From: the human T2T-CHM13v2.0 reference genome, Homo sapiens
Assembly (NCBI GenBank): GCA_009914755.4
Contig: CP068257.2
Span: 1,856,001-1,920,000 of the forward strand
DNA: 64,000 bases
Direction: 5' to 3'
A program made the translations under genes and the position numbers. How positions within the stretch are numbered: the stretch's first letter is position 1; each line of letters begins with the position of its first letter. The notes under the pieces are model-generated. The model saw nothing but the letters and a program-made list of their open reading frames with translations, had not been told where the DNA came from and ran no database searches. Of the stretch, positions 1 to 64,000 are shown piece by piece.

Positions 1-24
1 TACCCAAACTATACATTATATACT

Positions 25-396
25 GTACATAAAATATGAAATTACATCAAATATATATTAGGTACATAAATATGAAAGTACATCAAATATAGATTATATA
101 CTGTACATAAAATATCAAAGTACCCCAAATATCTATTATATACTCTACATGAAATATCAAAGTTCACAAACTATATATTATATACTGTACATATAATATG
201 AAAGTACCCAAGGTATATATTGTATAGTGTACAAAAAATATGAAAGTACCCAAAGCATGTATTATATACTGTACATAAAATATGAAAGTACATCAAATAT
301 ATATTTTATTCTGTACATAAAATATCAAAGTACACCAGATATATATTCTATAGTGTACATAAAATATCAAAGTACCCAAACTATACATTATATACT
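25..396 (+). repeat. One complete 9-monomer HOR copy (372 bp): A'(37 bp)-B(41)-C-D-E-F-G-H-I.
   Basis: Monomer boundaries read at 25, 62, 103, 145, 187, 229, 271, 313, 355 and 397. Each monomer begins gtaca/ctaca. The same order, A(gaaattacatc...attag)-B(gaaagtacatc..tagatt)-C(ccccaaat)-D(ctacatgaaat..ttcacaaact)-E(cccaaggt)-F(gtacaaaaaat..aagcatg)-G(gaaagtacatc..ttttattct)-H(caccagat..tatagt)-I(cccaaactatacatt), recurs along the window. Confidence 0.85.
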
Positions 397-647
397 GTAC
401 ATAAAATATGAAATTACATCAAATATATATTATATTAGGTACATAAAATATGAAAGTACATCAAATATAGATTATATACTGTACATAAAATATCAAAGTA
501 CCCCAAATATATATTATATAGTGTACATGAAATATCAAAGTTCACAACTATATATTATATACTGTACATAAAATATCAAAGTCCCCAAGGTATATATTCT
601 ATACTGTACAAAAAATATCAAAGTACCCAAAGCATGTATTATATACT
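397..647 (+). repeat. 6-monomer HOR variant (A-B-C-D'-E-F, 251 bp). Monomer F is joined directly to the next A at 648, skipping G-H-I. D' is a 41-bp variant (cacaactat, 1-bp deletion).
   Basis: Boundaries read at 397, 439, 481, 523, 564, 606 and 648. The junction ...aaagcatgtattatatact|gtacataaaatatgaaattacatc lies at 647/648. Confidence 0.8.
439..480 (+). repeat. Example single monomer (type B, 42 bp): gtacataaaatatgaaagtacatcaaatatagattatatact.
   Basis: Read directly. It contains the two GTAC palindromes found in almost every monomer (positions 1-4 and ~19-22). Confidence 0.85.
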
Positions 648-3449
648 GTACATAAAATATGAAATTACATCAAATATATATTATATTAGGTACATAAAAT
701 ATGAAAGTACATCAAATATAGATTATATACTGTACATAAAATATCAAAGTACCCCAAATATATATTATATACTGTACATGAAATATCAAAGTTCACAACT
801 ATATATTACATACTGTACATAAAATATCAAAGTACCCAATTTATATATTCTATACTGTACAAAAAATATCAAAGTACCCAAAGCATGTATTATATACTGT
901 ACATAAAATATGAAAGTACATCAAATATATATTTTATTCTGTACATAAAATATCAAAGTACAGAAGATATATATTCTATAGTGTACATAAAATATCAAAG
1001 TACCCAAACTATACATTATATACTGTACATAAAATATGAAATTACATCAAATATATATTAGGTACATAAAATATGAAAGTACATCAAATATAGATTATAT
1101 ACTGTACATTAAATATCAAAGTACCCGAAATATATATTATATACTGTACATGAAATATCAAAGTTCACAAACTATATATTATATACTGTACATAAAATAT
1201 CAAAGTACCCAAGGTATATATTCTATACTGTACAAAAAATATCAAAGTACCCAAAGCATGTATTATATACTGTACATAAAATATGAAAGTACATCAAATA
1301 TATATTTTATTCTGTACATAAAATACCAAGTACACCAGATATATATTCTATAGTGTACATAAAATAACAAAGTACACAAACTATAAATTATATACTGTAC
1401 TTAAAATATGAAATTACAACAAATATATATTAGGTACATAAAATATGAAAGTACATCAAATATAGATTATATACTGTACATATAATATCAATGTACCCCA
1501 AATATATATTTTATTCTCTACATGAAATATAAAGGTTCACAAACCATATATTATATACTGTACATAAAATATCAAAGTACCCAAGGTATATATTCTATAC
1601 TGTACAAAAAATATCAAAGTACCCAAAGCATGTATTATACACTGTACATAAAATATGAAAGTACATCAAATATATATTTTATTCTGTACATAAAATATCA
1701 AAGTACACCAGATATATATTCTATAGCGTACATAAAATATCAATTTACCCAAACTATACATTATATACTGTACATAAAATATGAAATTACATCAAATATT
1801 TATTATATTAGGTACATAAAATATGAAAGTACATCAAATATAGATTATATACTGTACATAAAATATCAAAGTACCCCAAATATATATTATATACTCTACA
1901 TGAAATATCAAAGTTCACAAACTATATATTATATACTGTACATAAAATATCAAAGCACCCAAGGTATATATTCTATACTGTACAAAAAATATCAAAGTAC
2001 CCAAAGCATGTATTATATACTATATATAAAATATGAAAGTACATCAAATATATATTTTATTCTGTACATAAAATATCAAAGTACACCAGATATATATTCT
2101 ATAGTGTACATAAAATATCAAAGTACCCAAACTATAAATTATATACTTTACATAAAATATGAAATTACATCAAATTTATGTTAGGTACATAAAATATGAA
2201 AGTACATCAAATATAGATTATATACTGTACATAAAATATCAAAGTACCCCAAATATATATTATATACTGTACATGAAATATCAAAGTTCAGAAACTATAT
2301 ATTATATACTGTACATAAAATATCAAAGTACCTAAGGTATATATTCTATACTGTACAAAAAATATCAAAGTACCCAAAGCATGTATTATATACTGTATAT
2401 AAAATATGAAAGTACATCAAATATATATTTTATTCTGTACAGAAAATATCAAAGTACACCAGATATATATTCTATAGTGTACATAAAATAACAAAGTACA
2501 CAAACTATAAATTATATACTATACATAAAATATGAAATTACATCAAATATATATTAGGAACATAAAATATGAAAGTACATCAAATATAGATTCTATACTG
2601 TACATATAATATCAATGTACCCCAAATATATATTTTATACTCTACATGAAATATCAAAGTTCACAAACCATAAATTATATACTGTACAAAAAATGTCAAA
2701 GTACCCAAGGTATATATTCTATACTGTACAAATAATATCAAAGTACCAAAAGCATGTATTATATACTGTACATAAAATATGAAAGTACATCAAATATATA
2801 TTTTATTCTGTACATAAAATATCAAAGTACACCAGATATATATTCTATAGTGTACATAAAATATCAAAGTACCCAAACTATACATTATATACTGTACGTA
2901 AAATATGAAATTACATCAAATATATATTATATTAGGTACATAAAATATGAAAGTACATCAAATATAGATTATATACTGTACATTAAATACCAAAGTACCA
3001 AAAATATATATTATATACTCTACATGAAATATCAAAGTTCACAAACTATATATTGTATACTGTACATAAAATATCAAAGTACCCAAGGTATATATTCTAT
3101 ATTGTACAAAAAATATCAAAGTACCCAAAGCATGTATTATATACTATATATAAAATATGAAAGTACATCAAATATATATTTTATTCTGTACATAAAATAT
3201 CAAAGTACACCAGATATATATTCTATAGTGTACATAAAATATCAAAGTACCCAAACTATACATTATATACTGTACATAAAATATGAAATTACATCAAATA
3301 TATTTTATATTAGGTACATAATATATGAAAGTACATCAAATATAGATTGTATACTGTACATTAAATACCAAAGTACCCCAAATATATATTTTATACTGTA
3401 CATGAAATATCAAAGTTCACAAACTATATATTATATACTGTACATAAAA

Positions 3450-5400
3450 TATCAAAGTACCCAAGGTATATATTCTATACTGTACAAAAAATATCAAAGT
3501 ACCCAAAGCATGTATTATATACTGTATATAAAATATGAAAGTACATCAAATATATATTTTATTCTGTACATAAAATATCAAAGTACACCAGATATATATT
3601 CTATAGTGTACATAAAATATCAAAGTACCCAAACTATACATTATATATTGTACATAAAATATGAAATTACATCAAATATGTATTATATTAGGTACATAAA
3701 ATATGAAAGTACATCAAATATAGATTATATACTGTACATAAAATATCAAAGTACCCCAAATATATATTATATACTGTACATGAAATATCAAAGTTCACAA
3801 CTATATATTATATACTATACATAAAATATCAAAGTACCCAAGGTATATATTCTATACTGTACAAAAAATATCAAAGTACCCAAAGCATGTATTATATACT
3901 GTACATAAAATATGAAATTACATCAAATATATATTATATTAGGTACATAAAATATGAAAGTACATCAAATATAGATTATATACTGTACATAAAATATCAA
4001 AGTACCCCAAATATATATTATATACTGTACATGAAATATCAAAGTTCACATCTATATATTACATACTGTACATAAAATATCAAAGTACCCAATTTATATA
4101 TTCTATACTGTACAAAAAATATCAAAGTACCCAAAGCACGTATTATATACTGTACATAAAATATGAAAGTACATCAAATATATATTTTATTCTGTACATA
4201 AAATATCAAAGTACAGAAGGTATATATTCTATAGTGTATATAAAATATCAAAGTACCCAAACTATACATTATATACTGTACATAAAATATGAAATTACAT
4301 CAAATATGTATTATATTAGGTACATAAAATATGAAAGTACATGAAATATAGATTATATACTGTACATAAAATATCAAAGTACCCCAAATATATATTATAT
4401 ACTCTACATGAAATATCAAAGTTCACAAACTATATATTATATACTGTACATAAAATATCAAAGTACCCAAGGTATATATTCTATAGTGTACAAAAAATAT
4501 CAAAGTACCCAAAGCATGTATTATATACTGTACATAAAATATAAAATTACATCAAATATATATTTTATTCTGTACATAAAATATCAAAGTACACCAGATA
4601 CATATACTATAGTGTACATAAAATATCAAAGTACCCAAACTATACATTATACACTGTACATAAAATATGAAATTACATCAAATATATATTAGGTACATAA
4701 AATATGAAAGTACATCAAATATAGATTATATACTGTACATATAATATCAATGTACCCCAAATATATATTTTATACTCTACATGAAATATCAAAGTTCACA
4801 AACCATATATTATATACTGTACATAAAATATCAAAGTACCCAAGGTATATATTCTATACTGTACAAAACATATCAAAGTACCCAAAGCATGTATTATATA
4901 CTGTACATAAAATATGAAACTAAATCAAATATATATTTTATTCTGTACATAAAATATCAAAGTACACCAGATATATATTCTATAGTGTACATAAAATATC
5001 AAAGTACCCAAACTATACATTATATACTGTACATAAAATATGAAATTACATCAAATATATTTTATATTAGGTACATAAAATATGAAAGTACATCAAATAT
5101 AGATTATATACTGTACATTAAATACCAAAGTACCCCAAATATATATTTTATACTGTACATGAAATATCAAAGTTCACAAACCATATATTATATACTGAAC
5201 ATAAAATATCAAAGTACCCAAGGTATATTTTCTATACTGTACAAAAAATATCAAAGTACCCAAAACATGTATTATATACTGTACATAAAATATGAAAGTA
5301 CATCAATTATATATTTTATTCTGTACATAAAATATCAAAGTACACCAGGTATATATTCTATAGTGTACATAAAATAACAAAGTACCCAAACTATACATTA
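3450..5400 (+). repeat. Segmental copy of a super-block. Its partner is at ~12700-14650 (offset 9248, drifting to 9242). Identity is very high over ~3450-5160 and lower beyond.
   Basis: ORF-track pairs are identical or near-identical at a constant offset: 3887..4075 vs 13135..13323 (identical 62 aa including the rare 'SSHLYITYCT'), 4341..4544 vs 13589..13792, 4408..4692 vs 13656..13940, 4781.. vs 14029.., and 5537.. vs 14779.. (offset 9242). Confidence 0.7.
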
Positions 5401-8400
5401 TATACTGTACATAAAATATGAAATTACATCAAATATATATTATATTAGGTACATAAAATATGAAAGTACATCAAATATAGATTATATACTGTACATTAAA
5501 TACCAAAGTACCCCAAATATATATTTTATACTGTACATGAAATATCAAAGTTCACAAACCATATATTATATACTGTACATAAAATATCAAAGTACCCAAG
5601 GTATATATTCTATACTGTACAAAAAATATCAAAGTACCCAATGCATGTATTATATACTGTACATAAAATATGAAAGTATATCAAATATATATTTTATTCT
5701 GTACATAAAATACCAAAGTACACCAGATATATATTCTATAGTGTACATAAAATAACAAAGTACACAAACTATAAATTATATACTGTACATAAAATATGAA
5801 ATTACATCAAATATATATTAGGTACATAAAATATGAAAGTACATCAAATATAGATTATACACTGTACATAAAATATCAATGTACCCCAAATATATATTTT
5901 ATACTCTACATGAAATATCAAAGTTCACAAACTATATATTATATACTGTACATAAAATATCAAAGTACCCAAGGTATATATTCTATACTGTACAAAAAAT
6001 ATCAAAGTACCAAAAGCATGTATTATATACTGTACATAAAATATGAAAGTACATCAAATATATATTTTATTCTGTACATAAATATGAAAGTACACCAGAT
6101 ATATATTCTATAGTGTACATAAAATATCAAAGTACCCAAACTATACATTATATACTGTACATAAAATATGAAATTACATCAAATATGTATTATATTAGGT
6201 ACATAAAATATGAAAGTACATCAAATATAGATTATATACTGTACATTAAATATCAAAGTACGCCAAATATATATTATATACTGTACATGAAATATCAAAA
6301 TTCACAAACTATATATTATATACTGTACATAAAATATCAAAGTACCTAAGGTATATATTCTATACTGTACAAAAAATATCAAAGTACCCAAAGCATGTAT
6401 TATATACTGTATATAAAATATGAAAGTACATCAAATATATATTTTATTCTGTACAGAAAATATCAAAGTACACCAGATATATATTCTATAGTGTACATAA
6501 AATAACAAAGTACACAAACTATAAATTATATACTGTACATAAAATATGAAATTACATCAAATATATATTAGGTACATAAAATATGAAAGTACATCAAATA
6601 TAGATTATATACTGTACATAAAATATCAATGTACCCCAAATATATATTTTATATTCCACATGAAATATCAAAGTTCACAAACCATATATTATATACTGTA
6701 CATAAAATATCAAAGTACCCAAGGTATACATTCTATACTGCACAAAAAATATCAAAACCCAAAACATGTATTATATACTGTATATAAAATATGAAAGTAC
6801 ATCAAATATATATTTTATTCTGTACATAAAATATCAAAGTACACCAGATATATATTCTATAGTGTACATAAAATAACAAAGTACACAAACTATAAATTAT
6901 ATACTGTACATAAAATATGAAATTACATCAAATATATATTAGGTACATAAAATATGAAAGTTCATCAAATATAGATTATATACTGTACATATAATATCAA
7001 TGTACCCCAAATATATATTTTGTACTCTACATGAAATATCAAAGTTCACAAACCATATATTATATACTGTACATAAAATATCAAAGTACCCAAGGTATAT
7101 ATTCTATACTGTACAAAAAATATCAAAGTACCCAAAGCATGTATTATATACTGTACATAAAATATGAAAGTACATCAAATATATATTTTATTCTGTACAT
7201 AAAATATCAATGTACACCAGATATATATTCTATAGTGTACATAAAATATCAAAGTACCCAAACTATACATTATATACTGTACATAAAATATGAAATTACA
7301 TCAAATAAAGATTATATTAGGTACATAAAATATGAAAGTACATCAAATATAGATTATATACAGTACATTAAATACCAAAGTACCCCAAATATATATTTTA
7401 TACTGTACATGAAATATCGAAGTTCACAAACTATATATTATATACTGTACATAAAATATCAAAGTTCCCAAGGTATATATTCTATACTGTAGAAAAAATA
7501 TCAAAGTACCCAAAGCATGTATTATATACTGTATATAAAATATGAAATTACATCAAATATATATTTTATTCTGTACATAAAATATCAAAGTATACCAGAT
7601 ATATATTCTATAGTGTACATAAAATATCAAAGTACCCAAACTATACATTATATACTGTACATAAAATATGAAATTACATCAAATATATATTAGGTACATA
7701 AAATATGAAAGTACATCAAATATAGATTATATACTGTACATGAAATACCAAAGTAACCCAAATATATATTATATACTGTACATGAAATATCAAAGTTCAC
7801 AAACTATATATTATATACTGTACATAAAATATCAAAGTACCTAAGGTAAATATTCTATACTGTACAAAAAATATCAAAGTACCCAAAGCATGTATTATAT
7901 ACGGTACATAAAATATGAAAGTACATCAAATATATATTTTATTCTGTACATAAAATATCAAAGTACACCAGATATATATTCTATAGTGTACATAAAATAA
8001 CAAAGTACACAAACTATAAATTATATACTGTACATAAAATATGAAATTACATCAAATATATATTAGGTACATAAAATATGAAAGTACATCAAATATAGAT
8101 TATATACTGTACATAAATTATCAATGTACCCCAATTATATATTTTATACTCCACATGAAATATCAAAGTTCACAAACCATACATTATATACTGTACATAA
8201 AATATCAAAGTACCCAAGGTATACATTCTATACTGCACAAAAAATATCAAAGTACCCAAAACATGTATTATATACTGTATATAAAATATGAAAGTACATC
8301 AAATATATATTTTATTCTGTAGATAAAATATCAAAGTACACCAGATATATATTCTATAGTGTACATAAAATATCAAAGTACCCAAACTATACATTATATA

Positions 8401-11400
8401 CTGTACATAAAATATGAAACTACATCAAATATATATTAGGTACATAAAATATGAAAGTACATCAAATATAGATTATATACTGTACATATAATATCAATGT
8501 TCCGCAAATATATATTTTGTACTCTACATGAAATATCAAAGTTCACAAACCATATATTATATACTGTACATAAAATATCAAAGTACCCAAGGTATATATT
8601 CTATACTGTACAAAAAATATCAAAGTACCCAAAGCATGTATTATATACTGTACATAAAATATGAAAGTACATCAAATATATATTTTATTCTGTACATAAA
8701 ATATCAAAGTACACCAGATATATATTCTATAGTGTACATAAAATATCAAAGTACCCAAACTATACATTATATACTGTACATAAAATATGAAATTACATCA
8801 AATATTTATTATATTAGGTACATAAAATATGAAAGTACATCAAATATAGATTATATACTGTACATAAAATATCAAAGTACCCCAAATATATATTATATAC
8901 TCTACATGAAATATCAAAGTTCACAAACTATATATTATATACTGTACATAAAATATCAAAGTACCCAAGGTATATATTCTATACTGTACAAAAAATATCA
9001 AAGTACCCAAAGCATGTATTATATACTATATATAAAATATGAAAGTACATCAAATATATATTTTATTCTGTACATAAAATATCAAAGTACACCAGATATA
9101 TATTCTATAGTGTACATAAAATATCAAAGTACCAAAACTATAAATTATATACTTACATAAAATATGAAATTACATCAAATATATGTTAGGTACATAAAAT
9201 ATGAAAGTACATCAAATATAGATTATATACTGTACATAAAATATCAAAGTACCCCAAATATATATTATATACTGTACATGAAATATCAAAGTTCACAAAC
9301 TATATATTATATACTGTACATAAAATATCAAAGTACCTAAGGTATATATTCTATACTGTACAAAAAATATCAAAGTACCCAAAGCATGTATTATATTCTG
9401 TATATAAAATATGAAAGTACATCAAATATATATTTTATTCTGTACAGAAAATATCAAAGTACACCAGATATATATTCTATAGTGTACATAAAATAACAAA
9501 GTACACAAACTATAAATTATATACTGTACATAAAATATGAAATTACATCAAATATATATTAGGTACATAAAATATGAAAGTACATCAAATATAGATTCTA
9601 TACTGTACATATAATATCAATGTACCCCAAATATATATTTTATACTCTACATGAAATATCAAAGTTCACAAACCATATATTATATACTGTACATAAAATG
9701 TCAAAGTACCCAAGGTATATATTCTATACTGTACAAATAATATCAAAGTACCAAAAGCATGTATTATATACTGTACATAAAATATGAAAGTACATCAAAT
9801 ATATATTTTATTCTGTACATAAAATATCAAAGTACACCAGATATATAATCTATAGTGTACATAAAATATCAAAGTTCCCAAACTATACATTATATAATGT
9901 ACATAAAATATGAAATTACATCAAATATATATTAGGTACATAAAATATGAAAGTACATCAAATATAGATTATATACTGTACATAAAATATCAAAGTACCC
10001 CAAATATATTTTATATACTGTACATGAAATATCAAATTTCACAAACTATATATTATATACTGTACATAAAATATCAAAGTACCCAAGGTATATATTCTAT
10101 ACTGTACAAAAAATATCAAAGTACCCAAAGCATGTATTATATACTGTACATAAAATATGAAAGTACATCAAATATGTATTTTATTCTGTACATAGAATAT
10201 CAAAGTACACCAGATATATATTCTATAGTGTACATAATATAACAAAGTACAAAAACTATACATTATATACTGTACATAAAATATGAAATTACATCAAATA
10301 TATATTAGGTACATAAAATATGAAAGTACATCAAATATAGATTATATACTGTACATAAAATATCAAAGTACCCCAAATATATATTATATAATGTACATGA
10401 AATATCAAAGTTCACAAACCATATATTATATACTGTACATAAAATATCAAAGTACCCAAGGTATATATTCTATACTGTACAAAAAATATCAAAGTACCCA
10501 AAGCATGTATTATATACTGTACATAAAATATGAAATTACATCATATATATATTTTATTCTGTACATAAAATATCAAAGTACACCAGATATATATTCTATA
10601 GTGTACATAAAATATCAAAGTACCCAATCTATACATTATATACTGTACATAAAATATGAAATTACATCAAATATATATTAGGTACATAAAATATGAATGT
10701 ACATCAAATATAGATTATAAACTGTACATAAAATATCAAAGTACCCTAAATATATATTATATACTCTACAAGAAATATCAAAGTTCACACACTATATATT
10801 ATATACTGTACATAAAATATCAAAGTACCCAAGGTATATATTCTATACTGTACAAAAAATATCAAAGAACCCAAACCATGTATTATATACTGTACATAAA
10901 ATATGAAAGTACATCAAATATATATTTTATTCTGTACATAAAATATCAAAGTACACCAGATATATATTCTATAGTGTACATAAAATAACAATGTACGCAA
11001 ACTATACATTATATACTGTACATAAAATATGAAATTACATCAAATATATATTAGGAACATAAAATATGAAAGTACATCAAATATAGATTATATACTGTAC
11101 ATAAAATATCAATGTACCCCAAATATATATTTTATACTCTACATGAAATACCAAAGTTCACAAACCATATATTATATACTGTACATAAAATATCAAAGTA
11201 CCCAAGGTATATATTCTATACTGTACAAAAAATATCAAAGTACCCAAAGCATGTATTATATACTGTACATAAAATATGAAAGTACATCAAATATATATTT
11301 TATTCTGTACATAAAATATCAAAGTACACCAGATATATATTCTATAGTGTACATAAAATATCAAAGTACCCAAACTATACATTATATACTGTACATAAAA

Positions 11401-12699
11401 TATGAAATTACATCAAATATATATTATATTAGGTACATAAAATATGAAAGTACATCAAATATAGATTATATACTGTACATAAAATATCAAAGTACCCCAA
11501 ATATATATTATATACTCTACATGAAATATCAAAGTTCACAAAGTATATATTATATACTGTACATAAAATATCAAAGTACCCAAGGTATATATTCTGTAAT
11601 GTACAAAAAATATCAAAGTACCCAAAGCGTGTATTATATACTGTATATAAAATATGAAATTACATCAAATATATATTTTATTCTGTACATAAAATATCAA
11701 AGTACACCGGATATATATTCTATAGTGTACATAAAATATCAAAGTACCCAAACTATACATTATATACTGTACATAAAATAAGAAATTACATCAAATATAT
11801 ATTATATTAGGTACATAAAATATGAAAGTACATCAAATATAGATTATATACTGTACATTAAATACCAAAGAACCCCAAATATATATTATATACTCTACAT
11901 GAAATATCAAAATTCACAAACTATATATTATATACTGTACATAAAATATCAAAGTACCCAAGGTATATATTTTATACTGTACAAAAAATATCAAAGTACC
12001 CGAAGCATGTATTATATACTGTACATAAAATATGAAAGTACATCAAATATATATTTTATTCCGTAAATAAAATATCAAAGCACACCAGATATATATTCTA
12101 TAGTGTACATAAAATATCAAAGTACACAAACTATACATTATATACTGTACATAAAATATGAAATTACATCAAATATATATTATATAAGGTACATAAAATA
12201 TGAAAGTACAGCAAATATAGATTATATACTGTACATTAAATACCAAAGAACCCCAAATATATATTATATACTCTGCATGAAATATCAAAGTTCACAAACT
12301 ATATATTATATACTGTACATAAAATATCAAAGTACCCAAGGTATATATTCTATACTGTACAAAAAATATCAAAGTACCCAAAGCATGTATTATATACTGT
12401 ATATAAAATATGAAAGTACATCAAATATATATTTTATTCTGTACATAAAATATCAAAGTACACCAGATATATATTCTATAGTGTACATAAAATAACAAAG
12501 TACAAAATCTATAAATTATATACTGTACATAAAATATGAAATTACATCAAATATATATTAGGTACATAAAATATGAAAGTACATCAAATATAGATTATAT
12601 ACTGTACATAAAATATCAATGTACCCCAAATATATATTTTATACTCGACATGAAATACCAAAGTTCACAAACCATATAATATATACTGTACATAAAATA

Positions 12700-15600
12700 T
12701 CAAAGTACCCAAGGTATATATTCTATACTGTACAAAAAATATCAAAGTACCCAAAGCATGTATTATATACTGTATATAAAATATGAAAGTACATCAAATA
12801 TATATTTTATTCTGTACATAAAATATCAAAGTACACCAGATATATATTCTATAGTGTACATAAAATATCAAAGTACCCAAACTATACATTATATATTGTA
12901 CATAAAATATGAAATTACATCAAATATGTATTATATTAGGTACATAAAATATGAAGGTACATCAAATATAGATTATATACTGTACATAAAATATCAAAGT
13001 ACCCCAAATATATATTATATACTGTACATGAAATATCAAAGTTCACAACTATATATTATATACTATACATAAAATATCAAAGTACCCAAGGTATATATTC
13101 TATACTGTACAAAAAATATCAAAGTACCCAAAGCATGTATTATATACTGTACATAAAATATGAAATTACATCAAATATATATTATATTAGGTACATAAAA
13201 TATGAAAGTACATCAAATATAGATTATATACTGTACATAAAATATCAAAGTACCCCAAATATATATTATATACTGTACATGAAATATCAAAGTTCACATC
13301 TATATATTACATACTGTACATAAAATATCAAAGTACCCAATTTATATATTCTATACTGTACAAAAAATATCAAAGTACCCAAAGCACGTATTATATACTG
13401 TACATAAAATATGAAAGTACATCAAATATATATTTTATTCTGTACATAAAATATCAAAGTACAGAAGGTATATATTCTATAGTGTATATAAAATATCAAA
13501 GTACCCAAACTATACATTATATACTGTACATAAAATATGAAATTACATCAAATATGTATTATATTAGGTACATAAAATATGAAAGTACATGAAATATAGA
13601 TTATATACTGTACATAAAATATCAAAGTACCCCAAATTTATATTATATACTATACATGAAATATCAAAGTTCACAAACTATATATTATATACTGTACATA
13701 AAATATCAAAGTACCCAAGGTATATATTCTATAGTGTACAAAAAATATCAAAGTACCCAAAGCATGTATTATATACTGTACATAAAATATAAAATTACAT
13801 CAAATATATATTTTATTCTGTACATAAAATATCAAAGTACACCAGATATATATACTATAGTGTACATAAAATATCAAAGTACCCAAACTATACATTATAC
13901 ACTGTACATAAAATATGAAATTACATCAAATATATATTAGGTACATAAAATATGAAAGTACATCAAATATAGATTATATACTGTACATATAATATCAATG
14001 TACCCCAAATATATATTTTATACTCTACATGAAATATCAAAGTTCACAAACCATATATTATATACTGTACATAAAATATCAAAGTACCCAAGGTATATAT
14101 TCTATACTGTACAAAACATATCAAAGTACCCAAAGCATGTATTATATACTGTACATAAAATATGAAACTACATCAAATATATATTTTATTCTGTACATAA
14201 AATATCAAAGTACACCAGATATATATTCTATAGTGTACATAAAATATCAAAGTACCCAAACTATACATTATATACTGTACATAAAATATGAAATTACATC
14301 AAATATATTTTATATTAGGTACATAAAATATGAAAGTACATCAAATATAGATTATATACTGTACATTAAATACCAAAGTACCCCAAATATATATTTTATA
14401 CTGTACATGAAATATCAAAGTTCACACACTATATATTATATACTGTACATAAAATATCAAAGTACCCAAGGTATATATTCTATACTGTACAAAAAATATC
14501 AAAGTACCCAAAGCATGTATTATATACTGTACATAAAATATGAAAGTACATCAAATATATATTTTATTCTGTACATAAATATCAGAGTACACCAGATATA
14601 TATTCTATAGTGTACACAAAATAACAAAGTACACAAACTATAAATTATATACTGTACATAAAATATGAAATTACATCAAATATATATTAGGTACATAAAA
14701 TATGAAAGTACATCAAATATAGATTATATACTGTACATATAATATCAATGTACCCCAAAAATATATTTTATACTCTACATGAAATATCAAAGTTCACAAA
14801 CCGTACATTATATACTGTACATAAAATATCAAAGTACCCAAGGTATATATTCTATACTGTACAAAAAATATCAAAGTACCCAAAGCATGTATTATATACT
14901 GTACCTAAAATATGAAAGTACATCAAATATATATTTTATTCTGTACATAAAATATCAAAGTACACCAGATATATATTCTATAGTGTACATAAAGTAACAA
15001 AGTACACAAACTATACATTATATACTGTACATAAAATATGAAATTACATCAAATATATATTAGGTACATAAAATATGAAAGTACATCAAATATAGATTAT
15101 ATACTGTACATAAAATATCAATGTACCCCAAATATATATTTTATACTCTACATGAAATATGAAAGTTCACAAACCATATATTATATACTGTACATAAAAT
15201 ATCAAAGTACCCTATGTATATATTCTATACTATACAAAAAATATCAAAGTACCCAAAGCATGTATTATATACTGTACATAAAATATGAAAGTACATCAAA
15301 TATATATCTTATTCTGTACATAAAACATCAAAGTACCCAAACTATACATTATATACTGTACATAAAATATGAAATTACATCAAATATATATTAGGTACAT
15401 AAAATATGAAAGTACATCAAATATAGATTATATACTGTACATAAAATATCAAAGTACCCCAAATATATATTATATACTCTACATGAAATATCAAAGTTCA
15501 CAAACTATACATTATATACTGTACATATAATATGAAAGTACACAAGGTATATATTCTATACTGTACAAAAAATATCAAAGTACCAAAAGCATGTATTATA

Positions 15601-18600
15601 TACTGTATATAAAATATGAAAGTACATTAAATATATATTTTATTCTGTACATAAAATATCAAAGTACACCAGATATATATTCTATAGTGTACATAAAATA
15701 ACAAAGTACACAAACTATAAATTATATACTGTACATAAAATATGAAATTACATCAAATATATATTAGATACATAAAATATGAAAGTACATCAAATATAGA
15801 TTATATACTGTACATATAATATCAATGTACCCCAAATATATATTTTATACTCTACATGAAATATCAAAGTTCACAAACCATACATTATATACTGTACATA
15901 AAATATCAAAGTACCCAAGGTATATATTCTATAGTGTACAAAAAATATCAAAGTACCCAAAGCATGTATTATATACTGTACATAAAATATGAAAGTACAT
16001 CAAATATATATTTTATTCTGTACATAAAATATCAAAGTACACCAGATATATATTCTATAGTGTACATAAAATATCAAAGTACCCAAACTATACATTATAT
16101 ACTGTACATAAAATATGAAATTACATCAAATATATATTATATTAGGTACATAAAATATGAAAGTACATCAAATATAGATTATATACTGTACATAAAATAT
16201 CAAAGTACCCCAAATATATATTATATACTGTACATGAAATATCAAAGTTCACAACTATATATTATATACTGTACATAAAATATCAAAGTCCCCAAGGTAT
16301 ATATTCTATACTGTACAAAAAATATCAAAGTACCCAAAGCATGTATTATATACTGTACATAAAATATGAAATTACATCAAATATATATTATATTGGGTAC
16401 ATAAAATATGAAAGTACATCAAATATAGATTATATACTGTACATAAAATATCAAAGAACCCCAAATATATATTATATACTGTATATGAAATATCAAAGTT
16501 CACAACTATATATTACATACTGTACATAAAATATCAAAGTACCCAATTTATATATTCTATACTGTACAAAAAATATCAAAGTACCCAAAGCATGTATTAT
16601 ATACTGTACATAAAATATGAAAGTACATCAAATATATATTTTATTCTGTACATAAAATATCAAAGTACAGAAGATATATATTCTATAGTGTATATAAAAT
16701 ATCAAAGTACCCAAACTATACATTATATACTGTACATAAAATATGAAATTACATCAAATATGTATTATATTAGGTACATAAAATATGAAAGTACATGAAA
16801 TATAGATTATATACTGTACATAAAATATCAAAGTACCCCAAATTTATATTATATACTATACATGAAATATCAAAGTTCACAAACTATATATTATATACTG
16901 TACATAAAATATCAAAGTACCCAAGGTATATATTCTATAGTGTACAAAAAATATCAAAGTACCCAAAGCATGTATTATATACTGTACATAAAATATAAAA
17001 TTACATCAAATATATATTTTATTCTGTACATAAAATATCAAAGTACACCAGATATATATACTATAGTGTACATAAAATATCAAAGTACCCAAACTATACA
17101 TTATACACTGTACATATAATATGAAATTACATCAAATATATATTAGGTACATAAAATATGAAAGTACATCAAATATAGATTATATACTGTACATATAATA
17201 TCAATGTACCCCAAATATATATTTTATACTCTACATGAAATATCAAAGTTCACAAACCATATATTATATAATGTACATAAAATATCAAAGTACCCAAGGT
17301 ATATATTCTATACTGTACAAAACATATCAAAGTACCCAAACCATTTATTATATACTGTACATAAAATATGAAACTACATCAAATATATATTTTATTCTGT
17401 ACATAAAATATCAAAGTACACCAGATATATATTCTATAGTGTACATAAAATATCAAAGTACCCAAACTATACATTATATACTGTACATAAAATATGAAAT
17501 TACATCAAATATATTTTATATTAGGTACATAAAATATGAAAGTACATCAAATATAGATTATATACTGTACATTAAATACCAAAGTACCCCAAATATATAT
17601 TTTATACTGTACATGAAATATCAAAGTTCACACACTATATATTATATACTGTACATAAAATATCAAAGTACCCAAGGTATATATTCTATACTGTACAAAA
17701 AATATCAAAGTACCCAAAGCATGTATTATATACTGTACATAAAATATGAAAGTACATCAAATATATATTTTATTCTGTACATAAATATCAAAGTACACCA
17801 GATATATATTCTATAGTGTACACAAAATAACAAAGTACACAAACTATAAATTATATACTGTACATAAAATATGAAATTACATCAAATATATATTAGGTAC
17901 ATAAAATATGAAAGTACATCAAATATAGATTATATACTGTACATATAATATCAATGTACCCCAAAAATATATTTTATACTCTACATGAAATATCAAAGTT
18001 CACAAACCGTACATTATATACTGTACATAAAATATCAAAGTACCCAAGGTATATATTCTATACTGTACAAAAAATATCAAAGTACCCAAAGCATGTATTA
18101 TATACTGTACCTAAAATATGAAAGTACATCAAATATATATTTTATTCTGTACATAAAATATCAAAGTACACCAGATATATATTCTATAGTGTACATAAAG
18201 TAACAAAGTACACAAACTATACATTATATACTGTACATAAAATATGAAATTACATCAAATATATATTAGGTACATAAAATATGAAAGTACATCAAATATA
18301 GATTATATACTGTACATAAAATATCAATGTACCCCAAATATATATTTTATACTCTACATGAAATATGAAAGTTCACAAACCATATATTATATACTGTACA
18401 TAAAATATCAAAGTACCCTATGTATATATTCTATACTATACAAAAAATATCAAAGTACCCAAAGCATGTATTATATACTGTACATAAAATATGAAAGTAC
18501 ATCAAATATATATCTTATTCTGTACATAAAACATCAAAGTACCCAAACTATACATTATATACTGTACATAAAATATGAAATTACATCAAATATATATTAG

Positions 18601-19800
18601 GTACATAAAATATGAAAGTACATCAAATATAGATTATATACTGTACATAAAATATCAAAGTACCCCAAATATATATTATATACTCTACATGAAATATCAA
18701 AGTTCACAAACTATACATTATATACTGTACATATAATATGAAAGTACACAAGGTATATATTCTATACTGTACAAAAAATATCAAAGTACCAAAAGCATGT
18801 ATTATATACTGTATATAAAATATGAAAGTACATTAAATATATATTTTATTCTGTACATAAAATATCAAAGTACACCAGATATATATTCTATAGTGTACAT
18901 AAAATAACAAAGTACACAAACTATAAATTATATACTGTACATAAAATATGAAATTACATCAAATATATATTAGATACATAAAATATGAAAGTACATCAAA
19001 TATAGATTATATACTGTACATATAATATCAATGTACCCCAAATATATATTTTATACTCTACATGAAATATCAAAGTTCACAAACCATACATTATATACTG
19101 TACATAAAATATCAAAGTACCCAAGGTATATATTCTATAGTGTACAAAAAATATCAAAGTACCCAAAGCATGTATTATATACTGTACATAAAATATGAAA
19201 GTACATCAAATATATATTTTATTCTGTACATAAAATATCAAAGTACACCAGATATATATTCTATAGTGTACATAAAATATCAAAGTACCCAAACTATACA
19301 TTATATACTGTACATAAAATATGAAATTACATCAAATATATATTATATTAGGTACATAAAATATGAAAGTACATCAAATATAGATTATATACTGTACATA
19401 AAATATCAAAGTACCCCAAATATATATTATATACTGTACATGAAATATCAAAGTTCACAACTATATATTATATACTGTACATAAAATATCAAAGTCCCCA
19501 AGGTATATATTCTATACTGTACAAAAAATATCAAAGTACCCAAAGCATGTATTATATACTGTACATAAAATATGAAATTACATCAAATATATATTATATT
19601 GGGTACATAAAATATGAAAGTACATCAAATATAGATTATATACTGTACATAAAATATCAAAGAACCCCAAATATATATTATATACTGTATATGAAATATC
19701 AAAGTTCACAACTATATATTACATACTGTACATAAAATATCAAAGTACCCAATTTATATATTCTATACTGTACAAAAAATATCAAAGTACCCAAAGCATG
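12700..19800 (+). repeat. 3206-bp super-repeat (~8.5 HOR units per copy), about 2.2 tandem copies. The same block family is also represented, more diverged, at ~230-2500 and ~3450-5750.
   Basis: Constant offset of 3206 between 13072/16278/19484 (ends of the '...SSQLYIIY[YC]T' ORFs), 13589/16795, 14029/17235, 14779/17985, 15038/18244, 15856/19062 and 16341/19547. I checked the sequence at 13442 vs 16648 and it matches, with one substitution in the stretch I compared. Divergence resumes after ~19800. Confidence 0.8.
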
Positions 19801-20689
19801 TATTATATACTGTACATAAAATATGAAAGTACATCAAATATATATTTTATTCTGTACATAAAATATCAAAGTACACCAGATATATATTCTATAGTGTACA
19901 TAAAATAACAAAGTACACAAACTATACATTATATACTGTACATAAAATATGAAATTACATCAAATATATATTAGGTACATAAAATATGAAAGTACATCAA
20001 ATATAGATTATATACTGTACATAAAATATCAATGTACCCCAAATATATATTTTATACTCTACATGAAATATCAAAGTTCACAAACCATATATTATATACT
20101 GTCCATAAAATATCAAAGTACCCAAGGTATATATTCTATACTATACAAAAAATATCAAAGTACACAAAGCATGTATTATATACTGTACTTAAAATATGAA
20201 AGTACATCAAATATATATTTTATTCTGTACATAAAATATCAAAGTACACCAGATATATATTCTATAGTGTACATAAAATATCAAAGTACCCAAACTATAC
20301 ATTATATACTATACATAAAATATGAGATTACATCCAATATATATTATATTAGGTACATAAAATATGAAAGTACATCAAATATAGATTATATACTGTACAT
20401 AAAATATCAAAGTACCCCAAATATATATTATATCCTCTACAAGAAATATCAAAGTTCACACACTATATATTATATACTGTACATAAAATATCAAAGTACC
20501 CAAGGTATATATTCCATACTGTACAAAAAATATCAAAGTACCCAAAGCATGTATTATATTCTGTATATAAAATATGAAAGTACATCAAATATATATTTTA
20601 TTCTGTACATGAAATATCAAAGTACACCAGATATATATTCTATAGTGTACATAAAATAAAAAGTACACAAACTATAAATTATATACTGT

Positions 20690-22200
20690 ACATAAAATAT
20701 GAAATTACATCAAATATATATTAGGTACATAAAATATGAAAGTACATCAAATATAGATTATATACTGTACATATAATATCAATGTACCCCAAATATATAT
20801 TTTATTCTCTACATGAAATATCAAAGTTCACAAAGCATATATTATATACTGTACATAAAATATCAAAGTACCCAAGGTATATATTCTATACTGTACAAAA
20901 AATATCAAAGTAACCAAAGCATGTAATATATACTGTACATAAAATATGAAAGTACATGAAATATATATTTTATTCTGTACATAAAATATCAAAGTACACC
21001 AGATATATATTCTATAGTGTACATAAAATATCAAAGTACCCAAACTATACATTATATACTGTACATAAAATATGAGATTACATCAAATATATATTATATT
21101 AGGTACATAAAATATGAAAGTACATCAAATATAGATTATATACTGTACATAAAATATCAAAGTACCCCAAATATATATTATATACTCTACAGGAAATATC
21201 AAAGTTCACACACTATATATTATATACTGTACATAAAATATCAAAGTACCCAAGGTATATATTCTATACTGTACAAAAAATATCAAAGTACCCAAAGCAT
21301 GTATTATATTCTGTATATAAAATATGAAAGTACATCAAATATATATTTTATTCTGTACATAAAATATCAAAGTACACCAGATATATATTCTATAGTGTAC
21401 ATAAAATAACAAAGTACACAAACTATAAATTATATACTGTACATAAAATATGAAATTACATCAAATATATATTAGGTACATAAAATATGAATGTACATCA
21501 AATATAGAATATACACTGTACATATAATATCAATGTACCCCAAATATATATTTTATTCTCTACATGAAATATCAAAGTTCACAAACCATATATTATATAC
21601 TGTACATAAAATATCAAAGTACCCAAGGTATATATTCTATAATGTACAAAAAATATCAAAGTACCAAAAGCATGTATTATATAGTGTACATAAAATATGA
21701 AAGTACATCAAATATATATTTTATTCTGTACATATAATATCAAAGTACACCAGATATATATTCTATAGTGTACATAAAATATCAAAGTACCCAAACTATA
21801 CATTATATACTGTACATAAAATATGAAATTACATCAAATATATATTATATTAGGTACATAAAATATGAAAGTACATCAAATATAGATTATATTCTGTACA
21901 TAAAATATCAATGTATCCCAAATATATATTTTATACTCTACATGAAATATCAAAGTTCACAAACCATATCTTATATACTGTACATAAAATATCAAAGTAC
22001 CCAAGGTATATATTCTATACTGTACAAAAAATATCAAAGTACCCAAAGCATGTATTATATACTGTACATAAAATATGAAAGTACATCAAATATATATTTT
22101 ATTCTGTAGATAAAATATCAAAGTACACCAGATATATATTCTATAGTGTACATAAAATATCAAAGTACCCAAACTATACATTATATACTGTACATAAAAT
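20690..22200 (+). repeat. Segmental copy whose partner is at 24937-26450 (offset 4247). The preceding 19949-20300 pairs with 24452-24800 at offset 4503, implying a ~256-bp (6-monomer) indel between the copies.
   Basis: ORF pairs 20828..21052(-)/25075..25299(-), 21017..21409/25264..25656 and 21768/26015 share the rare variants 'YILSIKYQ', 'YILYLKYES', 'QCIPNIYF' and 'QTISY'. Confidence 0.7.
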
Positions 22201-24936
22201 ATGAAATTACATCAAATATATATTATATTAGGTACATAAAATATGAAAGTACATCAAATATAGATTATATACTGTACATAAAATATCAAATTACCCCAAA
22301 TATATATTATATACTCTACATGAAATATCAAAGTTCACAAACTATATATTATATACTGTACATAAAATATCAAAGTACCCAAGGTATATATTCTATACTG
22401 TACAAAAAATATCAAAGTATCCAAAGCATGTATTATATACTGTATATAAAATATGAAAGTACATTAAATATATATTTTATTCTGTACATAAAATATCAAA
22501 GTACATCAGATATATATTCTATAGTGTACATAAAATAACAAAGTACGCAAACTATAAATTATATACTGTACATAAAATATGAAATTACATCAAATATATA
22601 TTAGGTACATAAAATATGAAAGTACATCAAATATAGAATATACTGTACATGAAATACCAAAGTACCCCAAATATATATTTTATACTCTACATGAAATATC
22701 AAAGTTCACAAACTATATATTATATACTGTATATAAAATATCAAAGTACCCAAGGTATATATTCTATACTGTACAAAAAATATCAAAGTACCCAAAGCAT
22801 GTATTATATACTGTACATAAAATATGAAAGTACATCAAATATATATTTTATTCTGTACAGAAAATATCAAAGTACACCAGATATATATTCTATAGTGTAC
22901 ATAAAATATCAAAGTACCCAAACTATACATTATATACTGTACATAAAATATGAAATTACATCAAATTTATATTAGGTACATAAAATATGAAAGTACATCA
23001 AATATAGATTATATACTGTACATAAAATATCAAAGTACCCCAAATATATATTATATACTCTACATGAAATATCAAAGTTCACAAACTATATATTATATAC
23101 TGTACATAACATATCCAAGTACCCAAGGTATATATTCTATACTGTACAAAAAATATCAACGTACCCAAAGCATGTATTATATACTCTATATAAAATATGA
23201 AAGTACATCACATATATATTTTATTCTGTACATAAAATATCAAAGTACACCAGATATATATTCTATAGTGTACATAAAATAACAAAGTACAAAAACTATA
23301 AATTATATGCTGTACATAAAATATGAAATTACATCAAATATATATTAGGTACATAAAATATGAAAGTACATCAAATATAGATTATATACTGTACATATAA
23401 TATCAATGTACCCCAAATATATATTTTATTCTCTACATGAAATATCAAAGTTCACAAACCATATATTATATACTGTACATAAAATATCAAAGTACCCAAG
23501 GTATATATTCTATACTGTACAAAAAATATCAAAGTACCCAAAGCATGTATTATATACTGTACATAAAATATGAAAGTACATCAAATATATATTTTATTCT
23601 GTACATAAAATATCAAAGTACACCAGATATATATTCTATAGTGTACATAAAATATCAAAGTACCCAAACTATACATTATATACTGTACATAAAATATGAA
23701 ATTACATAAAATATATATTATATTAGGTACATAAAATATGAAAGTACATCAAATATAGATTATATACTGTACATTAAATACCAAAGTACCCCAAATATAT
23801 ATTTTATACTGTACATGAAATATCAAAGTTCACAAACTATATAATATAAACTGTACATGTAATATCAAAGTACCCGAGGTATATATTCTATACTGTACAA
23901 AAAATAACAAAGTACCAAAAGCATGTATTATATACTGTACATAAAATATGAAAGTATATCAAATATAGATTTTCTTCTGTACATAAAATATCAAAGTAAA
24001 ACAGATATATATTCTATAGTGTACATAAAATATCAAAGTACCCAAACTATACATTATATACTGTACATAAAACATGAAATTACATCAAATATATATTATA
24101 TTAGGTACATAAAATATGAAAGTACATCAAATATAGATTATATAGTGTACATAAATTATCAAAGTACCCCAAATATATATTATATACTCTACATGAAATA
24201 TCAAAGTTCACAAACTATATATTATATAGTGTACATAAAATATGAAAGTACCCAAGGTATACATTCTATACTGCAAAAAAAATATCAAAGTACCCAAAGC
24301 AAGTATTATATACTGTATCTAAAATATGAAAGTACAGCAAATATATATTTTATTCTGTACATAAAATATCAATGTACACCAGATATATATTCTATAGTGT
24401 ACATAAAATATCAAAGTACCCAAACTATACATTATATACTGTACATAAAATATGAAATTACATCAAATATATATTAGGTACATAAAATATGAAAGTACAT
24501 CAAATATAGATTATATACTGTACATAAAATATCAATGTACCCCAAATATATATTTTATACTCTACATGAAATATCAAAGTTCACAAACCATATATTATAT
24601 ACTGTCCATAAAATATCAAAGTACCCAAGGTATATATTCTATACTATACAAAAAATATCAAAGTACGCAAAGCATGTATTATATACTGTACTTAAAATAT
24701 GAAAGTACATCAAATATATATTGTATTCTGTACATAAAATATCAAAGTACAAAAGATATATATTCTATAGTGTACATAAAATATCAAAGTACCCAAACTA
24801 TACATTATATACTGTACATAAAATATGAAATTACATCAAATATATATTAGGTACATAAAATATGAATGTACATCAAATATAGATTATATACTGTACATAA
24901 AATATCAAAGTACACAAACTATAAATTATATACTGT

Positions 24937-26450
24937 ACATAAAATATGAAATTACATCAAATATATATTAGGTACATAAAATATGAAAGTACTTCAAATA
25001 TAGATTATATACTGTACATATAATATCAATGTACCCCAAATATATATTTTATACTCTACATGAAATATCAAAGTTCACAAACCATACATTATATACTGTA
25101 CATAAAATATCAAAGTACCCAAGGTATATATTCTATACTGTACAAAAAATATCAAAGTACCCAAAGCATGTAATATATACTGTACATAAAATATGAAAGT
25201 ACATGAAATATATATTTTATTCTGTACATAAAATATCAAAGTACACCAGATATATATTCTATAGTGTACATAAAATATCAAAGTACCCAAACTATACATT
25301 ATATACTGTACATAAAATATGAGATTACATCAAATATATATTATATTAGGTACATAAAATATGAAAGTACATCAAATATAGATTATATACTGTACATAAA
25401 ATATCAAAGTACCCCAAATATATATTATATACTCTACAGGAAATATCAAAGTTCACACACTATATATTATATACTGTACATAAAATATCAAAGTACCCAA
25501 GGTATATATTCTATACTGTACAAAAAATATCAAAGTACCCAAAGCATGTATTATATTCTGTATATAAAATATGAAAGTACATCAAATATATATTTTATTC
25601 TGTACATAAAATATCAAAGTACACCAGATATATATTCTATAGTGTACATAAAATAACAAAGTACACAAACTATAAATTATATACTGTACATAAAATATGA
25701 AATTACATCAAATATATATTAGGTACATAAAATATGAAAGTACATCAAATATAGATTATATACTGTACATATAATATCAATGTACCCCAAATATATATTT
25801 TATTCTCTACATGAAATATCAAAGTTCACAAACCATATATTATATACTGTACATAAAATATCAAAGTACCCAAGGTATATATTCTATAATGTACAAAAAA
25901 TATCAAAGTACCAAAAGCATGTATTATATACTGTACATAAAATATGAAAGTACATCAAATATATGTTTTATTCTGTACATATAATATCAAAGTACACCAG
26001 ATATATATTCTATAGTGTACATAAAATATCAAAGTACCCAAACTATACATTATATACTGTACATAAAATATGAAATTACATCAAATATATATTATATTAG
26101 GTACATAAAATATGAAAGTACATCAAATATAGATTATATTCTGTACATAAAATATCAATGTATCCCAAATATATATTTTATACTCTACATGAAATATCAA
26201 AGTTCACAAACCATATCTTATATACTGTACATAAAATATCAAAGTACCCAAGGTATATATTCTATACTGTACAAAAAATATCAAAGTACCCAAAGCATGT
26301 ATTATATACTGTACATAAAATATGAAAGTACATCAAATATATATTTTATTCTGTACATAAAATATCAAAGTACACCAGATATATATTCTATAGTGTACAT
26401 AAAATATCAAAGTACCCAAACTATACATTATATACTGTACATAAAATATG
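24937..26450 (+). repeat. Partner copy of 20690-22200 (offset 4247).
   Basis: As above. It is preceded at 24850-24960 by an unusual A'-B-I'-A'-B arrangement (a local deletion derivative). Confidence 0.7.
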
Positions 26451-26810
26451 AAATTACATAAAATATATATTATATTAGGTACATAAAATATGAAAGTACA
26501 TCAAATATAGATTATATACTGTACATTAAATACCAAAGTACCCCAAATATATATTTTATACTGTACATGAAATATTCAAGTTCACAAACTATATAATATA
26601 TACTTTACATGTAATATCAAAGTACCCGAGGTATATATTCTATACTGTACAAAAAATAACAAAGTACCAAAAGCATGTATTATATACTGTACAAAAAATA
26701 TGAAAGTACATCAAATATAGATTTTATTCTGTACATAAAATATCAGAGTACAACAGATATATATTCTATAGTGTACATAAAATATCAAAATACCCAAACT
26801 ATACATTATA
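26450..26810 (+). repeat. Copy of 23700-24060 (offset 2752). It carries rare variants: A with 'attacataaaatat', E with 'gtacatgtaatatcaaagtacccgagg', F with 'aaaataacaaagtaccaaaagc', G with 'atagattttattct', H with 'acagatat'.
   Basis: Read directly. ORFs 23923..24477 and 26675..26911 share the 'NIDF', 'IKHEITSN' and 'TDIYS' variants. The same variant cluster recurs near 35900-36200. Confidence 0.65.
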
Positions 26811-27039
26811 TACTGTACATAAAACATGAAATTACATCAAATATATATTATATTAGGTACATAAAATATGAAAGTACATCAAATATAGATTATATACTGT
26901 ACATTAAATAGCAAAGTACCCCAAATATATATTTTATACTGTACATGAAATATCAAAGTTCACAAACTATATATTATATACTGTACATGTAATATCAAAG
27001 TACCCGAGGTATATATTCTATACTGTACAAAAAATAACA

Positions 27040-30000
27040 AAGTACCAAAAGCATGTATTATATACTGTATATAAAATATGAAAGTACATCAAATATATAT
27101 TTTATTCTGTACATAAAATCTCAAAGTACACCAGATATATATTCTATAGTGTACATAAAATAACAAAGTACAAAAACTATAAATTATATACTGTACATAA
27201 AATATGAAATTACATCAACTATATATTAGGTACATAAAATATGAAAGTACATCAAATATAGATTATATACTGTACATAAAATATCAATGTACCCCAAATA
27301 TATATTTTATACTCTGCATGAAATATCAAAGATCACAAACCATATATTATATACTGTATATAAAATATCAAAGTACCCAAGGTATATATTCTATACTATA
27401 CAAAAAATATCAAAGTACCCAAAGCATGTATTATATACTGTACATAAAATATAAAAGTACATCAAATATATATTTTATTCTGTACATAAAATATCAAAGT
27501 ACACCAGATATATATTCTATAGTGTACATAAAATATCAAAGTACCCAAACTATACATTATATACTGTACATAAAATATGAAATTACATCAAATATATTTT
27601 ATATTAGGAACATAAAATATGAAAGTACATCAAATATAGATTATATACTGTACATAAAATATCAAAGTACCCCAAGTATATATTATATACTCTACAGGAA
27701 ATATCAAAGTTCATACACTATATATTATATACTGTACATAAAATATCAAAGTACCCAAGGTATATATTCTATACTGTACAAAAAATATCAAAGTACCCAA
27801 AGCATGTATTATATTCTGTATATAAAATATGAAAGTACATCAAATATATATTTTATTCTGTACATAAAATATCAAAGTATACCAGATATATATTCTATAG
27901 TGTACATAAAATAACAAAGTACACAAACTATAAATTATATACTGTACATAAAATATGAGATTACATCAAATATATATTATATTAGGTACATAAAATATGA
28001 AAGTACATCAAATATAGATTATATACTGTACATAAAATATCAAAGTACCCCAAATATATATTATATACTCTACATGAAATATCAAAGTTCACAAACTATA
28101 TATTATATACTGTACATAAAATATCAAAGTACCCAAGGTATATATTCTATACTGTACAAAAAATATCAAAGTACCCAAAGCATGTATTATATACTGTACA
28201 TAAAATATGAAAGTACATCAAATATATATTTTATTCTGTACATAAAATATCAAAGTACACCAGATATATATTCTATAGTGTAAATAAAATAACAAAGTAC
28301 ACAACTATACATTATATACTGTACAGAAAATATGAAATTACATCAAATATATATTAGGTACATAAAATATGAAAGTACATCAAATATAGATTATATACTG
28401 TACATAAAATATCAAAGTACCCCAAATATATATTATATACTCTACATGAAATATCAAAGTTCACAAACTATATTTTATATACTGTACATAAAATATCAAA
28501 GTACCCAAGGTATATATTCTATACTGTACAAAAAATATCAAAGTACCCAAAGCATGTATTATATACTGTATATAAAATATGAAAGTACATCAAATATATA
28601 TTTTATTCTGTACATAAAATATCAAAGTACACCAGATATATATTCTATAGTGTACATAAAATAACAAAGTACACAAACTATAAATTATATACTGTACATA
28701 AAATATGAAATTACATCAAACATATATTAGGTACATAAAATATGAAAGTACATCAAATATAGATTATATACTGTACATATAATATCAATGTACCCGAAAT
28801 ATATATTTTATACTCTACATGAAATATCAAAGTTCACAAACCATATATTATATACTGTACATAAAATATCAAAGTACCCAAGGTATATATTCTATACTGT
28901 ACAAAAAATATCAAAGTACCCAAAGCATGTATTATATACTGTACATAAAATATGAAATTACATCAAATATATATTTTATTCTGTACATAAAATATCAAAG
29001 TACACCAGATATATATTCTATAGTGTACATAAAATATCAAAGTACCCAAACTATACATTATATACTGTACATAAAATATGAAATTACATCAAATATATAT
29101 TATATACTGTACATTAAATACCAAAGTACCCCAAATATATATTTTATACTGTACATGAAATATCAAAGTTCACAAACTATATATTATATACTGCACATAA
29201 AATATCAAAGTACCCAACGTATATATTCTATACTGTACAAAAAATATCAAAGTACCCAAAGCATGTATTATATACTGTACCTAAAATATGAAAGTACATC
29301 AAATATATATTTTATTCTGTACATAAAATATCAAAGTACACCAGATATATATTCTATAGTGTACATAAAATATCAAAGTACCCAAACTATACATTATATA
29401 CTGTACATAAAATATGAAATTACATCAAATATATATTATATTAGGTACATAAAATATGAAAGTATATCAAATATAGATTATATACTGTACATAAAATATC
29501 AAAGTACCCCAAATATATATTATATACTCTACATGAAATATCAAAGTTCACAAACCATATATTATATACTGTACATAAAATAAAGTACCCAAGGTATATA
29601 TTCTATACTGTAGAAAAGATATCAAAGTACCCAAAGCATGTATTATATACTGTATATAAAATATGAAAGTACATCAAATATATATTTTATTCTGTACATA
29701 AAATCTCAAAGTACACCAGATATATATTCTATAGTGTACATAAAATAACAAAGTACAAAAACTATAAATTATATACTGTACATAAAATATGAAATTACAT
29801 CAACTATATATTAGGTACATAAAATATGAAAGTACATCAAATATAGATTATATACTGTACATAAAATATCAATGTACCCCAAATATATATTTTATACTCT
29901 GCATGAAATATCAAAGATCACCAACCATATATTATATACTGTATATAAAATATCAAAGTACCCAAGGTATATATTCTATACTATACAAAAAATATCAAAG

Positions 30001-33000
30001 TACCCAACCATGTATTATATACTGTACATAAAATATAAAAGTACATCAAATATATATTTTATTCTGTACATAAAATATCAAAGTACACCAGATATATATT
30101 CTATAGTGTACATAAAATATCAAAGTACCCAAACTATACATTATATACTGTACATAAAATATGAAATTACATCAAATATATTTTATATTAGGAACATAAA
30201 ATATGAAAGTACATCAAATATAGATTATATACTGTACATAAAATATCAAAGTACCCCAAGTATATATTATATACTCTACAGGAAATATCAAAGTTCATAC
30301 ACTATATATTATATACTGTACATAAAATATCAAAGTACCCAAGGTATATATTCTATACTGTACAAAAAATATCAAAGTACCCAAAGCATGTATTATATTC
30401 TGTATATAAAATATGAAAGTACATCAAATATATATTTTATTCTGTACATAAAATATCAAAGTACACCAGATATATATTCTATAGTGTACATAAAATAACA
30501 AAGTACACAAACTATAAATTATATACTGTACATAAAATATGAGATTACATCAAATATATATTATATTAGGTACATAAAATATGAAAGTACATCAAATATA
30601 GATTATATACTGTACATAAAATATCAAAGTACCCCAAATATATATTATATACTCTACATGAAATATCAAAGTTCACAAACTATATATTATATACTGTACA
30701 TAAAATATCAAAGTACCCAAGGTATATATTCTATACTGTACAAAAAATATCAAAGTACCCAAAGCATGTATTATATACTGTACATAAAATATGAAAGTAC
30801 ATCAAATATATATTTTATTCTGTACATAAAATATCAAAGTACACCAGATATATATTCTATAGTGTAAATAAAATAACAAAGTACACAACTATACATTATA
30901 TACTGTACAGAAAATATGAAATTACATCAAATATATATTAGGTACATAAAATATGAAAGTACATCAAATATAGATTATATACTGTACATAAAATATCAAA
31001 GTACCCCAAATATATATTATATACTCTACATGAAATATCAAAGTTCACAAACTATATTTTATATACTGTACATAAAATATCAAAGTACCCAAGGTATATA
31101 TTCTATACTGTACAAAAAATATCAAAGTACCCAAAGCATGTATTATATACTGTATATAAAATATGAAAGTACATCAAATATATATTTTATTCTGTACATA
31201 AAATATCAAAGTACACCAGATATATATTCTATAGTGTACATAAAATAACAAAGTACACAAACTATAAATTATATACTGTACATAAAATATGAAATTACAT
31301 CAAACATATATTAGGTACATAAAATATGAAAGTACATCAAATATAGATTATATACTGTACATATAATATCAATGTACCCGAAATATATATTTTATACTCT
31401 ACATGAAATATCAAAGTTCACAAACCATATATTATATACTGTACATAAAATATCAAAGTACCCAAGGTATATATTCTATACTGTACAAAAAATATCAAAG
31501 TACCCAAAGCATGTATTATATACTGTACATAAAATATGAAATTACATCAAATATATATTTTATTCTGTACATAAAATATCAAAGTACACCAGATATATAT
31601 TCTATAGTGTACATAAAATATCAAAGTACCCAAACTATACATTATATACTGTACATAAAATATGAAATTACATCAAATATATATTATATACTGTACATTA
31701 AATACCAAAGTACCCCAAATATATATTTTATACTGTACATGAAATATCAAAGTTCACAAACTATATATTATATACTGTACATAAAATATCAAAGTACCCA
31801 ACGTATATATTCTATACTGTACAAAAAATATCAAAGTACCCAAAGCATGTATTATATACTGTACCTAAAATATGAAAGTACATCAAATATATATTTTATT
31901 CTGTACATAAAATATCAAAGTACACCAGATATATATTCTATAGTGTACATAAAATATCAAAGTACCCAAACTATACATTATATACCGTACATAAAATATG
32001 AAATTACATCAAATATATATTATATTAGGTACATAAAATATGAAAGTATATCAAATATAGATTATATACTGTACATAAAATATCAAAGTACCCCAAATAT
32101 ATATTATATACTCTACATGAAATATCAAAGTTCACAAACCATATATTATATACTGTACATAAAATAAAGTACCCAAGGTATATATTCTATACTGTAGAAA
32201 AGATATCAAAGTACCCAAAGCATGTATTATATACTGTATATAAAATATGAAAGTACATCAAATATATATTTTATTCTGTACATAAAATCTCAAAGTACAC
32301 CAGATATATATTCTATAGTGTACATAAAATAACAAAGTACAAAAACTATAAATTATATACTGTACATAAAATATGAAATTACATCAACTATATATTAGGT
32401 ACATAAAATATGAAAGTACATCAAATATAGATTATATACTGTACATAAAATATCAATGTACCCCAAATATATATTTTATACTCTGCATGAAATATCAAAG
32501 ATCACAAACCATATATTATATACTGTATATAAAATATCAAAGTACCCAAGGTATATATTCTATACTATACAAAAAATATCAAAGTACCCAAAGCATGTAT
32601 TATATACTGTACATAAAATATAAAAGTACATCAAATATATATTTTATTCTGTACATAAAATATCAAAGTACACCAGATATATATTCTATAGTGTACATAA
32701 AATATCAAAGTACCCAAACTATACATTATATACTGTACATAAAATATGAAATTACATCAAATATATTTTATATTAGGAACATAAAATATGAAAGTACATC
32801 AAATATAGATTATATACTGTACATAAAATATCAAAGTACCCCAAGTATATATTATATACTCTACAGGAAATATCAAAGTTCATACACTATATATTATATA
32901 CTGTACATAAAATATCAAAGTACCGAAGGTATATATTCTATACTGTACAAAAAATATCAAAGTACCCAAAGCATGTATTATATTCTGTATATAAAATATG

Positions 33001-34250
33001 AAAGTACATCAAATATATATTTTATTCTGTACATAAAATATCAAAGTACACCAGATATATATTCTATAGTGTACATAAAATAACAAAGTACACAAACTAT
33101 AAATTATATACTGTACATAAAATATGAGATTACATCAAATATATATTATATTAGGTACATAAAATATGAAAGTACATCAAATATAGATTATATACTGTAC
33201 ATAAAATATCAAAGTACCCCAAATATATATTATATACTCTACATGAAATATCAAAGTTCACAAACTATATATTATATACTGTACATAAAATATCAAAATA
33301 CCCAAGGTATATATTCTATACTGTACAAAAAATATCAAAGTACCCAAAGCATGTATTATATACTGTACATAAAATATGAAAGTACATCAAATATATATTT
33401 TATTCTGTACATAAAATATCAAAGTACACCAGATATATATTCTATAGTGTAAATAAAATAACAAAGTACACAACTATACATTATATACTGTACAGAAAAT
33501 ATGAAATTACATCAAATATATATTAGGTACATAAAATATGAAAGTACATCAAATATAGATTATATACTGTACATAAAATATCAAAGTACCCCAAATATAT
33601 ATTATATACTCTACATGAAATATCAAAGTTCACAAACTATATTTTATATACTGTACATAAAATATCAAAGTACCCAAGGTATATATTCTATACTGTACAA
33701 AAAATATCAAAGTACCCAAAGCATGTATTATATACTGTATATAAAATATGAAAGTACATCAAATATATATTTTATTCTGTACATAAAATATCAAAGTACA
33801 CCAGATATATATTCTATAGTGTACATAAAATAACAAAGTACACAAACTATAAATTATATACTGTACATAAAATATGAAATTACATCAAACATATATTAGG
33901 TACATAAAATATGAAAGTACATCAAATATAGATTATATACTGTACATATAATATCAATGTACCCGAAATATATATTTTATACTCTACATGAAATATCAAA
34001 GTTCACAAACCATATATTATATACTGTACATAAAATATCAAAGTACCCAAGGTATATATTCTATACTGTACAAAAAATATCAAAGTACCCAAAGCATGTA
34101 TTATATACTGTACATAAAATATGAAATTACATCAAATATATATTTTATTCTGTACATAAAATATCAAAGTACACCAGATATATATTCTATAGTGTACATA
34201 AAATATCAAAGTACCCTAACTATACATTATATACTGTACATAAAATATGA
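27040..34250 (+). repeat. 2584/2585-bp super-repeat (~7 HOR units), about 2.8 tandem copies.
   Basis: ORF triplets recur at constant offset: 27204/29789/32373 (MKLHQLYIRY.., 'attacatcaactatatattag' variant), 28074/30658/33243, 28332/30916/33501 and 28819/31403/33988. The 254-aa ORFs at 28819 and 31403 are identical. The third copy diverges after ~34250. Confidence 0.8.
29571..29651 (+). repeat. Marker monomer pair. 'E-del' is a 39-bp E monomer (gtacataaaataaagtacccaagg..., a 3-bp deletion creating an in-frame TAA). 'F-tag' is an F monomer beginning gtagaaaa. This is the first of 13 occurrences, all between 29.5 and 61.5 kb.
   Basis: Read directly. Further copies begin at ~32155, 35491, 44846, 48980, 50860, 51608, 52356, 53860, 56115, 56863, 58367 and 61415. 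I did not find it in 1-29500. Confidence 0.8.
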
Positions 34251-34860
34251 AATTACATCAAATATAGACTATATACTGTACATTAAATACCAAAGTACCA
34301 CAAATATATATTTTATACTGTACATGAAATATCAAAGTACACACACTATATATTATATACTGTACATAAAATATCAAAATACCCAACTTATATATTCTAT
34401 ACTGTACAAAAAACATCAAAGTACCCAAAGCATGTATTATATACTGTACATAAAATATGAAAGTACATCAAATATATCTTTTATTCTGTACATAATATAT
34501 CAAAGTACACCAGATATATATTCTATAGTGTACATAAAATAACAAAGTACAAAAAATATAAATTCTATACTGTACCTAAAATATGAAATTACATCAAACA
34601 CATATTAGGTACATAAAATATGAAAGTACATCAAATATAGATTATATACTGTACATAAAATATCAATGTACCCCAAATATATATTTTATACTCTACATGA
34701 AATATCAAATTTCACAAAACATATATTATATACTGTACATAAAATATCAAAGTACCCAAGGTATATATTCTATACTGTACAAAAAATATCAAAGTACCCA
34801 AAGCATGTATTTTATACTGTACATAAAATATGAAAGTACATCAAATATATATTTTATTCT
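34250..34860 (+). repeat. Variant block 'X', copy 1 of 3 (others at ~36880-37480 and ~40720-41340). Diagnostic variants: 'tatagactat', 'accacaaat', 'gtacacacact', 'cccaactta', 'aaaaaacatcaaag', 'atatctttt', 'cataatatatcaaag', 'gtacaaaaaatataaattctatact', 'gtacctaaaatatgaaattacatcaaacacatattag', 'atttcacaaaacat', 'gcatgtattttatact'.
   Basis: The three places were read and compared directly. The ORF fragments '...STTNIYFILYMKYQSTHTIYY..QLIYSILYKKHQST' recur in 33988.., 36460.. and 39926.., and 'MKLHQTHIRY' at 34583 and 37211. Confidence 0.6.
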
Positions 34861-36879
34861 GTACATAAAATATCAAAGTACACCAGATATATATTCTATA
34901 GTGTACATAAAATATCAAAGTACCCAAACTATACATTATATACTATACATAAAATATGAAATTACATCAAATATATATTATATTAGGTACATAAAATACG
35001 AAAGTACATCAAATATAGATTATATACTCTACATTAAATACCAAAGTACCCCAAATATATATTTTATGCTGTACATGAAATATCAAAGTTCACAAACTAT
35101 ATATTATATACTGTACATAAAATATCAAAGTACCCAACGTATATATTCTATACTGTACAAAAAATATCAAAGTACCCAAAGCATGTATTATATACTGTAC
35201 CTAAAATATGAAAGTACATCAAATATATATTTTATTCTGTACATAAAATATCAAAGTACACCAGATATATATTCTATAGTGTACATAAAATATCAAAGTA
35301 CCCAAACTATACATTATATACTGTACATAAAATATGAAATTACATCAAATATATATTATATTAGGTACATAAAATATGAAAGTATATCAAATATAGATTA
35401 TATACTGTACATAAAATATCAAAGTACCCCAAATATATATTATATACTCTACATGAAATATCAAAGTTCACAAACCATATATTATATACTGTACATAAAA
35501 TAAAGTACCCAAGGTATATATTCTATACTGTAGAAAAAATATCAAAGTACCCAAAGCATGTATTATATACTGTATATAAAATATGAAAGTACATCAAATA
35601 TATATTTTATTCTGTACATAAAATCTCAAAGTACACCAGATATATATTCTATAGTGTACATAAAATAACAAAGTACAAAAACTATAAATTATATACTGTA
35701 CATAAAATATGAAATTACATCAACTATATATTAGGTACATAAAATATGAAAGTACACCAAATATAGATTATATACTGTACATAAAATATCAATGTACCCC
35801 AAATATATATTTTATACTCTGCATGAAATATCAAAGATCACAAACCATATATTATATACTGTATATAGAATATCAAAGTACCCAAGGTATATATTCTATA
35901 CTGTACAAAAAATAACAAAGTACCAAAAGCATGTATTATATACTGTACATAAAATATGAAAGTACATCAAATATAGATTTTATTCTGTTCATAAATTATC
36001 AAAGTACAACAGATATATATTCTATAGTGTACATAAAATATCAAAGTACCCAAACTATACATTATATACTGTACATAAAACATGAAATTACATAAAATAT
36101 ATATTATATTAGGTACATAAAATATTAAAGTACATCAAATATAGATTATATACTGTACATTAAATAGCAAAGTACCCCAAATATATATTTTATACTGTCC
36201 CTGAAATATCAAAGTTCACAAACTATATATTATATACTATACATAAAATATCAAAGTACCCAAGGTATATATTCTATACTGTACAAAAAATATCAAAGTA
36301 CCCAAAGCACGTATTATATACTGTACATAAAATATGAAAGTACATCAAATATATATTTTCTTCTGTACATAGAATATCAAAGTACACCAGATATATATTC
36401 TATAGTGTACATAAAATATCAAAGTACCCAAACTATACATTATATACTGTACATAAAATATGAAATTACATCAAATTTATATTAGGTACATAAAATATGA
36501 AAGTACATCAAATATAGATTATATACTGTACATAAAATATCAAAGTACCCCAAATATATATTATATACTCTACATGAAATATCAAAGTTCACAAACTATA
36601 TATTATATACTGCACATAAAATATCAAAGTATCCAAGGTATGTATTCTATACTGTACAAAAAATATCAAAGTACCCAAAGCATGTATTATATACTGTATA
36701 TAAAATATGAAAGTACATCAAATATATATTTTATTCTGTACATAAAATATCAAAGTACACCAGATATATATTCTATAGTGTACATAAAATATCAAAGTAC
36801 CCAAACTATACATTATATACTGTACATAAAATATGAAATTACATCAAATATATATTATATTAGGTACATAAAATATGAA

Positions 36880-39800
36880 AGTACATCAAATATAGACTAT
36901 ATACTGTACATTAAATACCAAAGTACCACAAATATATATTTTATACTGTACATGAAATATCAAAGTACACACACTATATATTATATACTGTACATAAAAT
37001 ATCAAAGTACCCAACTTATATATTCTATACTGTACAAAAAACATCAAAGTACCTAAAGCATGTATTATATACTGTACATAAAATATGAAAGTACATCAAA
37101 TATATCTTTTATTCTGTACATAATATATCAAAGTACACCAGATATATATTCTATAGTGTACATAAAATAACAAAGTACAAAAAATATAAATTCTATACTG
37201 TACCTAAAATATGAAATTACATCAAACACATATTAGGTACATAAAATATGAAAGTACATCAAACATAGATTATATACTGTACATAAAATATCAATGTACC
37301 CCAAATATATATTTTATAATCTACATGAAATATCAAATTTCACAAAACATATATTATATACTGTACATAAAATATCAAAGTATCCATGGTATATATTCTA
37401 TACTGTACAAAAAATATCAAAGTACCCAAAGCATGTATTTTATACTGTACATAAAATATGAAAGTACATCAAATATATATTTTATTCTGTACATGAAATA
37501 TCAAACTACCCAAAACATGTATTATATACTGTACATAAAATATGAAAGTACATCAAATATATATTTTATTCTGTACATAAAATATTAAAGTACACCAGAT
37601 ATATATTCTATAGTGTACATAAAATAACAAAGTACACAAACTATAAATTATATACTGTACATAAAATATGAAATTACATCAAATATATATTAGGTACATA
37701 AAATATGAAAGTACATCAAACATAGATTATATACTGTACATAAAATTTCAATGTACCCCAAATATATATTTTATACTCTACATGAAATATCAAAGTTCAC
37801 AAACAATATATTATATACTGTACATAAAATATCAAAGTACCCAAGGTATATATTCTATACTATACAAAAAATATCAAAGTACCCAAAGCATGTATTATAT
37901 ACTGTACCTAAAATATGAAAGTACATCAAATATATATTTTATTCTGTACATAAAATATCAAAGTACACCAGATATATATTCTATAGTGTACATAAAATAT
38001 CAAAGTACCCAAACTATACATTATATACTGTACATAAAATATGAAATTACATCAAATATATTTTATATTAGGTACATAAAATATGAAGGTACATCAAATA
38101 TAGATTATATACTGTACATTAAATACCAAAGTACCCCAAATATATATTTTATACTGTACATGAAATATCAAAGTTCACAAACTATATATTATATACTGTA
38201 CATATAATATCAAAGTACCCAAGGTATATATTCTATACTGTACAAAAAATAACAAAGTACCAAAAGCATGTATAATACACTGTACATAAAATATGAAAGT
38301 ACATCAAATATATATTTTATTCTGTACATAAAATATCAAAGTACACCAGATATATATTCTATAGTGTACATAAAATATCAAAGTACCCAAACTATACATT
38401 ATATACTGTAAATAAAATATGAAATTACATCAAATATATTTTATATTAGGTACACAAAATATGAAAGTACATCAAATATAGATTATATACTGTACATTAA
38501 ATACCAAAGTACCCCAAATATATATTTTATACTGTACATGAAATATCAAAGTTCACAAACTATATATTATATGCTGTTCATAATATATCAAAGTCCCCAA
38601 GGTATATATTCTATACTGTACAAAAAATATCAAAGTACCCAAAGCATGTATAATACACTGTACATAAAATATGAAAGTACATCAAATATATATTTTATTC
38701 TGTACATAAAATATCAAAGTACACCAGATATATATTCTATAGTGTGCATAAAATATCAAAGTACCCAAACTATACATTATATACTGTAAATAAAATATGA
38801 AATTACATCAAATATATTTTATATTAGGTACACAAAATATGAAAGTACATCAAATATAGATTATATACTGTACATTAAATACCAAAGTACCCCAAATATA
38901 TATTTTATACTGTACATGAAATATCAAAGTTCACAAACTATATATTATATACTGTTCATAAAATATCAAAGTCCCCAAGGTATATATTCTATACTGTACA
39001 AAAAATATCAAAGTACCCAAAGCATGTATTATATACTGTAAATAAAATATGAAAGTACATCAAATATATATTTTATTCTGTACATAATATATCAAAGTAC
39101 ACCAGATATATATTCTATAGTGTACATAAAATAACAAAGTACACAAACTATACATTATATACTGTACATAAAATATGAAATTACATCAAATATATATTAG
39201 GTACATAAAATATGAAAGTACATCAAATATAGATTATATACTGTACATAAAATATCAATGTACCCCAAATATATATTTTATACTATACATGAAATATCAA
39301 AGTTCACAAACCATATATTGTATACTGCACATAAAATATCAAAGTACCCAAGGTATATGTCCTATACTGTACAAAAAATATCAAAGTACCCAAAGCATGT
39401 ATTATATACTGTACCTAAAATATGAAAGTACATCAAATATATATTTTATTCCGTACATAAAATATCAAAGTACACCAGATATATATTCTATAGTGTACAT
39501 AAAATATGAAAGTACACAAACTATACATTATATACTGTACATAATATATGAAATTACATCAAATATATATTATATAAGGTACATAAAATATGAAAGTACA
39601 TCAAATATAGATTATATACTGTACATTAAATACCAAAGAACAACAAATATATATTATATACTCTACATGAAATATCAAAGTTCACAAACTATATATTATA
39701 TACTGTACATAAAATATCAAAGTACCCAAGGTATATATTCTATACTGTACAAAAAATATCAAAGTACCCAAAGCATGTATTATATACTGTATATAAAATA

Positions 39801-42800
39801 TGAAAGTACATCAAATATATATTTTATTCTGTACATAAAATGTCAAAGTACACCAGATATATATTCTATAGTGTACATAAAATAACAAAGTACAAAAACT
39901 ATAAATTATATACTGTACATAAAATATGAAATTACATCAAATATATATTAGGCACATAAAATATGAAAGCACATCAAATATAGATTATATACTGTACATA
40001 AAATATCAAAGTACCCCAAATATATATTATATACTCTACATGAAATATCAAAGTTCACAAACTATATATTATATACTGTACATAAAATATCAAAGTACCC
40101 AAGGTATATATTCTATAATGTACAAAAAATATCAAAGTACCCAAAGCGTGTATTATATACTGTATATAAAATATGAAATTACATCAAATATATATTTTAT
40201 TCTGTACATAAAATATCAAAGTACACCAGATATATATTCTGTAGTGTACATAAAATATCAAAGTACCCAAACTATACATTATATACTGTACATAAAATAT
40301 GAAATTACATCAAATATATATTATATTAGGTACATAAAATATGAAAGTACATCAAATATAGATTATATACTGTACATTAAATACCAAAGTACCCCAAATA
40401 TATATTTTATACTGTACATGAAATATCAAAGTTCACAAACTATATATTATATACTGTACATAAAATATCAAAGTACCCAAGGTATATATTCTATACTGTA
40501 CAAAAAATATCAAAGTACCCAAAGCATGTATTATATACTGTACCTAAAATATGAAAGTACATCAAATATATATTTTATTCTGTACATAAAATATCAAAGT
40601 ACACCAGATATATATTCTATAGTGTACATAAAATATCAAAGTACCCAAACTATACATTATATACTCTATATAAAATATGAGATTACATCAAATATATATT
40701 ATATTAGGTACATAAAATATGAAAGTACATCAAATATAGACTATATACTGTACATTAAATACCAAAGTACCACAAATATATATTTTATACTGTACATGAA
40801 ATATCAAAGTACACACACTATATATTATATACTGTACATAAAATATCAAAGTACCCAACTTATATATTCTATACTGTACAAAAAACATCAAAGTACCCAA
40901 AGCATGTATTATATACTGTACATAAAATATGAAAGTACATCAAATATATCTTTTATTCTGTACATAATATATCAAAGTACACCAGATATATATTCTATAG
41001 TGTACATAAAATAACAAAGTACAAAAAATATAAATTCTATACTGTACCTAAAATATGAAATTACATCAAACACATATTAGGTACATAAAATATGAAAGTA
41101 CATGAAATATAGATTATATACTGTACATAAAATATCAATGTACCCCAAATATATATTTTATACTCTACATGAAATATGAAATTTCACAAACTATATATTA
41201 TATACTGTACATAAAATATCAAAGTACCCAAGGTATATATTCTATACTGTACAAAAAATATCAAAGTACCCAAAGCATGTATTTTATACTGTACATAAAA
41301 TATGAAAGTACATCAAATATATATTTTATTCTGTACATGAAATATCAAACTACCCAAAACATGTATTATATACTGTACATAAAATATCAAAGTATCCATG
41401 GTATATATTCTATACTGTACATGAAATATCAAAGTTCAAAAACTATATATTATATACTGTACATAAAATATCAAAGTACCCATGGTATATATTCTATACT
41501 GTACAAAAAATACCAAAGTACCCAAAGCATGTATTATATACTGTACATAAAATATGAAAGTACATCAAATATATATTTTATTCTGTACATAAAATATTAA
41601 AGTACACCAGATATATATTCTATAGTGTACATAAAATAACAAAGTACACAAACTATAAATTATATACTGTACATAAAATATGAAATTACATCAAATATAT
41701 ATTAGGTACATAAAATATGAAAGTACATCAAACATAGATTATATACTGTACATAAAATTTCAATGTACCCCAAATATATATTTTATACTCTACATGAAAT
41801 ATCAAAGTTCACAAACCATATATTATATACTGTACATAAAATATCAAAGTACCCAAGGTATATATTCTATACTATACAAAAAATATCAAAGTACCCAAAG
41901 CATGTATTATATACTGTACCTAAAATATGAAAGTACATCAAATATATATTTTATTCTGTACATAAAATATCAAAGTACACCAGATATATATTCTATAGTG
42001 TACATAAAATATCAAAGTACCCAAACTATACATCATATACTGTACATAAAATATGAAATTACATCAAATATATTTTATATTAGGTACATAAAATATGAAG
42101 GTACATCAAATATAGATTATATACTGTACATTAAATACCAAAGTACCCCAAATATATATTTTATACTGTACATGAAATATCAAAGTTCACAAACTATATA
42201 TTATATACTGTACATATAATATCAAAGTACCCAAGGTATATATTCTATACTGTACAAAAAATAACAAAGTACCAAAAGCATGTATAATACACTGTACATA
42301 AAATATGAAAGTACATCAAATATATATTTTATTCTGTACATAAAATATCAAAGTACACCAGATATATATTCTATAGTGTACATAAAATATCAAAGTACCC
42401 AAACTATACATTATATACTGTAAATAAAATATGAAATTACATCAAATATATTTTATATTAGGTACACAAAATATGAAAGTACATCAAATATAGATTATAT
42501 ACTGTACATTAAATACCAAAGTACCCCAAATATATATTTTATACTGTACATGAAATATCAAAGTTCACAAACTATATATTATATGCTGTTCATAATATAT
42601 CAAAGTCCCCAAGGTATATATTCTATACTGTACAAAAAATATCAAAGTACCCAAAGCATGTATAATACACTGTACATAAAATATGAAAGTACATCAAATA
42701 TATATTTTATTCTGTACATAAAATATCAAAGTACACCAGATATATATTCTATAGTGTGCATAAAATATCAAAGTACCCAAACTATACATTATATACTGTA

Positions 42801-44750
42801 AATAAAATATGAAATTACATCAAATATATTTTATATTAGGTACACAAAATATGAAAGTACATCAAATATAGATTATATACTGTACATTAAATACCAAAGT
42901 ACCCCAAATATATATTTTATACTGTACATGAAATATCAAAGTTCACAAACTATATATTATATACTGTTCATAAAATATCAAAGTCCCCAAGGTATATATT
43001 CTATACTGTACAAAAAATATCAAAGTACCCAAAGCATGTATTATATACTGTAAATAAAATATGAAAGTACATCAAATATATATTTTATTCTGTACATAAT
43101 ATATCAAAGTACACCAGATATATATTCTATAGTGTACATAAAATAACAAAGTACACAAACTATACATTATATACTGTACATAAAATATGAAATTACATCA
43201 AATATATATTAGGTACATAAAATATGAAAGTACATCAAATATAGATTATATACTGTACATAAAATATCAATGTACCCCAAATATATATTTTATACTATAC
43301 ATGAAATATCAAAGTTCACAAACCATATATTGTATACTGCACATAAAATATCAAAGTACCCAAGGTATATGTCCTATACTGTACAAAAAATATCAAAGTA
43401 CCCAAAGCATGTATTATATACTGTACCTAAAATATGAAAGTACATCAAATATATATTTTATTCCGTACATAAAATATCAAAGTACACCAGATATATATTC
43501 TATAGTGTACATAAAATATGAAAGTACACAAACTATACATTATATACTGTACATAATATATGAAATTACATCAAATATATATTATATAAGGTACATAAAA
43601 TATGAAAGTACATCAAATATAGATTATATACTGTACATTAAATACCAAAGAACAACAAATATATATTATATACTCTACATGAAATATCAAAGTTCACAAA
43701 CTATATATTATATACTGTACATAAAATATCAAAGTACCCAAGGTATATATTCTATACTGTACAAAAAATATCAAAGTACCCAAAGCATGTATTATATACT
43801 GTATATAAAATATGAAAGTACATCAAATATATATTTTATTCTGTACATAAAATATCAAAGTACACCAGATATATATTCTATAGTGTACATAAAATAACAA
43901 AGTACAAAAACTATAAATTATATACTGTACATAAAATATGAAATTACATCAAATATATATTAGGCACATAAAATATGAAAGTACATCAAATATAGATTAT
44001 ATACTGTACATAAAATATCAAAGTACCCCAAATATATATTATATACTCTACATGAAATATCAAAGTTCACAAACTATATATTATATACTGTACATAAAAT
44101 ATCAAAGTACCCAAGGTATATATTCTATAATGTACAAAAAATATCAAAGTACCCAAAGCGTGTATTATATACTGTATATAAAATATGAAATTACATCAAA
44201 TATATATTTTATTCTGTACATAAAATATCAAAGTACACCAGATATATATTCTGTAGTGTACATAAAATATCAAAGTACCCAAACTATACATTATATACTG
44301 TACATAAAATATGAAATTACATCAAATATATATTATATTAGGTACATAAAATATGAAAGTACATCAAATATAGATTATATACTGTACATTAAATACCAAA
44401 GTACCCCAAATATATATTTTATACTGTACATGAAATATCAAAGTTCACAAACTATATATTATATACTGTACATAAAATATCAAAGTACCCAAGGTATATA
44501 TTCTATACTGTACAAAAAATATCAAAGTACCCAAAGCATGTATTATATACTGTACCTAAAATATGAAAGTACATCAAATATATATTTTATTCTGTACATA
44601 AAATATCAAAGTACACCAGATATATATTCTATAGTGTACATAAAATATCAAAGTACCCAAACTATACATTATATACTGTACATAAAATATGAAATTACAT
44701 CAAACATATATTATATTAGGTACATAAAATATGAAAGTACATCAAATATA
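36880..44750 (+). repeat. Tandem duplication of a ~3.85-4.0-kb unit (copy 1 ~36880-40720, copy 2 ~40720-44750). Copy 2 has an extra 168 bp. Each copy begins with block X.
   Basis: Offset 3844 holds for 37211 vs 41055 (atg of 'MKLHQTHIRY'). Offset 4012 holds for 37668/41680, 38538/42550, 39175/43187 and 39926/43938 (first 236 aa identical). Confidence 0.7.
41345..41512 (+). repeat. 168-bp (4-monomer) insertion present in copy 2 but absent at the corresponding point (~37500) of copy 1.
   Basis: The copy offset changes from 3844 to 4012 across this point. The inserted monomers carry the 'gtatccatgg', 'gttcaaaaact', 'cccatggtat' and 'aaaaaataccaaag' variants. Confidence 0.55.
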
Positions 44751-44954
44751 GATTATACACTGTACATAAAATATCAAAGTACCCCAAATATATATTTTAT
44801 ACTGTACATGAAATATCAAAGTTCACAAACTATATATTATATACTGTACATAAAATAAAGTCCCCAAGGTATATATTCTATACTGTACAAAAATATCAAA
44901 GTACCCAAAGCATGTATTATATACACTACATAAAATATGAAATTACATCAAATA

Positions 44955-47900
44955 TATATTTTATTCTGTACATAAAATATCAAAGTACACCAGATATATA
45001 TTCTATAGTGTACATAAAATAACAAAGTACACAAACTATAAATTATATACTGTACATAAAATATGAAATTACATCAAATATATATTAGGTACATAAAATA
45101 TGAAAGTACATCAAACATAGATTATATACTGTACATAAAATTTCAATGTACCCCAAATATATATTTTATACTCTACATGAAATATCAAAGTTCACAAACC
45201 ATATATTATATACTGTACATAAAATATCAAAGTACCCAAGGTATATATTCTATACTATACAAAAAATATCAAAGTACCCAAAGCATGTATTATATACTGT
45301 ACCTAAAATATGAAAGTACATCAAATATATATTTTATTCTGTACATAAAATATCAAAGTACACCAGATATATATTCTATAGTGTACATAAAATATCAAAG
45401 TACCCAAACTATACATTATATACTGTACATAAAATATGAAATTACATCAAATATATTTTATATTAGGTACATAAAATATGAAGGTACATCAAATATAGAT
45501 TATATACTGTACATTAAATACCAAAGTACCCCAAATATATATTTTATACTGTACATGAAATATCAAAGTTCACAAACTATATATTATATACTGTACATAT
45601 AATATCAAAGTACCCAAGGTATATATTCTATACTGTACAAAAAATAACAAAGTACCAAAAGCATGTATAATACACTGTACATAAAATATGAAAGTACATC
45701 AAATATATATTTTATTCTGTACATAAAATATCAAAGTACACCAGATATATATTCTATAGTGTACATAAAATATCAAAGTACCCAAACTATACATTATATA
45801 CTGTAAATAAAATATGAAATTACATCAAATATATTTTATATTAGGTACACAAAATATGAAAGTACATCAAATATAGATTATATACTGTACATTAAATACC
45901 AAAGTACCCCAAATATATATTTTATACTGTACATGAAATATCAAAGTTCACAAACTATATATTATATGCTGTTCATAATATATCAAAGTCCCCAAGGTAT
46001 ATATTCTATACTGTACAAAAAATATCAAAGTACCCAAAGCATGTATAATACACTGTACATAAAATATGAAAGTACATCAAATATATATTTTCTTCTGTAC
46101 ATAAAATATCAAAGTACACCAGATATATATTCTATAGTGTGCATAAAATATCAAAGTACCCAAACTATACATTATATACTGTAAATAAAATATGAAATTA
46201 CATCAAATATATTTTATATTAGGTACACAAAATATGAAAGTACATCAAATATAGATTATATACTGTACATTAAATACCAAAGTACCCCAAATATATATTT
46301 TATACTGTACATGAAATATCAAAGTTCACAAACTATATATTATATACTGTTCATAAAATATCAAAGTCCCCAAGGTATATATTCTATACTGTACAAAAAA
46401 TATCAAAGTACCCAAAGCATGTATTATATACTGTAAATAAAATATGAAAGTACATCAAATATATATTTTATTCTGTACATAATATATCAAAGTACACCAG
46501 ATATATATTCTATAGTGTACATAAAATAACAAAGTACACAAACTATACATTATATACTGTACATAAAATATGAAATTACATCAAATATATATTAGGTACA
46601 TAAAATATGAAAGTACATCAAATATAGATTATATACTGTACATAAAATATCAATATACCCCAAATATATATTTTATACTGTACATGAAATATCAAAGTTC
46701 ACAAACTATATATTATATGCTGTTCATAATATATCAAAGTCCCCAAGGTATATATTCTATACTGTACAAAAAATATCAAAGTACCCAAAGCATGTATTAT
46801 ATACTGTACATAAAATATGAAAGTACATCAAATATATATTTTATTCTGTACATAAAATATCAAAGTACACCAGATATATATTCTATAGTGTACATAAAAT
46901 ATCAAAGTACACAAAATATACATTATATACTGTACATAAAATATGAAATTACATCAAATATATATTATATAAAGTACATAAAATATGAAAGTACATCAAA
47001 TATAGATTATATACTGTACATTAAATACCAAAGAACCCCAAATATATATTATATACTCTACATGAAATATCAAAGTTCACAAACTATATATTATATACTG
47101 TACATAAAATATCAAAGTACCCAAGGTATATATTCTATACTGTACAAAAAATATCAAAGTACCCAAAGCATGTATTATATACTGTATATAAAATATGAAA
47201 GTACATCAAATATATATTTTATTCTGTACATAAAATATCAAAGTACACCAGATATATATTCTATAGTGTACATAAAATAACAAAGTACAAAAACTATAAA
47301 TTATATACTGTACATAAAATATGAAATTACATCAAATATATATTAGGCACATAAAATATGAAAGTACATCAAATATAGATTATATACTGTACATAAAATA
47401 TCAAAGTACACCAAATACATATTATATACTCTACATGAAATATCAAAGTTCACAAACTATATATTATATACTGTACATAAAATATCAAAGTACCCAAGGT
47501 ATATATTCTATAATGTACAAAAAATATCAAAGTACCCAAAGCGTGTATTATATACTGTATATAAAATATGAAATTACATCAGATATATATTTTATTCTGT
47601 ACATAAAATATCAAAGTACACCAGATATATATTCTGTAGTGTACATAAAATATCAAAGTACCCAAACTATACATTACATACTGTACATAAAATATGAGAT
47701 TACATCACATATATATTATATTAGGTACATAAAATATGAAAGTACATCAAATATAGATTATATACTGTACATTAAATACCAAAGTACCCCAAATATATAT
47801 TTTATACTGTACATGAAATATCAAAGTTCACAAACTATATATTATATACTGTACATAAAATATCAAAGTACCCAAGGTATATATTCTATACTGTACAAAA

Positions 47901-47985
47901 AATATCAAAGTACCCAAAGCATGTATTATATACTGTACCTAAAATATGAAAGTACATCAAATATATATTTTATTCTGTACATAAA
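44955..47985 (+). repeat. Third, partial copy of the same unit. It corresponds to 41572-44600 at offset 3383.
   Basis: Offset 3383 holds for 41680/45063 (179 aa, near-identical), 42550/45933, 43187/46570 and 43938/47321. The copies diverge where copy 3 acquires an I' (taa) monomer at ~48020. Confidence 0.7.
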
Positions 47986-50859
47986 ATATCAAAGTACACC
48001 AGATATATATTCTATAGTGTACATAAAATAACAAAGTTCAAAAACTATAAATTATAAACTGTACATAAAATATGAAATTACATCAAATATATATTAGGTA
48101 CATAAAATATGAAAGTACATCAAATATAGATTATATACTGTACATAAAATATCAATGTACCCCAAATATATATTTTATACTCTACATGAAATATCAAAGT
48201 TCACAAACCATATATTATATACTGTACATAAAATATCAAAGTGCCCAAGGTATATATTCTATACTATACAGAAAATATCAAAGTGCCCAAAGCATGTATT
48301 ATATACTGTACCTAAAATATGAAAGTACATCAAATATATATTTTATTCTGTACTTAAAATATCAAAGTACACCAGATATATATTCTATAGTGTACATAAA
48401 ATATCAAAGTACCCAAACTATACATTATATACTGTACATAAAATATGAAATTACATCAAATATATATTATATTAGGTACATAAAATATGAAAGTACATCA
48501 AATATAGATTATATACTGTACACTAAATACCAAAGTACCCCAAATATATATTTTATACTGTATATGAAATATCAAAGTTCACAAACTATATATTATATAC
48601 TGTACATAAAATATCAAAGTACCCAAGGTATATATTCTATACTGTACAAAAAATATCAAAGTACCCAAAGCATGTATTATATACTGTACCTAAAATATGA
48701 AAGTACATCAAATATATATTTTATTCTGTACATAAAATATCAAAGTACACCAGATATATATTCTATAGTGTACATAAAATATCAAAGTACCCAAACTATA
48801 CATTATATACTGTACATAAAATATGAAATTACATCAAATATATATTATATTAGGTACATAAAATATGAAAGCACATCAAATATAGATTATACACTGTACA
48901 TAAAATATCAAAGTACCCCAAATATATATTTTATACTGTACATGAAATATCAAAGTTCACAAACTATATATTATATACTGTAAATAAAATAAAGTCCCCA
49001 AGGTATATATTCTATACTGTACAAAAATATCAAAGTACCCAAAGCATGTATTATATACAGTACATAAAATATGAAAGTACATCAAATATATATTTTATTC
49101 TGTACATAAAATATCAAAGAACACCAGATATATATTCTATAGTGTACATAAAATAACAAAGTACACAAACTATAAATTATATACTGTACATAAAATATGA
49201 AATTACATCAAATATATATTAGGTACATAAAATATGAAAGTACATCAAACATAGATTATATACTGTACATAAAATTTCAATGTACCCCAAATATATATTT
49301 TATACTCTACATGAAATATCAAAGTTCACAAACCATATATTATATACTGTACATAAAATATCAAAGTACCCAAGGTATATATTCTATACTATACAAAAAA
49401 TATCAAAGTACCCAAAGCATGTATTATATACTGTACCTAAAATATGAAAGTACATCAAATATATATTTTATTCTGTACATAAAATATCAAATACACCAGA
49501 TATATATTCTATAGTGTACATAAAATATCAAAGTACCCAAACTATACATTATATACTGTACATAAAATATGAAATTACATCAAATATATTTTATATTAGG
49601 TATATAAAATATGAAAGTACATCAAATATAGATTATATACTGTACATTAAATACCAAAGTACCCCAAATATATATTTTATACTGTACATGAAATATCAAA
49701 GTTCACAAACTCTATAATATATACTGTACATATAATATCAAAGTACCCAAGGTATATATTCTATAGTGTACAAAAAATAACAAAGTACCAAAAGCATGTA
49801 TAATACACTGTACATAAAATATGAAAGTACATCAAATATATATTTTATTCTGTACATAAAATATCAAAGTACACCAGATATATATTCTATAGTGTACATA
49901 AACTATCAAAGTACCCAAACTATACGTTATATACTGTAAATAAAATATGAAATTACATCAAATATATTTTATATTAGGTACACAAAATATGAAAGTACAT
50001 CAAATATAGATTATATACTGTACACTAAATACCAAAGTACCCCAAATATATATTTTATACTGTACATGAAATATCAAAGTTCACAAACTATATATTATAT
50101 ACTGTACATAAAATATCAAAGTACCCAAGGTATATATTCTATACTGTACAAAAAATATCAAAGTACCCAAAGCATGTATTATATACTGTACCTAAAATAT
50201 GAAAGTACATCAAATATATATTTTATTCTGTACATAAAATATCAAAGTACACCAGATATATATTCTATAGTGTACATAAAATATCAAAGTACCCAAACTA
50301 TACATTATATACTGTACATAAAATATGAAATTACATCAAATATATATTATATAAGGTACATAAAATATGAAAGTACATCAAATATAGATTATATACTGTA
50401 CATTAAATACCAAAGTACCCCAAATATATATTTTATACTGTACATGAAATATCAAAGTTCACAAACTATATATTATATACTGTACATAAAATATCAAAGT
50501 ACCCAAGGTATATATTGTATACTGTACAAAAAATATCAAAGTACCCAAAGCATGTATTATATACTGGACCTAAAATATGAAAGTACATCAAATATATATT
50601 TTATTCTGTACATAAAATATCAAAATACACCAAATGTATATTCTATACTGTACATAAAATATCAAAGTACCCAAACTATACATTATATACTGTACATAAA
50701 ATATGAAATTACATCAAATATATATTATATTAGGTACATAAAATATGAACGTACATCAAATATAGATTATACACTGTACATAAAATATCAAAGTACCGCA
50801 AATATATATTATATACTCTACATGAAATATCAAAGTTCACAAACTATATATTATATACT

Positions 50860-52367
50860 GTACATAAAATAAAGTCCCCAAGGTATATATTCTATACTGT
50901 AGAAAAAATATCAAAGTACGCAAAGCATGTATTATATACTGTATATAAAATATGAAAGTACATCAAATATATATTTTATTCTGTACATAAAATATCAAAG
51001 TACACCAGATATATATTCTATAGTGTACATAAAATAACAAAGTTCAAAAACTATAAATTATAAACTGTACATAAAATATGAAATTACATCAAATATATAT
51101 TAGGTACATAAAATATGATAGTACATCAAATATAGATTATATACTGTACATAAAATATCAATGTACCCCAAATATATATTTTATACTCTACATGAAATAT
51201 CAAAGTTCACAAACCATATATTATATACTGTACATAAAATATCAAAGTACCCAAGGTATATATTCTATACTATACAAAAAATATCAAAGTACCCAAAGCA
51301 TGTATTATATACTGTACCTAAAATATGAAAGTACATCAAATATATATTTTATTCTGTACATAAAATATCAAAGTACACCAGATATATATTCTATAGTGTA
51401 CATAAAATATCAAAGTACCCAAACTATACATTATATACTGTACATAAAATATGAAATTACATCAAATATATATTATATTAGGTACATAAAATATGAAAGT
51501 ACATCAAATATAGATTATACACTGTACATAAAATATCAAAGTACCCCAAATATATATTATATACTCTACATGAAATATCAAAGTTTGCAAACTATATATT
51601 ATATACTGTACATAAAATAAAGTCCCCAAGGTATATATTCTATACTGTAGAAAAAATATCAAAGTACCCAAAGCATGTATTATATACTGTATATAAAATA
51701 TGAAAGTACATCAAATGTATATTTTATTCTGTACATAAAATATCAAAGTACACCAGATATATATTCTATAGTGTACATAAAATAACAAAGTACACAAACT
51801 ATAAATTATATACTGTACATAAAATATGAAATTACATCAAATATATATTAGGTACATAAAATATGAAAGTACATCAAATATAGATTATATACTGTACATA
51901 TATTATCAATGTACCCCAAATATATATTTTATACTCTACATGAAATATCAAAGTTCACAAACCATATATTATATACTGTACATAAAATATCAAAGTACCC
52001 AAGGTATATATTCTATACTATACAAAAAATATCAAAGTACCCAAAGCATGTATTATATACTGTACCTAAAATATGAAAGTACATCAAATATATATTTTAT
52101 TCTGTACATAAAATATCAAAGTACACCAGATATATATTCTATAGTGTACATAAAATATCAAAGTACCCAAACTATACATTATATACTGTACATAAAATAT
52201 GTAATTACATCAAATATATATTATATTAGGTACATAAAATATGAAAGTACATCAAATATAGATTATACACTGTACATAAAATATCAATGTACCCCAAATA
52301 TATATCATATACTCTACATGAAATATCAAAGTTTGCAAACTATATATTATATACTGTACATAAAATA
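50860..52367 (+). repeat. 748-bp unit x2 (18 monomers, two HORs: 756 bp minus the 5-bp A' deletion and the 3-bp E-del deletion). Partial homologues flank it.
   Basis: E-del marker monomers sit at 50860, 51608 and 52356. ORF starts MKLHQIYIRY.. recur at 51078/51826/52574 (offset 748). Confidence 0.75.
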
Positions 52368-53900
52368 AAGTCCCCAAGGTATATATTCTATACTGTAGAA
52401 AAAATATCAAAGTACGCAAAGCATGTATTATATACTGTATATAAAATATGAAAGTACATCAAATGTATATTTTATTCTGTACATAAAATATCAAAGTACA
52501 CCAGATATATATTCTATAGTGTACATAAAATAACAAAGTACACAAACTATAAATTATATACTGTACATAAAATATGAAATTACATCAAATATATATTAGG
52601 TACATAAAATATGAAAGTACATCAAATATAGATTATATACTGTACATATATTATCAATGTACCCCAAATATGTATTTTATACTCTACATGAAATATCAAA
52701 GTTCACAAACCTTATATTATATACTGTACATAAAATATCAAAGTACCCAAGGTATATATTCTATACTGTACAAAAAATATCAAAGTACCCAAAGCATGTT
52801 TTATATACTGTACATAAAATATGAAAGTACATCAAATATATATTTTATTCTGTACATAAAATATCAAAGTACACCAGATATATATTCTATAGTGTACATA
52901 AAATATCAAAGTACCCAAACTATACATTATATACTGTACATAAAATATGAAATTACATCAAATATATATTATATTAGGTACACAAAATATGAAAGTACAT
53001 CAAACATAGATTATATACTGTACATTAAATATCAAAGTACCCCAAATATATATTTTATACTGTACATGAAATATCAAAGTTCACAAACTATATATTATAT
53101 ACTGTACATAAAATATCAAAGTACCCAAGGTATATATTATATACTGTACAAAAAATATCAAAGTACCCAAAGCATGTATTATATACTGTATATAAAATAT
53201 GAAAGTACATCAAATATATATTTTATTCTGTACATAAAATATCAAAGTACACCAGATATATATTCTATAGTGTACATAAAATATCAAAGTACCCAAACTA
53301 TACATTATATACTGTACATAAAATATGAAATTACATCAAATATATATTATATTAGGTACATAAAATATGAAAGTACATCAAATATAGATTATATACTGTA
53401 CACTAAATACCAAAGTACCCCAAATATATATTTTATACTGTACATGAAATATCAAAGTTCACAAACTATATATTATATACTGTACATAAAATATCAAAGT
53501 ACCCAACTTATATATTCTATACTGTACAAAAAATATCAAAGTACCCAAATCATGTATTATATACTGTACCTAAAATATGAAAGTACATCAAATATATATT
53601 TTATTCTGTACATAAAATATCAAAGTACACCAGATATATATTCTATAGTGTACATAAAATATCAAAGTACCCAAACTATACATTATATACTGTACATAAA
53701 ATATGAAATTACATCAAATATATATTATATTAGGTACATAAAATATGAAAGTACATCAAATATAGATTATATACTGTACATAAAATATCAAAGTACCCCA
53801 AATATATATTATATACTCTACATGAAATATCAAAGTTCACAAACCATATATTATATACTGTACATAAAATAAAGTACCCAAGGTATATATTCTATACTGT
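51830..53900 (+). repeat. Segmental copy. Partners are at 56340-58410 (offset 4507, near-identical) and ~60129-61430 (offset 7555 from 52574, more diverged).
   Basis: The 432-aa ORFs 52574..53872 and 57081..58379 are nearly identical and share 'YIYYQCTPNMYF', 'QGIYYILYKK' and 'ILYTKY'. The 60129..61427 ORF has the same length and a related sequence. E-del markers sit at 53860, 58367 and 61415. Confidence 0.7.
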
Positions 53901-53999
53901 AGAAAAAATATCAAAGGACCCAAAGCATGTATTATATACTGTATATAAAATATGAAAGTACATCAAATATATAATTTATTCTGTACATAAAATATCAAA

Positions 54000-55600
54000 G
54001 TACACCAGACATATATTCTATAGGGTACATAAAATAACAAAGTACAAAAACTATAAATTATATACTGTACATAAAATATGAAATTACATCAAATATATAT
54101 TAGGTACATAAAATATGAAAGTACATCAAATATAGATTATATACTGTACATAAAATTTCAATGTACCCCAAATATATATTTTATACTCTACATGAAATAT
54201 CAAAGTTCACAAACCATATATTATATACTGTACATAAAATATCAAAGTACCCAAGGTATATATTCTATACTATACAAAAAATATCAAAGTACCCAAAGCA
54301 TGTATTATATACTGTACCTAAAATATGAAAGTACATCAAATATATATTTTATTCTGTACATAAAATATCAAAGTACACCAGATATATATTCTATAGTGTA
54401 CATAAAATATCAAAGTACCCAAACTATACATTATATACTGTACATAAAATATGAAATTACATCAAATATATTTTATATTAGGTACATAAAATATGAAAGT
54501 ACATCAAATATAGATTATATACTGTACATTAAATACCAAAGTACCCCAAATATATATTTTATACTGTACATGAAATATCAAAGTTCACAAACTATATATT
54601 ATATACTGTACATATAATATCAAAGTACCCAAGGTATATATTCTATACTGTACAAAAAATAACAAAGTACCAAAAGCATGTATAATATACTGTACATAAA
54701 ATATGAAAGTACATCAAATATATATTTTATTCTGTACATAAAATATCAAAGTACACCAGATATATATTCTATAGTGTACATAAAATATCAAAATACCCAA
54801 ACTATACATTATATACTGTATATAAAATATGAAATTACATCAAATATATTTTATATTAGGTACACAAAATATGAAAGTACATCAAATATAGATTATATAC
54901 TGTACATTAAATACCAAAGTACCCCAAATATATATTTTATACTGTACATGAAATATGAAAGTTCACAAACTATATATTATATACTGTACATAAAATATCA
55001 AAGTAACCAAGATATATATTCTATACTGTACAAAAAATATCAAAGTACCAAAAGCATGTATTATATACTGTACATTAAATATGAAAGTACATCAAATATA
55101 TATTTCATTCTGTACATAATATATCAAAGTACACCAGATATATATTCTATAGTGTACATAAAATAACAAAGTACACAAACTATAAATTATATACTGTACA
55201 TAAAATATGAAATTACATCAAATATATATTAGGTACATAAAATATGAAAGTACATCAAATATAGATTATATACTGTACATAAAATATCAATGTACCCCAA
55301 ATATATATTTTATACTATACATGAAATATCAAAGTTCACAAACCATATATTGTATACTGTACATAAAATATCAAAGTACCCAAGGTATATATTCTATACT
55401 GTACAAAAAATATCAAAGTACCCAAAGCATGTATTATATACTGTACATAAAATATGAAAGTACATCAAATATATATTTTATTCTGTACATAATATATCAA
55501 AGTACACCAGATATATATTCTATAGTGTACATAAAATATCAAAGTACCCAAACTATACATTATATACTGTACATAAAATATGAAATTACATCAAATATAT
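54000..55600 (+). repeat. Segmental copy whose partner is at 61555-63150 (offset 7555).
   Basis: ORF pairs 54078/61633 (179 aa), 54678/62233 (162 aa, 'MYNILYIKYES') and 55207/62762 all sit at offset 7555. Confidence 0.65.
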
Positions 55601-56339
55601 ATTAAATTAGGTACATAAAATACGAGAGTACATCAAATATAGATTATATACTGTACATTAAATACCAAAGTACCCCAAATATATATTTTATACTGTACAT
55701 GAAATATCAAAGTTCACAAACTATATATTATATACTGTACATAAAATATCAAAGTACCCAAGGTATATATTATATACTGTACAAAAAATATCAAAGTACC
55801 CAAAGCATGTATTATATACTGCATATAAAATATGAAAGTACATCAAATATATATTTTATTCTGTACATAAAATATCAAAGTACACCAGATATATATTCTA
55901 TAGTGTACATAAAATATCAAAGTACCCAAACTATACATTATATACTGTACATAAAATATGAAATTACATCAAATATATATTATATTAGGTACATAAAATA
56001 TGAAAGTACATCAAATATAGATTATATACTGTACATAAAATATCAAAGTACCCCAAATATATATTATATACTCTACATGAAATATCAAAGTTCACAAACC
56101 ATATATTATATACTGTACATAAAATAAAGTACCCAAGGTATATATTCTATACTGTAGAAAAAATATCAAAGGACCCAAAGCATGTATTATATACTGTATA
56201 TAAAATATGAAAGTACATCAAATATATAATTTATTCTGTACATAAAATATCAAAGTACACCAGACATATATTCTATAGTGTACATAAAATAACAAAGTAC
56301 ACAAACTATAAATTATATACTGTACATAAAATATGAAAT

Positions 56340-58410
56340 TACATCTAATATATATTAGGTACATAAAATATGAAAGTACATCAAATATAGATTATATACT
56401 GTACATAAAATATCAATGTACCCCAAATATATATTTTATACTCTAAATGAAATATCAAAGTTCACAAACCATATATTATATACTGTACATAAAATATCAA
56501 AGTACCCAAGGTATATATTCTATACTATACAAAAAATATCAAAATACCCAAAGCATGTATTATATACTGTACCTAAAATATGAAAGTACATCAAATATAT
56601 ATTTTATTCTGTACATAAAATATCAAAGTACACCAGATATATATTCTATAGTGTACATAAAATATCAAAGTACCCAAACTATACATTATATACTGTACAT
56701 AAAATATGAAATTACATCAAATATATATTATATTAGGTACATAAAATATGTAAGTACATCAAATATAGATTATACACTGTACATAAAATATCAAAGTACC
56801 CCAAATATATATTATATACTCTACATGAAATATCAAAGTTTGCAAACTATATATTATATACTGTACATAAAATAAAGTCCCCAAGGTATATATTCTATAC
56901 TGTAGAAAAAATATCAAAGTACCCAAAGCATGTATTATATACTGTATATAAAATATGAAAGTACATCAAATGTATATTTTATTCTGTACATAAAATATCA
57001 AAGTACACCAGATATATATTCTATAGTGTACATAAAATAACAAAGTACACAAACTATAAATTATATACTGTACATAAAATATGAAATTACATCAAATATA
57101 TATTAGGTACATAAAATATGAAAGTACATCAAATATAGATTATATACTGTACATATATTATCAATGTACCCCAAATATGTATTTTATACTCTACATGAAA
57201 TATCAAAGTTCACAAACCATATATTATATACTGTACATAAAATATCAAAGTACCCAAGGTATATATTCTATACTGTACAAAAAATATCAAAGTACCCAAA
57301 GCATGTTTTATATACTGTACATAAAATATGAAAGTACATCAAATATATATTTTATTCTGTACATAAAATATCAAAGTACACCAGATATATATTCTATAGT
57401 GTACATAAAATATCAAAGTACCCAAACTATACATTATATACTGTACATAAAATATGAAATTACATCAAATATATATTATATTAGGTACATAAAATATGAA
57501 AGTACATCAAACATAGATTATATACTGTACATTAAATATCAAAGTACCCCAAATATATATTTTATACTGTACATGAAATATCAAAGTTCACAAACTATAT
57601 ATTATATACTGTACATAAAATATCAAAGTACCCAAGGTATATATTATATACTGTACAAAAAATATCAAAGTACCCAAAGCATGTATTATATACTGCATAT
57701 AAAATATGAAAGTACATCAAATATATATTTTATTCTGTACATAAAATATCAAAGTACACCAGATATATATTCTATAGTGTACATAAAATATCAAAGTACC
57801 CAAACTATACATTATATACTGTACATAAAATATGAAATTACATCAAATATATATTATATTAGGTTCATAAAATATGAAAGTACATCAAATATAGATTATA
57901 TACTGTACACTAAATACCTAAGTACCCCAAATATATATTTTATACTGTACATGAAATATCAAAGTTCACAAACTATATATTATATACTGTACATAAAATA
58001 TCAAAGTACCCAACGTATATATTCTATACTGTACAAAAAATATCAAAGTACCCAAATCATGTATTATATACTGTACCTAAAATATGAAAGTACATCAAAT
58101 ATATATTTTATTCTGTACATAAAATATCAAAGTACACCAGATATATATTCTATAGTGTACATAAAATATCAAAGTACCCAAACTATACATTATATACTGT
58201 ACATAAAATATGAAATTACATCAAATATATATTATATTAGGTACATAAAATATGAAAGTACATCAAATATAGATTATATACTGTACATAAAATATCAAAG
58301 TACCCCAAATATATATTATATACTCTACATGAAATATCAAAGTTCACAAACCATATATTATATACTGTACATAAAATAAAGTACCCAAGGTATATATTCT
58401 ATACTGTAGA
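56340..58410 (+). repeat. Partner copy of 51830-53900 (offset 4507).
   Basis: As above. In addition, 56447..56875 matches the end of 51078..51620 ('NIDYTLYIKYQSTPNIYYILYMKYQSLQTIYYILYIK'). Confidence 0.7.
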
Positions 58411-61400
58411 AAAAATATCAAAGGACCCAAAGCATGTATTATATACTGTATATAAAATATGAAAGTACATCAAATATATAATTTATTCTGTACATATAAT
58501 ATCAAAGTACACCAGACATATATTCTATAGTGTACATAAAATAACAAAGTACAAAAACTATAAATTATATACTGTACATAAAATATGAAATTACATCTAA
58601 TATATATTAGGTACATAAAATATGAAAGTACATCAAATATAGATTATATACTGTACATAAAATTTCAATGTACCCCAAATATATATTTTATACTCTACGT
58701 GAAATATCAAAGTTCACAAACCATATATTGTATACTGTACATAAAATATCAAAGTACCCAAGGTATATGTTCTATACTGTACAAAAAATATCAAAGTACC
58801 CAAAGCATGTATTATATACTGTACATAAAATATGAAAGTACATCATATATATATTTAATTCCGTACATAAAATATCAAAGTACACCAGATATATATTCTA
58901 TTGTGTACATAAAATATCAAAGTACACAAACTATACATTATATACTGTACATAAAATATGAAATTACATCAAATATATATTATATAAGGTACATAAAATA
59001 TGAAAGTACATCAAATATAGATTATATACTGTACAATAAATACCAAAGAACCCCAAATATATATTATATACTGTACATTAAATACCAAAGATCCCCAAAT
59101 ATATATTATATACTCTACATGAAATATCAAAGTTCACAAACAATATATTATATACTGTACATAAAATATCAAAGAACCCAAGGTATATATTCTATACTGT
59201 ACAAAAAATATCAAAGTACCCAAAGCATGTATTATATACTGTATATAAAATATGAAAGTACATCAAATATATATTTTATTCTGTACATAAAATATCAAAG
59301 TACACCAGATATATATTCTATAGTGTACATAAAATAACAAAGTACAAAAACTATAAATTATATACTGTACATAAAATATGAAATTACATCAAATATATAT
59401 TAGTTACATAAAATATGAAAGTACATCAAATATAGATTATATACTGTACATAAAATATGAATGTACCCCAAATATATATTTTATACTCGACATGAAATAT
59501 CAAAGTTCACAAACCATATAATATATACTATACATAAAATATCAAAGTACCCAAGGTATATATTCTATACTGTACAAAAAATATCAAAGTACCCAAAGCA
59601 TGTATTATATACTGTACATAAAATATGAAAGTACATCAAATATATATTTTATTCTGTACATAAAATATCAAAGTACACCAGATATATATTCTATAGTGTA
59701 CATAAAATATCAAAGTACCCAAACTATACATTATATACTGTACATAAAATATGAAATTACCTCAAATATATATTATATTAGGTACATAAAATATGAAAGT
59801 ACATCAAATATAGATTATATACTGTACATTAAATACCAAAGTACCCCAAATATATATTTTATAGTGTACATGAAATATCACAGTTCACAAACTATATATT
59901 ATATACTGTACATATAATATCAAAGTACCCAAGGTATATATTCTATACTGTACAAAAAATATCAAAGTACCCAAAGCATGTATTATATACAGTACATAAA
60001 ATATGAAAGTACATCAAATATATATTTTATTCTGTACATAAAATATCAAAGTACACCAGATATATATTCTATAGTGTACATAAAATAACAAAGTACACAA
60101 ACTATAAATTATATACTGTACATAAAATATGAAATTACATCAAATATATATTAGGTATATAAATTATGAAAGTACATCAAATATAGATTTTATACTGTAC
60201 ATAAAATATCAATGTACCCCAAATATATATTTTATACTCTACATGAAATACCAAAGTTCACAAACCATATATTATATACTGTACATAAAATATCAAAGTA
60301 CCCAAGGTATATATTCTATACTGTACAAAAAATATCAAAGTACCCAAAGCATGTATTATATACTGTACATAAAATATGAAAGTACATCAAATATGTATTT
60401 TATTCTGTACATAAAATATCAAAGTACACCAGATATATATTCTATAGTGTACATAAAATATCAAAGTACCCAAACTATACATTATATACTGTACATAAAA
60501 TATGAAATTACATCAAATATATATTATATTAGGTACATAAAATATGAAAGTACATCAAATATAGATTATATACTGTACATAAAATATCAAAGTACCCCAA
60601 ATATATATTATATACTCTACATGAAATATCAAAGTTCACAAACTATATATTATATACTGTACATAAAATATCAAAGTACCCAAGGTATATATTCTATAAT
60701 GTACAAAAAATATCAAAGTACCCAAAGCGTGTATTATATACTGTATATAAAATGTGAAATTACATCAGATATATATTTTATTCTGTACATAAAATATCAA
60801 AGTACACCAGATATATATTCTATAGTGTACATAAAATATCAAAGTACCCAAACTATACATTATATACTGTACATAAAATATGAAATTACATCAAATATAT
60901 ATTATATTAGGTACATAAAATATGAAAGTACACCAAATATAGATTATATACTGTACATTAAATACCAAAGTACCCCAAATCTATATTTTATACTGTACAT
61001 GAAATATCAAAGTTCACAAACTGTATATTATATACTGTACATAAAATATCAAAGTACCCAAGGTATATATTCTATACTGTACAAAAAATATCAAAGTAAC
61101 CAAAGCATGTATTATATACTGTACCTAAAATATGAAAGTTCATCAAATATATATTTTATTCTGTACATAAAATATCAAAGTACACTAGATATATATTCTA
61201 TAGTGTACATAAAATACCAAAGTACCCAAACTATACATTATATACTGTACATAAAATATGAAATGACATCAAATATATATTATCTTAGGTATATAAAATA
61301 TGAAAGTACATCAAATATAGATTATACACTGTACATAAAATATCAAAGTACCCCAAATATATATTATATACTCTACATGAAATATCAAAGTTCACAAACT

Positions 61401-61554
61401 TTATATTATATACTGTACATAAAATAAAGTCCCCAAGGTATATATTCTATACTGTAGAAAAAATATCAAAGTACCCAAAGCATGTATTATATACTGTATA
61501 TAAAATATGAAAGTACATCAAATATATATTTTATTCTGTACATAATATATCAAA

Positions 61555-63150
61555 GTACACCAGATATATATTCTATAGTGTACATAAAATAACAAAGTAC
61601 AAAAACTATAAATTATATACTGTACATAAAATATGGTATTACATCAAATATATATTAGCTACATAAAATATGAAAGTACATCAAATATAGATTATATACT
61701 GTACATAAAATTTCAATGTACCCCAAATATATATTTTATACTCTACATGAAATATCAAAGTTCACAAACCATATATTATATACTGTACATAAAATATCAA
61801 AGTACCCAAGGTATATATTCTATACTATACAAAAAATATCAAAGTACCCAAAGCATGTATTATATACTGTACCTAAAATATGAAAGTACATCAAATATAT
61901 ATTTTATTCTGTACATAAAATATCAAAGTACACCAGATATACATTCTATAGTGTACATAAAATATCAAAGTACCCAAACTATACATTATATACTGTACAT
62001 AAAATATGAAATTACATCAAATATATTTTATATTAGGTACATAAAATATGAAAGTACATCAAATATAGATTATATACTGTACATTAAATACCAAAGTACC
62101 CCAAATATATATTTTATACTGTACATGAAATATCAAAGTTCACAAACTATATATTATATACTGTACATATAATATCAAAGTACCCAAGGTATATATTCTA
62201 TACTGTACAAAAAATAACAAAGTACCAAAAGCATGTATAATATACTGTACATAAAATATGAAAGTACATCAAATATATATTTTATTCTGTACATAAAATA
62301 TCAAAGTACACCAGATATATATTCTATAGTGTACATAAAATATCAAAGTACCCAAACTATACATTATATACTGTACATAAAATATGAAATTACATCAAAT
62401 ATATATTATATTAGGTACATAAAATATGAAAGTACATCAAGTATAGATTATATACTGTACATTAAATACCAAAGTACCCCAAATATATATTTTATACTGT
62501 ACATGAAATATCAAAGTTCACAAACTATATATTATATACTGTACATAAATTATCAAAGTACCCAAGGTATATATTCTATACTGTACAAAAAATATCAAAG
62601 TACCCAAAGCATGTATTATATACTGTACATAAAATATGAAAGTACATCAAATATATATTTTATTCTGTACATAATATATCAAAGTACACCAGATATATAT
62701 TCTATAGTGTACATAAAATAACAAAGAACACAAACTATACATTATATACTGTACATAAAATATGAAATTACATCAAATATATATTAGGTGCATAAAATAT
62801 GAAAGTACATCAAATATAGATTATATACTGTACATAAAATATCAATGTACCCCAAATATATATTTTATACTATATATGAAATATCAAAGTTCACAAACCA
62901 TATATTGTATACTGTACATAAAATATCAAAGTACCCAAGGTATATGTTCTATACTGTACAAAAAATATCAAAGTACCCAAAGCATGTATTATATACTGTA
63001 CATAAAATATGAAAGTACATCAAATATATATTTTATTCCGTACATAAAATATCAAAGTACACCAGATATATATTCTATAGTGTACATAAAATATCAAAGT
63101 ACACAAACTATACATTATATACTGTACATAAAATATGAAATTACATCAAA
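61555..63150 (+). repeat. Partner copy of 54000-55600 (offset 7555).
   Basis: As above. Confidence 0.65.
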
Positions 63151-64000
63151 TATATATTATATAAGGTACATAAAATATGAAAGTACATCAAATATAGATT
63201 ATATACTGTACAATAAATACCAAAGAACCCCAAATATATATTATATACTGTACATTAAATACCAAAGAACCCAAAATATATATTATATACTCTACATGAA
63301 ATATCAAAGTTCACAAACTATATATTATATACTGTACATATAATATCAAAGTACCCAAGGTATATATTCTATACTGTACAAAAAATATCAAAGTACCCAA
63401 AGCATGTATTATATACAGTACATAAAATATGAAAGTACATCAAATATATATTTTATTCTGTACATAAAATATCAAAGTACACCAGATATATATTCTATAG
63501 TGTACATAAAATAACAAAGTACACAAACTATACATTATATACTGTACATAAAATATGAAATTACATCAAATATATATTAGGTACATAAAATATGAAAGTA
63601 CATCAAATATAGATTATATACTGTACATGAAATATCAAAGTACCCCAATATATATTTTATACTCTACATGAAATACCAAAGTTCACAAACCATATATTAT
63701 ATACTGTACATAAAATATCAAAGTACCCAAGGTATATATTCTATACTGTACAAAAAATATCAAAGTACCCAAAGCATGTATTATATACTGTACATAAAAT
63801 ATGAAAGTACATCAAATATGTATTTTATTCTGTACATAAAATATCAAAGTACACCAGATATATATTCTATAGTGTACATAAAATATCAAAGTACCCAAAC
63901 TATACATTATATACTGTACATAAAATATGAAATTACATCAAATATATATTATATTAGGTACATAAAATATGAAAGTACATCAAATATAGATTATATACTG

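What the first reader, a model, noticed from the sequence alone, without database searches (positions are those of the whole stretch)
12700..19800. 3206-bp super-repeat (~8.5 HORs) in ~2.2 near-identical tandem copies
Every landmark in 12.7-16.5 kb recurs 3206 bp downstream, and many recur again after a further 3206 bp. The recurring ORFs are identical or nearly so. In one stretch I compared base by base (13442 vs 16648) there is a single substitution. This indicates a very recent tandem duplication by unequal exchange, many HOR units long. A more diverged member of the same block family lies at 3.45-5.4 kb (offset 9248) and probably at 0.2-2.5 kb (offset ~3253 from the 3.9-kb copy).
Basis: seen in the sequence. 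Interest (0 to 1): 0.6.

Follow-up and report, generated by a model that had tools for sequence, protein, structure and literature searches.

The report
Recent 3.2-kb duplication inside HSat1A satellite
The repeat is real, but it is an ordinary event: a recent tandem duplication of a 3,206-bp stretch (nine higher-order repeat units) inside a human-type satellite 1 (HSat1A) array, of the kind by which such arrays are already known to grow.

Summary
The whole 64-kb window is one uninterrupted array of the 42-bp AT-rich satellite HSat1A (classical satellite I, "SAR"). It has the published 9-monomer, 378-bp higher-order repeat (HOR), plus a 373-bp form.

The offset-3206 repeat is confirmed and is the strongest long-range diagonal in the window. 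It has two layers:
- **Recent duplication.** 13464-16669 recurs as 16670-19875, exactly one period. There are 6 substitutions and no indels (99.81%), with 2,084 bp identical.
- **Older paralogue.** 12187-13463 matches 15393-16669 at 97.6% overall and 98.5% over 12680-13463.

The block is 9 HOR-like units: 7 canonical, one 6-mer ABFGHI and one 8-mer ABCEfGHE. Informative sites switch from "copy 2 = copy 3" to "copy 2 = copy 1" within a 76-bp stretch identical in all three copies (13388-13463). That is the signature of out-of-register homologous exchange between the two older paralogues.

Two corrections. The 3.4-5.3 kb member is 99.5-99.7% identical to copy 1, so it is not more diverged. The first member spans only about 0.18-1.1 kb.

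At least four other multi-HOR duplications lie in the window. Known phenomenon, low interest.

The parts
1..64000 (+). Continuous HSat1A (satellite I / SAR) array: 1536 monomers of 42 bp. The HORs are ABCDEFGHI (378 bp) and ABCDEfGHI (373 bp, where f is a 37-bp form of monomer F).
   Evidence: TRF finds one array at 4-64000 with period 42. GC is a uniform 0.21-0.22 and the skews are uniform. The published A and B1 units match the window.
12187..13463 (+). Older paralogue A1 (part of copy 1). It matches A2 (15393-16669) at 97.6% overall; the convincing part, 12680-13463, matches at 98.5%. The left limit is uncertain, between 12187 and 12709.
   Evidence: There are 31 mismatches in 1277 bp at offset 3206, of which 12 fall in the 784 bp of 12680-13463. 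HOR-pair identities are 0.967, 0.979 and 0.984, and the rare ABFGHI unit is shared in register.
13464..16669 (+). First copy of the recent 3206-bp duplicate. It comprises segment B (13464-15392) plus paralogue A2 (15393-16669).
   Evidence: It shows 6 mismatches and 0 indels against 16670-19875. The stretch 14586-16669 is perfect for 2084 bp.
16670..19875 (+). Second copy of the recent 3206-bp duplicate (B' plus A2').
   Evidence: Same comparison as above. 15393-16669 and 18599-19875 are 1277/1277 identical.
13388..13463 (+). Inferred exchange interval: 76 bp identical in copies 1, 2 and 3 (also at 16594-16669 and 19800-19875). It lies in monomers B to D of the HOR starting at 13337.
   Evidence: At 13387, copy 2 equals copy 3 and differs from copy 1. 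From 13464/13465 and 13487 onward, copy 2 equals copy 1 and differs from copy 3.
19876..19967 (+). Start of the native right flank of the original A2. From here the sequence leaves the block family and returns to baseline identity. It carries an f-type monomer, as member m0 does.
   Evidence: Mismatches begin at 16670/19876 and a 5-bp F/f indel follows at 13555-equivalent. Member m0 stays similar to this flank as far as about 1109.
3432..5306 (+). Dispersed member m1, 9248 bp upstream of its partner in copy 1 (12680-14554). It spans the exchange point and carries copy-1-type alleles.
   Evidence: 10 mismatches in 1875 bp, and 5 in the 1747-bp core. Against copy 2 it shows 25 mismatches.
179..1109 (+). 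Member m0 at the window edge. It is closest to copies 2 and 3 (8 differences in 657 bp, against 13 to copy 1). The family may continue upstream of the window.
13086..13336 (+). ABFGHI: a 251-bp 6-monomer HOR with a B/E hybrid monomer (C and D deleted). It is the structural marker of the block family. The other copies are at 585-835, 3838-4088, 16292-16542 and 19498-19748.
   Evidence: The HOR string is. The 61-bp hybrid marker is found only at these five places.
15212..15542 (+). ABCEfGHE: a 331-bp aberrant 8-monomer HOR that closes the block. Its twin is at 18418-18748.
   Evidence: identity 1.000 between the two.

Best explanation
The window is a human-type HSat1A array. A 3206-bp stretch of nine HOR-like units was recently duplicated in tandem, so that 13464-16669 recurs as 16670-19875.

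The substrate was an older pair of direct paralogues that already lay 3206 bp apart: A1 (about 12680-13463) and A2 (now 15393-16669). Both carry the rare 6-monomer ABFGHI unit. Out-of-register pairing of A2 on one chromatid with A1 on the other, with an exchange in the last 76 bp of their shared sequence, turns L-A1-B-A2-R into L-A1-B-A2-B-A2-R.

The earlier history of the same segment family includes a dispersed 1.9-kb copy or conversion (m1, 3432-5306) and an older relative (m0, 179-1109).

Shown here: the two-layer identity pattern, the exact one-period length, the switch of informative sites, and the grouping of family members.

Inferred, not shown: that the exchange was a crossover (sister or homologue) rather than a replication-based template switch, and the timing. 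At a genome-average clock of about 0.5e-9 per site per year (my own knowledge), 6 differences in 3206 bp gives roughly 1-2 Myr. It would be less if satellites mutate faster, as reported for centromeric DNA.

The duplication has no function of its own. It is a by-product of array turnover.
For: - **Satellite identity.** Period 42 across the whole window. The 9-monomer 378-bp HOR matches the HSat1A description. The published 17-bp A unit matches 597 times exactly and 1481 of 1536 monomers within 2 substitutions. The B1 unit matches 263 times exactly, read with a single C after ACA[T/C], which gives the stated 25 bp; the 26-letter form as printed has no exact match.
- **Human origin.** A 25-mer of the satellite hits human gut and oral metagenome contigs and about 1x-coverage contigs in 32 unrelated bacterial assemblies. 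Eight of those short contigs have 100% 31-mer containment in the window.
- **Duplication.** Offset 3206 is the top 60-mer diagonal. It shows 6 mismatches and 0 indels over 3206 bp, with 2084 bp perfect. The HOR baseline is 94.4 +/- 2.1%.
- **One-period length.** The near-perfect run is 13464-16669, which equals the period. A single duplication predicts this; conversion does not.
- **Exchange signature.** Site patterns are.
- **Older paralogy and family tree.**
- **Generality.** At least four other multi-HOR duplications with different periods lie in the window. 97 of 174 HOR units have a partner at 99% or better.
- **Literature.** Unequal crossing over and local or saltatory expansion are the accepted dynamics of such arrays.
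Against: - Site 13468 does not fit a clean switch: copy 2 equals copy 3 (A) while copy 1 and m1 have G. It needs one later A>G change in copy 1 that m1 then inherited, or a short repair patch.
- The exchange point sits at the very end of the A1/A2 paralogy, in the last 76 of 784-1277 bp. This is mildly unexpected if crossovers fall uniformly.
- All 6 post-duplication differences lie in the first 1122 bp and none in the remaining 2084 bp. This hints at a further conversion or uneven mutation.
- The left part of A1 (12187-12679, 96.2%) is barely above baseline, so the extent of the older paralogy is uncertain.
- No read-level data could be examined, so the correctness of the assembly is assumed.
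- Species and chromosome are not established.
Confidence: 0.85

Rival explanations
1. Same duplication, different mechanism: a replication-based template switch or slippage (break-induced replication), or excision and re-insertion of a 3206-bp circle. This would use the generic 94-100% homology between in-phase HORs rather than a meiotic or mitotic crossover between A1 and A2.
For: The product would look identical. The junction lies at the extreme end of the A1/A2 paralogy, which is not where a random crossover is most likely. Site 13468 gives a small mosaic. [quoted passage not shown]
Against: Nothing in the sequence discriminates between the mechanisms. The period equals the pre-existing A1-A2 spacing and the junction lies in 76 bp of perfect identity, which is what homologous exchange predicts.
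Confidence: 0.2
2. No recent duplication took place. An older array of three 3206-bp copies was partly homogenised by gene conversion, which made B1 equal B2 and A2 equal A3.
For: Identity along the repeat is stepwise: 97.6%, then 99.5%, then 100%. A 1.9-kb conversion-like dispersed copy (m1) exists nearby.
Against: The near-perfect run is exactly one period long and continuous, with no indels. A true third copy would be expected to continue past 19875, but identity there falls to baseline. This model needs two or more coordinated tracts where a single duplication suffices.
Confidence: 0.07
3. Assembly artefact: a false duplication introduced by the assembler in a satellite array.
For: No reads were available here.
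Against: The copies differ at 6 sites and sit in distinct flanks. The whole structure spans 7.7 kb and its longest perfect stretch is 2.1 kb, shorter than typical long reads (my own knowledge of read lengths). Four other blocks in the window behave the same way.
Confidence: 0.05
4. The recurring ORFs mark a duplicated coding unit.
For: ORFs of up to 193-236 aa recur at +3206.
Against: They are periodic low-complexity translations (YILYIKYQST...) of a 42-bp repeat, which is 14 codons. They occur throughout the array on one strand, and the sequence is 78% A+T satellite.
Confidence: 0.01

Closest known systems
Human satellite 1A (HSat1A, 'SAR', classical satellite I) with its 378-bp 9-mer HOR (Prosser 1986; Altemose et al. 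2022, as cited)
   Same: 42-bp monomer made of 17-bp A and 25-bp B units. About 78% A+T. A 9-monomer 378-bp HOR. [quoted passage not shown]
   Different: Nothing essential. The 373-bp f-variant HOR, the ABFGHI and ABCEfGHE variants and this particular 3206-bp block are local details that I did not find described. Chromosome and species could not be determined.
Macro-repeats, layered expansions and saltatory multi-HOR amplifications in alpha-satellite arrays (Altemose 2022; Logsdon 2024)
   Same: Blocks of several HORs duplicated locally, much more similar to each other than the array average, and attributed to unequal exchange or conversion.
   Different: A different satellite family (42-bp HSat1A rather than 171-bp alpha satellite). 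Kilobase scale rather than tens to hundreds of kb. No link to kinetochore position could be tested.
'SuperHOR' or cascading HORs (GRM/GRMhor papers listed)
   Same: A further level of periodicity built from whole HORs.
   Different: There are only two recent copies plus an older fragment. Each duplication in the window has its own period (7, 9, 11/9 or 12 units). There is no regular array-wide third-level period.
Duplication-to-triplication by non-allelic homologous recombination between direct repeats, as in the classical Bar locus and segmental-duplication-mediated copy-number variants (my own knowledge)
   Same: Two direct paralogues a fixed distance apart mediate an out-of-register exchange that adds one period. 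The junction lies in shared identical sequence.
   Different: Here the paralogues are themselves satellite HOR blocks embedded in 94% homologous sequence, so many alternative registers were available.

Membership tests
HSat1A / satellite I (SAR) | 42-bp tandem monomer | tested here: met
   TRF gives period 42 with 1534 copies over 4-64000. Wrap-around alignment gives 1536 monomers, mostly of 41-43 bp.
HSat1A / satellite I (SAR) | Monomer made of the published 17-bp A unit (ACATAAAATAT[G/C]AAAGT) followed by the 25-bp B unit | tested here: met
   The A unit matches 597 times exactly and 1481 of 1536 monomers within 2 substitutions. B1 matches 263 times exactly, read with a single C after ACA[T/C], which gives the stated 25 bp; the 26-letter form as printed has no exact match. 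A followed by B1 matches 161 times exactly. The units come from PMC9032817.
HSat1A / satellite I (SAR) | Predominant 9-monomer, 378-bp higher-order repeat | tested here: met
   Nine monomer classes of about 170 copies each follow a fixed cyclic order. ABCDEFGHI (378 bp) occurs 63 times and ABCDEfGHI (373 bp) 67 times.
HSat1A / satellite I (SAR) | Extreme A+T richness (GC about 23% or lower) | tested here: met
   GC is 0.21-0.22 in every 2-kb window. Cloned HSAT1 is reported at an average GC of 23%.
HSat1A / satellite I (SAR) | Located in human pericentromeres (chromosomes 3, 4, 13 and other acrocentrics) | not testable with these tools
   No human or primate genome is searchable here. Indirect support: the satellite appears in human gut and oral metagenome contigs and as about 1x-coverage contaminant contigs in bacterial assemblies. 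Eight of those short contigs have 100% 31-mer containment in the window.
Recent tandem (segmental) duplication within a satellite array | Copies adjacent, in the same orientation, with identity well above the array's in-phase HOR background | tested here: met
   99.81% over 3206 bp against a background of 94.4 +/- 2.1% (99th percentile 98.7%). No inverted repeats were found.
Recent tandem (segmental) duplication within a satellite array | High-identity run equals one period | tested here: met
   The run 13464-16669 is 3206 bp at offset 3206.
Homology-mediated unequal exchange (NAHR-type) | Pre-existing direct paralogues spaced by the duplication period | tested here: met
   A1 and A2 are 3206 bp apart and 97.6-98.5% identical. 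They share the rare ABFGHI unit, and each has private rare alleles.
Homology-mediated unequal exchange (NAHR-type) | The middle copy switches from downstream-type to upstream-type alleles at a single point inside shared sequence, with no novel junction | tested here: inconclusive
   The switch lies between 13387 and 13464, within 76 identical bp, and there is no foreign junction. One site (13468) breaks the pattern, and the switch coincides with the end of the paralogy.
Regular third-level 'superHOR' | One multi-HOR period repeated regularly along the array | tested here: not met
   Near-identical HOR pairs occur at lags 7, 9, 11, 12, 14, 20, 25 and 34 in different places. Mean identity by lag is flat at 0.94-0.95.

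The most novel reading that the evidence does not exclude
HSat1A arrays may grow mainly by a self-seeding process. A partial multi-HOR paralogue fixes a spacing (here 3206 bp) that is then re-used by later exchanges, so that local third-level periods (7, 9, 11 or 12 HORs) emerge and expand. This window would catch several at the two-to-three-copy stage, and the exchange point is resolved to 76 bp. If such nascent blocks were polymorphic among people, they would give directly datable markers of satellite turnover outside alpha satellite.
Probability: 0.15. Interest if true: 0.3.

Novelty: already known. Interest (0 to 1): 0.13.

Why it matters
It matters little on its own. It is a clean worked example of how a pericentromeric satellite array changes: a datable two-step history with the exchange point narrowed to 76 bp and a small family tree of five related segments. 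In practical terms, blocks like this (2-4.5 kb, 99-100% identical) are the features that can mislead short-read mapping and assembly polishing in HSat1A. They could also serve as haplotype markers if they vary among people.

Tried and rejected
- A whole-window megablast self-comparison timed out because of the number of HSPs. I replaced it with exact 60-mer diagonals and ungapped offset profiles.
- The repeat finder is swamped by the 42-bp periodicity and truncates references to 300 nt, so it cannot show the 3206-bp repeat. It did report no inverted repeats.
- TRF in this tool stops at period 500.
- A global ungapped offset scan does not show 3206, because 5-bp F/f indels destroy register over long distances.
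- The family-specific 28-mer was absent from metagenome contigs, and a generic 25-mer was absent from viral contigs. The family markers are absent from all 152 fetched loci. No independent copy of the block was therefore found, and the assembly could not be cross-checked.
- A 35-kb metagenome contig (BNJS01002444.1) has HSat1A with an HOR of about 382 bp and its own kb-scale diagonals. It looks error-prone or comes from another array, so I did not pursue it.
- I rejected a coding interpretation of the ORFs.
- I rejected the idea that m1 converted copy 1 as the explanation for the A1/A2 divergence. Copy 1 also differs from copy 2 to the left of m1's boundary, and the alpha/beta difference drops sharply at 13464 inside m1's span.
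- The transition/transversion count over the other block pairs was spoiled by register shifts and is not used.


Full report
**What the window is.**

TRF reports a single tandem array from 4 to 64000 with period 42 and about 1534 copies at 80% match. GC content (0.21-0.22), GC skew and AT skew are uniform in every 2-kb window. There is therefore one satellite in one orientation, with no interruptions.

A wrap-around alignment to the 42-bp consensus gives 1536 monomers: 905 of 42 bp, 268 of 43, 260 of 41 and 76 of 37. Clustering gives nine monomer classes of about 170 copies each, in a fixed cyclic order that I label A to I. Class F has a 37-bp variant, f.

The array reads as ABCDEFGHI (378 bp, 63 copies) and ABCDEfGHI (373 bp, 67 copies), plus a few variants.

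This matches the published description of human satellite 1A (HSat1A, formerly 'SAR', classical satellite I). [quoted passage not shown]

The published A unit, ACATAAAATAT[G/C]AAAGT, matches the window 597 times exactly and 1481 of 1536 monomers within two substitutions. The B1 unit matches 263 times exactly when read with a single C after ACA[T/C], which gives the stated 25 bp; the 26-letter form as printed has no exact match.

A 25-mer of the satellite is found in more than 120 metagenome contigs, many labelled human gut or oral. It is also found in short, roughly 1x-coverage contigs of 32 unrelated bacterial genome assemblies, which is the usual signature of human DNA contamination. Eight of those short contigs have all their 31-mers present in the window. 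Species and chromosome cannot be fixed with these tools.

**Checking the observation.**

Among all offsets, 3206 carries the most shared exact 60-mers: 3192, more than the HOR period 378 itself.

At offset 3206, in first-copy coordinates and without gaps:
- 12187-13463: 31 mismatches in 1277 bp (97.6%).
- 13464-16669: 6 mismatches in 3206 bp, at 13468, 13911, 14065, 14135, 14139 and 14585 (99.81%), with no indels.
- 14586-16669: identical for 2084 bp.

Identity collapses left of 12187 and right of 16669 (that is, at 19876).

I aligned all 174 HOR units column by column. Arbitrary pairs average 94.4% (sd 2.1, 99th percentile 98.7%), and only 0.3% of 15,051 pairs reach 99.5%. The nine consecutive HOR pairs of the recent duplicate score 0.995 to 1.000.

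**Anatomy.**

In HOR terms the period is nine units: f-HOR, F-HOR, ABFGHI, F, f, F, f, f, ABCEfGHE. That is seven canonical HORs plus two truncated ones:
- ABFGHI is 251 bp and has a B/E hybrid monomer that deletes C and D.
- ABCEfGHE is 331 bp.

The total is 77 monomers and 3206 bp. '8.5 HORs' is therefore right as a length but not as a structure.

The ABFGHI unit occurs only five times in the window (585, 3838, 13086, 16292, 19498), and its 61-bp hybrid marker only there. A D-monomer variant, GTACAGAAGR, occurs only at 958, 4211, 13459 and 16665. These markers define a small family of related segments:
- m0: 179 to about 1109.
- m1: 3432-5306.

**Two layers, and the exchange point.**

I aligned m1, c1, c2 and c3 and listed the variable sites, then added m0.

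| Region (c1 coordinates) | Pattern |
|---|---|
| 12187-13387 | c2 = c3, both differ from c1 (31 sites) |
| 13388-13463 | c1, c2 and c3 identical (76 bp) |
| 13464/13465, and 13487 onward | c2 = c1; c3 falls to baseline divergence and carries an f-type monomer |

The near-perfect run at offset 3206 (13464-16669) is exactly one period long. That is what a single tandem duplication of one 3206-bp unit produces:

L-A1-B-A2-R becomes L-A1-B-A2-B-A2-R

Here A1 (12187 or 12680 to 13463) and A2 (15393-16669) are older direct paralogues that already lay 3206 bp apart.

The middle copy changes from A2-type to A1/B-type within a stretch identical in all copies, with no foreign junction. That is the expected footprint of out-of-register homologous exchange between A2 and A1.

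The differences between A1 and A2 are split between rare alleles private to c1 (17) and rare alleles private to c2/c3 (14). This is consistent with independent mutation since an older split.

**Loose ends in that model.**

- *Site 13468.* It reads A in m0, c2 and c3, and G in c1 and m1. The pattern needs one A>G change in c1 after the duplication that m1 then inherited, or a short repair patch at the exchange.
- *Position of the exchange.* It sits at the very end of the paralogy.
- *Clustering of differences.* All six post-duplication differences lie in the first 1122 bp of the 3206. Two of them (14135 and 14139) are 4 bp apart and may be one event.
- *Left part of A1.* 12187-12679 is only 96.2% identical to A2, barely above baseline. 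The older paralogy is secure only from about 12680, where it is 98.5% (12 mismatches in 784 bp).

None of these overturns the duplication. They limit confidence in the exact mechanism.

**The other family members.**

m1 (3432-5306) matches c1 (12680-14554) with 10 mismatches in 1875 bp, and 5 in its 1747-bp core. Against c2 it has 25 mismatches. At the sites separating A1 from A2 it carries the c1 allele in all but one case. It is therefore not a 'more diverged member'. It is a near-identical dispersed copy, or conversion tract, of the c1 lineage, 25 HORs away. Its flanks are at baseline.

m0 is related only from about 179 to 1109. Over 12680-13336 it differs from c2/c3 at 8 sites and from c1 at 13, and it shares two rare derived alleles with c2/c3. 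Like c3, it continues into an f-type monomer. The grouping is (m1, c1) and (m0, (c2, c3)).

**Context within the window.**

The 3206-bp block is not unique:
- 27005-34382 is a 2584-bp (7-HOR) unit in 2.86 copies at 99.3-99.6%.
- 37384-40476, 41480-44488 and 44864-47871 form a triple. The first two are 99.83% identical with one 84-bp indel; the third is 98.9% identical to each of them.
- 51251-54250 matches 55758-58757 at 98.8%.
- 20872-22000 matches 25119-26247 at 99.5%.

Each has its own period. Mean identity as a function of HOR lag is flat, so there is no array-wide third-level period. 97 of 174 HOR units have a partner at 99% or better somewhere in the window.

This fits the published statements that HSat1 nested repeats 'evolve and expand hyper-locally', and that satellite arrays change by unequal crossing over, conversion and saltatory amplification.

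**Rivals.**

- *Replication-based template switch or circle re-insertion.* This would leave the same product and cannot be excluded.
- *Homogenisation of an old three-copy array.* This is disfavoured by the exact one-period length of the near-perfect run and by the drop to baseline past 19875.
- *Assembly artefact.* This cannot be tested without reads. It is unlikely given six distinguishing sites, distinct flanks and a 7.7-kb total span.
- *Coding unit.* The ORFs are periodic translations of a 14-codon repeat and are not genes.

**Timing (inference only).**

With a genome-average rate of about 0.5e-9 per site per year (my own knowledge), 6 differences in 3206 bp corresponds to the order of 1-2 Myr. 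It would be proportionally less if the rate is raised, as reported for centromeric DNA: 1.1- to 4.1-fold in the flanks and perhaps ten-fold in HOR arrays. 'Very recent' is safe relative to the array's 5.6% background divergence, not in absolute terms.

**Verdict.**

The repeat is real and well above background. It is best explained as a recent one-period tandem duplication seeded by an older paralogue pair, inside an HSat1A array that shows several such events. It is a known kind of event in a known satellite, so interest is low.

Noticed in passing
window 27005-34382: A second super-repeat: a 2584-bp unit of 7 HORs in about 2.86 tandem copies, 99.3-99.6% identical. It is marked by an ABCDEGHI unit that lacks monomer F (28878, 31462, 34047).
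   Followed up: partly
window 37384-47871: Three related 3.0-kb blocks of 8 HORs each at 37384, 41480 and 44864. The first two are 99.83% identical apart from one 84-bp (2-monomer) indel. The third is 98.9% identical to each of them.
   Followed up: partly
window 51251-58757 and 20872-26247: Further block pairs: 51251-54250 with 55758-58757 (offset 4507, 98.8%), and 20872-22000 with 25119-26247 (offset 4247, 99.5%). Overall, 97 of 174 HOR units have a partner at 99% or better in the window.
   Followed up: partly
whole window: Monomer 6 exists as a 42-bp form (F) and a 37-bp form (f) in about equal numbers. They often alternate, giving 378/373-bp HORs and a secondary period of 751 bp (18 monomers). 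These 5-bp F/f differences are what break ungapped register at several block boundaries.
   Followed up: partly
window >23 kb versus <20 kb: Variants i, j and k of monomer I occur only beyond about 23 kb, and the ABFGHI unit only before 20 kb. This suggests local HOR-haplotype domains within the 64 kb.
   Followed up: no
window 19949-20659 and throughout, + strand: Because 42 bp is 14 codons, one reading frame stays open across many monomers. This gives ORFs of up to 236 aa with a periodic YILYIKYQST-like translation. They are artefacts that a gene finder could call.
   Followed up: yes
loci L121-L152 (genome contigs): HSat1A sequence sits as short contigs, many at about 1x coverage, in 32 species-representative bacterial assemblies. 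Several are RefSeq NZ_ records, for example Thiocystis violacea DSM 208 and Amycolatopsis vastitatis H5. This is probable human DNA contamination. Eight of them are made entirely of 31-mers present in this window.
   Followed up: partly
loci L027+L101+L015 (contig BNJS01002444.1, 6747-41929): A 35-kb stretch of HSat1A-like array in a metagenome contig. Its HOR period is about 381-384 bp and it has its own kb-scale diagonals (3069 and 4600 bp). It is either another array or a long-read assembly with indel errors.
   Followed up: no
window 12187-16669 versus +3206: The 37 differences between copies are 17 transitions and 20 transversions. This low ratio agrees with a recent preprint's remark on HSat1A.
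   Followed up: no
window 1-207 versus 15212-15542: The first partial unit of the window resembles the aberrant ABCEfGHE unit (0.988), but m0 lacks the ABCDE?GHI unit that follows it in c2 and c3. The block family probably continues upstream of the window and differs there by a one-HOR indel.
   Followed up: no
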